From the NCBI GenBank assembly GCA_963820525.1, contig CAWGAA010000001.1, positions 2,752,001 to 2,816,000 on the forward strand: a stretch of 64,000 bases of DNA, given 5' to 3'. Below are positions 1-64,000 of the stretch, piece by piece. The notes under the pieces were generated by a model. That model was not told where the DNA came from. It saw only the letters and a program-made list of their open reading frames with translations, and did not search any database. Source of the DNA: an uncultured Spirochaetota bacterium. GTDB taxonomy: Bacteria; Spirochaetota; Spirochaetia; SZUA-6; Fen-1364. Made by a program: the position numbers and the translations under genes. The stretch's first letter is position 1. Each line of letters starts with the position of its first letter.

Positions 1-1958
1 GCCAGGATGTTCACGATGCGAAGCCCCAGCGTTGATGGCGAGCGGATATCCAGGCCTTCAGGCATCCCGACGCCGTCGTCGCTCACGGTCAACACGATGT
101 CCTCGGGCTCGGCCCAGCTCAGGCCGATGCGCACGGTTCCCTTCCTCCCTTCGGGAAAGGCGTATTTCAGGGCATTGGAGGCGAGCTCGTTGATGACAAG
201 GCCGCAGGGCACCGCCACGTCCATGTCGAGCACGATCTGCCTCGTGTCAACTTCCACCTTCACGGAGCTGGAGCCTGCCCCGAAGGAATTGTGAAGGTGT
301 ATGGCGAGGTCGCTCACGTACTCGTCCATCGAAATCCCCATCGTATCGCCGGCCTGGTAGAGCTTTTCGTGGATGAGGCTCATCGACCGCAGGCGGCTCT
401 GGCTCTCGCGCAAGAGACCGATCGTTCGCGCGTCGTTGGAAGCGCGGGCCTGGAGGTCGAGAAGGCTGGAGATCACCTGGAGGTTGTTCTTCACCCGGTG
501 GTGGATCTCCTTCAGGAGAATCTCCTTCCTCTGGGCCTCCTTGGCTTCTTTCTCCGCCGTGATCTCCTGGATGAAGATCACGGACTCGTTCTCTCCGCTC
601 GCCACGACGCGGGCCTCGAAGGAGTGCTCGGTCCCCTCGTCCATGGACTGGAACTCGAAAACCTGCGGGGCGCCCGTGGCCGCGGATTCGCTCACGGCGC
701 TTAACATGCGCTCGACGATTCGCGGGGGGATAAAGGGGTAGACCGATGGGATGTTCTTCAGATTGATGCCGATCACTCCCTTGGGAAGCGGCCTGAAAGG
801 AGCCCGGGCGGGCCACCGGAAATCGATCAGGGTCCCGTCACCCGCCAAGCGGAAGATCATGTCGGGCACCGCCGCAAGGAGCGCTTCGTTCCTCGCCTCG
901 CTCCTTCGAAGCTCGTCCGTCGACCTCTCCAGGGCGTCGAGCATTCCGTTGATGGCCGCACCGAGATAAGCGATCTCGTCTGTGCCCGAGAGGGAGACCC
1001 GCATGGACATGGCGTTGCTCGTTCCCACGGTGAGCACGGCGGCGCTGAGCGAGTGGACGCGCGAAATGAACTCCTTCTCCAGAAACAGCATCACCACGAC
1101 CCCGTTCACGATCCCGATGAAGGCAAGGGAGAGGATGACGTAGGCCACGCCGCGCACCCCCTGCCGCTCGATGTCCCGGGGGGCCTTCACCCTGACCATC
1201 AGGCCCTTGTCCCCGCCTGCCTCTACGATCCTGGCGTAGCCGGCAACCGTTGCCGCGTCGAGCGGCTTCACGAGCACCGCGCCTTCCCCCGAGATCTGGG
1301 CTGCCGCGTCGCGGAAATCAGACGGCGTGCCCGGGGAGGAGAGATTCGCGATGGAAACCGAAAGCCGCGTCATGCGGGAAAGCCGGTCGATCTCCATGGC
1401 GTCGAGATAGCGGCCCATGACGAGCGTCCCGCGCGGAGGCATGCGGGCTTGAGTGTCGAAGATCGAGTGCGAGGCGAACAGGAGCGGCCCCTTGGCGAGA
1501 AGCGCGATCCCGCTCACCCCCGAGTTCCTTTTGGGGCTCAGCGTTTGATGGGCGGTGAGGTAGCTCACGAGGTCTGAAGGGAAAGGGAGATCTTTTCCCG
1601 TGGCCAGATCGACTGCCCGCTGATAGACGACCCGGGATGATGAGTCGATGATGAGGATCAGGTTGGCCTTGAAGTTGGTGTAGGTGTCCTCATCCGCCAG
1701 ATTCTGCTCGATGAACTGGAGGCTCCTCTCCTTGACGAAGGCGTACATCTCGTCCCACTCGGACCAGTCCTTGACCGTGGCTGCGAGGCCTTGCGCCTCG
1801 TCGTCCATGGCGCTCAAGAAGCGCGCCACATCTTTCTCCATGTAGCTTCGCTCGAGGTCCAGGTAGCTGTCGAGAATGATCAGGCGCGTTATCACCGAGA
1901 TGACGGCGAACATCCCCAGGAGTGTAAGGCTGATCACGCGGACAATTCGCTTCCTCAT
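1..1958 (-). CDS. Membrane sensor histidine kinase (CHASE4-HAMP-PAS-HisKA_2-HATPase), 3' end runs off window
   Basis: Manually translated from ATG 1958: MRKRIVRVISLTLLGMF (TM), DWSEWDEMYAF (CHASE4), second TM, HAMP, PAS, then EIHHRVKNNLQVISSLL (HisKA_2 H-box) and NELASNALKYAF. It is absent from the ORF track because there is no stop in the window. Confidence 0.9.
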   Translation of the reverse strand, partial: MRKRIVRVISLTLLGMFAVISVITRLIILDSYLDLERSYMEKDVARFLSAMDDEAQGLAATVKDWSEWDEMYAFVKERSLQFIEQNLADEDTYTNFKANLILIIDSSSRVVYQRAVDLATGKDLPFPSDLVSYLTAHQTLSPKRNSGVSGIALLAKGPLLFASHSIFDTQARMPPRGTLVMGRYLDAMEIDRLSRMTRLSVSIANLSSPGTPSDFRDAAAQISGEGAVLVKPLDAATVAGYARIVEAGGDKGLMVRVKAPRDIERQGVRGVAYVILSLAFIGIVNGVVVMLFLEKEFISRVHSLSAAVLTVGTSNAMSMRVSLSGTDEIAYLGAAINGMLDALERSTDELRRSEARNEALLAAVPDMIFRLAGDGTLIDFRWPARAPFRPLPKGVIGINLKNIPSVYPFIPPRIVERMLSAVSESAATGAPQVFEFQSMDEGTEHSFEARVVASGENESVIFIQEITAEKEAKEAQRKEILLKEIHHRVKNNLQVISSLLDLQARASNDARTIGLLRESQSRLRSMSLIHEKLYQAGDTMGISMDEYVSDLAIHLHNSFGAGSSSVKVEVDTRQIVLDMDVAVPCGLVINELASNALKYAFPEGRKGTVRIGLSWAEPEDIVLTVSDDGVGMPEGLDIRSPSTLGLRIVNIL

Positions 1959-2071
1959 GCGCCTGCCCGTGAGCCTACCCGCCGGCGCGCGAGTGAGTCA
2001 AGCGTTTTCGAAGCCCTGGTGCATCCCGCCGTGGAACGCGTACGCGCGGGCCGCTTGAGACGCGGGCGGGC

Positions 2072-4204
2072 TTACTTCGACAGAAGGACGACGAGTGAGT
2101 GCGACGGCATCGGGTAGAGGTTCTTCACGATCCTTTGCTCCCGCCCCGGGCCGAGGATGTCGGCTGGGGAGGGCAGCGACGTGTCGATGGCGCGATACCA
2201 GGCCTCCTTGCCCGGGGGGATGGTCGCGAGGGTGAACAGGACGTCCCTGCGGGAGGCGTTCGACATGATGAAAAAATCGTTGTCGTCGCGGTCCGCCGCG
2301 GTGTCCGCCTTGTTGCCGTCTATCATGAGGGCGAGGGTCCTCCGCGCGGGAAGCCAGTCCGCCGGCTCGCCGTCCTCCGTGAACCATGCGATGTCCGGCA
2401 TGCGGTTGTGGCTGGAGTCCTTGCCGCTGTAGAACTCGGGCCTGAGGAAGGCGAGGTGACGCATGCGGAACGCTATCACCTCCCGGCAGAAGCGGTGGAT
2501 ATCGCGGTGCCTTTCCAGGGAGGTCCAATCGAACCAGGAGATCCCGTTGTTCTGGCAATAGGGGTTGTTGTTGCCCTTCTGCGTGCGGCGGATCTCGTCC
2601 CCGCCCAGGAGCATGGGAGTGCCCAGGGAGAGGAGAAGGGTGGTGAGGAAGTTCTTGACCTGCCGGTTTCGCACCTCCTCCACGACGGGATTGTCCGAGG
2701 GCCCTTCGGCGCCGTAGTTGCGGCTCAGGTTGTAGTCCCAGCCGTCCCTGTTCCCTTCCCCGTTCTCCTCATTGTGCTTGCGCGCGTAGCTCACCAGGTC
2801 GTTGAGGGTGAACCCGTCGTGCGACGTGATGAAGTTGATGCTGTGGAAGGGCTTCCTGCCGTCCCTGAGGTACAGGTCGGAGCTGCCCGACAGGCGGGTG
2901 GCAAGGTGCGATACGGAGCCGGGGTCTCCCCGCCAGTATCTTCGAACATCGTCGCGGTAGCGGTCGTTCCACTCCGCCCATCGCCCGCCGGGAAAGCTTC
3001 CCACCTGGTAGGCTCCGGCCGCGTCCCACGCCTCTGCAATGATCTTCGTGTTTCGAAGCACGGGGTCCTCAGCGATACGCTCGAGGATGGGCGGGTTCTC
3101 CATGATCCGGCCGCTTGAATCCCGGCCGAGCACCGAGCCCAGGTCGAAGCGGAACCCGTCCACGTGCATCTCCACAACCCAGTAGTGCAGACAGTCCTGA
3201 ATGAGGGTCCGGACGATGGGATGGTTGCAGTTTGTCGTGTTGCCGCAGCCGGAGTAATTCTTGTAGAGCCTCTTGTCCTCGCCCAGGATGTAGTAGATCG
3301 AGTTGTCCAGCCCCCGGAAGCAGAGGGTCGGGCCCGTCTCGTCGCCCTCCGCCGTGTGGTTGAAGACGATGTCGAGGATGACCTCGATTCCCGCGCTGTG
3401 GAGCGCCTGGACCATCTCCTTGAACTCCACAACCTGCTGGCCCAGTGCTCCCGCGCTTGAATAGCGGCCCTTGGGGGCGAAGAACGAGATTGTGCTGTAT
3501 CCCCAGTAGTTCTGAAGCCTTTCACCCGTGCGCGGGTTTACGAGCTCGTTTTCCAGCTCGTCGAACTCCTGAACGGGGAGAAGCTCGACGGCGGTGATTC
3601 CCAGGTCTTTCAAGTAGGGAATCTTCTCCGCAACGCCGCGGAAGGTGCCGGGATGCCGGACGCCGGAGCTCGGATGAAGGGTGAGGCTTCGCACGTGCGT
3701 CTCGTAGATCACGCTGAATCGAAGGGGTCGGTTCAACGGCTTGTCGCCCTGCCAGTCGAACTGATCCGAGACGACGATCCCCTTGGGCATTCCCGAGACA
3801 TCTGAAGAGGTTGAGAAAGAGAGATCCCCCTCGAGGGACGAAGGGTCGAAGCCGCGGGCGTCGGCAAGGTTCCACGTGAAGTTTCCGGTCACGGCCTTCA
3901 CGTACGGATCCAGGAGAAGCTTGTTGGGGTTGAAGCGGTGGCCCTTCTCCGGCTGGTAGGGGCCGTCCACACGGTACAGGTAAAAGGTTCCCGGCCCCAC
4001 TCCTTCTACCTCGACGTGCCAGACGTCGCCTGTCTTGTTCAGCTTGGGATCGAGATTTATCTCGTATTCAGGCGCGCTATCCTGGGGATCCGAGAAGAGG
4101 AGAAGCGAAATCGCGGTTGCGTTCCTGCTGAAAACGGAGAACTGCGTGCCCCGCGGCGTGAGCGTGGCCCCGAAGGGAAGAGGTTTTCCGGCGGAGATTC
4201 GCAT
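2072..4204 (-). CDS. glgX: Glycogen debranching enzyme (GH13 isoamylase)
   Basis: NYWGYSTISFFAP, DIVFNHTAEG, VDGFRFDL, IIAEAWD, NFITSHDGFTLNDLVSY. Start trimmed to ATG 4204 (MRISAGKPLPFGA). Confidence 0.95.
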   Translation of the reverse strand: MRISAGKPLPFGATLTPRGTQFSVFSRNATAISLLLFSDPQDSAPEYEINLDPKLNKTGDVWHVEVEGVGPGTFYLYRVDGPYQPEKGHRFNPNKLLLDPYVKAVTGNFTWNLADARGFDPSSLEGDLSFSTSSDVSGMPKGIVVSDQFDWQGDKPLNRPLRFSVIYETHVRSLTLHPSSGVRHPGTFRGVAEKIPYLKDLGITAVELLPVQEFDELENELVNPRTGERLQNYWGYSTISFFAPKGRYSSAGALGQQVVEFKEMVQALHSAGIEVILDIVFNHTAEGDETGPTLCFRGLDNSIYYILGEDKRLYKNYSGCGNTTNCNHPIVRTLIQDCLHYWVVEMHVDGFRFDLGSVLGRDSSGRIMENPPILERIAEDPVLRNTKIIAEAWDAAGAYQVGSFPGGRWAEWNDRYRDDVRRYWRGDPGSVSHLATRLSGSSDLYLRDGRKPFHSINFITSHDGFTLNDLVSYARKHNEENGEGNRDGWDYNLSRNYGAEGPSDNPVVEEVRNRQVKNFLTTLLLSLGTPMLLGGDEIRRTQKGNNNPYCQNNGISWFDWTSLERHRDIHRFCREVIAFRMRHLAFLRPEFYSGKDSSHNRMPDIAWFTEDGEPADWLPARRTLALMIDGNKADTAADRDDNDFFIMSNASRRDVLFTLATIPPGKEAWYRAIDTSLPSPADILGPGREQRIVKNLYPMPSHSLVVLLSK

Positions 4205-4370
4205 ATCACGTTTGCCGATAGCTCCCCTCCCGTTGATGGAAAGTGTAAGCGCACGCTGAGAGGAGGTCAAGGTAGGGTGGTACACGAAAAGCCCGATAAA
4301 TACGTCAAAGCGCCGGCCTGCGGTGGTGGCCTGTGGACAGGGCTGAGGTGAATACAGCATTACAATTTTC

Positions 4371-4399
4371 TTGACGTTTTGGTGCTATAGTGATATAGT
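4371..4399 (+). promoter_or_regulatory. Sigma70-type promoter of the TA operon
   Basis: TTGACG (4371-4376)-N17-TATAGT (4394-4399). TATAGT is repeated at 4386-4391 (possible RHH operator), and GAGG SD precedes ATG 4419. Confidence 0.65.
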
Positions 4400-4418
4400 T
4401 ACTTTAGAGGATGACATT

Positions 4419-4652
4419 ATGACTACACAAGCGAGAAGAGCTACAGTGTATTTGGATCCCGAGTTACATAAAGCATTGCGGCTAAAAGCTGTAGAGACCT
4501 CGAAATCGGTATCAGAGCTTGTCAATGATGCAATTAGAGAAGCCCTCGCTGAAGACGCGGAGGATCTTGCGGCATTTGAAGAAAGGGCTGGAGAGCCATC
4601 GATTAGTTATGATGAAATGGTTAAACGGCTAAAGCGAGATGGCCGCATATAA
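4419..4652 (+). CDS. Ribbon-helix-helix (CopG-like) antitoxin
   Basis: RRATVYLDPELHKALRLKA...SVSELVNDAIREAL, acidic C-terminus, overlaps the downstream toxin gene. Confidence 0.85.
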   Translation: MTTQARRATVYLDPELHKALRLKAVETSKSVSELVNDAIREALAEDAEDLAAFEERAGEPSISYDEMVKRLKRDGRI

Positions 4653-4896
4653 GATCTATTTCAAAGAATCCGTTGAGAAAGACTTCGCCACCATACCAAA
4701 GAGAGACGTGAAGAAAATCCTCAAGCGAATCCATGTGCTCGCTGAAAATCCGAGGCCTTCAGGCAGTGAAAAACTGACGGGTCAAGAAAGGTATCGGTTG
4801 CGTCAGGGACGCTATCGAATTGTCTACTCGATCAAAGACGATGAGCTTTCAGTTTGGGTAGTGAAAGTGGGCCATCGCAAAGATATTTATCGTTGA
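4639..4896 (+). CDS. relE: Type II toxin, RelE/ParE family
   Basis: 85 aa basic protein with LAENPRPSGSEKL, YRLRQGRYRIVYSI and VKVGHRKDIYR. Confidence 0.9.
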   Translation: MAAYKIYFKESVEKDFATIPKRDVKKILKRIHVLAENPRPSGSEKLTGQERYRLRQGRYRIVYSIKDDELSVWVVKVGHRKDIYR

Positions 4897-5198
4897 AAGG
4901 ATCCATACCAAGGTAGCTAAAGGCGGCAGAGCCCTGCGGGGGTACCCCGTCGCTTTGGAGGGCGAAAGCCGCCCCATCGCCATTGGTCCATCGGTATGGT
5001 CGATCGGGTACTTCGAAAACAAGGATTGGCCATGAGGAATACGCGTGGGTAGCCGTAAGTATGACAGTTCATAGAGGAAAGGGAAAATAGCGCAGCGGCT
5101 TTTTCGGGTCCCGCGAAAATACCCACTCCAACCATATTCTGGCCAGAATAGGTTCCGGCAATGAGAAAATCTGTAGTCGTAACTCCTTATACCAGCGA

Positions 5199-6875
5199 TC
5201 AGTTGCCACCCCTAACGACCATTACGCCCCAAGCGTTTGTTTTTTCCGACGGTTCTCCAATGCCGAGTTGTCCAGGCCAGAAAGTATGTGCAAAGTCTGA
5301 AGAAAGACAATATGTTGTTGACGACCAGTAAAGCGCGACTTCGATGTGAATGAACCCCGCCCCGGTGAGCAAACTAATTTGATTCCATTGAACAGCATCG
5401 CAAAGGCTTTCAAGTTCGTTGACATTCGGCACGCGCCAATCATTGTGCCCCAGATAATTTTCAGCCCGCAATTTGGCGGCATAATCCAAAGCATGCTGCC
5501 AGGTTACCGCTCCGTCTCCGATAGTGCCGTCGTTGTCGAAGCTTGGATCCCGATATTTTATTAGATTTGCATCTTGCGCCCAGGTAAGGCCTGTGAGATT
5601 GTCGGTAATAGTTTCGTCCATATTATTGATAAATCTAGGAGAGGGCCACGAGATGCCTTTTTGCAGGTCACCGTCATCGCCTGACTGAGTTGTCGTCGTC
5701 TGTCCTGTTTTTGGCAGATAATTAGATTCTCCTCGGACGGGAAAAAGATATTCAGGGGTTGACTTTGAGTTGTCACGCTCTCTTCCGTTCCAGAACTCGA
5801 CCATGCAATAGCTCCCTGAATCCCCGCAGTCCGTAGATGTCTTGTAGGCGGCGCCCATGAGATCTGTAAAACCAAAGGTTTGCAGCCAGGATATGGTATC
5901 TGTGCCATAGTTTGTGAGACTATGCATTTCCCTTCTATTGGGAAGGCGCCAATCATTGTGGCCTAGATAGTTTTCAGAATTCAATTTGTCGATATAGTCA
6001 AGCGCATGGCTCCAAGTGACCGCACCATCGCCAGGAGAGCCATCCGTATCAAAGGAAGGATCGCGAGCAGCCATCAGGTTGCCATTCGGCGCCCAGATAA
6101 AGCCAGTTAGATTGTCTTGTATACTGGTATCGGCCAGTTGGGAGAATCTCGGGGCTGGCCATGCTTTTCCGTAACTGAGTTCGGCATCGTCGAACGATGC
6201 GTAGCTTATTGTCTGTCCGGTCCTTGGTATATGATACGGTGCAGTAATGAACGAATAAACAGCAGATGCCACTGATGAGTCGTTCCAGCCGCTTAAGAAG
6301 GCGATTGCCTTGAGGGTGAGGCTGGAGGAGACGGTGATCTGGGTCCCTGAAGAACAGAGCGTTCCCGCGGTTTCGCTGGGCTGAGAGCCGTCGGTAGTGT
6401 AGCGAATGGAGGCCCCGCTTGTTGCGCAGGAGATGGTCACGGTTTGAGCCGAGGTGTAGATACCACCTCCAGGGGAGAAGGTCGGGGTGGCTACCGTACC
6501 GCTTGGGTTTACTATATAACTCGCAGAAGCGACCTGAGAGTCAGTCCAGCCGCTTTGGTAGGCGATTGCCTTGAGGGTGACGCTGCCCGAGACGTTGATA
6601 ATGATTCCAGAAGAGCAAAGTGTTCCTACGGTTTCGCTGGGCTTGGTGCCATCGGTAGTGTAGCGAATAGATGCACCGCTCGTGCCGCAGGAAATGGTCA
6701 CACCAATTGCAGCCGAGGGGTAGGTTCCACCCCCAGGCGAGAAGGTCGGGGTGGCAACGATTCTGCTGGCTTCTATTTCTTTCTTTATCGATTTCAGCAT
6801 GAGAGGACCATCGCAGCTGCCAAGGATAACAAGAGCTGCAACAAGAATGAATGATATTATTCGTAAAGTTTTCAT
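5199..6875 (-). CDS. Surface lipoprotein with two Fn3-associated/CHB_HEX_C-type repeats and two DUF1566 (Lcl-C, C-type-lectin fold) domains
   Basis: Lipobox LVILGSC; two ATPTFSPGGG...IRYTTDG..P repeats; two DNLTGL/FxW...DWRL/VPN units; YWSST and VRGG C-terminus. Start at 6875 gives an ATGA overlap with the upstream gene. Confidence 0.85.
   Translation of the reverse strand: MKTLRIISFILVAALVILGSCDGPLMLKSIKKEIEASRIVATPTFSPGGGTYPSAAIGVTISCGTSGASIRYTTDGTKPSETVGTLCSSGIIINVSGSVTLKAIAYQSGWTDSQVASASYIVNPSGTVATPTFSPGGGIYTSAQTVTISCATSGASIRYTTDGSQPSETAGTLCSSGTQITVSSSLTLKAIAFLSGWNDSSVASAVYSFITAPYHIPRTGQTISYASFDDAELSYGKAWPAPRFSQLADTSIQDNLTGFIWAPNGNLMAARDPSFDTDGSPGDGAVTWSHALDYIDKLNSENYLGHNDWRLPNRREMHSLTNYGTDTISWLQTFGFTDLMGAAYKTSTDCGDSGSYCMVEFWNGRERDNSKSTPEYLFPVRGESNYLPKTGQTTTTQSGDDGDLQKGISWPSPRFINNMDETITDNLTGLTWAQDANLIKYRDPSFDNDGTIGDGAVTWQHALDYAAKLRAENYLGHNDWRVPNVNELESLCDAVQWNQISLLTGAGFIHIEVALYWSSTTYCLSSDFAHTFWPGQLGIGEPSEKTNAWGVMVVRGGN
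6255..6758 (-). repeat. Two tandem ~264-nt intragenic repeats (Fn3-associated domains)
   Basis: Clear nucleotide similarity, e.g. GCGATTGCCTTGAGGGTGA at ~6301 and ~6562 and TCGGTAGTGTAGCGAAT in both copies. Confidence 0.85.
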
Positions 6876-9055
6876 TCCGACCATACCATGACCTCCTTGG
6901 CTCCACTTATATCTGCCGCTCGCGCCGATTCCTGACCACGGAGGTCCAAGTAGGTAAATTTGCTTGCTAGATCGGCATCAATCTCTTGCAGCTTTGAGTA
7001 ATACTTATGCACAGCACCGTAATTCTCTTGGTCGTGGTTCAGCCGTGCAAGGCAAAGCAACACTATGGAATTGTCGGGGTTTATTTTATAGGCTCGCGTA
7101 TAATAATCGCCTGCCTCATCCATTTTGCCCTGCGCATAGCGTATATTGCCAAGATTTACGAGTGCCGGGCAGTATTGGCTTTTGGTTAAGATTTGCTGGA
7201 ACTGCTTTTCTGCTCGGTCATACAACCCATACTTTGCATATAGAACTCCCAGCTTATTCATCGCCCGTGGGCCGTCCTGTGTCTTTTTGATCTCAGCCTG
7301 CAACCGGGAAACGAGCTGATAGATTTCCTGATCGATGAAGTGAATCTGCTCCTCTAAAAACTGTGTCATGAATCCGCTGCTCGGTGGCACTGCCACCTGC
7401 ACGTCCTCTCCCTTGAAGAACACCGGTTCGTACACCTTCCAAGCCTCTTGTAGGGGATAAAGGTCGGCTTGGTTACGTGCGCTATTCTCAAGCCACTCCT
7501 GTGCCCCAGCTTCCCAAGCTTTCAGGAAGCCCCCCTCGATTTGGGTGATCTCCACAGGAACCCATGTCTGATCTCCGTGGAAAATCAGCTTGTCCGCGCG
7601 CGTGAACTGGTTTCGAGCATCATCGGGTTTCAAACCCAGAGAGAATGCCATGAAGATGTGCCCTGGAACGGTGATAAAAGCCGTATCTATTCCAGCCGCC
7701 TCAAGAAGCGCACAGTTCAGGATGGAAAGATCGTCGCAATCGCCACCCTTGAATGACAGTGTCTGGCGGGGGAACTGGAGGTAGTCGATTTCCGTCTTTT
7801 TCGAGGCAAAATCCGTATATGCAGATTTCGGGTCAATCACGTATGCCAGACCGTAGGCACATAATACCTCATGCATCGCCATGGCCATGCAGAAGTTGGC
7901 GTTGAGCGCTTTGCTTCCCTTCCCCTTAATGGCTGAAGCAACATTCTTTGCGAAGCTCATGACCGGCGTATCTTTGGGTGTGACAAATGGAGCAGCCTTG
8001 CGGTTGTCATCCCATGTCATGGCATTCCGATCTACGATGGTGAGACTTTCAACTTTTTTCAGCTCATGCTCGCTGCCCGCTGCTGTATAGGCCACGGTGA
8101 TCTCGGCCTGCGCCTTAGCGCGCTCGGTAACCGTGAGTATCCGATCTGAGAAAAGAGCAAAAAGATCGACGTCCTTGGATTCACCCTTTCCAATGGAATC
8201 AATAGGCTTCGCCTCTTGCTCTGCATTCATGTAGTCTTTTATGAAAAAGCTGACTCTGATGTTTTTTATTTCCGCGTTTGTGCCATTTGTCAGTTTCACG
8301 ATGCCCAATGGGTGACTGTCGTAGTACTTGAGGAAGACGGGGAATACCGGGTTGAGCTCGGTTTTCTCTATGAAGAATTCTTTGGGTGTGGCGGGCGGCT
8401 TTGGGGGTTCCACCGGCTTATTCTCAAGAGGCACCGGTTTTGCTTTCGGTTGTTCGATGACTGGGGTTGATTGTGTTTGAGGCGCCGTGGAATTTCCACC
8501 AAGACCAATCGTCATTCCTGCGGAGACACCGAGTCCAGTATAGAGCCCGATTTGATCAACGAGCGAGCTCCCCACTTCCAAAGAAAAATCGGGGGATAGG
8601 AAGAATTGCAGGTTGGCTCCACCTTTTATAAACGGGTTGCCATGTCCTTGGAAGGCTAGCGGCGGGTTGAAGAAACAGTATGTGTATCCCGCATCCGCAA
8701 AGGCGCTAAGGCCGAGAATGCGGGCAAATCGGAACTCTATGCCCACTCCAGCAGAAGCGGACGTCATAGAGATGGTTGGAGCGGCCACTGTTGTATCGTA
8801 ACCGTATTCAAGACCAATGCGCAGCGCTACAGGCCTTAGAAAGGGCAGCCTGTAGCCTCCTGCAAAAGACATGCCGCCCCCAATACCAAATACGTTGGTG
8901 CTTTCCAGAAGTGGGATGCTTATGGTCGGAGAGAGCTGCATGTAGAATGGCGCAGCTACAGGTTCTGCCGGTTGCTGAGGGCTCTCGGCGAATGAACAGA
9001 TAGTCACTGCTAATAATGCAACAATAACTGCAATCGAAGTTCTAAATTCTTTCAT
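6872..9055 (-). CDS. Exported protein: N-terminal beta-barrel-like region, Ig-like region, transglutaminase-like domain, C-terminal TPRs
   Basis: Signal peptide; amphipathic beta-strands; Pro-rich linker; GGDCDDLSIL...VPGHIF...WVPVEIT (Cys-His-Glu triad); TPR motifs NKLGVLYAKYG and NLGNIRYAQG. Confidence 0.75.
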   Translation of the reverse strand: MKEFRTSIAVIVALLAVTICSFAESPQQPAEPVAAPFYMQLSPTISIPLLESTNVFGIGGGMSFAGGYRLPFLRPVALRIGLEYGYDTTVAAPTISMTSASAGVGIEFRFARILGLSAFADAGYTYCFFNPPLAFQGHGNPFIKGGANLQFFLSPDFSLEVGSSLVDQIGLYTGLGVSAGMTIGLGGNSTAPQTQSTPVIEQPKAKPVPLENKPVEPPKPPATPKEFFIEKTELNPVFPVFLKYYDSHPLGIVKLTNGTNAEIKNIRVSFFIKDYMNAEQEAKPIDSIGKGESKDVDLFALFSDRILTVTERAKAQAEITVAYTAAGSEHELKKVESLTIVDRNAMTWDDNRKAAPFVTPKDTPVMSFAKNVASAIKGKGSKALNANFCMAMAMHEVLCAYGLAYVIDPKSAYTDFASKKTEIDYLQFPRQTLSFKGGDCDDLSILNCALLEAAGIDTAFITVPGHIFMAFSLGLKPDDARNQFTRADKLIFHGDQTWVPVEITQIEGGFLKAWEAGAQEWLENSARNQADLYPLQEAWKVYEPVFFKGEDVQVAVPPSSGFMTQFLEEQIHFIDQEIYQLVSRLQAEIKKTQDGPRAMNKLGVLYAKYGLYDRAEKQFQQILTKSQYCPALVNLGNIRYAQGKMDEAGDYYTRAYKINPDNSIVLLCLARLNHDQENYGAVHKYYSKLQEIDADLASKFTYLDLRGQESARAADISGAKEVMVWSE

Positions 9056-9285
9056 TTGAACGCCCCTTTTTTCTCTATATCTTCTATGATTTGGAATTTT
9101 GCTGAAACTTTATGATGCCAGGTTGGCCTGCTTTTTTAACACTTAGGATGCCATTTCCTTTTATAATAAATCATATCATAAAGCTTAGAAAAAAACAACT
9201 AGAGAAGCCGCTTCTAATGCACCCCTCCATGCTCAATACCGCGCCGCGCACCTATACCCGGAAAAGGGCTTCGGTCGCGGGTGTG

Positions 9286-9314
9286 TTGACACTCCTTGTA
9301 TTTCGTAGTACAAA
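9286..9314 (+). promoter_or_regulatory. Putative native gltBD promoter with overlapping inverted repeat
   Basis: TTGACA (9286-9291)-N17-TACAAA (9309-9314); TTGTA-N8-TACAA palindrome at 9296-9313. Confidence 0.45.
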
Positions 9315-9398
9315 TGTATAACTATTCCTTCGCTGCATAAATCCATTATTATTTAAGTCTCAGGTTGGCGGGCTTTGCGGCTGACTCGGAGGGACTAG

Positions 9399-10911
9399 GA
9401 GCCTGTCGGACTTTAGCGACCGGTGTTTCCGTAAAAGGCTGAGGCGTGATAAGCTTTGGACATGGCTGAACGGCTGGTAAATGTAGATCGAGAGACGCCG
9501 ATGCTGTTGCCGGTGGATTTGCGCCAGTGGGTACCGGAGGACGATCTGGTGCACTTCGTTGTCAACGCTGTCGAGATGATGAATATGTCAGCCCTCGCGG
9601 TAAATCATCGTGGCAGCGGCAGCAAGCAATACCCTCCGCGGATGATGCTGGCGCTGGTGATTTATTGCTATGCAAACGGGCTTTTCAGCTCGCGGCGTAT
9701 CGAGCGGGCGACCTATCGCGACGTGGCAGTACGCTACCTGACAGGTGATACCCATCCGGATCATGACACCATTTGCGCGTTTCGCCGAGAGAACGGGGAG
9801 GCAGTAAAGCAGGCGTTCGTTGAAGTGCTGCGTCTGGCACGGGAGATGGGGCTGTTGCGGGTGGGCACGGTGAGCGTTGATGGAACTCATATCAAGGCCA
9901 ATGCCTCTAAACACAAGAGTGTGCGCTATGATCGGGCAGGCGAGTTGGAAAAGTTGCTACGTAAAGATATAGAAGAGCTGTTGGCCCGTGCCGAGAAAAG
10001 CGACACCGAGGCGACGGGAGATGATCAAAAGCTGCCACCGGAGATCGCGCGACGCGAAGCGCTTCTGGAAAAGATGCTTTGGGCGCGTCAGGAACTTGAG
10101 AAGCGAGCCCAAAACGAGGATGTCGAGCAGGAGGAAGAAGACAAGGGTCAGGGGCCAAAGGCGGGGGGTGCAAGCCCTGGGCGACCGAAGGACTCCCAGC
10201 AGATCAACCTCAGCGATCCTGACAGCGCCTTGATGCGCAAGAGCAAACGCGACAGCTACGAGCAGGCCTACAACGCACAAGCGGTCGTGGATGCCGAAGG
10301 CAGCCAGCTGGTACTGAGCACGGATGTGATCCGAACCCCCAGCGATGCCAACCAACTTGAGCCTGCGGTGCAAAGTGTAGACCCTTCGATCGGCATGGTT
10401 CAACGCGCTCTTGCTGATGGTGGATATGCCAACGCCGATTCCTTTGACACTCTGCAGCAGCAGGGCGTTGAGCTATACGTGGCAATCACACGAGAAGATC
10501 ATAACGAGCGTCGCTATGATTTCCGCCCGCCTTCCTCGCGGCCCTTGAAGAAGGTCACCGATCCGCGGCTTGTGGCGATGCGCGAGAAGCTTGCACAAAA
10601 GGATGGCAAACGCATCTACGCGCGGCGGGCTTCGACGGTGGAGCCGGTATTCGGGATCATTAAAGCTGCGATGGGGTTCCGCCAGTTCCTCCTGCGGGGC
10701 CTGGATAAAGTGCATACCGAGTGGGACTTGGTTTGTCTTGCCTACAACGTGAAACGCCTTTGGGGCTTGTCGAGAGCATGAAGCAGTACGGTAGGATCAC
10801 GGGGAGGTGGCGCAGGGCAGACGAACGCTCTCTGTCACCAACCCAGAGAGCCGCTGGCCGATCCTGGCCGCTGAACGCCCGCGCAAATCGTCGCCAAAGC
10901 CCGACAGGCTC
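9399..10911 (+). mobile_element. IS1182-family insertion sequence, complete (1513 bp)
   Basis: 22-bp terminal IRs GAGCCTGTCGGACTTTAGCGAC / GAGCCTGTCGGGCTTTGGCGAC (2 mismatches); CTAG target duplication at 9395-9398 and 10912-10915. Confidence 0.93.
9462..10781 (+). CDS. tnp: IS1182-family DDE transposase
   Basis: YPPRMMLALVIYCY, SSRRIE, PDHDTICAFR, VDGTHIKANAS, YNAQ, ADGGY, RASTVEPVFGIIK. Confidence 0.93.
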   Translation: MAERLVNVDRETPMLLPVDLRQWVPEDDLVHFVVNAVEMMNMSALAVNHRGSGSKQYPPRMMLALVIYCYANGLFSSRRIERATYRDVAVRYLTGDTHPDHDTICAFRRENGEAVKQAFVEVLRLAREMGLLRVGTVSVDGTHIKANASKHKSVRYDRAGELEKLLRKDIEELLARAEKSDTEATGDDQKLPPEIARREALLEKMLWARQELEKRAQNEDVEQEEEDKGQGPKAGGASPGRPKDSQQINLSDPDSALMRKSKRDSYEQAYNAQAVVDAEGSQLVLSTDVIRTPSDANQLEPAVQSVDPSIGMVQRALADGGYANADSFDTLQQQGVELYVAITREDHNERRYDFRPPSSRPLKKVTDPRLVAMREKLAQKDGKRIYARRASTVEPVFGIIKAAMGFRQFLLRGLDKVHTEWDLVCLAYNVKRLWGLSRA

Positions 10912-10915
10912 CTAG

Positions 10916-13900
10916 ATGGAAGAACGGCGAGGGGATTTGTATCTTAGGTGGGACATGATGGCAAACGGCAATAATTCCCGGGCCGATCCTAGGGCGGAGC
11001 TTCAGCGACGCGGCCTCTATGACCCCAGCTTCGAGCACGACAGCTGCGGCGTCGGGTTCCTCGTGAACATCGACGGAACGCGGACCCACAAGATCGTCTC
11101 TGATGGGATCACGATACTGAAGAACCTGGTGCACCGCGGCGCGGTGGGCGGCGACTCCCGCACGGGAGACGGGGCAGGGATCCTGACCCAGCTGCCCCAT
11201 AGATTCTTCAGCCGCGAATGCGGCCGGCTGGGCATCTCCATCCCCGAGGAGGGCGGGTACGGAGTCGCCATGCTCTTTCTGCCCCTGGACGAGGACCGGC
11301 GCTTGAGCGCGCGGGCCGTCGTGGAGCGCACCGTCGTGGAAGAGGGCGGCGTCCTGCTGGGTTGGAGGGAAGTCCCCGTGGGGCCCGACTGCCTCGGGGA
11401 TCTTGCCTCCCGCTCGATGCCCCACGTTTCCCAGGCTTTCATCACCTTCGAGGGATTGAGCGGAGACTCCCTTGAGCGCGAGCTGTACATCGTTCGAAAG
11501 TGCATCGAGCGGGAGGCCGCTTCAGCCGGCTTCGACCTGGAGGAGCTGTACCTCGCTTCCCTCTCCTGCCGCACCGTCGTCTACAAGGGGATGTTCGTCG
11601 CGCCCCAGCTCGAGGCCTTCTTCCCGGACCTTGCGGACGGGGAGTTCGAAAGCTCGCTGGCCGTTATCCACCAGCGGTACAGCACCAATACGTTCCCCTC
11701 CTGGGCGCTCGCCCAGCCCTTCCGCTACATGGCCCACAACGGGGAGATCAACACGCTTCGGGGCAACGTCAACAAGATCAACGCGCGCGAAAAGACGATG
11801 TCTTCCCCGCTGTTCGGCGAGCGCATCTCCAAGCTCCTGCCCGTCATCAACCCCGCCTTGAGCGACTCGGGCATCTTCGACAACGTCTTCGAGCTTCTGA
11901 TCATGGGGGGACGCTCCGTGGAGCATGCCCTCATGATGATGGTTCCCGAGGCTTTCGGGGCGCGCTACCACATGAGCGAGGACAAGCGGGCATTCTACGA
12001 GTACCACGCCGCCGTCATGGAACCGTGGGACGGCCCCGCGTCCATCTGCTTCAGCGACGGCATAAAGGTGGGCGCAACCCTGGACAGGAACGGGCTTCGC
12101 CCCGCGCGCTGGGTGGTGACCCGAAGCGGGCAGGTCGTGCTCGCCTCCGAGGTCGGGGTGCTGGATATCCCGCCTGAGGACGTTCTGCAGAAGGGACGGC
12201 TCGCTCCGGGCAAGATGCTCATGGTGGATACGGCGCAGAAGCGCGTTTTATACGATAACGAGATCAAGGCTTCCGTGTCCCGCCGCAAGCCTTACCGCCA
12301 CTGGCTCGAGGCGAACCGGATCGACATGAAGGGCCTCTTCCAGGTGCCGGGGCCGGTACACATCGAGCGGGAGGCTCTCCTCACCCGGCAGTGGGTGTTC
12401 GGGTATACGCTGGAAGACCTCTCCATGATCATCACGCCCATGGCGGAAAACGCCCAGGAGCCCCTGGGATCCATGGGAAACGACCAGAGCCTGGCCGTGC
12501 TCTCCAACAGGCCCCAGATCCTGTACAGCTACTTCAAGCAGCTTTTCGCCCAGGTCACCAATCCGCCCATCGATCCCTACCGCGAAAGCCTGGTCATGTC
12601 GCTGATGAGCTTCACGGGCCGGGAGAGGAACCTCCTTGACGAAACACCCGAGCACTGCCGACAGCTGAAGCTCCCGCATCCCCTCCTGACCAATGACGAC
12701 ATGGAGAAGCTGCGAACCCTGGACATCGGCGGGTATCGCTCCTGCGTCATCAGCATGACCTTCCCGGTATCCGAGGGGGAGGCGGGGCTCGAGCGCGCCC
12801 TCCAGGGGCTGTGCGCGGAGGCCGAAACCCGCGTGGACGAAGGCTACACCATGCTCATCCTCACGGACAGGAACGTGGATGCTTCACGGGCGCCCATCCC
12901 TGCGCTCCTGGCAACATCGGCCCTGCATCACCACCTTACCCGGGTCAAGAAACGTCACCTCACGGCCCTCGTCATCGAGACGGGAGAGGCGCGGGAGGTC
13001 ATGCACTTCGCCACCCTGATCGGCTACGGGGCGAGCGCCATCAATCCGTACCTTGCCTTCGAGACCATCGCGGACCTGAAGTCGCGCGGCAAGCTCCAGC
13101 CCTCGCTCAAGGCGGAGACCGCGATTGAGCAGTATATAACCGCCATAAAGAAGGGCCTCCTGAAGGTGATGTCCAAGATGGGCATCTCCACGATCAGGAG
13201 CTACAAGAGCGCCCAGATATTCGAGGCCGTCGGCCTGGCCGCGCCTTTTATCGAGAAATATTTCCCCGGCACCCCCTCCCGGATCGGCGGAATCGGCATC
13301 GAGGCGATTGCCCGCGAGACCCTGGCGCGTCACACGGCAGCCTTCAGCCGCGACGCGGCCGAGAGGGAAGCCGTCGATTCGGGCGGGTCCATCCACTACA
13401 GGAGCTTCTCCGAGGGCCATCGGCTGACCCCCGATGCGATCGCGCTCTTGCAGAAGGCGGTGCGCGAGAACGACTACGAGACGTACAAGCGCTACGCCGC
13501 GGTCATCGACGACGCTAATAAAAACCTCTGCACCCTTCGGGGACTGTTCACCTTCGCCATGCGCGCGCCCGTTCCCCTGGAGGAAGTGGAGCCCGCTGAA
13601 AACATCATCAAGCGTTTCGTCACATCGGCAATGTCGTTCGGCTCCATCAGCAAGGAAGCCCACGAGACCCTCGCGATCGCCATGAACCGGCTTGGCGCGG
13701 CCAGCAACTCCGGCGAGGGAGGGGAGGACGAGGCGCGCTATGCTCCCCTTGCCAACGGGGATTCGGCACGGAGCGCCATCAAACAGGTGGCCTCGGGCCG
13801 TTTCGGCGTCAACTCCAACTACCTGGTGAACTCCCGCGAGCTTCAGATCAAGATGGCCCAGGGGGCCAAGCCGGGAGAGGGCGGGCAGCTCGCCGGCCTG

Positions 13901-15531
13901 AAGGTGGACGCCGTCATCGCGAGGGTGCGCCACTCCACTCCCGGCGTCACCCTCATCTCGCCGCCCCCCCACCACGACATCTACTCCATCGAGGACCTGG
14001 CCCAGCTCATCTTCGACCTGAAGAACGCGAACCCCGAAGCAAGAGTCTCCGTGAAGCTCGTGGCGGAGGTTGGCGTCGGCACCGTTGCCGCCGGCGTTGC
14101 CAAGGGCAAGGCCGACATGGTGCTCATCTCCGGCTATGACGGGGGCACGGGCAACTCTCCCATCTCCTCGATCAAGCATGCGGGCATTCCCTGGGAGATC
14201 GGGCTTTCAGAAACGCAGCAGACCCTCGTTGCCAATCACCTGCGCGACAGGATCAGGGTGCAGGTAGACGGCCAGATCAGGACGGGCCGCGACGTGGCCA
14301 TCGGCGCCCTGCTGGGTGCGGAGGAGTTCGGCTTCGGAACCATCTCCCTGGTCACGCTCGGCTGCATCATGATGAGGAAGTGCCACATCAACACCTGTCC
14401 CGTCGGGATCGCGACCCAGGACCCCGGCTTCGGGCCCGGTTCGCCGGAAAACCGGAGCATGTCGTCAACTTCATGAGATTCGTGGCACAGCATACCCGCG
14501 AGATCATGGCTTCCCTTGGTTTCAGGACCATGGACGAGATGATCGGCCACGTGGAGGCAATCGAGACCAAGCAGGCTGTGGATCACTGGAAGACCCGCGG
14601 CCTGGACTTCAGCAGGGTGCTGGCGCGCGTGGAGGCCCCCGCGGGCACATGCCTGCGGTGCACCCGAAAGCCCGAAATCGACCTTTCCCAGTCGCTGGAC
14701 CGTGAGCTCATCGAGCGCTCGCGGGGCGCGCTCGATGCAGGGCAGAAGGTGCGGCTCTTCATGGCCATCAGGAACAGGAACCGAACGGTCGGCGCCACTC
14801 TTTCAGCCCAGATCTCGAAGCGATGCGGCTCCCGCGGCCTTCCCCCCGACACGATCCACGTTTCCTTCACGGGCTCGGCAGGCCAGAGCTTCGGCGCCTT
14901 CCTTGCGCCGGGGATCACCTTCGAGCTTGAAGGAGATGCCAACGACTACTTCGCCAAGGGCCTCTCCGGCGGCAGGATCATCGTCTACCCGCCGCGGGCC
15001 GCCACCTTCCGCGCCCGGGACAACATCATCACGGGCAATGTGAACCTCTTCGGCGCCACGGGCGGCGAGGTGTTCATCAATGGAATGGCGGGAGAGCGCT
15101 TCGCCGTGCGCAACTCCGGCGCCGTGGCCATTGTTGAAGGCGTCGGAGATCACGGCTGCGAGTACATGACCGGGGGCGTCGTGGTGGTTCTGGGGCGCAC
15201 CGGGGTGAACTTCGCGGCTGGAATGAGCGGCGGGATGGCCTTCGTGCTGGACGAGGACCAGCTCTTCGACACCAAGTGCAACCTGGAGATGGTGGACATC
15301 GAGCCCATTACGGAGGAGCGCGACAGGAAGCTCCTCCACGACCTTGTCGAACGGCACGTGAAATACACGGGAAGCGACCACGCCACGCGCCTCCTGCGCG
15401 ACTGGACGGAGGTGGCGCCCCGATTCGTCAAAGTGATGCCCATCGATTACCGCCGCGCCCTCGAGCGAATTGCGGCCGAAGGCTCCAAGGAAACCGAGGT
15501 CATGGCGATCACCGAGGAGGTGTACCGCTGA
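10916..15531 (+). pseudogene. gltB: Glutamate synthase large subunit, split by a single frameshift at ~14422-14425
   Basis: [10 protein letters not shown]-terminus, [35 protein letters not shown]. Adding one C to CCCC (14422-14425) restores [18 protein letters not shown] and the GXGXG C-terminal domain. Could be a sequencing error. Confidence 0.9.
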
Positions 15532-16961
15532 TGGGACACGTCACAGGATTTCTCGACCGAAGCCGCGTGGGCCCTTCCTCCCTTCCCGTTTCCGAGCGGC
15601 TGAAGAACTGGAAGGAGTTCACGACGGTCCAGCCCGAAGAGGTGCTGCGCGCCCAGGGCTCCCGCTGCATGGACTGCGGAATCCCGTTCTGCCACTCCTC
15701 GGGATGCCCCGTGTACAACCTGATCCCCGAATGGAACGACCTGGTCTACAAGGGAGAATGGTACGAAGCGTTCGTGCGCCTGGAGCTCACCAACAATCTG
15801 CCCGAGATCACGGGGCGCGTCTGTCCGGCCCCCTGCGAGACCGCCTGCACCCTCGCCATAAACTCCAGCCCCGTCACCATCAAGCAGATCGAGCTTGCCA
15901 TCATAGAAAGGGCGTTCGCATCCGGCTGGGTGGTGCCGCGGCCCCCCCGCGCTCTCAGCGGCCGCTCGGTGGCCGTGGTGGGAAGCGGGCCGGCGGGCCT
16001 CTCCGCCGCGCAGCAGCTTCGCCGCGCCGGCCACGAGGTCACGGTATTCGAGCGCTCGCCGCGCGCAGGCGGGCTTCTCCGCTACGGGATTCCCGACTTC
16101 AAGCTGGAGAAGAGCGTTCTGGACAGGCGTATCCACCAGATGGAAGCTGAGGGGGTGCGCTTCGAGAACGGGGTGGCCATTGGCGAGGATGTTTCGGCCC
16201 GATACCTTCAGCGCTCCTTCGACGCCGTGCTCCTTGCCCTTGGAGCCGGCGAGCCGCGGAACCTCACGGTGCCGGGGCGCGAGCTTTCCGGGATCCACTT
16301 CGCGATGGACTACCTCACCCCCTCCAACATGTTCCTGGCAGGGGAGATCCCGGAGAGCGAAACGATCTCCGCCAGGGACAAGAGGGTGCTCGTCATCGGC
16401 GGCGGGGACACGGGCTCCGACTGCGTGGGCACGTCCAACCGGCAGGGCGCGCGCAAGGTCATGCAGGTGGAGATCATGCCCAAGCCCCCGGAGTGGAACG
16501 AGAGCACCAACCCGAGCTGGCCCGCGTGGCCCAATATCCTGCGCACCTCAAGCTCACACGAGGAAGGCTGCGAGAGGGACTGGGGCATCGACACGAAAAG
16601 CTTCGAGGGCGATGGGGGAGCCGTGAAGAAGGCGAACCTGGTCCGCGTCGAATGGAAGAAGCCCGAGGGGGGAGGGCTGCCGAAGCCCGTGGAGGTTCCC
16701 GGAAGCCAATTCAGCGTGGAGGCTGATCTCGTGCTCCTTGCCATGGGATTCGTCCACGTGCGTCACACGAAGCTCCTGGAGGACCTGGGGATCGAGTTCG
16801 ACGCGCGGGGAAACATCCAATGCGGCCCCGACTACTCCACGACCTCTCCCGGGGTCTCCGTCGCGGGAGACGCCAACACGGGGGCATCCCTGGTGGTGCG
16901 GGCGATCTTCCACGGCCGGGAGGCGGCCAAGGCCATCGACGGGAGGCTGAAGGGCTCATGA
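15531..16961 (+). CDS. gltD: Glutamate synthase small subunit
   Basis: [40 protein letters not shown] overlap with the gltB stop. Confidence 0.95.
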
Positions 16962-16994
16962 GAGTGCGGCGGGCGGCCCCCCGCATCGCTTTCT

Positions 16995-19169
16995 CTATTC
17001 CTTGATCGTGAACTTTTCTATCTCTGCCACCACGGTGCGGATGCACTGCTCGTTTTCAGCGGCGCGCTCGCTTACGCGTCTCACCGAGGCGTCGATCTGG
17101 TCCGCGGCGCCCGCAATTTTCTCCACCTGATCCTTGACCTCGGTCTGGATCTCCCGAAGGCGTCCAACCTGAGTGAGGATCGTCCCGGTTCCCGATTTCA
17201 TTTCCGTGGCGCTGGAGTGGACCTCCTGGGTGATCGTGTTGATCTGCCCCAGGGCTTGAAGGACCTGGGAGCTTCCCGCGCTCTGCTCCGTCATCGCCAT
17301 CTTCACGGAATCCACCAGGCCGCTCACCTCCTCGACGGAGGCGAGGATCTTCTCGAAGGCCTTCTCGGCCGTCGCGGTGGCCTCCACCACGCTGTTGATC
17401 GTTTCCTTCATCTCGGTGAGCCCCTTGGTCGTGTCCCGCGACTGGGCTCCGGCCTGCTCCGCGAGCTTTCTGATCTCGTCCGCAACGACGGCGAAGCCCT
17501 TTCCATACTCCCCCGCGTGCGCCGCTTCGATGGAGGCGTTCATGGACAGCAGGTTGGTCTGCGCCGCGAAAGAGGCGATGAGCTGGTTGGCCTCCAGGAG
17601 AGTCTCGGACTGGCTCGATATCGAGGCGGCCCAGTTGTTCGCCTCTTCGATCCTGGCCACCCCCTCGTCGGAGGCTTCGGCCAGGGCCTTGAAGCGCTGG
17701 CTCACCTTGTCCATGTTCTGGCTCATCGAGCGGATGTTGGCCACCATCTGCTGGATGGACGCCGAGGACTCCAGGACCGCCGAGGATTGATTTCCTATCA
17801 TGCCGCTCAGGCCGCCGATATTGCGGGAGATCTGCTCCACGGCGGCCGAGGTCTCCTGCACGCTCTCGGACTGGACGTCGATCCTGTCCCTCACGCTCTT
17901 GACGTGGCCCGTGACGACGGCCAGGGATGAGGCTGTCTTTCCCATGTCAGAGGCAAGCTCCGTCCCCACGGTGGAAAGCTGCGTCGCGGCGTTCCTGATC
18001 TGGGCGATCATCGAGGAGAGCTTCGTTGCGAGCGAGTTGAAGCTCTCCGCCAGGGCGCCGACCTCGTCGCGGCCCACCACTCGAACCTGCTGCCTCAAAT
18101 CCCCGGCGGAGAGATCCGCGAAGGAGCGGGTGATGGTCTTCAGGGGCGCCGTGATGCGCGAGGCGACGAAAACCGAGAAGACCGCGAGCGCCGCGATGAT
18201 GAGGAGCGATGCGCCCACGATGAAGAGGACGATCCTCGTCGAGCTCTCGTAGAGCTCCGAGGTGGAAACCGAGACGCTGAGGGCCCACCTCTGTCCCGTA
18301 TCGGCAAGATCGATGGGAACAATGGTGCGAAAGAGGCTCGCCGCACCGCCGGAGGAGGCGAGGGTGACGGTGACGGGCTTCCCTTCGGCAAGGCAGCGGG
18401 TGATCGCATCGGCGCCTTGCGGCGAGTCGGTCTCCTGGATGCTCTTTGCCAGCTCATCCGTGTCGCGGCTGGCGACAATAAGGCCGCTCTGAGAAACGAC
18501 GTCGGAGGAGCCGGTGCGGAAGTGCTCGATTTCAGTCACGAGGCCGGAGAGGGTCTCAAGCGATATATCCACTCCCGAGACCCCGAAGAAGTTCCCCGAG
18601 GGATCGTGAAGCGGGATGCACGCCGACGTCTCCAGAACGAAGGTCCCCTTTTCGGTCTCGTCCTTGTAGGGATCGAGGAACAGGCTCTTGTTCTCTTTCT
18701 TCGGGAGGGCGAAGTAATCCTTTGCGATCTCGGCGGCATATTCCGCGGCGCCGTCGCTGTCCGAAGAGCCCACTTTGCCTTCCTTCCTCCAGGCGTACGG
18801 GACGAATTGCTCTCCCGCACCCAGGCCCTTGTCCCAGGCGTTGGGCTCGAACACGCACCAGGCGGCAAGCAGATCCGCGTGCGCGGCAAGCTCGTCGCGG
18901 AAGATCCCCATCAGCGTGGTCCGATCCTTGACTCCGGAAGCCCGAAGCGATTCGACCGTCGCCGCGATGGTCTGTGCCGTCTGCGACGCGGCCGAGAGCA
19001 ACCCGCTCACCTTCTCTGCGTTTGTCTGGGCGCTCTGCAGTGCGCTCAAGCGGGCTTCATCCAGCAGGCTCGAAGTGACCATCCATCCGATGAGCAGGCA
19101 GGTTCCCGCGAACAGCAGCACCGCAATGGGAAGGAGTGAGAGGAGGATGCGCGCTCGTAATGATTTCAT
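16995..19169 (-). CDS. Methyl-accepting chemotaxis protein (dCache-HAMP-MA)
   Basis: Two TM helices, DYFALPK..LDPYKD (dCache), [39 protein letters not shown]. Confidence 0.93.
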
Positions 19170-19232
19170 TCCAGTTCCCTTCAACCTTTTAGTTTATCGG
19201 CGATTCCCGATTCGCTGTCAACGGAGGACGGC

Positions 19233-19847
19233 TCACCCCCGGGAGAAGCCCCGGAGGTAGGGGATTCGGGCGGCTGTCTCGCGGATGAGCGGGAGGTTGG
19301 CCAGGAGCACGCCCGTGGTGTCCCACCGGCCGCTTGAGAGCATCTTCCGGTCTCCCTCGGGCATGTCGCAGGGGAAGCACTCTTCAAGGACGCTGATTTC
19401 CTTTGACTCGAGGTCTATCGTTATGAGCGCATCCGGGTCGCGGCTGACGATCTCCATGAGCCTGTCCACGGCGCTTCTGTCCGCCCGAACGGCCGGAATG
19501 CCGATGGCGGTGCAGTTGCCGCTGAATATCTCGGCAAAGGATTCCCCGATCAGGGCCTGGATTCCCCAGCGCATGAGGGATTGGGGCGCATGCTCGCGGG
19601 AAGAGCCGCAGCCGAAGTTCTTGTTGACGATGAGGATCCCTGCCCCCTGATAGCGGGGGTCGTTGAAGGGATGCGTGCGCATCCTCCCGCCTTCATCGAA
19701 GCGCTCGTCGGCAAAGGCGTGGCTTCCCAGATCGGTAAAAGTCACCGTCGTGAGATAGCGCGCCGGGATGATCCTGTCGGTGTCGATGTCGTCTCCGGGG
19801 AGGGGCAGACCCCTCGCGCTCACGATCCGCCTTTCAGAGCCGCTCAT
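19233..19847 (-). CDS. leuD: 3-isopropylmalate dehydratase small subunit
   Basis: [31 protein letters not shown] overlap with the leuC stop. Confidence 0.95.
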
Positions 19848-21265
19848 GTCGATGGCTCCTTTCCCGCGGGGAGGAGCCGCGCGTCGGTGACCTCGCCCGC
19901 CACCGCGGCGGCGGCCACCATGGCGGGGCTCATGAGGAGGGTCCGTCCCGTCGGGGAGCCCTGACGGCCGATGAAGTTCCTGTTGGAGGAGCTGGCACAG
20001 ACCTGGCGGCCCACCAGGCGGTCGGGATTCATCGCCAGGCACATCGAGCAGCCGGCCCCCCGCCACTGGAATCCGGCCTGGCGGAAGATCTCGTCGAGCC
20101 CTTCGGCTTCCGCCTGCACGGCAACCTGCGCGGAGCCCGGTACTACCATGGCTTTCACGTGCGGCGCCACGCGCCTGCCCCTGGCCACTTCCGCGGCTTC
20201 CCTGAGGTCGCTCAACCTGCCGTTGGTGCAGGAGCCGATGAAGGCCACGTCGATCTTCAAACCCGCCAGGGGCGTTCCCTCTTGGAAGCCGGTATGTTCG
20301 TAGGCTTTACGGACAACCTCCCGTTCCCCGGGAGGGAGGTCCGCGAGGCGCGGCAGCCTTCCCGTCACTCCCACCGCCTGGCCGGGGTTGATCCCCCAGG
20401 CTACCGTCGGCTCGAGACCCGCCCCGTCGAGGCGGAATACGTCGTCGTAGGAGGCATCGCCGTCCGAAGCGATTTCTTTCCAGAAGCGCCGCGCCGCGGC
20501 AAGCTCCTCTCCCTTGGGGGCGAAGGGGCGGCCCTCGATGTACCGGAAGGTCGTCTCGTCGGGGTTTACATAGCCCACGCGCGCTCCGCCCTCGATGCTC
20601 ATGTTGCAGATCGTCATGCGGGCTTCCATATCGAGAGCCTCGATTGCGGGTCCGCAGTACTCGTAGGCAAAACCGATCCCTCCCTTGACTCCGAGACGGG
20701 AGATGATGGCGAGGATGATGTCCTTGGCGTACACCCCCCGCGGAAGGCGGCCCGACACCTCGATCCGGCGGACCTTTGGCCGGGAAAGCGCGAGGGTCTG
20801 CGTGGCCAGGACGTCGCGGATCTGGGAGGTCCCGATCCCGAAGGCGAGGGCCCCCAGCGCCCCATGGGTGGAGGTATGGGAGTCTCCGCAGGCGATGACC
20901 ATCCCGGGCTGGGTGAGCCCCAGCTCCGGCCCGATGATGTGGACGATGCCCTGGTACGGGGAGTCCAGCCCGAAGAAGCGGATGCCGTGCTCGCGGGTGT
21001 TCGCCTCTATTGCCTGGAGCATCTCCTCTGCCTGGGGATCGCCAAGGGGCCGCGTGCGCAGGTCCGTGGGCACGATGTGATCCACGGTTGCCACCGTCCT
21101 GTCGGCGAACAGCACGGGCAGGCCCCTGTCCTTCAGCATCTGGAACGCCTGCGGCGAGGTGACCTCATGGACGAGGTGCAGCCCGACGAAGATCTGGTCC
21201 TGGCCCGAGGGAAGAGTGGCTACCTTGTGCAGCGCCCAGACCTTCTCCAGAAGGTTTTTTCCCAT
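19844..21265 (-). CDS. leuC: 3-isopropylmalate dehydratase large subunit
   Basis: [50 protein letters not shown]. Confidence 0.96.
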
Positions 21266-21274
21266 GGCGGCTCC

Positions 21275-21781
21275 TTACGTGACACCCTCACCGCGAGCGA
21301 TGAGAAGCTTTCCCGAGCGCACCAGCTCCACGACCCCATAGGGATCCAGCATCTTTCTGAGGGCATCGAGCTTCTCGGTGGAGCCGGTTGCCTGGAGCGT
21401 GATGGTGCTCTCGCTCAAATCCATGATCCGGCAGCCGAACGCATGGGCGATGTCCATGATCTCGGTCCGCTTGGCGGCGGTGCATTTGAGCTTGACCAGG
21501 GCAAGCTCCCTCTGGATGGTCTCCCGGCCCGAGTACTCCTTGGCATGGATCACGTCCACGAGCTTGTTCAGCTGCTTGAGGATATGCCCCAGGGTTTTTT
21601 CGTCACCTGTGGCCACAATGTTCATGTGGGAGAATCCGGGGTCCTGCCCTTCCGATACGACGAGGCTGTCCACATTGTAGCCGCGGCGGGCGAACACGAG
21701 GGCGATCCGATTCAGCACCCCGGGCTTGTTGGACACGTACAGGCTTATTGCGTGCTTCTTCGTCCGCGGCGGGGCGCTCAC
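21275..21781 (-). CDS. ilvN: Acetolactate synthase small (regulatory) subunit
   Basis: ACT domain NKPGVLNRIALVFARRGYNVDSL; QLNKLVDVI; GTG start overlapping the ilvB stop. Confidence 0.94.
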   Translation of the reverse strand: MSAPPRTKKHAISLYVSNKPGVLNRIALVFARRGYNVDSLVVSEGQDPGFSHMNIVATGDEKTLGHILKQLNKLVDVIHAKEYSGRETIQRELALVKLKCTAAKRTEIMDIAHAFGCRIMDLSESTITLQATGSTEKLDALRKMLDPYGVVELVRSGKLLIARGEGVT

Positions 21782-23478
21782 GTGGCGGCCCTCGCGCGCG
21801 GGGGCTCGATTATCATTTCGGAGAGAGAAGCCCCGGCGGGAATCATGGGAAACACATTGTCTTCCTTGCAGACCTCCGCGTCCACGACGCAGGGCCCCTC
21901 GTTGTACTGGAGTGCTGCGGTGAGCACGCGTCGTATGTCCGCAGTTCGCCTGATGCGGAAGGCTTTGCAGCCGTAGCTTTCGGCAAGCTTCACGAAATCG
22001 GGGTTTCCCACAAGGTCAACGCCGGAGAGACGGTTTTCATAGAAGAGGTTCTGCCACTGGCGGACCATCCCGAGGTAGCGGTTGTTGATGATCAGGATCT
22101 TCACGGGGAGCTTGTAGGTGGCCGCGGTGGCTAGTTCCGCCATCGTCATCTGGAAGCCCCCGTCTCCGACAATTGCCACCACGAGGTCCTTCGGCCGGGC
22201 GAACTGCGCCCCGATGGCGGCGGGAAAACCGAATCCCATCGTTCCCGCGCCTCCCGAGGTGATCCAGTGGAACCTCTGGTCCGTTTTGTAGAACTGCGCC
22301 GCCCACATCTGGTGCTGGCCGACGTCCGTTGTCACGAAGGCTTTCCCGCCGGTGAGGGTGTACATCTCGTCGATGACGGCCTGGGCCTTGAGCTTTCCGT
22401 TCCTCTTGTATTTCAAAGGATAGGCCTTCTTCCAGCCTTCGATGGTGGAAAGCCACTCCTCGGTATCTCCCGGGCGTGCCCGCTGGACGATCTGCCCCAC
22501 CACGCGCCGCGCGTCTCCCACGATTCCCACGTCGACCTGGATGACCTTGTTGATCTCCGCGGGGTCGATATCGACATGGATCTTCACCGCATCGCGGCAG
22601 AAATCCTCCGTGCGCCCCGTGATCCGGTCGTCCCAGCGGGAGCCGACGGACATGACGAGGTCGCAGTCCGCCACGGCCTTGTTCGCGTAGGCGGTGCCGT
22701 GCATTCCGAGCATTCCCAGGCTGAGCTCATGCGTCTCGGGGAAGCATCCCTTTCCCAGGAGGGTATTGGTCACCGGGATGCGCATTTTCTGGGCAAGCTC
22801 GATCACCTCTGCCTCGGCCCCGGAGATCACGGCGCCGTGGCCCACCAGGATCACGGGGCGCTTCGCCTTGGCCAGAAGGTCCGCCGCCCTTTCGATGGAG
22901 GAGGGATCGCCCTCCTCCGGCACGGAGTAGCCGGGGAGGTGGAACTCCTCGTCGTAACGGGGGCACATGCTCGCCTGGGAGACGTCCTTGGGCACGTCCA
23001 CCAGCACGGGTCCCGGCCGCCCGGTCTGCGAGAGGAAGAATGCTTCCCGCAGCACGCGGGGCAGATCCTCCACGCGATGCACGAGGTAGGAGTGCTTCAC
23101 CACCGGAAGCGAGATTCCTGAAACATCGGCTTCTTGAAAGGTGTCCAGCCCGAGGTTGAAGGTGGACTGCTGCCCCGTGATGATCACCATGGGCACCGAA
23201 TCCATCTGGGCCGTGAGGATGCCGGTGATCGTATTGGTGGCCCCCGGCCCCGAGGTGACAAGCACGACGGCGGGCTTTCCACTGGCGCGGGCGAAGCCGT
23301 CCGCCATGTGTGTGGCTCCCTGCTCGTGGCGCGTGAGAATGTGCTCGAGGGGAGAGCCGACGAGCGCGTCGAAGATGGGAATGGCTGCGCCGCCGGGCAG
23401 GCCGAAAACGTAGCGGACCCCCTGCTGTGCTATCACGTCGACTATTATCTGTGCTCCGGTTCGGGTGAGTTCGCTCAT
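21778..23478 (-). CDS. ilvB: Acetolactate synthase large subunit
   Basis: RHEQGATHMADG, TSGPGATN, TDVGQHQMW, GDGGFQM...NN TPP motif. Confidence 0.96.
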   Translation of the reverse strand: MSELTRTGAQIIVDVIAQQGVRYVFGLPGGAAIPIFDALVGSPLEHILTRHEQGATHMADGFARASGKPAVVLVTSGPGATNTITGILTAQMDSVPMVIITGQQSTFNLGLDTFQEADVSGISLPVVKHSYLVHRVEDLPRVLREAFFLSQTGRPGPVLVDVPKDVSQASMCPRYDEEFHLPGYSVPEEGDPSSIERAADLLAKAKRPVILVGHGAVISGAEAEVIELAQKMRIPVTNTLLGKGCFPETHELSLGMLGMHGTAYANKAVADCDLVMSVGSRWDDRITGRTEDFCRDAVKIHVDIDPAEINKVIQVDVGIVGDARRVVGQIVQRARPGDTEEWLSTIEGWKKAYPLKYKRNGKLKAQAVIDEMYTLTGGKAFVTTDVGQHQMWAAQFYKTDQRFHWITSGGAGTMGFGFPAAIGAQFARPKDLVVAIVGDGGFQMTMAELATAATYKLPVKILIINNRYLGMVRQWQNLFYENRLSGVDLVGNPDFVKLAESYGCKAFRIRRTADIRRVLTAALQYNEGPCVVDAEVCKEDNVFPMIPAGASLSEMIIEPPRARAAT

Positions 23479-23581
23479 TTTCCACCTATTGGGCTATAAA
23501 GTAGTAACCATCCCGGCGGGAGACAACAGCGAAATCTATCCGCAGACGCCGGCGGGGTAGGGACATCGCGGCAGCCACGGC

Positions 23582-25093
23582 TTACAGTGAATATATCTCG
23601 CTGTACTTCGAAGTGAGGTAGCGCATGTAGGGCTCGATGTCGAGCGGCCCGCCCGCCGCCCGCTCGATGAGCTCCGCCGGGGTGAACGCAGCCCCATGGC
23701 GATAGAGGTTTTCACCAAGCCAGCCAAAGAGCTCTTCGAAGCCCCCGTTTTCGATCCGTGATGGGATTTCGGGGCGGGCGGCGACCGCCGCCTCGAAGAG
23801 CTGGGCGGACAGCACGTTTCCCATGGTGTAGCCCTGGAAGGCGCCGCCGATCAGGCCTCCGTACCAGTGCACGTCCTGAAGCGCTCCGTCCTTGTCGTCC
23901 GGCGGCACGAGCCCCAGGTCCCGGCGGTAGCGCTCGCGCCAGGCGTCGGGAAGGTCGGCGGCTGCGAGCTTCCCCTCCAGGAGGTCGAGCTCCAGGTCGA
24001 AGCGGACCATGACGTGCAGGTTGTACGTCACCTCGTCGGCGTCCGTCCTGATGAGCGAAGGCTCCACCTTGTTGATGGCGCGATAGAAATCCGCAAGCGT
24101 CACGGAACCGAGCTGTGCCGGAAAGAGGGAAGAAAGCCTGGGGAAAAAGAAGCTCCAGAACGCGCGGCTTTTTCCCACCATGTTCTCCCACAGGCGCGAC
24201 TGGCTTTCATGCACCCCGGAGGATACCCCGCGGGCGAGGGGCGTGCCCTCGAAGGAGGGATCAACGCCCTGCTCGTACATTGCGTGACCCGCCTCGTGGA
24301 GGGTGCTGAACAGGGCGTCTGAAATCGTGGATTCCCGCACACGCGTGGTTATGCGGACGTCGCCAATGGAGAACCTGGTTGTGAAGGGGTGAGGCGATCT
24401 GTCCAGCCGCCCGCGCTCGATATCGAAGCCGAATCGGCGAACCACATCCAGGCCGAACTCGACCTGCTGTGCCTCGGGAAAAGTGCCGCGCAGGCAGGAT
24501 GTGTCGATGGGCGGACGCTCGGCGATGGAACGCACGAGGGGGACCAGTCGGGAGCGAAGCTCGCCGAAGAGCTTTCGAAGCTGGCGGGCAGTAGCGCCCT
24601 GGTCCGCCATGTCGATCAAGGGGTCCGCCACGTGATCGTAGCCGGGGAAAAATCCGGCGAACTCTCGGCTGAGATCGAGTGTCCTCTGGAGATACGGCAG
24701 GATGGAAGGGAAGTCATTGTCGGGCCTCGCCCCGGTCCAGGCCATGTAGCTTGCCGAAGTCTGGCGCGACATCTCGGCCACGAACTCGGGCGGTACCTTT
24801 ATCGCCTTCTGGTAGTCACGGCGCGTAACGCGGATGAGGGCGGCATCCGGCGAGTCGTAGGGCAGGCTCCTGGCGTAGGGCTCCAGGGAGTTCAGAAGCT
24901 CCCCGATGGCGGGGTGCGTGAGCTTTTCGTGCATCAGCCGGGACAGGGTGGCCAGCTGACGCCCCCGGGCTTCGGCTCCACCCGGCGGCATGTAGGTGGA
25001 TTGGTCCCAGCTCAGGAGCGCGCCGGCCGAGTCGAGGTCGTTGATCTCGCGCAGGCGTTCGGTGAGCTGCTTCAGTCCGGCGTCGCTGCTCAT
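23582..25093 (-). CDS. Carboxypeptidase Taq (M32 family)
   Basis: HEAGH (HEXXH), HPF, HESQSRLWEN, IRTDADE, QDVHW. Confidence 0.93.
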   Translation of the reverse strand: MSSDAGLKQLTERLREINDLDSAGALLSWDQSTYMPPGGAEARGRQLATLSRLMHEKLTHPAIGELLNSLEPYARSLPYDSPDAALIRVTRRDYQKAIKVPPEFVAEMSRQTSASYMAWTGARPDNDFPSILPYLQRTLDLSREFAGFFPGYDHVADPLIDMADQGATARQLRKLFGELRSRLVPLVRSIAERPPIDTSCLRGTFPEAQQVEFGLDVVRRFGFDIERGRLDRSPHPFTTRFSIGDVRITTRVRESTISDALFSTLHEAGHAMYEQGVDPSFEGTPLARGVSSGVHESQSRLWENMVGKSRAFWSFFFPRLSSLFPAQLGSVTLADFYRAINKVEPSLIRTDADEVTYNLHVMVRFDLELDLLEGKLAAADLPDAWRERYRRDLGLVPPDDKDGALQDVHWYGGLIGGAFQGYTMGNVLSAQLFEAAVAARPEIPSRIENGGFEELFGWLGENLYRHGAAFTPAELIERAAGGPLDIEPYMRYLTSKYSEIYSL

Positions 25094-25221
25094 GAGCCAA
25101 TATAATCGTAAAAAGCCCGACGGCGAAAGGGGACGGCTGCGCAGAGGCGCTGCGATAGGCGGGCTTTCTCATTTGGCAGGGGCGCCGTTTTATGCTATCC
25201 CTCACGTGAGGGAGGCAATCG

Positions 25222-26046
25222 ATGCGAAAAATGATTCTGCTGCTTTCAGCCCTTTTGCTATTGTTGGCTTCCTGCAGCCGTAAATTCGGCGACATAACCC
25301 CCGAGGAATCCATATTCGCGGATACGATGGTAGACATGACCTGGCAGCAGGTGAAGAAGGCCGCCGACGACAAGGCGATCGTGCTTCTCCCCATAGCCGT
25401 GGTGGAAGAACATGGGCCGCAGATGGATCTTTCTCCCGATATCTATCAAACCTGCATCGGTTGCAGGTACGTGAAGAGAGCTCTCGAGAAAAAAGGCATC
25501 CCGGTGATCATAGCCCCTCCCTACTATTGGGGCATGAGCGAAGTGAACAAGCACATTCCCGGGACGTTTTCGGTCCGGGCCGATACGTTTACGGCAATGC
25601 TTTTCGATATCGTGAGCTCGCTTGAATCATGGGGTTTCACTGAAGTTTTCTGCGCGAACCTGCATGGAGATACGACTCATAATGAGGTATTGGATCGGTC
25701 CATCACCGAGATAAGAAATGAGCTGAACATAGGCGTGTATAACATTCAGACCATCGGCAAGAGCCTGGCGAGCCCTCCAAGATTTCTGCCGCCGCGAAGC
25801 GGGAAATTCTCGCCGGATTACCATGCGGGTGCGGATGAAACGGCTATAATGCTGTCTTTGTATCCGCAGAGGGTACGAACGGATATCGCCGAAGGTCTGA
25901 AGCCGGAGGCCTCCTTCGATCCGCTGGGCTATGTCGGTGACCCCGCAAGCTATAAGCTGGAGAAGAACGCCGTCGAGAACTTCAGGATCAATGCCGAGTA
26001 TGGGGCGCAGCTCATCGAAGCTTTTTTGAAAAAAAGTCGAACCTAG
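25222..26046 (+). CDS. Creatininase/creatinine amidohydrolase-family protein with lipoprotein signal
   Basis: LLLLASC lipobox; EEHGP...D, NLHGD, HAGADET metal-ligand motifs. Confidence 0.8.
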   Translation: MRKMILLLSALLLLLASCSRKFGDITPEESIFADTMVDMTWQQVKKAADDKAIVLLPIAVVEEHGPQMDLSPDIYQTCIGCRYVKRALEKKGIPVIIAPPYYWGMSEVNKHIPGTFSVRADTFTAMLFDIVSSLESWGFTEVFCANLHGDTTHNEVLDRSITEIRNELNIGVYNIQTIGKSLASPPRFLPPRSGKFSPDYHAGADETAIMLSLYPQRVRTDIAEGLKPEASFDPLGYVGDPASYKLEKNAVENFRINAEYGAQLIEAFLKKSRT

Positions 26047-26086
26047 GCCTCCGCGCCAAGGCGCGCGGCCTCCATCAATTCATGTT

Positions 26087-26926
26087 TCAACCCGCATTCC
26101 ATTGAATGGGAATGAGCCGGCCTTCGACTTTGTTTCTGAACTTTATAGAAGGATAGCCTACCCCAAGAAAGCCGAAGATTCTCTCCGATTTCAAGAGATG
26201 CAGCTTGTTTCGGAGGGTGCCATCCGCATTCAGAATGGACTGGTTGCCCACGAGGTTCCTGCATCCCAGACCGAGCGCCCCCGCCAACAGGGTGATATTG
26301 TAAACCGCGTATTGAGCGCTTTCCAGATTGAGCGGTACACGCTTGTCGCCGACAACCATGACGAAGGCGGGCGGACGACTGCTGAAGACCGATGCACGCG
26401 TAATTGCAGTCTCCAGCTTGGGCTTCGTTCTCAGGTATTGCTCGCGCATCGAAGGCTTTGCCAAGCTCACAAGATGCGTGAAAAGCCTGGGCTTGAAAAA
26501 AAGGTTATAGATCCTTGTGGAGAATCTCACCAGAATCCGGTCCATGAGATCAATGATCCCGGGATCGTCGATTATCACGATTCGAAATCCATGGCTGTGC
26601 GTTGGGGCATAAGCGGCATAGCCCGCCAGGCGTTCGAGTGTCTTGCGGTCCATGGGAGCTTGCCTGAAGTCTCGGAAAGTCCGTCTTTCCTTGAACAGCT
26701 CATCCATCTGCTCTGCTGACGGCATAAGAAGGGGATTGAATCGCTTGGATTCCACCTTGTCCCAGGCAAGAGCCTGCGAAGGGCAGATTGCTATGCACTG
26801 AGAACATGTGCTGCAATACCGGTAGTCGATCTGGATCTTTTTATCGACGACGGACATGCAATGCTCATGGCAGATCTTTGCGCACGTTCCGCACCCCGTG
26901 CATTTCCCGGTATCTCGAACAACCAT
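26087..26926 (-). CDS. Nitroreductase-family protein with N-terminal 2x[4Fe-4S] ferredoxin domain
   Basis: CTGCGTCAKIC and CSTCSQCIAICP; RRTFRDF, YAPT, GVGYP. Start trimmed to ATG 26926. Confidence 0.85.
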   Translation of the reverse strand: MVVRDTGKCTGCGTCAKICHEHCMSVVDKKIQIDYRYCSTCSQCIAICPSQALAWDKVESKRFNPLLMPSAEQMDELFKERRTFRDFRQAPMDRKTLERLAGYAAYAPTHSHGFRIVIIDDPGIIDLMDRILVRFSTRIYNLFFKPRLFTHLVSLAKPSMREQYLRTKPKLETAITRASVFSSRPPAFVMVVGDKRVPLNLESAQYAVYNITLLAGALGLGCRNLVGNQSILNADGTLRNKLHLLKSERIFGFLGVGYPSIKFRNKVEGRLIPIQWNAG

Positions 26927-26946
26927 GCTGTGGCTCGGACTACGTA

Positions 26947-27609
26947 TCAAGCGGTGGGCGCGGCACGCCCGGCGGTATCCGCAGTGACCACGGAACGATG
27001 AGCGTCGATCCATATTCCGAACGGGAGCAGTAAAAGCGTCGCGAAGCACATCAGGATTGAAAGCTGCGGCGGCAAGAGAGCGGACAGCGGAAAGAGGGCG
27101 AGGAAAGCCACCATGAGCCAGAATGACAGCACGCCGGTACGGTCCTTGGCCTTTGTTCCAAGCAGGTAGATCACGATTCCCGCGCCAAGCATGCCGAACT
27201 CCGTTATCAGCGCCGCTGCCATCGAGTTGTACAAGCCCAGGCCGACTTTCGGGGATCCATCGAAGAGAAGAGGCAGGTCCGGGGGAGCAGGATGTCCCAT
27301 TCCCATTGGATGCGAAATGAAGTCCAGCACCCAGTGGCTGAAAACGAGGAGCCCGATCACGATGCTGGTTCGAGCGTCGCGAGAGAACGCGAAGGCGACT
27401 GCAAAACCCGCGATCGACCAGACAACGGACATGAAAAGCCCGTGGGACCACGGGAAAGATGCGTCCGGACCTCCATGCTCGATGCCAATGACCGCGAACA
27501 GGCCGGCCAGCGTATCTATTGCCGTTACGGCAACCAACAGGAAACCCAGAGACGCTTTCGGCGCGGCGCGCTTGGCGGCGAGCCCGACTCCAATGTGTCC
27601 GAAAAACAT
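26947..27609 (-). CDS. Membrane-bound metal-dependent hydrolase-like protein
   Basis: MFFGHIG, PWSHGL, SHWVLDFISH..DLPL, GLGLY; multiple TM helices. Confidence 0.75.
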   Translation of the reverse strand: MFFGHIGVGLAAKRAAPKASLGFLLVAVTAIDTLAGLFAVIGIEHGGPDASFPWSHGLFMSVVWSIAGFAVAFAFSRDARTSIVIGLLVFSHWVLDFISHPMGMGHPAPPDLPLLFDGSPKVGLGLYNSMAAALITEFGMLGAGIVIYLLGTKAKDRTGVLSFWLMVAFLALFPLSALLPPQLSILMCFATLLLLPFGIWIDAHRSVVTADTAGRAAPTA

Positions 27610-27719
27610 AGAATCTCCTTTATGTATCCGTCGAATGCCAGCATAGCGCGCGTGGGCTCGCTTCTCAAGATGCGGCCCTTCCCATTTTCCCTGTTTCTTG
27701 CCAGTATACGCGGCCATAG

Positions 27720-29126
27720 ATGCCGCCCATGAGCACGGATCAAACCCGCATCCCGCTCGTACACCTTGCCTGGCCCATTCTCGTTGAAAACATGCTGCGC
27801 ACGTCGCTCATGAGCATCGACACCTTCATGCTCAGCCGATACTCCCTCGATGCCGTGGCCGCCATGAGCCTGGTCAACCAGTTCGCGTTCTTCATCCAGC
27901 TTCTCTACATGATGGTGGCTTTCGGCGCAAGCATCCTGATCTCGCAGAATCTTGGCGCCGGAAAGCGACGGGAAGCCGGGCTGGTGGGCGTTGCGAGCAT
28001 CACCCTGATCGTCGGGTTTTCCCTGGCCCTTTCCGTGACGCTCGCGCTGATCACCAGGCCCATCCTCGGGCTCTACAAGCTCGACCCCTTGGTCTCTACA
28101 TATGCCGGACAGTTCCTCCTCATCTATGGAGGTCTCTCCTTCTTCATGGCGCTCAACATCATCCAGGCGAGCATCCTGAGGGCATGGGGGTATCCCCGCC
28201 CTCCCATGTACGTCAATATCTTCGCGCTCATCCTGACCATGGCGGGCAACGCCTTCAGCCTCTTCGGCCTCTGGGGTTTTCCCATCCTGGGCGTCATTGG
28301 GGTGGCATCGTCGACCGTGTTGAGCCAATTCATCGCCTGCATTCTCTTTTTCATCATCATGCGAAGGAAAAAGGAAATCGAGCTGCCCCTTCGCTCCCTT
28401 ACCCGGATCCCGAGATCCGTGTACAGATCGATTCTCGGGGTCGGGGTTCCAACAGCGGGGGAAAGCCTCTCCTATAACGTCTCTCAGATCGTGAACATGT
28501 CCATGGTGGCCGGCATGGGCACGCAGGCGTTGGCGGCGTACGGAATCCTCATCGCCCTGATCCGCTACACTCTCATGCCGGCGCTCTCCATCGGCACCGG
28601 CGTCCAGATCAAGGTCGGGTACTTCGTCGGGTCGGGAAAGCACGACGAGGCGAAAAGGAATGTGTACCGATATTTCGCGATGGGCTTTCTTGTTTCCATT
28701 CTTGCCGTCGGAATCCTCAACATCGTGAAGCGCCCTCTCCTCGGGCTTTTCTCGGAGGACGAAGAGCTGATAGCCCTGGCGGCGACGGTTCTCCTCGTTT
28801 CCCTGGTCCATGAGCCGGGCCGAAGCTTCAATACGATCATCATTCCCGCCTTGAAAGGCGCGGGCGATGTCAAGTTTCCCGTCTACGCGGGAATCATTTC
28901 AAATTGGGGCATCAGCGTGTTCGGCTGCTGGCTTCTCGGCGTGCGGCTGGGGCTCGGGCTTGTCGGGGTCTGGATTGCCATGGCTTCGGACGAATGGGCG
29001 CGGGGAATCGTGATGCTTCTGCGCTGGCGGTCGGGCATCTGGAAACACAAGAACCTTATTACACCGGCCGGCCAAGATCCTTCCGTGCCGCTTCTCCCTT
29101 TGGCGGAAGTGGAACGGGGAGACTGA
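27720..29126 (+). CDS. MATE family efflux transporter
   Basis: LAWPILVE, DTFMLS, two MATE halves, LKGAGD, GVWIAMASDEW. Confidence 0.92.
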   Translation: MPPMSTDQTRIPLVHLAWPILVENMLRTSLMSIDTFMLSRYSLDAVAAMSLVNQFAFFIQLLYMMVAFGASILISQNLGAGKRREAGLVGVASITLIVGFSLALSVTLALITRPILGLYKLDPLVSTYAGQFLLIYGGLSFFMALNIIQASILRAWGYPRPPMYVNIFALILTMAGNAFSLFGLWGFPILGVIGVASSTVLSQFIACILFFIIMRRKKEIELPLRSLTRIPRSVYRSILGVGVPTAGESLSYNVSQIVNMSMVAGMGTQALAAYGILIALIRYTLMPALSIGTGVQIKVGYFVGSGKHDEAKRNVYRYFAMGFLVSILAVGILNIVKRPLLGLFSEDEELIALAATVLLVSLVHEPGRSFNTIIIPALKGAGDVKFPVYAGIISNWGISVFGCWLLGVRLGLGLVGVWIAMASDEWARGIVMLLRWRSGIWKHKNLITPAGQDPSVPLLPLAEVERGD

Positions 29127-29251
29127 GTCCTCAGCTCCCAGCGCGGCGGCGGATAGAAAAAAACGTTTGGGCGATGGCCCTGGCAGCCCACGGCGGGGTT
29201 ATAGTGACATATTTCTGAAAAAGGAGCGCTTCAGGGCCGAGCGCGTGGAGG

Positions 29252-30076
29252 ATGAAAATGAACATGTTTGCAGAGAAAGTCGCCATAGTGACGGGCGGTG
29301 CTTCAGGTATTGGAAAAGCCGTCTGTGTAAATCTGGCCCGACATGGCGCCCGTGTGATCATCGCGGATCGTGATCTGCCCGGGGCGCAAGAGACTGAGTC
29401 ATTCATCACGTCGAATGGCGGCGCCGCTAAAGCGATGTGCGTGGATGTATCCAATCCTCACGATGTGGAATCTCTCATTGAAAATGCCGTGAGAGACCAT
29501 GGCCGGATCGACTTTCTCTTCAATAATGCGGGCATCTCGATAAATGGAGAATTCCAGGATCTCGAATTGGAGCATTGGAAACGCGTGTTGGACGTCAATC
29601 TGTGGGGCGTGGTTTATGGATGCCATTACGCGTATCCCATCATGAAAAGGCAGGGATTCGGTCACATTATCAATACGGCATCCCTGGCCGGTCTGATACC
29701 GCAAGGGCTGGGTACTATTTATTCCGCCAGCAAACATGCCGTGGTTGGTTTTTCATTGGCTTTGCGGGGAGAAGCGAAGCAGTACGGCATAAAAGTCAGC
29801 GCGCTGTGCCCGGGGTACATCAGGACGAACATCCAAAAGACGTCTTTGATGGTTTCCGACTATATGAACTCGGAAAAAAACAAGCAAATGGAAGCCGGAA
29901 TGAAATTCCTCACTCCCGAGGATTGCATCGATCAAATGATGCGCGGGGTGAAGCGGAACAAGGGAATAATCGTTTCGCCGGGAAGATTCAAAGCGTTCTG
30001 GTGGCTGCAGAGATTGTTTCCCGGGTTCATGCCGGCAATGTGGGACAGAATAATCAAGCACATGAAGAGGGCGTAG
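29252..30076 (+). CDS. SDR family oxidoreductase
   Basis: TGGASGIG, NNAG, S-YSASK catalytic motif. Confidence 0.92.
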   Translation: MKMNMFAEKVAIVTGGASGIGKAVCVNLARHGARVIIADRDLPGAQETESFITSNGGAAKAMCVDVSNPHDVESLIENAVRDHGRIDFLFNNAGISINGEFQDLELEHWKRVLDVNLWGVVYGCHYAYPIMKRQGFGHIINTASLAGLIPQGLGTIYSASKHAVVGFSLALRGEAKQYGIKVSALCPGYIRTNIQKTSLMVSDYMNSEKNKQMEAGMKFLTPEDCIDQMMRGVKRNKGIIVSPGRFKAFWWLQRLFPGFMPAMWDRIIKHMKRA

Positions 30077-30079
30077 AGA

Positions 30080-30907
30080 ATGGCTTCGACGGGTCATGAC
30101 GATGGAATCGGGAAATTCAGAATAATAAAGCCGTCCTTTCTCAGGCGTCTCATGATAGAAGGCCTCGATGCCATACCTCCCGGCCATACAATGATGGCGC
30201 TGCTGGAGCTCGACGTTACGAAAGCGCGAAAAGCTCTCCGCGGACTAAGGGCAAACGGCAGGAAGGTATCTCTGTTCGCCTTCGTCATCAAGGCCATCGC
30301 CACGGCCGTTTCCGAGAACAAGGAGCTGAACTCGATCCGTGGCGCCAAAGGCATCGTCGAGTTTGAAGATATAGACGTCAATGTGCCCATGGAGCTGAAT
30401 TCCGCAGGGGAGAAATTCCCCCGCCAGCTCGTCATCCGAAAAGCTCATGAAAAAAGCGTGGAACGGATTTGCCAGGAGGTGAACGAGGCAAGAGAGCAAT
30501 TCACAATGGCCGGCCATGCCGGGCAGGAAGACAAATGGGCTTTGAATCTTATGAGGAGGCTGTTTCTTGTGCCGAAGCTTTTACGGCGTTTGATTCTGAG
30601 AGCCCTCTACATGAATCCGTTCACCGTAAAAAGAATGGCCGGCACGATCTTCGTTTCTTCCGTGGGCACTTTCACAAAGACACCCGGTTTCGTGGTGCCC
30701 TACATGGGCGGACCCCGCGCCGTGTCTTTCATCCTGGGAAGCGTTGTCAACAAGCCCGTCATCGTGGGCGGGGAGAGTCAGGCAAGAGAGATGTTGTCCA
30801 TGACCATCGTATTCAATCACGACATAGTGGATGGCGCGCCGGCTGCCCGCTTTGTAAATCGTTTGAGAAGGATCATAGAAGGCGTCCAACCCGTCACGTC
30901 CGGATAA
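30080..30907 (+). CDS. Stand-alone 2-oxoacid dehydrogenase E2-type acyltransferase catalytic domain
   Basis: LELDVT, GTIFVSSVG, FNHDIVDGAPAARF (HxxxDG); no lipoyl domain. Confidence 0.8.
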   Translation: MASTGHDDGIGKFRIIKPSFLRRLMIEGLDAIPPGHTMMALLELDVTKARKALRGLRANGRKVSLFAFVIKAIATAVSENKELNSIRGAKGIVEFEDIDVNVPMELNSAGEKFPRQLVIRKAHEKSVERICQEVNEAREQFTMAGHAGQEDKWALNLMRRLFLVPKLLRRLILRALYMNPFTVKRMAGTIFVSSVGTFTKTPGFVVPYMGGPRAVSFILGSVVNKPVIVGGESQAREMLSMTIVFNHDIVDGAPAARFVNRLRRIIEGVQPVTSG

Positions 30908-30928
30908 AGCAGGCAGCCTTCGCGGGCC

Positions 30929-31132
30929 TCAGGCCGTCGGGGGGACTTGAGCCTTCCTGCGCTCAGCGGCACAAGGCGCATTCTTTGTGGTGTATTCACC
31001 CAGCTTCCGGCACCAAACCGCGGCAAAGGTCCGGCAGGGCCCTGCGCCGTCAACGTCCGTGTCTTTGGGGAAATCTGCGCTTGGGCAGTCGAAATCGCAG
31101 AACCTGGTCTTTGAAGATTCCTCCGCGCTCAT
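30929..31132 (-). CDS. Small Cys-rich hypothetical protein (67 aa)
   Basis: FCDFDCPSADFP...DGAGPCRTFAAVWCRKL...KNAPC: five Cys in a compact pattern. Fills an otherwise empty intergenic gap, co-oriented with SRPBCC. Confidence 0.6.
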   Translation of the reverse strand: MSAEESSKTRFCDFDCPSADFPKDTDVDGAGPCRTFAAVWCRKLGEYTTKNAPCAAERRKAQVPPTA

Positions 31133-31223
31133 CCCAAAGAGAATACCGCCGCCTGTCGGCGCGGCGCCCGGCAAGCGGCGGAGGGAGACATTGCTCCTTT
31201 GCTTCAGCAGCGGCGGAGCCGCC

Positions 31224-31730
31224 TCATGATGCTCTCAGGCTCTCGGCCAGGCGATCCAGCATTTCCATCCAGCCCTGCCGGGTCCCATCACGCTCCTTGA
31301 CGGCTTTCGGGAAGGAATGCCGCAGGGTGAGCCTTGTCTTTCCCTCATGCTCTGCGAACGTCACGGTGACAAGCGTCTCCGCGGGATGATCCGGGCTCAT
31401 GCCGTAGAGGGTCGGCGATACGGGGTTTCCTTGCGGGTCTGCAAAAGCGTCTGTGTAGACGATTTTTTCATTGGGAACGATCTCACGATAGATTCCGATT
31501 CCCCAGACGCCCTTGCCTTCGGGGGGCTGCATGCAATAATGGAAGGCCCCGCCTGGCCGGAGATCCACTTTGCAGGAGGGCGTTGTCCAATCCTTCGGGG
31601 CCCACCAGCGCACCAGGTGCTTCGGGTCTGTCCATGCCTTGAAGACCAGCTCCCGAGGAGCGTCCAAGACACGGGTGATAATGATATCGCTATCGGCCTT
31701 GGCCGACGCGTCCTTAGTTCTTTGTTCCAT
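31224..31730 (-). CDS. SRPBCC/AHSA1-like domain protein
   Basis: ITRVLDAPRELVFKAWTDP, DLRPGG, GWMEMLDRL. Confidence 0.88.
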   Translation of the reverse strand: MEQRTKDASAKADSDIIITRVLDAPRELVFKAWTDPKHLVRWWAPKDWTTPSCKVDLRPGGAFHYCMQPPEGKGVWGIGIYREIVPNEKIVYTDAFADPQGNPVSPTLYGMSPDHPAETLVTVTFAEHEGKTRLTLRHSFPKAVKERDGTRQGWMEMLDRLAESLRAS

Positions 31731-32076
31731 GCTTCTTCTCCTTCTGCAGCTCATGCAGATATTCATCCAGACGATCGAGGCTTTTCTCCCAGAGTGTGCG
31801 ATAACGCTCTATCCATTCGTCAGCATCCTTGAGAGGCTGCGCCTCCAGCCTGCACGGCCGCCATTGCGCCTCCCGCCGGCGGGAGATCAGGCCGGCCTTT
31901 TCCAGCACCTTGAGGTGCTTGGTAATGGCGGGCAGGGTCATTGTAAAAGGCTGGGCAAGCTTCTTTACGGAAGCTTCTCCAGAGCTTAAGGAGGCGAGGA
32001 TCCTGCGGCGCGTGGGATCCGCCAACGCGGCGAATGTGAGGCTGAGGCGATCCGGCTTTGTGTTTTTTTTTACCAT
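31714..32076 (-). CDS. ArsR/SmtB family transcriptional regulator
   Basis: FAALADPTRRRIL, ITKHLKVLEKAGLI, typical ArsR-SRPBCC pair. Confidence 0.9.
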   Translation of the reverse strand: MVKKNTKPDRLSLTFAALADPTRRRILASLSSGEASVKKLAQPFTMTLPAITKHLKVLEKAGLISRRREAQWRPCRLEAQPLKDADEWIERYRTLWEKSLDRLDEYLHELQKEKKHGTKN

Positions 32077-32101
32077 AAGGTTAATTCACCTAATGGTAAA
32101 A
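32068..32101. promoter_or_regulatory. 34-bp imperfect palindrome over the ArsR start (autoregulatory operator)
   Basis: TTTTACCATAAGGTTAATTCACCTAATGGTAAAA; TTGACG -35 on the minus strand at 32122-32127. Confidence 0.65.
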
Positions 32102-32150
32102 TAAGAATCTCGAGATGGAAGCGTCAAGAAAAAAACTTGCTTTACGCGGG

Positions 32151-32357
32151 TCAGCCGACCCTCTCGAATCGGATGGGCAAGAGCTGAGTCAAGTCGAGGT
32201 TTTTGGAGGCGTTCATGATTTCGATCCCAACGATCTTTTCTCCCTCCCCCACATCCAGGACAATGTCATCCGACACGCGCCGGTTCACGACCTGTTGTGA
32301 GCGAGGATCTATGCGCAGGTACAGTAAATCCGCCCTCTCGTCATATTCGATCTTCAT
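32151..32357 (-). CDS. DUF2283 domain protein (putative antitoxin)
   Basis: MKIEYDERADLLYLRI...DDIVLDVGEGEKIVGIEIMNAS. Confidence 0.85.
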   Translation of the reverse strand: MKIEYDERADLLYLRIDPRSQQVVNRRVSDDIVLDVGEGEKIVGIEIMNASKNLDLTQLLPIRFERVG

Positions 32358-32358
32358 A

Positions 32359-32415
32359 TCAGGTCTCCCACGTCCCATAGAAAACATACACTGTAACTAC
32401 TATTATGGCATCCCC
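32359..32415 (-). pseudogene. C-terminal remnant of the DUF4258-like toxin that normally precedes DUF2283
   Basis: Reads GDAIIVVTVYVFYGTWET* right up to the DUF2283 start; an in-frame TAA lies just upstream and there is no N-terminus. Confidence 0.55.
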
Positions 32416-32483
32416 TTAAGACACAATCCACACCAACTCCGCGACATTGTCGCCGCCTGCCGTTTCTTCGTACCTTTCAGCCT

Positions 32484-32858
32484 ATGAAAAGCGCAATCGA
32501 ATGGTTCGACATACCGTCTTCAAACTTTGAACGGGCCCTGAAGTTCTGCTCTGATATCCTTGGCGAGCCGCTGAAGATCAATGAGTACGAGGGGCAGAAG
32601 CTGGCCTTTTTCCCCATGGACCCGAAGGGTGACGTGGGTGGAGACCTTGTTCCCCCCAGCCCCGAGTTTGTGCCCTCCAACAAGGGAAGCCGCGTATATC
32701 TGAATTGCGATGGCAAGCTGGATGAGGTGCTTAGCAGAGTGACACGGGCTGGCGGCAAGATTGTCAGGCCCAAGTTCTCCATCCCCGATGCCGACATCGC
32801 GATTATCGAGGATACATAGGGCAACTACGTCGGGCTGTCGAGCTTGAAAGCAAAATAG
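32484..32858 (+). pseudogene. VOC/glyoxalase family protein with in-frame amber stop
   Basis: IEWFDIP..FERALKF, VYLNC, AGGKIV; TAG at 32817-32819 interrupts the conserved D-T-E-G-N motif (DT*GNYVGL), and the frame continues to TAG 32856-32858. Confidence 0.8.
32625..32703 (+). repeat. 79-bp direct repeat, copy 1 (inside VOC gene)
   Basis: Matches 34810-34888 with 3 mismatches. Confidence 0.95.
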
Positions 32859-32944
32859 GGCGAAAGATCACAGAACCAGCGCGTGGGCGATACTACTCCG
32901 CGAAGATTTCTGTGTGGGCAGCAGGCCATACTTTTGCGAGCTCC

Positions 32945-33703
32945 TTAACCAGCGCCATAGATACTCCCGAGCTGCTCCAGCACCTCGTCCAGTGAGCTTT
33001 GGATAATGCCCATGCTTTTCAGGTCGATCGGCTCGCTTCGTACTTCACTGAGAAACCTACGCATGTCGGCCCGGATATTCGGGGGAACGTCCGCGCGAGG
33101 GGCGGGATCGATAATTCGGTAGAGCCGGAACACATCATTGCGATGCTTGCTGATGTCGCTGCTGTGAATCTTGTGGCCGGCCTCCCTGCGCTCTCTGAGG
33201 TCGAGCCAGGCACGAGCTTTCAAAGGAACCAGGTGCTCGGGCCCAACCACGGAAACGCCTTCAACGATCCGAATGCCGTCCTTGAGAAAAGCGTAGTACT
33301 CGTCTTGGAGAAGAATCGCGGACAGGCTTGATATCCCGTCACCGAAGGGAATTGGGGTGAGATGTACGCCGTGTGCCGGTTCAAGTCGATCTGGCCGGAT
33401 GGAGAGTATCTCCAGCATGCTCGGAAACCCCGGCACCTGCGGCGAGACAAATCGATAATACGTGGGTCTGCCCTCGCCTGACTGCGCCACGCTGTACTGT
33501 CCTGCCCGGATGAAGTTCCAGAAGGACCTTGCGAACCCGGAGTCGAGCGCCTCAGCTATCAGCACGATGTCCAGGTCCCTGGTTGCTCGAAACGCCAACC
33601 CCACCTGCTCCATTAGGAGGTCACAGGCGGAGCCGCCGATCAGTGCGTACTGGTGAGTCCGCTCCCTGAAGTGGTCCCGAAACAGTTCCAAGCCGGCTAC
33701 CAC
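32945..33703 (-). CDS. Nucleotidyltransferase-fold protein (AbiEii-like toxin)
   Basis: LIGGSAC...RATRDLDIV (Pol-beta GG/DxD), LKARAW, KHRNDVFRL. Confidence 0.75.
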   Translation of the reverse strand: MVAGLELFRDHFRERTHQYALIGGSACDLLMEQVGLAFRATRDLDIVLIAEALDSGFARSFWNFIRAGQYSVAQSGEGRPTYYRFVSPQVPGFPSMLEILSIRPDRLEPAHGVHLTPIPFGDGISSLSAILLQDEYYAFLKDGIRIVEGVSVVGPEHLVPLKARAWLDLRERREAGHKIHSSDISKHRNDVFRLYRIIDPAPRADVPPNIRADMRRFLSEVRSEPIDLKSMGIIQSSLDEVLEQLGSIYGAG

Positions 33704-34704
33704 TTCATTCCCTCCAGCAGTTCGTCAAGCGCCGATTCCACGCGCTCGTCAGAGGTACCGTTCAAGGACAGGAAGAGTGAGAGCCGATCCACAACCGGGC
33801 CGTCGGCAACCGCTCCTGGAGGATAGGCCCACACCTCCACCTCGACCCCGTGCCGTTCCACGGCGTCCGCGCCCACAACGGGAAACCTGGCCCGAAGAGC
33901 AGGCCAGGCGCCGCTCGACACGGCCACCACGGGGGTCGATGGTCCCGAAAGGTTGGTGTAGGCAGCAAGGGCGGTAAGTCCTGCCGTGTGCGCGCCCAGA
34001 TCCTTCCTGGACGCCGCCACTGCGACGCGTCGCAAGACCGGGCTTCGGAGCAGCGGTCGCGCCTTCTCCCACAGGTCGCGGCGCGATCCGGCCAGCTCCA
34101 TGAGTCGTCGCCTTCCCGCGCTGTAGTGGCGGCCAAGCCCGGCGCTCTCAAGCTCGTCGAAAACCCGGGACAGGGTCATATTGCTATAGCCAAGGGCGGC
34201 AGCCATTTCCTGCGGCGAGAATGTGTCCCGTTCCCTGCACTGAAGAGCATAGAGGAAGGCTGCCTGCGTGGCAGGGCTCAACCTTTCCGGCGCCCCCCTG
34301 ACGTTCCTGAAGTGCTCGCGCAGGTCGATGCCGAGCATGGGCAGGTAGACCTGGTTCCCCGGAACGACAAAGGCAACTCTCTGGTCGATAAGCTGCTTGC
34401 GCCGGGCGCTGTCGATTCCCGAGGCAACGTAGACCACCTCTCCTTCCCACCGCTTGCCGACCTCGAACATGTGCTTCCTGATTGCCGCAGGCGTATTCGG
34501 CTGGACGCCCCGATCCATCATGAAAAGGCAAGGCGCCCGCAGAACCCTCGCGGACAGGAACGCATATGCCTCCCGCAGGTACGCAGGAAGAGAACCTTCG
34601 CCCGACCATGGGCGCGTGTCTATTCCTATAGAAAGGACTTCACGCAAATGCCGCTTGAGCCGCTCTTGGAGATCGTTCTGGACTATAGATTTCATAACTT
34701 TCAT
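33697..34704 (-). CDS. HTH-containing AbiEi-like/MarR-like partner of the nucleotidyltransferase
   Basis: RKQLIDQRVAFVVPGNQVYLP, central HTH (SPQEMAAALGYSNMTLSRVFDELE), VDRLSLFLSL..DERVE. Start is 34704 or 34695 because the TTG at 34737 is the -35 box. Confidence 0.72.
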   Translation of the reverse strand: MKVMKSIVQNDLQERLKRHLREVLSIGIDTRPWSGEGSLPAYLREAYAFLSARVLRAPCLFMMDRGVQPNTPAAIRKHMFEVGKRWEGEVVYVASGIDSARRKQLIDQRVAFVVPGNQVYLPMLGIDLREHFRNVRGAPERLSPATQAAFLYALQCRERDTFSPQEMAAALGYSNMTLSRVFDELESAGLGRHYSAGRRRLMELAGSRRDLWEKARPLLRSPVLRRVAVAASRKDLGAHTAGLTALAAYTNLSGPSTPVVAVSSGAWPALRARFPVVGADAVERHGVEVEVWAYPPGAVADGPVVDRLSLFLSLNGTSDERVESALDELLEGMKW

Positions 34705-34708
34705 CTGT

Positions 34709-34737
34709 ACGATAACACTATCGGCGTTATCGTTCAA
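34709..34737 (-). promoter_or_regulatory. Promoter with embedded inverted repeat (autorepression site)
   Basis: Minus strand TTGAAC-N17-TATCGT; IR ACGATAAC (34709-34716)/GTTATCGT (34726-34733). Confidence 0.55.
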
Positions 34738-34809
34738 GATGCTGTTACTTTTTTCGGGCGGATAGTTTCCGCGCGGGCTTCAGATGGTAGTCGTTCAGGC
34801 GTTCACACT

Positions 34810-34888
34810 AAGGGTGACGTGGGCGGAGACCTTGTTCCCTCCAGCCCCGAGTTTGTGCCCTCCAACAAGGGAAGCCGCGTGTATCTGA
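34810..34888 (+). repeat. 79-bp direct repeat, copy 2 (orphan VOC fragment)
   Basis: Matches 32625-32703 with 3 mismatches. Confidence 0.95.
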
Positions 34889-34916
34889 GAGGTCGAAAGA
34901 TCGCCCGGCCGCGCTA

Positions 34917-37823
34917 TCAGCCGATTGTGTAGCTGAAGGTATAGCTCCCTGAACCCAGTACCGCCTCTGCTCCGTCTTTGCACTTCGTGAAACGGGCCGG
35001 GGCGCTCTTGTTGGCGGCCCCACGTAGATCGCCGGCGCCGCGGGCAGAAGCTCTACCGGGCCCGCGATCGGAGCTGCTGCCGAGCGCGGCGGCCCCCCCT
35101 TCTGTGAGGCCTGACGGTGTCGCTCCCGGCAGCACCACCCGGGCCGTCGTGTTGTGCGGCACCGTGATTTCCACGCTCATCCGGCCGCCCTTCAAAGACC
35201 AGGACACGGCGGCCTTGCCGAACTCCGTCATCCAATCCGCCTTGGCGTGGGTGATGCCGCCACCGGGCCGAGGTTTCATGAGAAGCCGGCGGCGGCCGGA
35301 GCCGTCTTCTTCCAGGTCCAGGCCAGCGACGGCGCCGTAGAGCCAGTCCCCGATGGCGCCGTACGCGTAATGGTTGAAGGAGTTCATGGACGGGCTCCAC
35401 ATGGAGCCGTCGGGCTTGATCCCGTCCCAGTGCTCCCAAATGGTGGTGGCGCCCTTGGTCACCTGGTACAGCCAGGACGGGTAATCCTCACGGGTAAGAA
35501 GAGAATAGGCGACATCCAGTCTCCCGTTGTCTGCGAGGACCCGGCAGAGGAACGGCGTTCCGAGAAATCCCGTTGTCAGATGCCAGCCGTTCTCCTCGAT
35601 AAGGCTGACCAGGGTGTCGACGGTCCGTTGTCTCTGTTTCTCGGGCGTCAGCCCGAAGGCGAGGGCAAGAACGTGCGCGGTCTGCGTCCTTGCGGCCAGG
35701 CGGCCGGAAGGCGTGTAGAACTCGTCCCGGAAGGCTTCAACGATTCTTCCGTACAGGCGTACGTACTCCCCGGCATCTTTCTTCCTGCCCAGGACTGCGG
35801 CCGCCTTGGCAAGGAGCAGGGTGGAGTGGGCATAAAAAGCGGTGGCGATAAGGTCTGTCGGCGTTGCCCCGAAGTAGCTTCCCTCTTTCGCGTCGAGGGC
35901 CACCCAGTCCCCGAAGTGGAAGCCCGAGTTCCAGAGAACCCCGCCCTGGGCATGAGCGCGCACGTACCCCACCCAGGCCTTCATGCTGTCGAACAGCTCG
36001 GCAAGGATTCGCGCATCTCCGCAGCGCTCGTAGAGCATCCAGGGGCAGATCACCACGGCATCTCCCCAGCCGGAGGATGAGTGCGACTGCTTGACGTTGG
36101 GATCGTTTTGGATAACGTCGGTGAGAACGTCGGGAGCCACAAAGGGGACGCCTCCCCCTTCCAATTGGTCCGCCTTCAGATCTCGAAGCCACTTGCGGTA
36201 GAAAGGGGCCGCGTGGACCAGGTAAAGGGCGGTGCAGATGAAGACCTGCGCGTCCCCGGTCCATCCGAGCCTTTCATCCCTCTGCGGGCAGTCCGTTGGA
36301 ATATCCACGAAGTTGCCCTTCAGGCTCCAGAGGATATTGTGGTGAAGCTTGTTGACCAGCTCGTTCGAGCAGCTGAAGCTTCCGGCGGGCTCGAGGTCCG
36401 AATGGATGACGACGGCCTGGAAATCATCCATGGCCGGCTGGCCCGGGTATTCTTCTATAATCACGTAGCGGAACCCGTGAAAGGTGAAATGCGGCTCGAA
36501 GCTTTCCGGAGATCCTCCCTTGAGGACATACTCCACGCGGGCCTTCGCGCTGCGCAGGTTTTCCGTGTAGAAGTTGCCCGCCGCATCCAGGACTTCCGCA
36601 TGCTTCAGCACCACGCGATCACCGGATTTACCTCGAACGGTGAAACGCACCCAACCCGTGAGATTCTGGCCGAAATCCAGCACCCGCTCGCCCTTGGGTG
36701 TCGTGAACAGGCGCAGGGGCGCTATCGTTTCCTGCCGCCTGACCAGCGGTCCATCCTGCGCCTGCAGGCGCCCTCGAATGCTATCGCCGCTATCCAATGG
36801 CCAGACCGGATGCCAGAGTGAATCGTCGAAGCCCGCTTGGTCGCAGCCGGCCTGCTCCAGGCGGGCGTCGTAGGTTTCCCCATGATAGATCTCGGAGAAA
36901 ACGATCGGGCCCGCGGAGGCCTTCCATGATTCGTCGGTAACGATCAGCTCCTCGCGTCCGTCGGTATATCTCACCAGGAGCTGGAGAAACAGGGCGGTTC
37001 GTGTGCCGTAGACATTTCGCCGGCCCAGCCAGCCGGCCAGGTCTCCCTTGTACCATCCGCATCCCAGCATCGCCGCAATTGCGTTGGCCCCCGGATGCAA
37101 CAGGCCCGTGACGTCCCAGGTCTGGTAGAGAAGCCGCTTGGAATAGGAGGTCCAGCCCGGCGTGAGAAGCGCATTTCCCACCCGCGCGCCGTTCAGCGAA
37201 AGCTGATACACGCCCAGCGCCGTGGTATAGATCCGGGCGAAAGAGACCTCACCCGCAAGGCTGAACTCCCGGCGCAAAAGCATTCCCGCGGATGAGGCGG
37301 CAGCCCCCTCGTCCTCCGGAGACACGAAGTGGGCCTTCCAAAAGGCAGGGTCGAGAAGTCCGGTCTCGAAGAAGGCGGCATCGCTCCAGGGGCTCTCCTC
37401 TCCATAATTGTCGCGCACCCGCACCCGGTAGAAGTAGCGCGTGGAGGAAAAAAGCGCGGGGCCCGAGTACTCCACCAGGACGGACTGCGCGGAGCGCACC
37501 TCGCCGGAGTCCCACAGAATGGCCGCGGGGGAGAAAGTATCGGCGCCTTGCTGGCCCGCGCCGCCGCCCAGGCTGCCGGCCCTCAGGTTGGCGGCCGGCT
37601 GCCCGCCCGCGCCTCGTGCGCCTTCTAGCTGGCCGGCGCCGCCCCGCTTACCCTCGCCGCCCCCCTGGTCGAAGCCCCCATCTGCCGCCACCTGCACCCG
37701 GAAGCTCTTCTGAACGACGTTCCTTCCATCGGATTCGAGGACCCAGGAGAACCGGGGCCGCGTCTCCCCGATTCCCACAGGGTTCTCCTGGTGCTCACAG
37801 CGCAGCCGCGTGGCTTTCAGCAT
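34917..37823 (-). CDS. Alpha-L-rhamnosidase (GH78)
   Basis: LDFGQNLTGW, FTFHGFRYV, IPTDCPQRDERLGWTGD, GATTIWEHWD, MNSFNHYAYG. Confidence 0.93.
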   Translation of the reverse strand: MLKATRLRCEHQENPVGIGETRPRFSWVLESDGRNVVQKSFRVQVAADGGFDQGGGEGKRGGAGQLEGARGAGGQPAANLRAGSLGGGAGQQGADTFSPAAILWDSGEVRSAQSVLVEYSGPALFSSTRYFYRVRVRDNYGEESPWSDAAFFETGLLDPAFWKAHFVSPEDEGAAASSAGMLLRREFSLAGEVSFARIYTTALGVYQLSLNGARVGNALLTPGWTSYSKRLLYQTWDVTGLLHPGANAIAAMLGCGWYKGDLAGWLGRRNVYGTRTALFLQLLVRYTDGREELIVTDESWKASAGPIVFSEIYHGETYDARLEQAGCDQAGFDDSLWHPVWPLDSGDSIRGRLQAQDGPLVRRQETIAPLRLFTTPKGERVLDFGQNLTGWVRFTVRGKSGDRVVLKHAEVLDAAGNFYTENLRSAKARVEYVLKGGSPESFEPHFTFHGFRYVIIEEYPGQPAMDDFQAVVIHSDLEPAGSFSCSNELVNKLHHNILWSLKGNFVDIPTDCPQRDERLGWTGDAQVFICTALYLVHAAPFYRKWLRDLKADQLEGGGVPFVAPDVLTDVIQNDPNVKQSHSSSGWGDAVVICPWMLYERCGDARILAELFDSMKAWVGYVRAHAQGGVLWNSGFHFGDWVALDAKEGSYFGATPTDLIATAFYAHSTLLLAKAAAVLGRKKDAGEYVRLYGRIVEAFRDEFYTPSGRLAARTQTAHVLALAFGLTPEKQRQRTVDTLVSLIEENGWHLTTGFLGTPFLCRVLADNGRLDVAYSLLTREDYPSWLYQVTKGATTIWEHWDGIKPDGSMWSPSMNSFNHYAYGAIGDWLYGAVAGLDLEEDGSGRRRLLMKPRPGGGITHAKADWMTEFGKAAVSWSLKGGRMSVEITVPHNTTARVVLPGATPSGLTEGGAAALGSSSDRGPGRASARGAGDLRGAANKSAPARFTKCKDGAEAVLGSGSYTFSYTIG

Positions 37824-37889
37824 TTCATCCCCCTTGGCAAGCGGCCCAGCGCCCCCACTATCGTGAGCGCTATGCCCAGCCCCACCAGC

Positions 37890-38720
37890 TTACGCCTTAA
37901 GGGCACCCGCGGTCAGCCCCGCGACAATCCTCTTGTTGAAAAAGATGAAAAGGATGAGGGGCGGAATGGAGATCAAAACGACGTCTGAAAACAGGAGGTT
38001 CCACCGCGTCACGTACATGCTCATGAAGTTGTACAGGGTGAGCTGGACCGTCGCGTTTTTCGCACCGGGAAGGAAATACAACGGGTTCACGAAGTCATTG
38101 AAGATGTTCACCGCGGAAAGCACGATGATGGTGGAGGTGACGGGCTTGAGGAGCGGGAAAATGATCCTGAAAAACAACTGCCAGCCCTGGCAGCCGTCTA
38201 TCACGGCCGCCTCGTCTATTTCCCGAGGCACGGTAACCATGAACCCTCTGTAGAGCAGGGTTGCGAAGGGGAATCCGAGGGCCACCTCAATCAGGACGAG
38301 CCCGGGCAGCGTCTTGAACAGCCCAATACCCCGCAGGATCCAGATCGTGGGGACAATTGAAGGGGGGATCATCAGGCCGGCAAGCACGAGGAAGTTCACA
38401 AGCCCCAGGCCCTTGCCTGATCGGCGCTGCATCACGAAGCCCCCCATCGCGCAGACCACGACCAGCACCAGGATGGAGAACACGGTGAGAAGGAAGCTGT
38501 TCACGAAAGCGCGCACCACCAGTCCTCCATTGTCCGTGAGCACCGTGGAGTAGTTCTGAACGATCATGAAGGTCGATGGCCAGGAAATGCTGGCGTCGGC
38601 TGCATCAGAGATGGTCTTTGCCGAGTTGATGATGACGAAGTAATACGGTACGCCGAAGACCACGAGGGACACGAGGATGGCGATTCCCCCCACGATGAAG
38701 CCCCGCGCGCGAAACCTCAT
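37890..38720 (-). CDS. Carbohydrate ABC transporter permease (MalG-like)
   Basis: EIDEAAVIDG EAA motif, RIIFPLLKP, GLTAGALK. Confidence 0.92.
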   Translation of the reverse strand: MRFRARGFIVGGIAILVSLVVFGVPYYFVIINSAKTISDAADASISWPSTFMIVQNYSTVLTDNGGLVVRAFVNSFLLTVFSILVLVVVCAMGGFVMQRRSGKGLGLVNFLVLAGLMIPPSIVPTIWILRGIGLFKTLPGLVLIEVALGFPFATLLYRGFMVTVPREIDEAAVIDGCQGWQLFFRIIFPLLKPVTSTIIVLSAVNIFNDFVNPLYFLPGAKNATVQLTLYNFMSMYVTRWNLLFSDVVLISIPPLILFIFFNKRIVAGLTAGALKA

Positions 38721-39583
38721 AGGTCCACCTCATGACGGGTCAGGTATCTGTAGAGCGGCACGGCCAGGGCGGAGACCACCACGAAGAGGATGACGTTGCC
38801 CGCCGTGGCAAGCCCGTAGAACCCGCCGGTGTACTGCTTGTAGATGATGGAGGCGATGAGGTCCGTGGTGAACCCCGGGCCCCCCTTGGTCATGGCCCAG
38901 ACAAGGTCGAAGGTGCGAAGCCCTCCAATGAAGGCAAGGATGATGACGGAGTTCATGGCAGGGCGGCAGAGGGGCAGGGTGATGAAGCGGAACTTGTCCC
39001 CCGCGTTCCCGCCGTCCAGCATGAGCGCCTCATAGTACTGCTGCGGGATAGAGGCGATGCCGGCAAGGTAGATCACCGTGGCCACCCCGACGCCCTTCCA
39101 CACGTCCACCATCGCCACGGAGAGTAAGGCGATGTGTACGTCTCCCAGCCAGTCGGGGCCCGCAATGCCGATGAGGGCGAGGGCCTTGTTGATAAGGCCA
39201 CGGGAAGGGTGCATGAGACTGCTGAAGGTGATGCCGACGGCGATGGTGCTGAGAAGGTTGGGAAAGAAGACCATGGAGCGCAGGTATCCCTTTGCCCGTA
39301 TGGAGGAGGAGAGAAACACGCCCAGAAAGAGGCCGAGCACCACCTTCAGCCCGCAGGTGACCACGGCATAGATTATGGTGTTTCGAAAGCCGATGCTCAG
39401 CGAGTATTCGGAGAAGAAGCTTTTGAAGTTGTCAAAGCCGATGAAGTACCAGTTGGTGAGCGTCCAGCGGGTCATGCTGAAGAACAGGGAGATGACGGTG
39501 GGAAGCAGGAAAAGCCCGCCGTAGATCAGTCCCGCGGGCAGAAGGAAAGCAAAGGAGTAGGACGTGCGGGATATGGACCTCAT
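38717..39583 (-). CDS. Carbohydrate ABC transporter permease (MalF-like)
   Basis: IPQQYYEALMLDG, FITLPL, TKGGPG. Confidence 0.92.
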   Translation of the reverse strand: MRSISRTSYSFAFLLPAGLIYGGLFLLPTVISLFFSMTRWTLTNWYFIGFDNFKSFFSEYSLSIGFRNTIIYAVVTCGLKVVLGLFLGVFLSSSIRAKGYLRSMVFFPNLLSTIAVGITFSSLMHPSRGLINKALALIGIAGPDWLGDVHIALLSVAMVDVWKGVGVATVIYLAGIASIPQQYYEALMLDGGNAGDKFRFITLPLCRPAMNSVIILAFIGGLRTFDLVWAMTKGGPGFTTDLIASIIYKQYTGGFYGLATAGNVILFVVVSALAVPLYRYLTRHEVDL

Positions 39584-39598
39584 GACGGCCTTTCACGG

Positions 39599-39630
39599 GC
39601 GGCGGTCCCGCGAGCTGGCGGGACCGCCGC
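39599..39630 (-). terminator. GC-rich intergenic stem-loop after the solute-binding gene (mRNA stabiliser/attenuator)
   Basis: Perfect 13-bp stem GCGGCGGTCCCGC/GCGGGACCGCCGC with a 6-nt loop; no U-tract. Confidence 0.55.
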
Positions 39631-39655
39631 AGTCAAAAAGGGTGCCGGGGAGAGA

Positions 39656-40924
39656 TTACCAGCCGGGAAGACCGAGCTGCTTGGCCTGCTTTTCGACGTC
39701 CCTGTCGTATTCCTTCGCCGCATCTATCGGGGTTGCGATTCCGCTGCCGCATTCCACGCAGATCTGCGGAAGGTTGGGGCCCTTGATGGGAGAAAGGAAC
39801 TCCAGGGCCGGGGCGGTGTTGCCCGAGTCGAAATAGGGGAGCATGTCCTTTGCCGCGGGCACCACGTCCGCGGGCAGCTTCACGCCCTTGACGGCGAACG
39901 GCCCGTCGGGTTTCTGCCTTTCCATGTACGCGGCGATTCCCTCCTGTGAGACGTAGAACGCGGCCCACTTCTTGGCCGCATCCACGTTCTTGCCGTTCTT
40001 GTACAGGTAGATGCCCGCGGGCATCCAGACCGTCAGGCCGTTCTTGGCCGCCGTGTCTCCCGGCTGCGCGAAGAACCCGATGTCGTTCAGCTTGTCGGGC
40101 GCCGTGTTCTTGATATTGGCGAGGGCGAAGGTGAGCATGGGGTAGTGCGCTCCGGTCCCGTCTGCGAGCATCTTCAGCGCAACGTCATAGGTGGTGGCCA
40201 GGCTGTCCTTGTTCATGAACCCCATCTTGTAGATCTGCTGGAGCTTCTCGAATCCGCGGAGCGCGATCGGGGTGCCGGCGTAGGTTGCCTTGTGATTGGT
40301 GTAGTCTGCGGCAAAGCCGGGGTACTGCGCCTGCACGTTGTAGTAATCCGCCAGGAGGATGAGCTGGGAGGTCCAGTCGTCCTTGTAGGACCCGATCACC
40401 GCGATCTTTCCGGCCGCCTTGATCTTGGTGCAGTTTGCCAAAAGCTCGCTCCACGTCCGGGGCACCTTGAGGCCGAGCTGGGCGTACACCTTCTTGTTGT
40501 ACAGCCAACCGCCCCCCATGGCCGTCTGCGCGGGAATTCCGTACACGCGGCCACCCACGCTCACCGTCTGCTTGAATGAGTCCACGATGTTCTTCATGTA
40601 CGGCTCATTGGTCAGGTCCACGAAGTTCTGCGGCGGGTTGAGGGCCTGGAACAGGGAGCCCGAGTTGTAGAACGAGAGGTCGTCCATGTCCCCGGTTGCC
40701 AGGCGGGTCTTCACCACGTTGTCGCCCTCAGCGCCGCCGGGCCGCAGGTCTATGGTGACCGAGATGCCCAGCGCCTTCTGCGCGGCGTCGATGACCCCCT
40801 TGATCCCGTCCAGCGCGGTCTGGTTGTCGATCAGGAGCGTGAGGTTGGTCTGGGCGAACACGGTCCCGCCGGCCAGGAGCCCGGCGACGCAGAACACCAG
40901 TACGAGGAACGCTTTCGTACGCAT
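39656..40924 (-). CDS. Carbohydrate ABC transporter solute-binding protein
   Basis: Signal peptide MRTKAFLVLVFC..VFAQ; VKTRLATGDM, YNKKVYAQLGL..P.TW, AKQLGLPGW. Confidence 0.9.
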   Translation of the reverse strand: MRTKAFLVLVFCVAGLLAGGTVFAQTNLTLLIDNQTALDGIKGVIDAAQKALGISVTIDLRPGGAEGDNVVKTRLATGDMDDLSFYNSGSLFQALNPPQNFVDLTNEPYMKNIVDSFKQTVSVGGRVYGIPAQTAMGGGWLYNKKVYAQLGLKVPRTWSELLANCTKIKAAGKIAVIGSYKDDWTSQLILLADYYNVQAQYPGFAADYTNHKATYAGTPIALRGFEKLQQIYKMGFMNKDSLATTYDVALKMLADGTGAHYPMLTFALANIKNTAPDKLNDIGFFAQPGDTAAKNGLTVWMPAGIYLYKNGKNVDAAKKWAAFYVSQEGIAAYMERQKPDGPFAVKGVKLPADVVPAAKDMLPYFDSGNTAPALEFLSPIKGPNLPQICVECGSGIATPIDAAKEYDRDVEKQAKQLGLPGW

Positions 40925-41029
40925 GGGAGGTAGCCTCCTTGGTTGGATGATGAGAACTCGCACGGGCAAAAAGTTATCATCGCGCATGCCAGCCGAACAT
41001 GGACTGTTCAGCACAATTCCATGGAGTTT

Positions 41030-42559
41030 TCAGCGCTCCGGGGCAGCCGGCTTTTTTCCCCATTCAGACGGCGGCACGCCCGTGACGGACTTGAAGACCC
41101 GGCTGAAGTAGAACTGGTCCTTGTATCCCACGTAGGCGGCGACGTCCTTCAGCGGCATGCCGGGGTTGTCCGTGATGAAACGCTTGGCCGTATCCACGCG
41201 GGTTTTCGTCAGGAAATCGATGAATGACATATGCTCGTTGCGCCGGAAGAGCCTGCTCAAGTAGGTCTGGGAGACGGAGAACTTCTGGCACACGGACTGC
41301 AGGGTCAACGGATCCGCGTAGTTCTGCTCAACGTAGCGCACTATGGCTCCATAAAGTGAAGGGACATCGGTTTCCCGCCGGACATCGCAGCCCGGCCCCG
41401 CGATGCGCTGCACGATCTCCCACGCGCCCCGCGCGAGGCCGCTGAAGGAGGAGGCGCGGGAGAGAAGATCGTCCAGCTGAAGCTCCGCATCCTCCGCCGT
41501 CATTTCCTTCGGGTTTCCGGATTTCCGAAGCACCCGCAACAATACCTGGCGAAGGATTCCCTCCACCCACACGAGCGGGCGCTGCTCCCGCTCCCAGGCC
41601 GCGGCAAGCTCGCCCAGCACGGCCTCCAGTTCATGCCAGGAGGCATTGGAGAGAAGGAAATCGATACGGGACTCCAGCTCCGCGTCCAGGGCGGCCTTCG
41701 CGTCCTGGCCCGGATGCGGGGAGGCGTCGTTCATCTGCGCCGTGCGGGAAATACCGGGCACGATCGTTCTGTCCAGACCGTGTCGAAGCTCCGCCGTGTA
41801 CTTTGCGCACTGGGAAAGCTCAAAGGTTCCCGCTCCGAACATGAGAGTCGAATACCCGCTGCCTGACTTCTCCCGCACGGCGAAGACACAGCGCCTGAAG
41901 GCGGCGGTCCGCGTCAGCTCCGGCGCATGGAAGAACACCAGCTCCCGGGTGTCCCGCCCGGAGAACGCCCAGACATTGTCGCTGATAAGCTCGTCCCACG
42001 GGGGAACCAGCGCCGCCTCCTCATCCTGACCGCCGGGCGCGGCGCGGAAGCGGGAAAGAAGGCCCCCCATTCGAAGCACCGCGCCCTCGAATTTCTGGAA
42101 GGGCAGGTACCTGGCCGCCATCCCCTCCTCCACCGGCAGGCCCAGCACCGCGTTTTCGAGGATCCGCACGCGGCGATCATAGGTGTCCCGGCGGACCTTG
42201 TCGGAAATGGCTTCCAGGGCGCGCTTCAGCTCAGATGCCCGCACGGGCTTCAGCAGGTACTCCACGACGCCGGAGCGCAGCGCGCCCCTGGCGTACTCGA
42301 AGTCCTGGTAGCCGCTGACGATGATGGAGGATACCTCGGGAAGCTCCTCCTTCAACCTGGCCACAAGCTCGATGCCGTCCATCAGCGGCATCCTGATGTC
42401 CGTGATGACGAGGTCCGGCCGCAGGAGCCGGGCCTGCTTCAATCCCTCCGCGCCGTTTTCCGCGGCGGCAATTATCCGCCATTCCTTGCAGTGAAGCTGG
42501 ATGGACGAGCGAAGGTAGCGAAGCGCGGAGGGCTCGTCTTCCACCAGGATGACGGTCAT
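41030..42559 (-). CDS. Response regulator with AraC-type HTH (YesN-like)
   Basis: LVEDE, ITDIRMPLMDG, YLLKP; C-terminal VGYKDQFYFSRVFK. Confidence 0.92.
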   Translation of the reverse strand: MTVILVEDEPSALRYLRSSIQLHCKEWRIIAAAENGAEGLKQARLLRPDLVITDIRMPLMDGIELVARLKEELPEVSSIIVSGYQDFEYARGALRSGVVEYLLKPVRASELKRALEAISDKVRRDTYDRRVRILENAVLGLPVEEGMAARYLPFQKFEGAVLRMGGLLSRFRAAPGGQDEEAALVPPWDELISDNVWAFSGRDTRELVFFHAPELTRTAAFRRCVFAVREKSGSGYSTLMFGAGTFELSQCAKYTAELRHGLDRTIVPGISRTAQMNDASPHPGQDAKAALDAELESRIDFLLSNASWHELEAVLGELAAAWEREQRPLVWVEGILRQVLLRVLRKSGNPKEMTAEDAELQLDDLLSRASSFSGLARGAWEIVQRIAGPGCDVRRETDVPSLYGAIVRYVEQNYADPLTLQSVCQKFSVSQTYLSRLFRRNEHMSFIDFLTKTRVDTAKRFITDNPGMPLKDVAAYVGYKDQFYFSRVFKSVTGVPPSEWGKKPAAPER

Positions 42560-44406
42560 CGCGACCCGTCCTCCGGCACAGATCCCAAAGGCGCACCGAT
42601 GGTCACCCTGGCCCCGCCCTCCGGCGCATTCTCGAGCGTGAAGAGAAAGCCCGGTCCGTAGAACAGCGCAAGGCGCGCATACGTGTTGACCAGCCCCATG
42701 CCGCCGATGGCAAAGCCCTGCCGCGCGTCCGGCTGAGCCAGGCCCGCATCGATGGATCGAAACCGCTCGGCCAGGGAGGCGAGCGTCTCCGCGGAGAACC
42801 CCTGACCGTTATCGAGAACCTCAATGATCCAGCGGGAGCCCTGGATGAACCCGCGGACGGAAACGGACATGGCTCCTTGAGAGTTTTTGAAGCCGTGCGT
42901 CAGGGAGTTCTCCGTGATCTGCTGGAGAACGATCTTCGGGATGGCCTCCTCCAACATGGCGGGGTCCACCTCGACGCTATACTCCAGCCGATGCTCGAAG
43001 CGCGTCTTCATGAGGGAGAGGTAGGTGCGCACGTGCTCGATCTCCTCCGCGATGGTGGCGGAACGCCTGGTGGTGGAGGTGGAATAGCGGAGCATGGAGG
43101 CCAGGCCGTCGCAGATGGAGACGATCTCCTGGTCTCCCGTTTCCAGGCCCTTGTTGGCCAGCACCGTGAGGATATTGTAGATGAAGTGGGGATTCACCTG
43201 CGCCTGCAGGGAGTCCAGCCGCGCCTCCATCTGAAGCGAATGGGAGGTGATCTCGCGCTTCACGGCATCCGTGAGCCGCTGCCGCAGCCGCTGGAAGGAG
43301 AGATTGAGCGCCGCCACCTCGTCGTTGGCGCTCTCGAATACCAGCCTCTCGGGAAGATTCTCCAGCTCCGTGTTCTCCATCTTTTCCTTGAGCTGCATGA
43401 TGGGCCGGGTGAGCTGCCGGGAGGAGAGGATATTGTACGCCAGGGAGACCGCCACGATCAGGATCCCGATGAGGATGGTCATGTTGCGGTTGAACTGAAG
43501 CGGCCCCAGGAGGGCCGCCTTGTCCTGGGCCAGGACCACCCTGATCCCTGTGTAAGCGGAGACGCCGGCGGCCAGGATCTCATCCGCGCCCGAGACGGGG
43601 TTTCGAACGAGGGAGACCTCCCGCGTCGGTGACGGAAGGCGGCTGGAGTAGTATTTCACCAGCGCTGCGTTCATGGGCGTGTTGTTGTAGAAAACCTGCC
43701 CGGAGGATGTCACGGCAAGGACCGCCAGGCTTCGCTGCTCGGGGACGGAGAACAGCTTTTCGAGGTCTTCGAACGGGTTCTGCACCTCCAGGTAGCCCAT
43801 TCCTCCCGTGGGCCCCTGGACGGACCGCACCAGGCCGTATACCTGGACGCGCGGAACCGTGGACCACGGATCCGCATAGGGCGGGAGAATGAGCGCCCGG
43901 CCTCCGGCGCTGTCAGCTTCCGGGATCCACGGAAGCGAGCCAACGAGCCGCACCACATCACGAATGTCGCGATGCGTGCTGAAGTTGCTGGAGAGGAAGT
44001 CTCCGTTTCTATTGAAGACGTTGACGCTGTAGAAGTTCTTGCTGATGGAATAGCTCAAGAGCGTGCCGTTGATGATCTGCCAGCCCTCGTTGATATAGAT
44101 GAGGTTCCTGGAGTCGTTCCTGTCCAGGTTGGAAAGGCTTGCCATGGAGGACATGAAGCCGGCGTTGGACAGGAGATACGTCGTGATGAAATCCATGGGC
44201 CGGATGAGGTTGTCCAGCTGCTGCGACATCTTGTTGGCCAGAACGGAGAGATTGGCATAGGCGTCACGCTCGGACAGCCGGGCGGAATACGTATAGAACC
44301 CGATCCCGAGCGCCACGACGAGCAGGATGATTAAAAGCGAATAGGTGAGCAGAAGCCGAGTCCGAAATCTCAAACCGGTTCTCGCCTTTCTCTTCAGCGA
44401 ACCCAC
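42556..44406 (-). CDS. Sensor histidine kinase (YesM/LytS-like)
   Basis: LQAQVNPHFIYN, LQQITENSLTHG, DNGQG, GMGLVN; two TM helices and HAMP. Confidence 0.92.
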   Translation of the reverse strand: MGSLKRKARTGLRFRTRLLLTYSLLIILLVVALGIGFYTYSARLSERDAYANLSVLANKMSQQLDNLIRPMDFITTYLLSNAGFMSSMASLSNLDRNDSRNLIYINEGWQIINGTLLSYSISKNFYSVNVFNRNGDFLSSNFSTHRDIRDVVRLVGSLPWIPEADSAGGRALILPPYADPWSTVPRVQVYGLVRSVQGPTGGMGYLEVQNPFEDLEKLFSVPEQRSLAVLAVTSSGQVFYNNTPMNAALVKYYSSRLPSPTREVSLVRNPVSGADEILAAGVSAYTGIRVVLAQDKAALLGPLQFNRNMTILIGILIVAVSLAYNILSSRQLTRPIMQLKEKMENTELENLPERLVFESANDEVAALNLSFQRLRQRLTDAVKREITSHSLQMEARLDSLQAQVNPHFIYNILTVLANKGLETGDQEIVSICDGLASMLRYSTSTTRRSATIAEEIEHVRTYLSLMKTRFEHRLEYSVEVDPAMLEEAIPKIVLQQITENSLTHGFKNSQGAMSVSVRGFIQGSRWIIEVLDNGQGFSAETLASLAERFRSIDAGLAQPDARQGFAIGGMGLVNTYARLALFYGPGFLFTLENAPEGGARVTIGAPLGSVPEDGSR

Positions 44407-44558
44407 ATTTTACCAGATGCCGAAAGCACCCTCAATCGAGCGGGGGCTTGCTTGTTAAACGATTACAGCCTATTCCTTAATAAGAAAACTCGTAATTAAA
44501 GTTTGCTTATAGAAGTCGCGGCCGATCCTGATTACTATTTTTCCCGATCAATCGAGTT

Positions 44559-44605
44559 CACCATGAATATCCTTCTTGCAATGGATGATTTTCATGGTGT
44601 ATCAT
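44559..44605 (+). promoter_or_regulatory. Promoter enclosed by an inverted repeat, probably leaderless transcript
   Basis: CACCATGAA (44559-44567)/TTCATGGTG (44591-44599); TTGCAA-N18-TATCAT ending 6 nt before ATG 44612; no SD. Confidence 0.45.
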
Positions 44606-44611
44606 AGGGCC

Positions 44612-45772
44612 ATGGTAGAGCGCGCTTTTATACTCGATAAATTGAAGGTGGCCCTGTCGCGCAGTCGCGTCGTCGTACTGGCCGGGCCGCGCCAGTGCGG
44701 CAAGACGACGCTGGCACGGCAACTTCTCAGCGAGGATTCGGTCAACTACTTCGACCTGGAGGATCCTACCGGCCTTGCTCGACTGGATGAGCCAATGACC
44801 GCGCTCGGACATTTGCAGGGCCTGGTAGTGATCGACGAGGTGCAGCGGCGGCAGGATCTTTTCCCCGTTTTGCGGGTTCTGGCAGATCGTCGGGACAACC
44901 CCGCCCGTTTTCTGATTCTGGGCAGCGCTTCGGGCGACCTTCTGCGTCAGACTTCGGAGAGCCTGGCGGGGAGAATGGAGCGCGTGACAATCAGCGGCTT
45001 TTCGCTGCGGGAGTTGGGCGCAGAAGCGGAACAAACCTTATGGCTGCGCGGCGGTTTCCCGCTCTCCTACCTGGCAGGCAGCGAAGCCGATAGCGCGGAA
45101 TGGCGGAAGAGCTTTATCCAAACCCTGCTTGAACGTGATTTCCCGCAATGGGGCGTCCGCGTGCCTGCCGTGGCCTTGCAGCGCTTCTGGACAATGCTCG
45201 CGCACTATCATGGACAGACCTGGAACGCGGCCGAACCAGCCCGGGCGCTGGGTGTGAGCGAATCCACCGCCCGCCGCTATCTCGATCTGCTGACGGACGC
45301 CTTCCTTATCCGGCAGTTGCATCCCTATTATGCCAACATCAGCAAACGGCAGGTCAAGGCCCCAAAGGTCTCCGTGCGCGACAGCGGGCTTTTGCACCAG
45401 CTTCTCGGCATCAACACGCTGAAGGAACTGCTGAGCCATCCCAAAGTCGGCGCCTCATGGGAAGGGTTTGTTATCGAGCAGGTATTGATGACGGAGCCGC
45501 ATGACGAAGCCCTCTTCTGGGCCACGCATCAGGGAGCGGAGATCGACCTGATCCTGAGGCGTGGCAGCGAGCTTTTGGGCGTAGAGTGCAAGCGGACCGA
45601 CACTCCACGCATGACCCCGTCCATCCGCATCGCCCTTGAAAATCTTGGGCTTGCGCGGGTGGCCGTGCTCTACCCCGGGACGAAGCGTTTTCCAATTACG
45701 GAACGGGTGGAAGCCGTGCCTCTTCAGACGATGGTCAAAGGTATTTCGCTTTTCGAGGGGGGCGAGTCATGA
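44612..45772 (+). CDS. AAA_14 ATPase with DUF4143 domain
   Basis: GPRQCGKTT, IDEVQ, LGSAS, ESLAGR, RGGFP, DSGLLH, EIDL..VECK. Confidence 0.9.
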   Translation: MVERAFILDKLKVALSRSRVVVLAGPRQCGKTTLARQLLSEDSVNYFDLEDPTGLARLDEPMTALGHLQGLVVIDEVQRRQDLFPVLRVLADRRDNPARFLILGSASGDLLRQTSESLAGRMERVTISGFSLRELGAEAEQTLWLRGGFPLSYLAGSEADSAEWRKSFIQTLLERDFPQWGVRVPAVALQRFWTMLAHYHGQTWNAAEPARALGVSESTARRYLDLLTDAFLIRQLHPYYANISKRQVKAPKVSVRDSGLLHQLLGINTLKELLSHPKVGASWEGFVIEQVLMTEPHDEALFWATHQGAEIDLILRRGSELLGVECKRTDTPRMTPSIRIALENLGLARVAVLYPGTKRFPITERVEAVPLQTMVKGISLFEGGES

Positions 45773-45788
45773 GTTTGGGCTTTGAACG

Positions 45789-46406
45789 CTATCGCGGCGA
45801 TTGCTTGAAAAGCCCCTGAGCGAGCAGCCCTAGATAAAAAGAAGCCATCTGACGCGGCGTGAATGCCCGGGGGTGGTCCATCCACCAGAAGGCAAGGCCC
45901 ATGAGGATGGAGGTCAAGACGCGGGTTGCTAGGGGCAGGGGGATGGAGAGGTGCTCCTCTCCAACAACCCGCAACCTGCTCTCTTGGAGAAAGTCGTCAA
46001 CAAAAGCCTCCATCTGTTCCAGCAGTATCGGGCCTGCCGCTCCTGATATCAGGGGGCGGAAGATTTTCTCATGACGGTGGACCATCTCGAAGAAAGTGGA
46101 AACTCTCACGAGCACCCTGTCCGGGTTGGCAGAGCCGGGGGGAGCGGACGCGTCGATGCGGGCAAAGAAATCACCCAGGAGTGAGGCCAGACCTCTATCC
46201 AGAAGATCCGAGGTGCCCTCGAAATGTCGATAAAAAGTGGCGCGATTCACGCCCGCGCACCTCGCGATTTGAGCCACGCTCACCTTTTTCATCCCTTGCA
46301 CCGCGCAGATCTCGATGAACGCCTCGACAAGAGTATTTCTGGTCCTGCTGGAGCGATTGTCCAAGGCTTGGGGGCGGGCCGCGCCTGTCCGGCGTACCGG
46401 CTTCAC
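45789..46406 (-). CDS. TetR/AcrR family transcriptional regulator
   Basis: VSVAQIARCAGVNRATFYRHF HTH. Confidence 0.88.
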   Translation of the reverse strand: MKPVRRTGAARPQALDNRSSRTRNTLVEAFIEICAVQGMKKVSVAQIARCAGVNRATFYRHFEGTSDLLDRGLASLLGDFFARIDASAPPGSANPDRVLVRVSTFFEMVHRHEKIFRPLISGAAGPILLEQMEAFVDDFLQESRLRVVGEEHLSIPLPLATRVLTSILMGLAFWWMDHPRAFTPRQMASFYLGLLAQGLFKQSPR

Positions 46407-46451
46407 ATTTCCTCCATAAAGCGTTGCAGATGCGACAGTTTTTGCCGGATC

Positions 46452-46466
46452 TGTTGCCTGGCAACA
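46452..46466. promoter_or_regulatory. Probable TetR operator between divergent genes
   Basis: Perfect TGTTGCC-T-GGCAACA palindrome; a weaker related copy near 46423-46436. Confidence 0.5.
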
Positions 46467-46556
46467 AGGCCTCTTTCGCTGACAGCGCGCATCTACCTCA
46501 CTATAGTCCTGCCATGAACGTCACACAACATGACGGCGCATAACCAGGGGGAAGGA

Positions 46557-47234
46557 ATGAAAGATCGCGGGAAAGTTCAAAAGAGGTTTCTTCAAGTAGC
46601 GTTCCAGATCGTTCTCTTCGCAGTGCTGCTGTTTGTTTCCGCCGGCAGGCTGGCATGGGTTTGGGCCTGGATATATATCGGATTGTATGTCCTCGTTGTT
46701 GCGGTGAACGCATTCGTCCTGCCACCCGACCTGATCGAGGAGCGCGGCAGATCCAAGGAAAACGTCAAGCCGTGGGACAGACTGATTATGACGCTGAATA
46801 TCCTTCCTGCTTTAAGCCTGTTGATCGTGGCCGGCCTGGACTTTCGCTTGGGATGGACTTTTCCTTTTGCGGCTTGGATTCGGGTGGCTGCAGCGGCCAT
46901 CATGATCCTGGGAAATGCTCTGTTTACTTGGGCCATGATATCAAACCACTACTTCTCAACCGCGGTGCGCCTTCAGCTCGATCGAAATCATCAGGTGGCG
47001 ACCGGAGGCCCGTATAGATACGTTCGCCACCCCGGGTACGTCGGGTTTATCGTCTTGAATCTGGCTACGCCTCTCATTCTGGGGTCCCTTTGGGCGCTGA
47101 TTCCGGCAGCCGTCATGATGGTGCTTTTCATCGTTCGCACCGCTTTAGAGGATGCAACGCTGAGGAAAGAGCTGGATGGCTATCAAGAGTATGCGATGAG
47201 GGTTCGCTACAAGCTAGTCCTGGGGATTTGGTGA
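46557..47234 (+). CDS. Isoprenylcysteine carboxyl methyltransferase (ICMT/PEMT) family membrane protein
   Basis: NHYFSTAVR, GPYRYVRHPGY, RTALEDATL..EL.GY.EY...V.YKL. Confidence 0.88.
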   Translation: MKDRGKVQKRFLQVAFQIVLFAVLLFVSAGRLAWVWAWIYIGLYVLVVAVNAFVLPPDLIEERGRSKENVKPWDRLIMTLNILPALSLLIVAGLDFRLGWTFPFAAWIRVAAAAIMILGNALFTWAMISNHYFSTAVRLQLDRNHQVATGGPYRYVRHPGYVGFIVLNLATPLILGSLWALIPAAVMMVLFIVRTALEDATLRKELDGYQEYAMRVRYKLVLGIW

Positions 47235-47254
47235 GCTGAGCGGGCCAAGTCTCT

Positions 47255-47639
47255 TAAGGGGATCAGCTCTATTGAAGAGGGCAATCGGTTTCTTCGGGCT
47301 GTATTCACGGAGAAGCTCAACAAAAAGCTGGCTGTTCTTCCTGTTTCACAGACCAACTTTCACCACCTCGTGGACCACAGACTTGATCTGCGGAGGATGC
47401 TTTGCTGGGAAGAACTACACAGCGTTAGCCATGACCGGGTGGTAAGACACCGTAGCCTTTTGTATCAGATCCTTCGGGACAACCGCCCAAGGCCAAGACA
47501 CAAGGATCATGTGATTGTTCAGGGCTGGTTGGATGGCTCTTTGCATATCTATTTCAAGGGCAAGGAGCTGAAGGTACAGAAAGTGACGGACATTTCCAGG
47601 TAAGAGGTCTGATGGGGACATTTCTAATGAGTCTGGACA
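47255..47639 (+). mobile_element. Remnant (3' end and right terminus) of an ISNCY/IS1202-group insertion sequence
   Basis: Reads KGISSIEEGNRFL..FTEKLNKKLAV...DLRRMLCWEELHSVSHD...DGSLHIYFKGKEL; repeated GGACATTTC subterminal motifs (47588, 47616) and an end in ...GGACA. Confidence 0.7.
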
Positions 47640-47652
47640 ATGCGTAGCACGC

Positions 47653-47685
47653 GCTCTTGACAAGAGCTATGCCTGCTGCTACTGT
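47653..47685 (+). promoter_or_regulatory. Promoter of the 8-gene island operon with palindrome over -35
   Basis: TTGACA (47657-47662)-N17-TACTGT (47680-47685) with extended TG; GCTCTTG-A-CAAGAGC palindrome 47653-47667. Confidence 0.6.
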
Positions 47686-47845
47686 TTTATTTCGCAGGGG
47701 AAAGAGTTTATCTCGCCCAACAGTACTACCTTGATGAAGGGGGTAGTCTATCCTAAGGGCTAGCTATATCAGACTTTCGCAGCCAATCAGCCTTTCAAGG
47801 CTAAGAGAATGCTGAATTCAATAAAGTAGGCTACCTCGCACTGGA

Positions 47846-49822
47846 ATGGAGATGATGAGCGCAACCAAGAAAGCTACAACCTCAAAGTCGTCAAAGATTG
47901 CCTCGGGCTCATCTACAAAAGCTCGTAAGATCACTTTGAGGCCTTTGTCATCACCCCTAAAGGTCAAATCAACTTCCGTATCTGACTCCCATAGGTCCAT
48001 CATGGTGATTTCCGAGAACGGCAAGGAAGTCCGGCTACTTCTACACCGTTTTGCACTCGTCGGGCCCAGCGACAAGATCTTGTTGGACTCGGCACAAGCC
48101 TCCCGAATTTTTGTTGAGTCTGCGGATCCATCTAGAAAGGCCATACCCGTTTCGCCGCACTTTGAGAAAAGGTCAACTTTACGCTTGGGAGCAAGAGACT
48201 ATTCGATTCTCGTGAAGGAAATAACCACTCCAAGCGACCTCAAGGAATACGAGTATCTAGAGGGCTTTCACTATAAGACTTCCTCTGCCATCGTTACTGA
48301 CGAAGATGAGCCGAGCAAAAGCGGCCTCAATGTTGGTGGAAGAAAAGCCATACTTATCGCCTACATCCAAGTTGGCAAGCGCATGATACCTGCCGGGTAC
48401 ATAGATCTCCAAATGCCTTTGCTAATGGTAAAGCCAAGACACGAGCTCTTTAACAACGGCTTTTTCCACCCTGATCGCGATATCTCTTGGGATACATGGG
48501 ATATCAAGAGCATGAGGAAATACGTAAATCTGATTGTTAGGATTGCAAGAATAGTGACAAGCCCCGATCTTAGGGGCTTAGGTCTTGCACGCATAATAAT
48601 CGATGCTGCTAAAGACTATGCCAGAGAACGGTGGCATGTCTATGGCAAGTCTCCACTCTTCATGGAAATCTCAGCTGAAATGCTCAAGTACATGGACTTC
48701 GTGACATCTGCTGGAATGCATTTTGTCGGTAACACCGAAGGAAATCTTTCGAGAGTTCACAAAGATCTACTTCAAATGCAGAGAGGCCAGAAACTCACTT
48801 TTGGGATTATGACACTTCAGAAAAAGTATCTCACGAACTTAAGGCATCTATCGGAAAGTCTACACATCTCTTTTCCAGAGGTGCTCGATAGACTGAAGGC
48901 ACTTACTAAAAACTCTAGCGAAAAAGAGCTTCGATCAAAACTGAATAAATTGAGTGGTCAAGAATGGTTCCTATTCAAAAGAGTGCTCAGATTCCCTATT
49001 CCATATTTTATATGTGGCCTAGATGATGCGTCCGAATCATTTGTACAAAAACACTCACTAACCCCTCCAAGCAAGACTACCCAAAACAAGACATTTCAAT
49101 CTGCAAGGATTGGACTTAAGGATATTAGAGCTACCTCGACATACGAGATCCCAGACAGTGAGCAAGCTCGCGCGATACGTGACTGTTTTGGACTTGATGG
49201 GAATACTTTGAAGGTATCTCTCGTCGGACCTGTCACAATAGAGGCCTCGGGGGGAAACATCATTCTGATTACGGGTCCAAGCGGAAGCGGAAAAAGTGTA
49301 CTTTTGCGAGCAATCGCAGATGACAGTGAGACGAAACTAATTCATACCACATATATAAAAACCGTTGACAAACCATTCGTAGTTGGTTGGCTGACCGAAA
49401 TTAATAGTGATAAACCCATTATTGAATACTTCAGTGGTATTTGGGGAATGGAATCCTCTATTTCTGCATTAAATCAAGCAGGATTGTCCGAAGCATTTGT
49501 ATATCTGAGGCCATATAAACTCTTAAGTAGAGGACAACAATATCGTGCGCGTCTAGCTGCGCTTAGCCTTGGCTCGGCTAACGTTTGGCTTATGGATGAG
49601 TTCTGCGCAGACCTTGATCCCTTCACTGCCCGAATTGTATCAAATAATTTGCGGAAGCACGTTGTGAGAACTGGAAGGATCGCGATAGTTGCCGCAGCAA
49701 ACAACGCTCACTACATAGACGCGTTGATGCCCAACAGGATCATCTACCTTAGGCACAACGGCCGTTGCGAGGTATTTAAATATAAGGAATACATAGATGA
49801 GTTTCGTATCAACGCAAGCTGA
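47846..49822 (+). CDS. GNAT acetyltransferase - ABC-type ATPase fusion (COG2401-like)
   Basis: YLEGFHY; RIARIVTSPDLRGLGLA (acetyl-CoA motif A); GPSGSGKS, LSRGQQYR, WLMDEFCADLD; no TM segments and no permease neighbour. Confidence 0.8.
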   Translation: MEMMSATKKATTSKSSKIASGSSTKARKITLRPLSSPLKVKSTSVSDSHRSIMVISENGKEVRLLLHRFALVGPSDKILLDSAQASRIFVESADPSRKAIPVSPHFEKRSTLRLGARDYSILVKEITTPSDLKEYEYLEGFHYKTSSAIVTDEDEPSKSGLNVGGRKAILIAYIQVGKRMIPAGYIDLQMPLLMVKPRHELFNNGFFHPDRDISWDTWDIKSMRKYVNLIVRIARIVTSPDLRGLGLARIIIDAAKDYARERWHVYGKSPLFMEISAEMLKYMDFVTSAGMHFVGNTEGNLSRVHKDLLQMQRGQKLTFGIMTLQKKYLTNLRHLSESLHISFPEVLDRLKALTKNSSEKELRSKLNKLSGQEWFLFKRVLRFPIPYFICGLDDASESFVQKHSLTPPSKTTQNKTFQSARIGLKDIRATSTYEIPDSEQARAIRDCFGLDGNTLKVSLVGPVTIEASGGNIILITGPSGSGKSVLLRAIADDSETKLIHTTYIKTVDKPFVVGWLTEINSDKPIIEYFSGIWGMESSISALNQAGLSEAFVYLRPYKLLSRGQQYRARLAALSLGSANVWLMDEFCADLDPFTARIVSNNLRKHVVRTGRIAIVAAANNAHYIDALMPNRIIYLRHNGRCEVFKYKEYIDEFRINAS

Positions 49823-51194
49823 AAAGTTTGCAGCGGTTTTCGATAGATCTCCTTATCAGTCCACTGATCCGATCGTTAAAATTCAGTACGTTCAAAAGGG
49901 CAATAATGTTGTTTTTGGTCGAACTCTATCAGGCGAGAACTATGACAAACTAATCTACCTCGGCAAGGTTTACGAGAATACCGCCGGGAAAAACTACCTT
50001 AGTTCAGACGCTTGGCTGGATGTTGGCTACCCGCACGTAATCTATATTACGGGAACGCGAGGAAGCGGGAAGAGCTTTGACTTAGGCGTCTTGATCGAAG
50101 GCATTTCCGAGCTATCTAATCCATCAACAGCGCAGAACAACGTCCAGCCTATCTGCTCGATAGTAATTGATACGCAGAGCCAATTCTGGACTCTAAACTA
50201 TACGCCAAACCCGGCTGTCAAGGAGAACAAGGAGCAACTAGCCGAACTTAAGAAATGGAATATTAGTCCCAATTCTCTGAAGCATTGCAGGCTTTATATT
50301 CCTCCCTCAACCGAGAGAATAACAAACACTGAAACCATATTCCAGATTCGAACATCCGACGTACGACATGAAGAATGGTGTGCTTTAATCGGTGAGCAAA
50401 TATACAGTCCTCAAGGGCATGTCCTTGGCCAAGCTCTTGAGGATCTTTCTGGAAAGGCCTATTCGCTTGAAGATCTGATCTCGTATGTTGCAAATGGAGA
50501 CAATTGGGATAATGTTCCTGAAGTCTCTCGAAATGCAATCGTCTATAAGCTTGAGGGTTACCGTCGAACAGGGCTTTTCAGTGCAAAAGGAATCGACATT
50601 TGCACGCTACTTTCACCTGGTCAGTGTTCAGTATTTCTTTTGCGGGATCTTAGGAACGAAGACAAAGCCCTAATCACTTCTCTGATAGCACGCCAACTTT
50701 CAAGCATCTTGGGTGCTCACCATAAAAAGCTCAAAGTCAGCAAATTCTTCGAAAGAAAGGAAGAGGACGACGGACTTCCAAATACAGTTTGGATGTTTAT
50801 AGATGAGGCTCATGTGGTTGCTCCAAACGGTTCAGTGTCTCCTGCCACCAATGCTCTTATAGATTATGTAAAGCGTGGTAGAGATGCAGGACTGTCCTTG
50901 GTAATGGCCACGCAACAACCCTCTGCTGTTGATGATAGAATATTGAGCCAAGTCAATATCACATTCTCGCATAGACTTACATTTCAAAATGACATAAGTG
51001 CTGCGATAAACCGAATACCTACTAAGCTTCTAAAGGACTTGAAATATGCAGGAAGAGATATAACAGATTTTGGCGACATGCTTCGGTATCTCGAGGCTGG
51101 TGAATGTTTCTTGGGCGATCACAACACTAGCAGAGCTGTCTTGGTTTCTATTAGGCCAAGGGTGACTCCTCATGGTGGTTATAACCCAAGCTAA
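49797..51194 (+). CDS. HerA/FtsK-superfamily ATPase (DUF87-like)
   Basis: PHVIYITGTRGSGKSF, VIDTQSQFW, MFIDEAH, KRGRDAGLSLVMATQQPS. Confidence 0.85.
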   Translation: MSFVSTQAEKFAAVFDRSPYQSTDPIVKIQYVQKGNNVVFGRTLSGENYDKLIYLGKVYENTAGKNYLSSDAWLDVGYPHVIYITGTRGSGKSFDLGVLIEGISELSNPSTAQNNVQPICSIVIDTQSQFWTLNYTPNPAVKENKEQLAELKKWNISPNSLKHCRLYIPPSTERITNTETIFQIRTSDVRHEEWCALIGEQIYSPQGHVLGQALEDLSGKAYSLEDLISYVANGDNWDNVPEVSRNAIVYKLEGYRRTGLFSAKGIDICTLLSPGQCSVFLLRDLRNEDKALITSLIARQLSSILGAHHKKLKVSKFFERKEEDDGLPNTVWMFIDEAHVVAPNGSVSPATNALIDYVKRGRDAGLSLVMATQQPSAVDDRILSQVNITFSHRLTFQNDISAAINRIPTKLLKDLKYAGRDITDFGDMLRYLEAGECFLGDHNTSRAVLVSIRPRVTPHGGYNPS

Positions 51195-52374
51195 CCCATA
51201 TCTCACAATTAGTCGTAAAATTGGCTACTCTGTCGGCCTTGAATCACTCAACGAACGTGTCTTTGAGCTTGTAAAGCTCTACGATACTGAAAAAGGGCTT
51301 TCCTTTGCTTCATTTACCAATCTTGTAGAGAAGACATATGCTCGCAAGAATGCTGTGGAACATTTTGCCAATTTTTATGGTACACTTAATCTTGTTAGGC
51401 TTGTCGGAAGAGATATTGAGCCGCTTTTCAGATTAGACACTCTTGCTATTCTACGCAGACTCTTCCTTGATGACGAACCAAAATTCTTACTATGTCAACG
51501 AATCATTCTGACCCTGCTAATCATTGAGGCAGACGGGGATGTATTCCTTAATGGCCTCTTCGCTGATTTCAAGCCAAACGAGATGAAGACAAAGCTCGAA
51601 GCGATGTCCTTCACAAAAATCCAGCGTCTACAGACTGTATTTCCGACGAAAGCCTTGTTAGCGCAAATGGCTAGCATAATAAACATCAAAAACCAAACTC
51701 AGAAGAATGCAATTTCAGATGAAAAGCTTGGTCGCTTCGAAAAACGTAAAATGCCACTTGAGATGGGAAAAAGAACTACAAGCCTAGATACTTCAGTTTA
51801 TTTGACGCAAAACATCTCTGAAGACTACCTTGACAAGACCAGCAAGACAAGAAAGGGATGGGCACAAGACTTATTGCTGTTTAAAGGAGAGAAGCGAACG
51901 GCCATAGGGGACAAACTGTTGAGCTTTCTATTTGAGAATATAGTCTCCACCGACATTGAACGCAGTTGTATACTTTATTGGGGCTATAAATCTGATCTAG
52001 ACCGTATTCGAGTTGACCCCTCAAAAATCAGTGCTATTTCCTTCGAAGAATGGGATCTCATCTCTCAGATTTCAAAGGCCTATAAAGGGGAAACTTCCGT
52101 GGGGACACAGAAACTCTCCGATGATCAATTGTACAAGCTGTTCTTAAAAATGCATCAACTTTATAGAGAAGCGTCCTCTTCACGGGGATCTATTCGAAAC
52201 AGTTTACCCTTGTATATCGCTGAGCCAATTCTCGCTGCGTATTGCGTTGCAAAGAACATTCGGTTGCCCGACATAAACGCCTATCTAAAGAAAGAGTTCA
52301 CTCGACCAGTTCGACGTATCCAAAGAATGATAATCCGTGGTACCCTCGGAGCGCTTTACTTCATGAAGGAATAA
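51172..52374 (+). CDS. Hypothetical protein, possibly tandem winged-helix DNA-binding
   Basis: 400-aa ORF overlapping/abutting both neighbours; wHTH-like segments (EHFANFYGTLNLV; TRKGWAQDLLLF...RTAIGDKLL). Fold is inferred. Confidence 0.6.
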   Translation: MVVITQANPYLTISRKIGYSVGLESLNERVFELVKLYDTEKGLSFASFTNLVEKTYARKNAVEHFANFYGTLNLVRLVGRDIEPLFRLDTLAILRRLFLDDEPKFLLCQRIILTLLIIEADGDVFLNGLFADFKPNEMKTKLEAMSFTKIQRLQTVFPTKALLAQMASIINIKNQTQKNAISDEKLGRFEKRKMPLEMGKRTTSLDTSVYLTQNISEDYLDKTSKTRKGWAQDLLLFKGEKRTAIGDKLLSFLFENIVSTDIERSCILYWGYKSDLDRIRVDPSKISAISFEEWDLISQISKAYKGETSVGTQKLSDDQLYKLFLKMHQLYREASSSRGSIRNSLPLYIAEPILAAYCVAKNIRLPDINAYLKKEFTRPVRRIQRMIIRGTLGALYFMKE

Positions 52375-52375
52375 T

Positions 52376-53260
52376 ATGGCTGTACACATCACCAAAGAGT
52401 TTCTCAACGATCTAAGAGAGGCCGATGATCTAAGGTTTGTCAGACAAGTATTGAATCACACGATAGACCGTGACGGTGATTTTGCAGACGACAAGGATGA
52501 TCATAGATATAAGGACATCGATGATGCTTGGATACGCTGCGTCAGTAAAGGCGCAACTGCTTTCCGGGTAATATTCATAAGAAAAGGTTCAGACATATAT
52601 CTCTATAGAGCTGGACATCATGACATTGAAGATCATTTGGCGCCTGCGCGCTCCTTTTCCTCGTCTATTACACTGGCAGAAGGCCCAATCAAACAGCCTC
52701 AAGAATATAAAGAGCAAGTTCCTCAGCAGATTTTTCTTAAGAACTCTGAACCTGCCTTCATAAACAAGTTCCTGATAAGCATGTATCACTTGAGGCATCA
52801 TGAGATCTACATTGTGTCTCCTTTTCTGGACTTGCCGATTCTATCTAGCAAGCATCACTTTGGTAGATTCCTTGACAAAGCAAAGGAAGAGGGAACCGAT
52901 GTTATTTTGATCACGCTACCTCCAAAAAATGACGATGAGATTACTGTTTTTAGAGACTTGGAGTTACGAGATATTCGAGTATTCTTTCTTCCTAGACTGC
53001 ACACAAAGCTATATATCTTTAATGTGGACCTTGAATCGAGAACTTTCTATCAGCGCGGTGTCTTCGGAACAGCTGTACTCGGATCCTCCAATTTGACATG
53101 CCCGGGTCTTGGTTTCGATGAACTGCAGCCTAATGAAGAGCTTTGTTCCACGTTTCACACCGATAGAATTGACGAATTGAAGGATTATGTTCTAAAGTTG
53201 ATGTTTCGCTCTCAGGACTTTACAGATTTTATGCAAAGAAGAAGGAGACAGCAACGATGA
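52376..53260 (+). CDS. RelE/ParE-like N-terminal domain fused to a phospholipase D-family nuclease domain
   Basis: N-term VHITKEFLNDL...FRVIFIRKGSDIYLYRAGHHD; C-term IYIVSPFL, LHTKLYIF, GSSNLT..G...NEE. Confidence 0.75.
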   Translation: MAVHITKEFLNDLREADDLRFVRQVLNHTIDRDGDFADDKDDHRYKDIDDAWIRCVSKGATAFRVIFIRKGSDIYLYRAGHHDIEDHLAPARSFSSSITLAEGPIKQPQEYKEQVPQQIFLKNSEPAFINKFLISMYHLRHHEIYIVSPFLDLPILSSKHHFGRFLDKAKEEGTDVILITLPPKNDDEITVFRDLELRDIRVFFLPRLHTKLYIFNVDLESRTFYQRGVFGTAVLGSSNLTCPGLGFDELQPNEELCSTFHTDRIDELKDYVLKLMFRSQDFTDFMQRRRRQQR

Positions 53261-54396
53261 TTGCTCCGGAGACATTTTATAAAGCTGCCAATCTGAGGGA
53301 CAATCCTTTTCGAACAAACCCTGCCGCCGAGGCAGATCCTCGAAGAGGCATCTGGATAGGGTATCTGAATGAAAGAAACACGTTGACGAAGTATCTCCAG
53401 CGTTCTTTGTCTGACAACGTTGGGAATATCAACTTTGTAATGATTTACGGCGAATTGGGTAATGGCAAATCGCACGCTCTGCTTTGGTCTCAGCATTTGG
53501 TGCTTGTTGCAGAAAACGAGAAATACAACAGTGTTGCATATTATATTCAAAGCCTAAAGCGCGACAAAGGCAAAATGTCATTTGTCTCAGCGTTCAATGA
53601 AGACATTGTTGGCAAGTCCAATCTTGCGGGAGATCTCCTAATCTATAAACAGTTTGTCTCTGAATGCATAATCGAGTATAAGCGAGATAACGCGCTCGGA
53701 CCTGATGTAAGCAATGATAAGGTGGCTGAGCGACTCATTCCATCAATGGATATGCGTAATACGCTTACAAAAATTCTGAAATGTGAAACCGAGGACAATA
53801 TAAGAGGCCTCTTAGGCACTGACACAGACTACTCTGCGATGCTGCTCTTCTGCCAAATTGTGAATCTGTTTGTTCACCCTTATGAACTTGCAGCAGGCAA
53901 GAAGAGATACAAGAAATGCGTCTATCTCTTCATTGACGAGATGGACGTTCTAGGTGAAGTCCCTCCCAAAGAAGCCAGAGATGTTAACGCCTTGTTACGA
54001 CATATCTATGACCTTTGCCCAAATTGCTTCTTCCTTGGGCTTGGCTTCACTGCAACTGCCGCTGAGCTTGGGGTTCTTTTCGATGAATTTGTTCTTTCTA
54101 GAGTTTCGAAGCAAATCACTCTGCAGTTCATGCAGCCTGTAGAAGCTCAGGACTTCATTCGCCAAATACTCAATACAGTTCGAATTGATAACAAGAAGCA
54201 CATTGATTATTTCCCATTCACGGAAGACGCGGTTGGGACAATAGTCTCACGAATGGTGTCAATAACTCCACGAAAAATCGTTAATCAAATGCTGCAGATA
54301 CTCGAAGAATGTCGCCTAGCAGATCTTGATCCGTCAAAGGCTCCGATCTCTACAACCCAACTCGATGAAAAGGAGATATGGGAGATGGTGGATTGA
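53257..54396 (+). CDS. AAA+ P-loop ATPase
   Basis: NLRDNPF, IYGELGNGKSH (Walker A), LFIDEMD (Walker B), VLSR, YFPFT, TPRKI. Confidence 0.8.
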   Translation: MIAPETFYKAANLRDNPFRTNPAAEADPRRGIWIGYLNERNTLTKYLQRSLSDNVGNINFVMIYGELGNGKSHALLWSQHLVLVAENEKYNSVAYYIQSLKRDKGKMSFVSAFNEDIVGKSNLAGDLLIYKQFVSECIIEYKRDNALGPDVSNDKVAERLIPSMDMRNTLTKILKCETEDNIRGLLGTDTDYSAMLLFCQIVNLFVHPYELAAGKKRYKKCVYLFIDEMDVLGEVPPKEARDVNALLRHIYDLCPNCFFLGLGFTATAAELGVLFDEFVLSRVSKQITLQFMQPVEAQDFIRQILNTVRIDNKKHIDYFPFTEDAVGTIVSRMVSITPRKIVNQMLQILEECRLADLDPSKAPISTTQLDEKEIWEMVD

Positions 54397-55256
54397 GCAA
54401 GAAAATTGTCGGCGCAAAGACGAAGGCTCAGAAAGTCCTCGATGGCTTTGCGCAGTCAGAATGTCTCCCCATAGTGCAATCCATATCATCCATGCTAATT
54501 CGACTCCAAACAGCGTTTGACCTCCTTGGCAAATCGATTATGCACACTGACCAGAACTCTTCTCCTGTCATAGATCCTTCCACCATCCTTGAAGCAATTG
54601 AAAGCATGAAGCTTTCAGAGTTTTCTCTTGATAAAGATGCTGTAGATAATGCTCGCAAATGGGCAATTTTCCAACTTGCCACGACCTATAGCAACCTTGG
54701 AGAGTTGATTCGACAACACTGTGCCGAGCGAGCGATAAAGATAGACGGCGGCCCACGATCTTTCATTCTTGCTAATTTTCTGCATATTGTAATCGATTTT
54801 GAATCAAATGCCGTGTTTATAGAAGACAAAAAACTCGAGCGACTATCCACTTCCGCTATTCTTAAGTTGATCGATGCGGAAATTTCGAATGAAAACAAAA
54901 GAAGCCCGAGCTCGAGTGAATTCCTACTTGCTTGTTATCGGGCATATAGCTACCTCATAAAGGCTTCTGCTCAAGAGTATGGTACTCCTATGAGAGTTCG
55001 CGATGTTTACAAACAGATTATTATTGCGAGTCAGCCGGAGAAATTTTGGAAGAACCCCAATCGCGCAAACCTATTTGAATATGATGAACATCTCTTCAAG
55101 CGAGATCTTGTACGACTCTTTCTTGAGAACTCTTCGGCCCTTCCAACTGGTGAAAGTATTGAGCTATTGCCTACTGCCTTTCCTAAACAAGGGATTCCAA
55201 TCCCTTTGCCCGAAGGCACAAGATACATCGGTCATATTGCCTTCCGCAGAGCATAA
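54393..55256 (+). CDS. Hypothetical protein associated with DUF2791 ATPases
   Basis: TTGA overlap with the upstream stop (alternative ATG 54378); helical N-half; C-terminal QPEKFWKNP...YDEHLFKRDL. Confidence 0.6.
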   Translation: MSKKIVGAKTKAQKVLDGFAQSECLPIVQSISSMLIRLQTAFDLLGKSIMHTDQNSSPVIDPSTILEAIESMKLSEFSLDKDAVDNARKWAIFQLATTYSNLGELIRQHCAERAIKIDGGPRSFILANFLHIVIDFESNAVFIEDKKLERLSTSAILKLIDAEISNENKRSPSSSEFLLACYRAYSYLIKASAQEYGTPMRVRDVYKQIIIASQPEKFWKNPNRANLFEYDEHLFKRDLVRLFLENSSALPTGESIELLPTAFPKQGIPIPLPEGTRYIGHIAFRRA

Positions 55257-55258
55257 CA

Positions 55259-56566
55259 ATGCTTGAGCTTTCTATTGAGACTGCTAGAAGGATCATAAGC
55301 CATCTAAAATCGGGAACTACTCCTATCGATTGTGTTCAACATCTCAACGTTGGCAACGAGAAGTGGTATTCTGCTGCAGAACGGCAACTTAAGGATATTT
55401 CAGTTGATGGGGATTCTTTGGTTAGATTCATAAACGGCTATTACGGCGACGGTAAGACGCACTTCCTTGGAATGCTAAGGGCGATAGCTTTTTCGAACAG
55501 GTGGGCGGTGTCTTATGTCTCAGCTGAGAACACTCCATTACACAAATTTGATGTCGTTTATTCTGAAATCATTCGGAACCTTAGCATTCCCCGTTCTTTG
55601 ACACTTCCAGAATGGATTGCCAAAGAAGATTGTAGAGGTGCACCAGCAATACTTGGAGCGCTTTTCTTTCGCTTTTACTTTGAGGCATACAGATTATCAG
55701 ACAACGCTGGCTTACGAAAAGAAAGAGTAATCGAAACTATTCGACATAGGGTAGCGACATTTTGTTCCCAACCGGATATCTCGGAGCCTCTCGGAGTCGC
55801 GATTAGGTACTATTTCGAGGCTATAATAAAGGGAGACTCCTCAACCGCTCATTCGCTTTGTGAATGGCTTGAAGGAATGGATGCCCGCGTTGACGGATTG
55901 CCTGTTCTGAAGAGGATCGATAAGCTTCGATCCAGAGACGCAAGTCGGGGACTATCGATAATCACCAAGGCCTCGGGCATCTCTGGAGTTCTTATACTGA
56001 TCGATGAGGCCGAGCGGATCATGGAACAGTCCCGATCTATACGCAACAAGAGCTACGGTGTTCTTAGAGATCTCTTAGATAATGCGGATGACCATGGCGG
56101 AATGACCTCAACCATCTATTATGTTGCTGCTACCCCGGAAATGTTTGAAACTGCAAGCGGTTTTGCTGAATACGACGCACTACGTTCGCGGCTTTCTAAC
56201 ATCGCTATCGCCTATGCCCCCGACTTAATAGATTGGCGCGGTACTCTTGTTAACCTAGTGAAGACCCCAATGAGTCCCGAGAACCTATCTTCTTTAGCGC
56301 GAAAAGTTATCGGAATCCACTCTATTGCCCGTCAATGGAATCCATCTTCTATCCTTTCTGAGGACTTGATCGATAAGATTATTGAAAAGGTAGTTGCTGG
56401 CGTCTTTTCATCTTCCAAGCCTCGTATAGTAACCTCTTTCTTCGCTAATCTGCTTGAGCTTCTGGAACAGAATAGAGAATATCCGCTAAACGATGGTATC
56501 GAAAGCGTATTGTCCTACATAGTGCCAATCCTCAAGACGAAGCCAAAAGCAAAGTCTTGGGAATAG
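55259..56566 (+). CDS. BrxD/DUF2791-like P-loop ATPase, paralog 1
   Basis: ARRIISHLKSGTTP..VG, RFINGYYGDGKTHF, VVYSEIIRNL, LILIDEAE, AATPE, YDALRSRL. Confidence 0.82.
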   Translation: MLELSIETARRIISHLKSGTTPIDCVQHLNVGNEKWYSAAERQLKDISVDGDSLVRFINGYYGDGKTHFLGMLRAIAFSNRWAVSYVSAENTPLHKFDVVYSEIIRNLSIPRSLTLPEWIAKEDCRGAPAILGALFFRFYFEAYRLSDNAGLRKERVIETIRHRVATFCSQPDISEPLGVAIRYYFEAIIKGDSSTAHSLCEWLEGMDARVDGLPVLKRIDKLRSRDASRGLSIITKASGISGVLILIDEAERIMEQSRSIRNKSYGVLRDLLDNADDHGGMTSTIYYVAATPEMFETASGFAEYDALRSRLSNIAIAYAPDLIDWRGTLVNLVKTPMSPENLSSLARKVIGIHSIARQWNPSSILSEDLIDKIIEKVVAGVFSSSKPRIVTSFFANLLELLEQNREYPLNDGIESVLSYIVPILKTKPKAKSWE

Positions 56567-56571
56567 ACCCA

Positions 56572-57699
56572 ATGATTTCAAACCAACTAAAGCTCAGGCG
56601 GAACATTCGCTACCTCAAGAGAGGCGTATTCCCGCCTGAAGACATTGAACAATTTACTTTTGGTCGCGAGCGTGAATTGGCTGTCATTCAGAAAAAGCTA
56701 TCCGAAGTAAAGGATGGTTGCTGTAGATCTCTCTTTATTCAGGGCGTGTACGGACGAGGGAAATCACATTTATTAAAGTCAATTGAGGCCTCAGGTCTAC
56801 AGAGAGGATTTGCTGTGGCTTGGGTTACAATAGACGGATATGCGCATGCCTTCAATCACCCAACTAGGTATCTGCATTCCATTTCGGAAAGCATTCGCTT
56901 TCCATCCAGTCCTTATCGAGGTCTTGCGGCCAACGCTCGTGCTTGGTTATCGGGCGACAAACGTGAGACCCTTCTTTCATATCTCAGAAGCTCTCGCAAT
57001 ACTTGGATGTCTTTTGCACTTCAATCAATTGCAAGAGATCATCCTTCGTTTCTCGAAAACCATTACAACAGCATTATTGAGAGTCGAGACCTCTTGGGCA
57101 AGAACGGTAAACAATGGTTTGAGCTGGTCGTAGAACGGCTAGATGATATTAGCCGTTTATGTAAGCTTGTAGGACACGGCGGAGTCATTTACCTTTTTGA
57201 TGAGATTGAATCAATCGCCACCCAATTGTCCACGATTAGGCAGAGGCTATTGTCCTATGAGTTTTTAAATATGCTTATCGATGAACGTCGACATGCCCAT
57301 AGCTTTCTTGCATTCGCGGCTACCCCAGATTTTGGAAATAAGATATTGGAAGATGTAGCAGCTATTTCAAACTATGAAGCTGATTATGCTGATGCATGCA
57401 GATTCATTAGGAAATGGATTTCTAACAGCGTAGACTGCATAAATATCAACAGGTTATCAAAAGACTGTCTCTTCCTTCTCTGTGAGCATATTCGAACTAT
57501 TCATGAGAAGGCGTATGAATGGAAATCAAACGGGGCAGTATCCTCGGAGAGCATTAGGACGTTGGTTAGCGAGTGTTTCGCAAAAAACCTTGGAACGAGA
57601 GAGATTGTCAGAACAGTCGTTCATCTTCTTGAGGTCCATGAGCAGCTCTCTCATACGCATTCTTCCAGTCATAGCAGACTGAACGACGAAATCAAATGA
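56572..57699 (+). CDS. BrxD/DUF2791-like P-loop ATPase, paralog 2
   Basis: IRYLKRGVFP..FTFGRERE, IQGVYGRGKSHLL, YLFDEIE, FAATPDF, IHEKAYEW. Confidence 0.78.
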   Translation: MISNQLKLRRNIRYLKRGVFPPEDIEQFTFGRERELAVIQKKLSEVKDGCCRSLFIQGVYGRGKSHLLKSIEASGLQRGFAVAWVTIDGYAHAFNHPTRYLHSISESIRFPSSPYRGLAANARAWLSGDKRETLLSYLRSSRNTWMSFALQSIARDHPSFLENHYNSIIESRDLLGKNGKQWFELVVERLDDISRLCKLVGHGGVIYLFDEIESIATQLSTIRQRLLSYEFLNMLIDERRHAHSFLAFAATPDFGNKILEDVAAISNYEADYADACRFIRKWISNSVDCININRLSKDCLFLLCEHIRTIHEKAYEWKSNGAVSSESIRTLVSECFAKNLGTREIVRTVVHLLEVHEQLSHTHSSSHSRLNDEIK

Positions 57700-57714
57700 A
57701 AGTTTGACCATTGT

Positions 57715-58020
57715 CTCAAGAAGTCTATTAAGATATTTGTGTCACTTATTGCTATCCGCATGCTCTTCGCTCAACTCCGCTTCGGCATCAGAAATTGTCA
57801 AGATAGACAAAGCTGCCGCTTTGCTTATGCTTCTGAGACTGACCTATATAAGAACCGTTTGAATCTTGATGGTTTCTCAATCCCGAGGCATCCTCCTGGC
57901 TCCTTTTTCTGCCAGCCATACCTCTCAAACTCGCGCATGAGAGCACTGTAGCTGCATCGGAAAGAAGCGCGTGCGCATATGCCCGAAATGGAATTGCCTG
58001 AATTGAGATGCCGTATTTAG
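57715..58020 (-). pseudogene. Degraded ImmA/IrrE-type metallopeptidase C-terminus followed by the first codons of a PIN-domain toxin
   Basis: Frameshifted pieces KYGISIQAI.FRA / GWQKKEP...EKPSRFKRFLYRSVSE / ISKAAAL (stop at 57742), overlapping ATG 57761 MRIAISDTNILIDF that breaks off at the operon end. Confidence 0.65.
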
Positions 58021-58038
58021 ACTCGTTTATATGTCCCC

Positions 58039-59701
58039 TTACCCCTTCACCTCCAGTATCTCCTCAGGTATATGTGTAATAAGCTTCACCAGTTCCTCGA
58101 ATCTAAAGTCAATGTCCATCACGGCATACATCTCCTTCTTGGAGTTGTAGATCGGCATCGCCGCCGTCATGATCAGCTTGTCCGTGTACTTGGAGAAAAA
58201 GAGATCCGAGTAATACGGCTCTCCGGTCTTCAGGACCGCGACAAACCAGTCATGCTTCCTGAAGTCCTTGTTCATGAGGTTTCTGAAAAGACTCTTCTCC
58301 CCGCGCTGGGTGTGCGCCTGGGAGATGCGCAGGCCCTCCAGGTTTGTCACGGCAAGAAGCTGGATGGAGGCCTCCCGCGTCACCACGTCATGGAGGTAGC
58401 TCTCCATGCGCTCTGCATCCAGGGAGCGCACCTCCTCTGAGACGGAGATGTGCTGGGCGATGTGGCGGGCCTTTTCAATCGCGGCCTCTTTAGCTTTCTG
58501 GAAGTCGGAGACGAAAAGCGAGGGCAGGAAATGCTTTGCCTGCGCCACAAGCTCATCAGCGGAAATGCTTGTGGTTCGGCCTTGGGCATACTGCTCAGTG
58601 ACCCAGGCGTTGATGTGCTTGATGCCGGGGTGGCGCTTGACCACCGGCTCCATGGCCCTGCCCGTGAGCTGCGGGATGTTTTTGTTTATCCATTGCGCAA
58701 TTCCCGCCATGCCGGATTTGTCCGTCACCATCACGCGGATGGGCCTGTTCAGAAGAGCCTCAGTATCAAAAATGTTATAGATCTCCGGGTTCTTGAGGAT
58801 GCCGTCCGCGTGGATGCCCGCGCGGGTCACGTTGAACTCGACCCCACAAAGGGATAGTTGGGTGCAACGGGAGCCTGGATCTCCGTCCGGAAATAGTCAG
58901 CAATCTCCGTGATGACACGGGTGTTCATGCCATCCGGCGTTCCCTTAAGCCCTATGTACTCCACCACCGCGGCTTCAAGCGGCGGGTTTCCCGTGCGCTC
59001 GCCAAAGCCCAGCACCGTGGCGTTTAGCGCGGAACATCCGTACAGCCAGGCGGATGTGGCGTTCACGTGCACCTTGTGAAAATCGTTGTGGCCGTGCCAC
59101 TCCAGAAGCAGAAGCCGTAGATGTCCGCGCGCGTAATATCTTCAAAGTGACAGCGCGGCCGTATGCCCTCCTCAAGCGCTGATTTCACAATGGCAAGGTA
59201 GTCTTCCATGACCTTGGCGCGGTTTGACTTGAACTTGAGAAACACGTGGTAGTCTGAGACAGAGGTGAGGATGCCCGTCTCCTTGAGGCCTAACCCCTTT
59301 ACTATAGACAGATCCTTTGCGTCAGCGCAAATCCATCCCGTCACCTCGGGGAACGGGTGTCCCAGGGCAAGGCAGGCCTCTACCGCCTGCGCGTCCCGCT
59401 TGGAGTACAGGAAGAACTCGCTTTATCTGATCACGCCCTTGGGGCCGCCCAGCTTGTGGAGAAGCCCAAAGATGAGGGCAATCTGCTCCGGGGCATACGG
59501 CGGCCGGGCCTGCTGGCCGTACCGGAAAGTGGTGTCCGTTATCCAGATGTCCTTGGGAGGGTTCAAAGGCACTTCCAGGCCGTCAAAGAGGATGCGCGGG
59601 ATATCGGAATAGGGGAATTGCTCCCGGTAGAGGTTGGGTTCCGCGGGAGATTCAAGGGGGAACGTGCGCCTGACAGGCAAAGGAGAGAAGGTGCTTTGCA
59701 T
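58039..59701 (-). pseudogene. Re-citrate synthase / LeuA-like DRE-TIM enzyme with C-terminal Cache-like domain, multiply disrupted
   Basis: EPNLYRE.FPY, DTTFR(Y)GQQ, RCHFEDITRADIYGF, EWHGHNDF, GERTGNPPLE, TRAGIHADG. Lesions: TAA at 59423-59425, frameshifting deletion at ~59108, frameshift at ~58840, D>Y at 59519-59521. Confidence 0.82.
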
Positions 59702-59846
59702 ACAGCCTCCAGCAAAGTTGAGATTTGTTAGCAGAAAATATGATTTATATCAATTTCGCAGACATGAAAGTGACAAAAAATAGTTTTTATGTAAGTTTTA
59801 AGTAAGGGAAGTTGAAGGTTTTGCTAACCCTGATAGCGTTTGTTCT

Positions 59847-60278
59847 TCATGCTAGACCGCAAAAGCCTATCACTTTTTCAGCCAGCTCGCCCAAATCCTT
59901 CCGCGCCTCAGAAAGCGCATAGTCAAGGAACTCTGCCAGCGGATCTGTATCCCTCTCCCAGTATGGCTCAACAAAAGAGATGCCATATTTCTTTACCAAT
60001 CGGTCGAGAGCAACGGCGCAGACGAATACATCATCAATGTATCCCGCTGGGCCGTAGATCTTTTCCGGAAGCAGGTCGTTCGGTACAATCAAATAGCCCA
60101 GGACGCAGAGAATAGTCATTCTGTCTTCCGCTTGTAATTCCGGCCGGTCAAGGACGCCGGACAAAGCCTTGAAGATCGCGGGGAGGTAATAAATGTATTC
60201 CTTGATAGAACCGTGATAGGCGTTGATCTCCGTTTCCAGAAAATCGTGATAATCCTCAGGCATTTGTGCTTTTGCCAT
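59847..60278 (-). CDS. YkvA/DUF1232 family protein
   Basis: LGYLIVPNDLLPE..YGPAGYIDD; start overlaps the helicase stop. Confidence 0.8.
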   Translation of the reverse strand: MAKAQMPEDYHDFLETEINAYHGSIKEYIYYLPAIFKALSGVLDRPELQAEDRMTILCVLGYLIVPNDLLPEKIYGPAGYIDDVFVCAVALDRLVKKYGISFVEPYWERDTDPLAEFLDYALSEARKDLGELAEKVIGFCGLA

Positions 60279-63054
60279 CGCCAAGCTCCTTGCAGATGAA
60301 TTGATAATGGCATGCAGGACAGCGGGAGGGGTCTTTATTCAGTGGAAAAGATTTGGCTTTAAGACCATCAGAGACTGAAGAGAGAAGACTTTTTGCTGTT
60401 CCATCATCATAATCGAAATCAATGCATTGACTGTCAAAAAAGGTGTATGTGGCCATTCGTTGGATGGCGGTATCCACAAGACAGTGGCGGTAAATGCCAA
60501 GCTGGTCTTTGACGCCCGTTTCCTCAATGCCTTCACGTGTACGTGCCTTGAAATCAACCAGCGTGTTTTTGCCGGTATTATCCCGAGCCACCAGATCAAC
60601 CTTCCCTCGGACAATCGTGGTGCCGTCGATGTGTACAAACGGCTTTTCGAAAGAGTGAATCTCGCGGAACTCTTTTACTGCAAAGGCAAGGTATTTAAGG
60701 GTGAGGCCAAGGTAGCTCTTCTTGAGCTTTTCATCAGATTCTTCGTCATAGATGGGGATCCATGATCCGTTTATGAATCCCTGGATATCGCCCTTGGTCA
60801 CTTTTTTACCATTTTTCAAGGCCCAGTTCACTTTCTGCAGAACATTGTGAATGATAACTCCTTGTCGCTGCATCGGTTCCGCAGAGGAAGCGAATCCATA
60901 GAAGTAATTGATCTTGTAGCGGAACGGGCAATCCCGGTAGGTATGGACGGCGCTGTAGCTCAGGGATGTCACGGAAAGCGGAGAAATGTAGGAGTTGTCC
61001 ATCCGTATATCAGTGTCGATTTCCTCCGTGACATATCCCTTGATCATTTCGATAAAACGGGAGGGCCGCGCTTTTCTGACATTAATTTTCTCAGGAACTG
61101 TGATCATTAGGAGATCCTGGGCTCGAGTGATTGCCACATACAACAGCCTGAGTTCCTCCTCGAAATGCCTTTTCTCATCAGCCGTTTTTATCTTCATGAG
61201 ATTATCTGGGATCGGGATGCCGCAGACTGGTTCTTTTTCCCGATAGCGGAGAGGAAAATCTCCCTCGATCAACGAGCAGACGACCACGGCTGGGAACTCC
61301 AGGCCCTTTGCCTTGTGCACCGTCATGCATTTGGCCGCTTCCGTGCTTTCAACAAAGACCTGGTCCATTCCCTTGTCCATTGTCTTGTTGTAGAGCAGCC
61401 ATAAAAGGTCTTTCGCGGACGGCCGTGAGAAACGCCGTTGGTAACCGTCAACAATCCTGGTAAGCTGGGCCAGGTTTAAAAGCTTCTCCTCATTTTCTGG
61501 GCAGGGATGATCGAAGAGCAGCGACAGATATCCGGAGAGCTTGAAGATTTCATACAGAGCGTCGAGCAAGCCGATCTCATTTTCTTCTATTCTTTTCTTG
61601 GCTAGATTCAGCTCTACCAGGACTCGGCTATCCTTGCGATTTCTGATGCCGAGCGCTGAAGCCTTTTTGTCTGAATTGATTGCGTTGAGGCTGGAGTTTC
61701 GCGGAAGGTTGCGGAGCACGTCCAGGGTCGTGCGCGAGAAAGAAATCACCTCATTGTCAAAAAGATCGGGCCGCCACCAATCGCTCCAATCCTTGAATCG
61801 TGTTTCAGCTATCAAGCTTTGATGCAGATAGCTGAAGATGTTGATAACGTCCCGGATCTCCTTCCGCTCCAGAAAGCGGCCGTCGCTATCCGTGGCGAAT
61901 GCCAGACCGTGTTCCTGCAAAGCCGCGGTAACATCGGTTGCCAGGCTTCTTTTTCGATAGAGAAAGGCGCAGTCGCCTATGGAAAGCTTTCCCTGTGCAA
62001 TCTTTTTTTTCAAAAACAGAACAGCATTTTGAGCCACGGCTCTCCTGTTTTCCCCGTTGATGAGGATAATCTCATTTCCCTTGGAGCGATGGGCCTCAAG
62101 TTTTTCCTTGATTTTAGCTTCCAAGAGCTTGTTGGCAGTGTCAACGATGTTTTTTGTAGAACGAAAATTGGTGTTCAAAGTAAAAGACTTTGTCTCTGGA
62201 TACCGGCAGGAGAATTGCGTGAAGCTTTCCCGCACTGCTCCCCGAAAACCGTAGATGCTCTGGTTTTCATCCCCAACGACAAAGATGTTTTTATGGTCCG
62301 AAACGATATGCCTGATGATTTCATTCTGTATGGGGTTGGTGTCCTGATATTCGTCCACGAGCACAAAGCGGAACCGCTCCTGGACAGGCGTGCGGACGGC
62401 CCGAATATCTGAAAGCATTTTCAATGCGATGCTTTCAAGATGTGCAAAATCAACGAGTTTTTCCGCGCGTAATAATGCCACATACCTCTTATAGCTTTCG
62501 ATAAGTGCCCTGCCATCCTCGGTTTCCACGCCCATCTTTTCTATCACAGCGGCTAATGCCTTTGGTTTAATGTCGTTTTCTGTGATGGTGTTATAGAGAA
62601 GGCATACCTGATCTTCTGGATTGCCTGCGAATCCTGCCGCTTTGCTGATGAGATTACGCCAGCCGTGTGGACCATTGAGACCCAGCCGGTATCTGTTTGC
62701 GATGATAAAAAGCTTCTGGTTCTCACTGTCAAGAATGTTGAAGGAGGCGCCAAAATCTTGAAAGACGAAATGGTCTTCCATGATCGTCTTGCAGAGAGAG
62801 TGGATGGTTGAAACGTGAACTGCCTTCGCGTTTTCTCCTATTGAGAGAAAAAGGCGAGTGCTCATCTCCTCCGCGGCCTTTTCCGTAAAGGTCACAGCCA
62901 GGATACTATTCGGTTGGGTTTTTTTCTCTTCTATGAGAAACTTTATCCGCTCAATCAGGACCCGGGTCTTGCCGGAACCCGGTCCGGCAATGACTATTGC
63001 GGGTCCCAAATAGTGGTGCGCTGCATCTCTTTGGCGGTCGGTGAGCTGGACCAT
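60256..63054 (-). CDS. UvrD/REP (SF1) helicase with C-terminal PD-(D/E)xK nuclease and 4-Cys Fe-S motif
   Basis: AGPGSGKT, LVDEYQDTN, VGDENQSIYGFRGA, NFRS, MTVHKAKGLEF, LYVAITRA; LSYS..YRDCP, GKVDL..VDFK, CPACHYQFIC. Confidence 0.9.
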   Translation of the reverse strand: MVQLTDRQRDAAHHYLGPAIVIAGPGSGKTRVLIERIKFLIEEKKTQPNSILAVTFTEKAAEEMSTRLFLSIGENAKAVHVSTIHSLCKTIMEDHFVFQDFGASFNILDSENQKLFIIANRYRLGLNGPHGWRNLISKAAGFAGNPEDQVCLLYNTITENDIKPKALAAVIEKMGVETEDGRALIESYKRYVALLRAEKLVDFAHLESIALKMLSDIRAVRTPVQERFRFVLVDEYQDTNPIQNEIIRHIVSDHKNIFVVGDENQSIYGFRGAVRESFTQFSCRYPETKSFTLNTNFRSTKNIVDTANKLLEAKIKEKLEAHRSKGNEIILINGENRRAVAQNAVLFLKKKIAQGKLSIGDCAFLYRKRSLATDVTAALQEHGLAFATDSDGRFLERKEIRDVINIFSYLHQSLIAETRFKDWSDWWRPDLFDNEVISFSRTTLDVLRNLPRNSSLNAINSDKKASALGIRNRKDSRVLVELNLAKKRIEENEIGLLDALYEIFKLSGYLSLLFDHPCPENEEKLLNLAQLTRIVDGYQRRFSRPSAKDLLWLLYNKTMDKGMDQVFVESTEAAKCMTVHKAKGLEFPAVVVCSLIEGDFPLRYREKEPVCGIPIPDNLMKIKTADEKRHFEEELRLLYVAITRAQDLLMITVPEKINVRKARPSRFIEMIKGYVTEEIDTDIRMDNSYISPLSVTSLSYSAVHTYRDCPFRYKINYFYGFASSAEPMQRQGVIIHNVLQKVNWALKNGKKVTKGDIQGFINGSWIPIYDEESDEKLKKSYLGLTLKYLAFAVKEFREIHSFEKPFVHIDGTTIVRGKVDLVARDNTGKNTLVDFKARTREGIEETGVKDQLGIYRHCLVDTAIQRMATYTFFDSQCIDFDYDDGTAKSLLSSVSDGLKAKSFPLNKDPSRCPACHYQFICKELGDGKSTNA

Positions 63055-63311
63055 TTTTTATTTAGAACTCAATCAGATTATAGGACTCAGGGATTGTTAT
63101 TGCAAATGCCCTGGCTTGATTTCTGGCAAGCGGATGCCCTACAATCGGATCACTTTCCATCATGGGCGGCGCACTCCGTATCCCAATGCCAGACGATGCC
63201 TTTCAATCCAAATGCCCAGGCGAAGAGACCTGGGATCATTTTCGTTTTCCGGAGCCGGGCGGACAACTATCTTTGAGAGGAAGCAGGTGTCGCGGGAGGA
63301 GGAGTGACGGC

Positions 63312-64000
63312 GTGAAGCGGAAAACGTGCGGCAAGTCCCATCTCCAAGGACGGTCTGTCGGAACGCCGTGGGAGGTTCTGGGTGTCGCAGCCCGCCTTGG
63401 GATTACCTCATTCGGCGGACCCATCGCACACCTTGGATATTTCCATGAAGAATACGTTGTTCGAAGAAAGTGGATCGACGAGAAAAGCTACGCTGACCTT
63501 GTCGCTTTATGCCAGATGATCCCTGGCCCCGCCAGCAGCCAACTTGGCATTGCCATCGGAATCGAGCGCGCAGGCCTCTTGGGGGGCGTTGCGGCCTGGA
63601 TTGGTTTCACCCTGCCGTCTGCTATTGCGCTGACCGGATTTGCGCTTCTGGTGCACGGATCGGTCGTCGGAACCGCCGGGTGGCTGCACGGCCTCCTTGT
63701 GGTTGCCGTGGCGGTTGTGGCCCAGGCCGTGTGGTCCATGTCCCGCACTTTGACTCCTGACGCGCCGCGGGCGTCAATCGCCTTCTCCGCCGCGATAGCG
63801 AGCATTCTTCTGCCTTCCTCTCTCACCCAGATTCTTCTGATTGTCGCGGGCGCAATTGTCGGGTTGATCCTCCTGAGAACGAACGCTGAAGACAAGCCCA
63901 ACCTGCCGACAAGCATTGAGACGACCGGCCGCGTCGTTGCCATCGCGTGCCTGGCACTGTTTGTTCTCCTCCTGATCGGTCTCCCGGTCCTTCGCGCCGC
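63312..64000 (+). CDS. chrA: Chromate efflux transporter, 3' end runs off window
   Basis: Manually translated from GTG 63312 (GGAGGAG SD): LGITSFGGPIAHLGYF, RRKWID, LCQMIPGPASSQLG, GFTLPS. Confidence 0.9.
   Translation, partial: MKRKTCGKSHLQGRSVGTPWEVLGVAARLGITSFGGPIAHLGYFHEEYVVRRKWIDEKSYADLVALCQMIPGPASSQLGIAIGIERAGLLGGVAAWIGFTLPSAIALTGFALLVHGSVVGTAGWLHGLLVVAVAVVAQAVWSMSRTLTPDAPRASIAFSAAIASILLPSSLTQILLIVAGAIVGLILLRTNAEDKPNLPTSIETTGRVVAIACLALFVLLLIGLPVLRA

Follow-up and report, generated by a model that had tools for sequence, protein, structure and literature searches.

We analyzed a window (the whole stretch of DNA under study, 64,000 nucleotides long) from an uncultured Spirochaetota bacterium, which contains a transposase remnant followed by a run of eight genes (g1-g8), laid out as follows.

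47235-47600, + strand: ISNCY-family transposase remnant (C-terminal ~120 residues), from translation and tblastn against plasmids
47846-49822, + strand: g1, 658 aa, GNAT acyltransferase domain in the N-terminal region plus a single ABC ATPase domain
49797-51194, + strand: g2, 465 aa, HerA/FtsK-type P-loop translocase
51172-52374, + strand: g3, 400 aa, three winged-helix-like modules
52376-53260, + strand: g4, 294 aa, RelE/YoeB/ParE fold plus single-HKD PLD
53257-54396, + strand: g5, 379 aa, ORC/Cdc6/STAND-class AAA+ (AAA_16) ATPase
54378-55256, + strand: g6, 292 aa, no recognised fold or function
55259-56566, + strand: g7, 435 aa, BrxD-like (DUF2791, ORC/Cdc6-type) ATPase
56557-57699, + strand: g8, 380 aa, TTG start, second BrxD-like ATPase

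By their coordinates, these genes are separated by overlaps of 26, 23, 4, 19 and 10 nt, with the remaining gaps being 1-2 nt, and their G+C content is 0.417-0.460 (1-kb windows, 48000-57499), compared with 0.58-0.65 at 40000-46499 and 0.56-0.58 at 58000-59499; an earlier, sequence-only reading of this DNA as a tightly packed, co-oriented and AT-richer block is thus borne out. The block is foreign and horizontally acquired. At its upstream edge lies the ISNCY remnant, which matches 6 plasmid records (tblastn, 27-31% identity, best E 1e-8, annotated ISNCY) and confirms the mobile-element debris proposed beside the operon. The toxin-antitoxin debris proposed alongside it was not detected in the window flanks, and the claim of a single promoter likewise went unconfirmed, as a consensus scan returned 15 promoter-like sites vs. 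17.7 +/- 4.1 in shuffles and no + strand site directly upstream of g1. Neighbouring the operon are a PADLOC candidate PDC-S01 gene (3.2e-90) on one side and a UvrD/PD-(D/E)XK helicase-nuclease on the other.

Comparison across genomes revealed the g1-g5 order in 42 of the 96 loci retrieved and the complete eight-gene order in 7 other contigs, so the gene order is not explained as a chance mosaic. While this recurrence upholds part of the proposal of an eight-gene system, the conserved unit is five genes long: g6-g8 are present in just 7 of the 37 loci where presence could be judged, and the eight-gene loci group together on a single branch of a quick HerA tree (SH-aLRT 96). The unit is therefore a five-gene core (g1-g5) followed, in these 7 cases, by a three-gene add-on (g6-g8), with neither a further gene nor element-specific neighbours conserved beside the core in the loci compared. 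Cassette hosts include Alpha-, Beta- and Gammaproteobacteria, Binatia and Spirochaetia, and the tree has sister pairs drawn from different phyla. Among 141 flank ORFs from 24 loci, we observed integrases (L005, L019), transposases (L004, L018), TniQ (L015) and conjugation genes (L004, L019), as well as PIN/ParE/AbiEi (L001, L010, L018, L019), SNF2 with a methylase (L014) and GIY-YIG (L023).

The domain content assigned earlier also stands for GNAT-ABC (g1), HerA (g2), AAA+ (g5) and BrxD-like (g7, g8). All five P-loop NTPases, the GNAT motif and the PLD HxK motif are present in the window; Walker A and B are intact and family-conserved in g1, g2, g5, g7 and g8, as are the GNAT residues. The cassette's most conserved protein is g2 (52-76% identity to relatives), which matches Pfam DUF87 (5.5e-7), PADLOC mad8 (4.1e-19) and PADLOC HerA models down to 4.8e-14, with Walker A (G86..K92 S93) and Walker B (D336 E337) conserved in 53/53. 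Its best plasmid relative belongs to a Haloplanus locus encoding a 'BREX system ATP-binding' protein and a GNAT, which resembles the published BRC system as outlined in the available text of that source (PMC12839542). For g5, the final gene of the core, the window protein has no Pfam match at 0.01; across its family AAA_16 and AAA_22 match 22/22 members and BrxC_BrxD 16/22 (best 7.5e-5). Its best PDB sequence match is the TnsC AAA+ (E 0.1), it resembles g7 and g8 only through weak matches at Walker A/B, and residues K71, H73, D227 and R282 are conserved in 44/44.

The lead gene of the cassette, g1, matches Pfam ABC_tran (8.1e-10) and Acetyltransf_1 (0.0022, below its cut-off), and its relatives carry the database name 'ABC-type ATPase with predicted acetyltransferase domain'. 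GNAT motif-A residues R243/G244 and Walker A residues G477/G480/G482/K483 are conserved in 58/58 family members, and the signature S561/G563/Q564 and Walker B D584/E585 in 57/58. Best PDB sequence matches of the ABC domain are the NBDs of ABC transporters and ABC-F proteins, with further ABC-F matches in NCBIfam (2.4e-11) and to Lsa (5.1e-13) and PoxtA (1.7e-12); judged from sequence, this domain is of transporter/ABC-F type, whereas DNA conflict systems usually have one of SMC/Rad50/OLD type. The window g1 has no C-terminal ASCH domain (Pfam), unlike sister clades: ASCH ends g1 in three eight-gene loci of a sister clade (E 5.6e-15 to 2.1e-11) and also in two distant cassettes (L053, L056). 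In another locus (L058), a GNAT-ABC-ASCH protein lies immediately upstream of DrmE, DrmA (6.2e-157) and DrmB (4.9e-50); no methylase was seen on this 12.8-kb contig, which ends ~1.1 kb past DrmB, and one may lie beyond.

An AF2 model of g4 (pLDDT 83.7), together with Foldseek and VIA-align, bears out the RelE-PLD make-up read from its sequence, with residues 1-87 in a RelE/YoeB/ParE fold, a linker modelled at low confidence, and a single-HKD PLD-family nuclease domain at the C-terminus (115-290). The PLD domain finds its best structural matches in the restriction endonucleases SauUSI, NgoAVII and BfiI (Foldseek 3.1e-7 for SauUSI and 2.8e-6 for NgoAVII R, with Nuc, Zucchini and BfiI also matched; VIA-align Z 17.8-14), and PLDc_2 matches 16/21 relatives and RE_NgoFVII 14/21. 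Residues 1-87 align with RelE, YafQ, YoeB and ParE (Z 9.4-8.0), spanning whole toxins and including the CRISPR-associated RelE-type Cami1 (Z 8.2). The window protein carries H209-x-K211 and G236-S237-x-N239, with H209 conserved in 28/43 and K211 in 29/43; the catalytic His is N or Q in 15/43 relatives, making DNA cleavage by g4 doubtful in those relatives. RelE-part residues D42, H43, R54 and R64, by comparison, are conserved in 43/43, and R78 and H82 in 42/43, so the PLD cannot be a universal effector. The earlier assignment of RelE-PLD as effector thus survives as a prediction for g4, but not with PLD activity throughout the family. The distant cassettes L053 and L056 encode a short PLD protein that lacks the RelE domain.

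Previously left as unknown, g3 indeed has no Pfam, NCBIfam, PADLOC or PDB sequence match, but a recognition fold is now probable. Its AF2 model (pLDDT 83.5, pTM 0.86) gave nothing at E<=0.001 in Foldseek, and aligned best in VIA-align with FokI (Z 7.7, 187 aligned), BrxA (Z 7.5, 167) and 3bhw (Z 7.1), then with BpuJI (Z 6.5), N.BspD6I (Z 6.2) and SspB (Z 6.0), while an Atlas feature search placed FokI recognition domains as top named cluster (0.88) and RE_AlwI and BpuJI_N clusters at 0.85-0.87, all of these scores (Z 6-7.7; Atlas <0.9) being at 'lead' level in both tools' own classes. As these two independent, weak methods agree, g3 is probably a FokI/BpuJI/BrxA/SspB-like multi-winged-helix DNA-recognition subunit. 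It belongs to a small family, with 174 representatives in a set of 1.84 billion, and with g6 it is the fastest-evolving protein of the cassette (23-45% identity), g2 being the slowest.

Against PADLOC-DB 2.0.0 (2023), our defence profile library, the eight proteins gave single-protein matches only, and full-text searches of the literature yielded no paper describing GNAT-ABC + HerA + PLD, in agreement with the claim that the operon fits no named system, although a newer name could be missed. Among the eight proteins, the reported absence of methyltransferase, PglZ, TerB, DEAD/Lhr helicase, SIR2 and dnd/ssp also holds. Defining parts of BREX, Shango, DISARM, MADS and SIR2-HerA (SIR2 among them) are missing. 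A g1 homologue heads the DISARM-like operon in L058. The operon is a conserved but rare candidate anti-phage/plasmid system, apparently without a name. Its kind nonetheless has a precedent: in the available parts of the sources, the closest published concept is the HerA/FtsK 'capture' systems (PMC10853773), together with a BREX-related capture system (PMC12839542), and the former theme shares HerA, an ORC-type AAA+, a multi-wHTH protein and a nuclease with the operon.

Collectively, we predict with good confidence that the operon is an anti-mobile-element defence system, because of its foreign origin, tight packing, IS remnant, collinearity, cross-phylum spread and the defence-type and mobile-element genes among its flanks, its intact NTPase and GNAT motifs, and the resemblance of the g4 PLD and g3 to restriction-system parts. 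A HerA-capture architecture in which g3 is the recogniser and g4 the effector is somewhat favoured, and we put at about even the chance that the whole is an acquired, multi-subunit, ATP-driven, nucleic-acid-targeting system of the HerA/FtsK-capture kind with core and accessory module, its working being read from domains and context. DNA would be recognised by g3; g5 and the HerA translocase g2 would load on incoming DNA and draw it in, and the g4 PLD domain would cut it, with the RelE fold as a second, probably RNA-directed effector that shuts down translation if restriction fails. Counted against this capture reading are the loci L010, without HerA, and L014, without g5, the ordinary metabolic genes in many cassette flanks, and the ABC type of g1.

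In this scheme g1 would be an ATP-coupled acyltransferase marking host nucleic acid, most plausibly through N4-acetylation of cytosine, in the role of the methyltransferases of restriction-modification, BREX and DISARM; if so, acetyl would replace methyl groups as the nucleic-acid mark. TmcA and NAT10 likewise combine a P-loop ATPase with a GNAT. We hold this self-marking role only tentatively, on circumstantial hints: the ASCH fusions, the GNAT-ABC-ASCH protein beside DrmE/DrmA/DrmB, the Haloplanus locus and the parallel with NAT10, a known ac4C writer and ATP-dependent acetyltransferase (cited in bioRxiv 10.64898/2026.02.27.708502). ASCH proteins hydrolyse or erase N4-acetylcytidine, the activities given in the available text of these sources being on free ac4C and tRNA, not DNA (PMC6972931; bioRxiv 10.64898/2026.02.27.708502); the ASCH evidence is therefore also compatible with an RNA target. 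That the window g1 has no ASCH likewise counts against the self-mark.

An RNA target is central to abortive infection aimed at translation without self-marking, in which g1 would act as a regulated GNAT toxin or RNA modifier (of tRNA, aminoacyl-tRNA or the ribosome), and the g4 RelE fold as chief effector, cleaving mRNA in a ribosome-dependent way, with HerA, g5 and g3 as foreign-DNA sensors or switch. GNAT toxins that acetylate aminoacyl-tRNA, such as TacT and AtaT, are known and favour this alternative, as do the near-invariance of the RelE-like residues beside the variable PLD His, the match over whole toxins, Cami1 included, the resemblance of g1 to ribosome-binding ABC-F proteins and the tRNA ac4C activities of ASCH proteins. 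We nevertheless judge it unlikely, if worth serious weight, given that the RelE domain is not universal (L053, L056), that all but one of the five core proteins are related to DNA-directed proteins, that g1 leads the operon and is highly conserved without an antitoxin-like partner, and that GNAT-ABC-ASCH accompanies genes of DISARM, a DNA restriction system. Slightly less probable is HerA capture or restriction without any nucleic-acid mark, the GNAT acetylating a protein (a complex component or a phage/plasmid protein) in a regulatory or neutralising step and self being spared since only entering or unusually replicating DNA is targeted. As presented in the available text, the published capture model requires no modification (PMC10853773) and GNATs, though versatile, act mostly on proteins or small molecules (PMC12839542), which together with the ASCH-less window g1 suits this account; the repeated appearance of g1 fused to ASCH, whose fold reads or erases modified bases, the sequence-recognition type of g3 and the DISARM-like context in L058 speak for a mark.

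We regard a non-defence role, in which the operon would serve a mobile element in DNA repair, segregation or maintenance, as very improbable. The archaeal HerA-NurA-Mre11-Rad50 operon for double-strand-break repair (end resection) offers a precedent in combining HerA, a nuclease and an ABC ATPase, g2 weakly matches repair HerA models in NCBIfam, and certain cassettes lie inside integrative or conjugative elements. Yet the ABC domain of g1 is a lone transporter-type NBD for which any SMC/Rad50-type match is confined to the P-loop region, distribution is sporadic and crosses phyla, g3 evolves fast, ties run to BrxD, DISARM, BRC-like loci and defence candidates, and no element-specific neighbours are conserved. 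There is, finally, a small chance that the system is already named elsewhere (e.g., in newer DefenseFinder/PADLOC releases, subscription journals or supplementary tables), given the 2023 date of our profile library; the literature result and the small g3 family argue against this.

On the defence reading, g6 and the BrxD paralogues g7 and g8 may add a further layer of sensing or regulation that the family acquired a single time. For g6, we found no match in Pfam, PADLOC or NCBIfam, no PDB sequence match and no likeness to g3; a word-seeded search returned itself alone and Atlas unnamed clusters only. Homologues (23-28% identity, 34 invariant columns) sit at the corresponding place in 6 more of the eight-gene loci. 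Over its full length g7 matches Pfam BrxC_BrxD (2e-50), and it matches PADLOC BrxD (3.7e-38) and SngB (4.9e-29), but at 128 bits against an NCBIfam BREX_BrxD cut-off of 350 it is not a BREX_BrxD equivalog. By sequence comparison g8 (Pfam BrxC_BrxD 2.9e-28, AAA_16 3.5e-8) is a more divergent paralogue of g7, the two sharing 24% identity over ~400 residues (E 3e-16). Orthologues of g8 in a sister clade (clade 2) carry a C-terminal sigma-70 region-4 HTH (Sigma70_r4) in 3/4 cases, and one matches the MzaA C-terminus (6.9e-21).

The operon comprises eight plus-strand open reading frames (g1-g8) at 47846-57699 of the window, encoding proteins of 658, 465, 400, 294, 379, 292, 435 and 380 aa, with adjacent genes either overlapping (by 26, 23, 4, 19 and 10 nt, from the coordinates) or separated by gaps of only 1-2 nt. 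A sequence-only reading of the same DNA had proposed these genes as an undescribed eight-gene defence system; our analysis confirmed the eight genes, and the domains assigned to their products proved largely right. As we read them, the products are a GNAT-ABC lead protein (g1), a HerA-type ATPase (g2), a putatively FokI/BrxA-like protein (g3), a RelE-fold protein with a PLD domain (g4), an AAA+ ATPase (g5), a protein matching no family (g6) and two BrxD-like ATPases (g7 and g8).

To examine the operon beyond the window, we assembled 96 loci (L001-L096), of which 25 were retrieved with a profile of g1 relatives from one-genome-per-species contigs and 71 with a second profile from metagenomes. 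All of g1-g5 were present in the window order in 42 of the 96 loci, with g6-g8 following g5 in order in 7 of the 42 (L017, L028, L059, L061, L064, L065 and L066). Another 30 had at least 3 kb of sequence beyond g5 without g6-g8, a five-gene-only count that falls to 28 when made non-redundant, given that three pairs of loci have identical HerA rows (L025/L045, L023/L049 and L053/L054, the last pair being partial loci) and are probably the same DNA in two collections. At the remaining 5, the contig end lay too near g5 to judge. A further 18 loci, mostly on truncated contigs, carried at least g1 and g2, and the other 36 consisted mostly of distant ABC relatives in other contexts. Conservation of the gene order elsewhere, which had been posed as a check on the eight-gene proposal, was thus found for g1-g5 and in seven loci for g6-g8 as well, and this recurrence rules out a chance mosaic of unrelated genes. 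Because the g1-g5 order recurs and g6-g8 occur in few loci, we take the five-gene core as the conserved unit and g6-g8 as an add-on.

Clustering of the open reading frames in the 25 genome loci revealed no other conserved neighbour, with all further clusters being antisense shadow frames within the cassette. Exceptions in this set were L010, which has no HerA, L014, which has no g5, and L020, which has a g1 fragment only. The first two represent reduced forms, with a Spirochaetia locus (L010:10001-15119) carrying g1, g3, g4 and g5, and L014:10001-15262 carrying g1-g4 on a contig that continues. The sole eight-gene locus among these 25 (L017:9917-19913) has nearly every gene split into 2-3 frames, reflecting either decay or assembly indel errors.

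A HerA phylogeny from a quick maximum-likelihood search (52 rows, 49 of them different; L017 omitted, its g2 frame being split) placed the window, the six other eight-gene loci and three loci too short to judge to one side of a branch (SH-aLRT 96), a topology consistent with a single gain of g6-g8. Carriers span Alpha-, Beta- and Gammaproteobacteria, Binatia and a Spirochaetia metagenome-assembled genome, and the tree contains cross-phylum sister pairs; this range and these pairs together point to horizontal spread of the cassette. Across the flanks of 24 loci (141 open reading frames), neighbours vary from locus to locus and include the mobile-element or conflict-associated genes listed here, with ordinary metabolic genes making up many of the rest.

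Genes flanking the cassette in other loci
L005, L019: integrases
L004, L018: transposases
L015: two TniQ genes
L004, L019: TrbI/CagX/VirB8
L001: PIN
L010, L018: ParE
L019: AbiEi
L014: SNF2 helicase and methyltransferase
L015: PLD protein with two HKD motifs
L023: GIY-YIG
L007: Prim-Pol
L013: S24 peptidase

In the window itself, G+C content across the operon is 0.417-0.460 (1-kb windows, 48000-57499), compared with 0.58-0.65 at 40000-46499 and 0.56-0.58 at 58000-59499, so far below its flanks that the block is compositionally foreign. The following features surround it.

Features around the operon in the window
44576-45772, plus strand: DUF4143/AAA_14 ATPase, 398 aa, matching PADLOC candidate PDC-S01 (3.2e-90)
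47235-47600: remnant of an ISNCY-type transposase (C-terminal ~120 residues), at the upstream edge of the operon block
59847-63054, minus strand: UvrD-type helicase with PD-(D/E)XK nuclease, 932 aa, preceded by a DUF1232 protein

The transposase remnant bears out the expectation of mobile-element debris near the operon, and the toxin-antitoxin debris also expected there was not found, as we detected no such remnant in the operon flanks. A single promoter, likewise proposed, is plausible from the gene packing, with promoter-like sites not above the level of shuffled sequence (15 vs. 17.7 +/- 4.1), nor terminator-like sites (9 vs. 8.6 +/- 2.9). No tRNA gene lies within 38000-64000, and the only flanking repeats are a 14-nt direct pair (47106/58160, 13/14 matching) and a 23-nt inverted pair (47485/58565, 83%), neither distinguishable from chance. 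A search for an empty site in 20 relatives found the left-flank DNA absent from them, save for one 59-nt match. The gene for the PDC-S01-matching ATPase, with a local G+C of 0.54-0.60, precedes the operon by 2 kb, and the helicase-nuclease gene follows it by 2.6 kb on the opposite strand, within another stretch of lower G+C (0.47-0.51). The helicase-nuclease matches PADLOC GajB helicase models (best 1.7e-75) with no GajA seen nearby, and it may be separate defence or repair cargo. Both neighbours fit a defence-island setting for the operon, a fit that does not amount to proof. Between the two low-G+C stretches, short minus-strand frames at 58039-59344 with HMGL-like (homocitrate/isopropylmalate synthase) and post-HMGL pieces joined to a dCache piece look like gene debris.

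Among the proteins of the core, g1 combines an ABC ATPase (Pfam ABC_tran, 8.1e-10) with an acetyltransferase domain that falls below threshold in the window protein (Acetyltransf_1, 0.0022). Several of its relatives contain PF00583 or PF13508, and public annotation names relatives as "ABC-type ATPase with predicted acetyltransferase domain". In the family alignment, all 58 sequences retain R243 and G244 of GNAT motif A as well as the Walker A glycines and K483 of the ABC part, and 57 of the 58 retain the signature residues and D584/E585 of Walker B. This ABC part resembles the nucleotide-binding domains of transporters and of ABC-F proteins, and the match of g1 to PADLOC mad3 spans only ~30 residues around the P-loop. 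For g2, matches to DUF87 (Pfam, 5.5e-7), to PADLOC mad8 over nearly its full length (4.1e-19) and to HerA models (down to 4.8e-14), together with Walker A and B motifs kept in 53/53 relatives, predict a HerA/FtsK-type ATPase; its score of 33.5 bits for the anti-phage HerA model of NCBIfam falls far short of the cut-off of 850. A tblastn search of a phage collection with g2 returned no match.

The third core protein, g3, had no match at the sequence level in Pfam, PADLOC, NCBIfam or PDB, and none with Foldseek at E<=0.001. Its AlphaFold model (pLDDT 83.5, pTM 0.86) consists of three helix-helix-helix-hairpin units, and an exhaustive VIA-align search with this model ranked FokI first (Z 7.7, 187 residues), followed by BrxA (Z 7.5, 167/199), a second BrxA-family entry (Z 7.1), BpuJI (6.5), N.BspD6I (6.2) and SspB (6.0). 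A language-model Atlas search placed the FokI recognition-domain cluster at the top (0.88), with the RE_AlwI and BpuJI_N clusters just below. Each of these scores alone is only at the level of a lead; because the two methods agree on multi-winged-helix recognition modules, we read g3 as a putative DNA-recognition subunit of the class found in type IIS enzymes, BrxA and SspB. The g3 family is small, with 174 representatives at E<=0.001 and 122 at 1e-30 among 1.84 billion cluster representatives, from which we conclude that the system is rare.

In g4, the structure model (pLDDT 83.7) contains a single-HKD PLD nuclease domain at residues 115-290, whose best VIA-align matches are SauUSI (Z 17.8), NucT (15.5), Nuc (15.1), BfiI (14.6) and NgoAVII R (14.5), with SauUSI also the top Foldseek match (3.1e-7). 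Residues 1-87 align with RelE, YafQ, YoeB and ParE over the whole length of these toxins (Z 9.4-8.0). A g4 profile gave 0 matches against PDB sequences and the Pfam ParE_toxin family matched 1 of 21 relatives (at 0.03), so that the RelE assignment is a prediction from the fold. Its RelE-like residues D42, H43, R54 and R64 are invariant in 43 relatives, with R78 and H82 kept in 42. On the PLD side, only 28 of the 43 keep the catalytic H209 (14 have N and one has Q), while 29 keep K211 and 27 keep N239. The window protein retains all the RelE-like and PLD catalytic residues. The 15 relatives with N or Q at the HxK histidine (L004, L005, L018, L021-L023, L025, L041-L045, L047, L049 and L050) mostly have R in place of the lysine, with the GS of GSxN and the RelE-like residues conserved. 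In this sub-lineage the PLD domain is probably inactive, judging from the substitutions. Neither domain is a universal effector of the family; the pair resembles a main arm with a reserve.

The remaining proteins include three ATPases of 379-435 aa (g5, g7 and g8). Window g5 has no Pfam match of its own, and its sole PADLOC match is IetA (0.0057); across its family, AAA_16 and AAA_22 were found in 22/22 members and BrxC_BrxD in 16/22, predicting an ORC/Cdc6/STAND-class AAA+ ATPase. Both g7 and g8 match BrxC_BrxD (DUF2791) in Pfam (2e-50 and 2.9e-28), with PADLOC matches to BrxD (3.7e-38, g7) and SngB-like models (4.9e-29 for g7, 3.5e-16 for g8). The two are mutually paralogous (24% identity, E 3e-16) and are not NCBIfam BrxD equivalogs, scoring 128 and 61 bits where the cut-off is 350. 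Describing g5, g7 and g8 as three paralogous BrxD proteins is valid at the superfamily level only, because hhalign comparisons of g5 with g7 and g8 yielded only Walker-motif-sized matches (probability 11-26%). For g6, we found no match in Pfam, PADLOC or NCBIfam; a word-seeded search recovered only g6 itself (1 of 972 candidates), a single-protein metagenome scan confirmed 0 of 141 pattern matches, a profile search of PDB gave 2 rows at E 0.37, an hhalign comparison with g3 gave a probability of 0.6%, and the Atlas search returned unnamed clusters only.

We next compared the operon with named defence systems. As anticipated from the gene content, PADLOC-DB 2.0.0 yielded single-protein matches only (mad8, HerA, BrxD, SngB and the P-loop-level mad3), with no named system as a whole and no match for g3, g4 or g6. 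Membership of BREX, Shango, DISARM, SIR2- or DUF4297-HerA and MADS was rejected in each case for missing defining parts. With BREX types 2/6 and Shango the operon shares ATPases of one DUF2791 family (BrxD/SngB and g7/g8), but it lacks the PglX, PglZ, BrxC, PglW and BrxHI of BREX: searches of the eight proteins against Pfam, PADLOC and NCBIfam found no methyltransferase family (E<=0.01), which covers PglX/BrxX (its place is taken by a PAPS reductase in BREX type 4), and no PglZ, and Pfam found no large BrxC (DUF499/DUF6079). From Shango, it has only the SngB-like g7 and g8, as TerB (SngA) and the SngC helicase were not found. With respect to DISARM, g4 has a PLD fold but no PADLOC DrmC match at E<=0.01, and the DrmA helicase and DrmB (DUF1998) are missing from the window operon, occurring beside a g1 homologue in L058 only. 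Like SIR2-HerA and DUF4297-HerA, the operon pairs a HerA-type ATPase with a putative effector, but no SIR2 or DUF4297 match was found in its proteins. Closer to g4 are the PLD restriction enzymes SauUSI, NgoAVII R/N and BfiI, which share the single-HKD nuclease fold of its C-terminus and are its best matches. NgoAVII, like the operon, has ATPase subunits separate from its nuclease; g4 differs from these enzymes in having a RelE-fold domain and no B3 DNA-binding or helicase domain of its own. MADS consists of mad1-mad8, including a methyltransferase, a kinase and a Mad3/Mad4 OLD-type ATPase-Toprim pair, with Mad7/Mad8 forming an ATPase-nuclease module (PMC13662399), and of these the operon matches only mad8 (g2) and a P-loop-sized stretch of mad3 (g1), with the methyltransferase, the kinase and the Mad3/Mad4 module missing.

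The nearest published concepts are HerA/FtsK capture (PMC10853773) and BRC (PMC12839542). In the former model (Rakesh, Aravind, Krishnan, NAR 2024), the machine is brought to invading DNA by an Orc/Cdc6 ATPase together with winged-helix proteins that evolve fast, and a HerA motor then passes this DNA on to a nuclease. The operon resembles this class in its translocase, Orc/Cdc6-class AAA+ ATPases and predicted nuclease effector, and in being mobile and sporadic; a subset of capture systems also has a fast-evolving protein with 2-4 winged helices and kinship to DndG, to SspB and to the recognition domain of FokI, to which g3 may correspond, its matches being coherent but at the level of leads. 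A HerA and an Orc/Cdc6-family ATPase are present in the operon (g2; g5, g7 and g8), with BrxD itself classed as an ORC-Cdc6 AAA+ protein in PMC12839542. Capture systems differ in their PD-(D/E)XK REase nucleases, accompanied by an inactive REase inserted in Orc/Cdc6, where the nuclease of the operon is a PLD fused to a RelE-fold domain; sequence searches of the eight proteins (Pfam, PADLOC, NCBIfam) detected no REase family, although g5 may carry a degenerate insert. The operon is also led by a GNAT-ABC ATPase, which the accessible part of PMC10853773 does not mention.

In BRC (NAR 2026), PglZ as effector, DUF6079 (large BrxC), a STAND NTPase, DUF4007 and HerA are described as universal, and GNAT and TGT as present in a subset (PMC12839542). 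The operon has in common with BRC, so described, the HerA/FtsK protein, a GNAT, Orc/Cdc6 ATPases of the BrxC/BrxD class and, putatively, a tripartite DNA-binding protein resembling BrxA, but PglZ, DUF6079, DUF4007 and TGT were not detected in its eight proteins, an ABC ATPase is joined to its GNAT, and its predicted effector is RelE-PLD. Full-text literature searches gave no description of this gene set. The operon is a conserved, rare, mobile and apparently unnamed candidate defence system, and it is best filed with the HerA-capture/BREX-related kind, not as a categorically new one. On a Haloplanus plasmid (L026; NZ_CP098519.1, 110316-118224), the gene order is AAA ATPase, 1363-aa "BREX system ATP-binding" protein, hypothetical, HerA-like, GNAT, hypothetical, with the HerA-like product being the best match to g2 among plasmids (28% identity). 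This locus, in which a PD-(D/E)XK nuclease and a helicase come after the GNAT and hypothetical genes, looks BRC-like.

Our comparison across loci also revealed variant forms of the cassette. Identity to the window ranges over 52-76% for g2, 29-69% for g1, 23-45% for g3 and 23-28% for g6 (with a partial g6 at 49% in L017), such that the putative recognition parts evolve fastest in the family. In a second eight-gene clade (L059-L066), g2-g5 are close to the window (g2 68-71%) while g1 is only 28-31% identical, indicating that the lead gene varies independently of the rest. The complete g1 proteins of L061, L065 and L066 (757-767 aa) end in an ASCH domain (E 5.6e-15, 1.2e-11 and 2.1e-11) that window g1 does not have, and 3 of the 4 g8 orthologues in this clade end in a sigma-70 region-4 HTH (L059:8152-9849, L064:8907-10610 and L065:10431-11840); that of L064 also matches the C-terminus of MzaA from the Mza system (6.9e-21). 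More distant cassettes in L053/L054 and L056 (g1 33-35%, g2 38-39% identity) have the order GNAT?-ABC-ASCH, HerA, a ~410-aa protein matching no family, a short PLD protein (188-196 aa) with no RelE domain, and an AAA+ ATPase, followed by a BrxC_BrxD-like protein in L056 and a KAP-type NTPase matching PDC-S49 in L053. The lead protein was also found outside such cassettes, such as in L058:1552-11732, where a GNAT-ABC-ASCH protein (Acetyltransf_1 1e-5) lies directly 5' of DrmE (DrmE_C 6.4e-58, Pfam), DrmA (6.2e-157) and DrmB (4.9e-50; both PADLOC). This operon is DISARM-like, and no methyltransferase was found in its 12.8-kb contig, which stops ~1.1 kb past DrmB.

How the parts might work together can be sketched from these comparisons. 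Because their relatives are DNA-directed, g2, g3, the C-terminal domain of g4 and g5 fit the HerA/FtsK capture model, in which g3 would recognise DNA, g5 and g2 would act as loader and motor, and the PLD domain of g4 would be the DNase. The RelE domain could be a translation-directed back-up, comparable with the RelE-type effector Cami1 that appears among its fold matches. For g1, we favour the role of a self-marking enzyme, because it is catalytically conserved, leads the operon, is repeatedly fused to ASCH and was seen with DISARM genes without a methylase. By domain make-up g1 can be likened to TmcA/NAT10, the known ac4C writers in which a GNAT is coupled to an ATPase, as both have a GNAT and a P-loop ATPase in one polypeptide. 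The ATPase part of TmcA/NAT10 is a helicase-type module, whereas that of g1 is an ABC nucleotide-binding domain. NAT10 is ATP-dependent, and characterised ASCH members either hydrolyse N4-acetylcytidine (PMC6972931) or erase it from tRNA (bioRxiv 10.64898/2026.02.27.708502, also the source for NAT10).

The substrate of such a mark could be DNA or RNA. An RNA target is also allowed, because the ASCH activities described so far act on RNA and the ABC part of g1 resembles ABC-F, and the odds that g1 writes an acyl self-mark on DNA are low for this reason: we consider it doubtful, though still deserving of weight. Also unlikely in our estimate is that the cassette represents the first immunity of restriction-modification type with an acyl self-mark, as opposed to a methyl or sulfur one. 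On this reading the GNAT-ABC protein, guided by the FokI-like g3, would write N4-acetylcytosine into DNA as the most plausible mark, which in sister forms the ASCH domain would read or remove; the HerA/ORC/PLD machinery would destroy unmarked DNA, and in a DISARM lineage this writer would have taken over from the methylase. Among the literature matches listed, N4-acetyl-deoxycytosine in DNA appears in plant reports only, and no bacterial restriction system based on it was found. As for the add-on, PMC12839542 suggests for type 2 BREX that a partner helicase may be loaded or activated by BrxD, and by this analogy the BrxD ATPases of g6-g8 might load or gate the HerA machine, which we offer as a guess.

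By prediction, the operon joins an acetyltransferase fused to an ABC ATPase with a HerA motor, a recognition subunit of type-IIS-like kind and an effector with both a RelE and a PLD head; should it protect against phages or plasmids, an unusual multi-ATPase system would enter the known repertoire, and HerA capture, BREX-related ATPases and DISARM would be tied together by one shared lead protein. That GNAT-ABC(-ASCH) protein, with the possibility of an acetyl-based self-mark, is the most interesting feature, and it provides a handle on whether acetylation of DNA or RNA serves bacteria in telling self from non-self. The natural forms (five or eight genes, with or without ASCH, with or without RelE, and with a degenerate PLD) offer a ready dissection of the essential parts.

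Finally, we also observed relatives of the lead protein in other settings. A g1-type ABC-ASCH protein of 721 aa (L055:9860-17173) is followed ~1.5 kb downstream by genes for a phage terminase, a portal and a Mu-F-like protein, and the g1-type lead protein may thus also travel in prophages. A second family of ~630 aa, distant from g1, has a ParB-like N-terminus and a single ABC nucleotide-binding domain, with a GNAT in L073. Its members were found beside a type ISP restriction enzyme (L073:4699-10056), beside a protein matching no family and a BrxC_BrxD-like ATPase (L075:3706-8844), and near a type I restriction-modification system on the opposite strand (L095:9410-19103).
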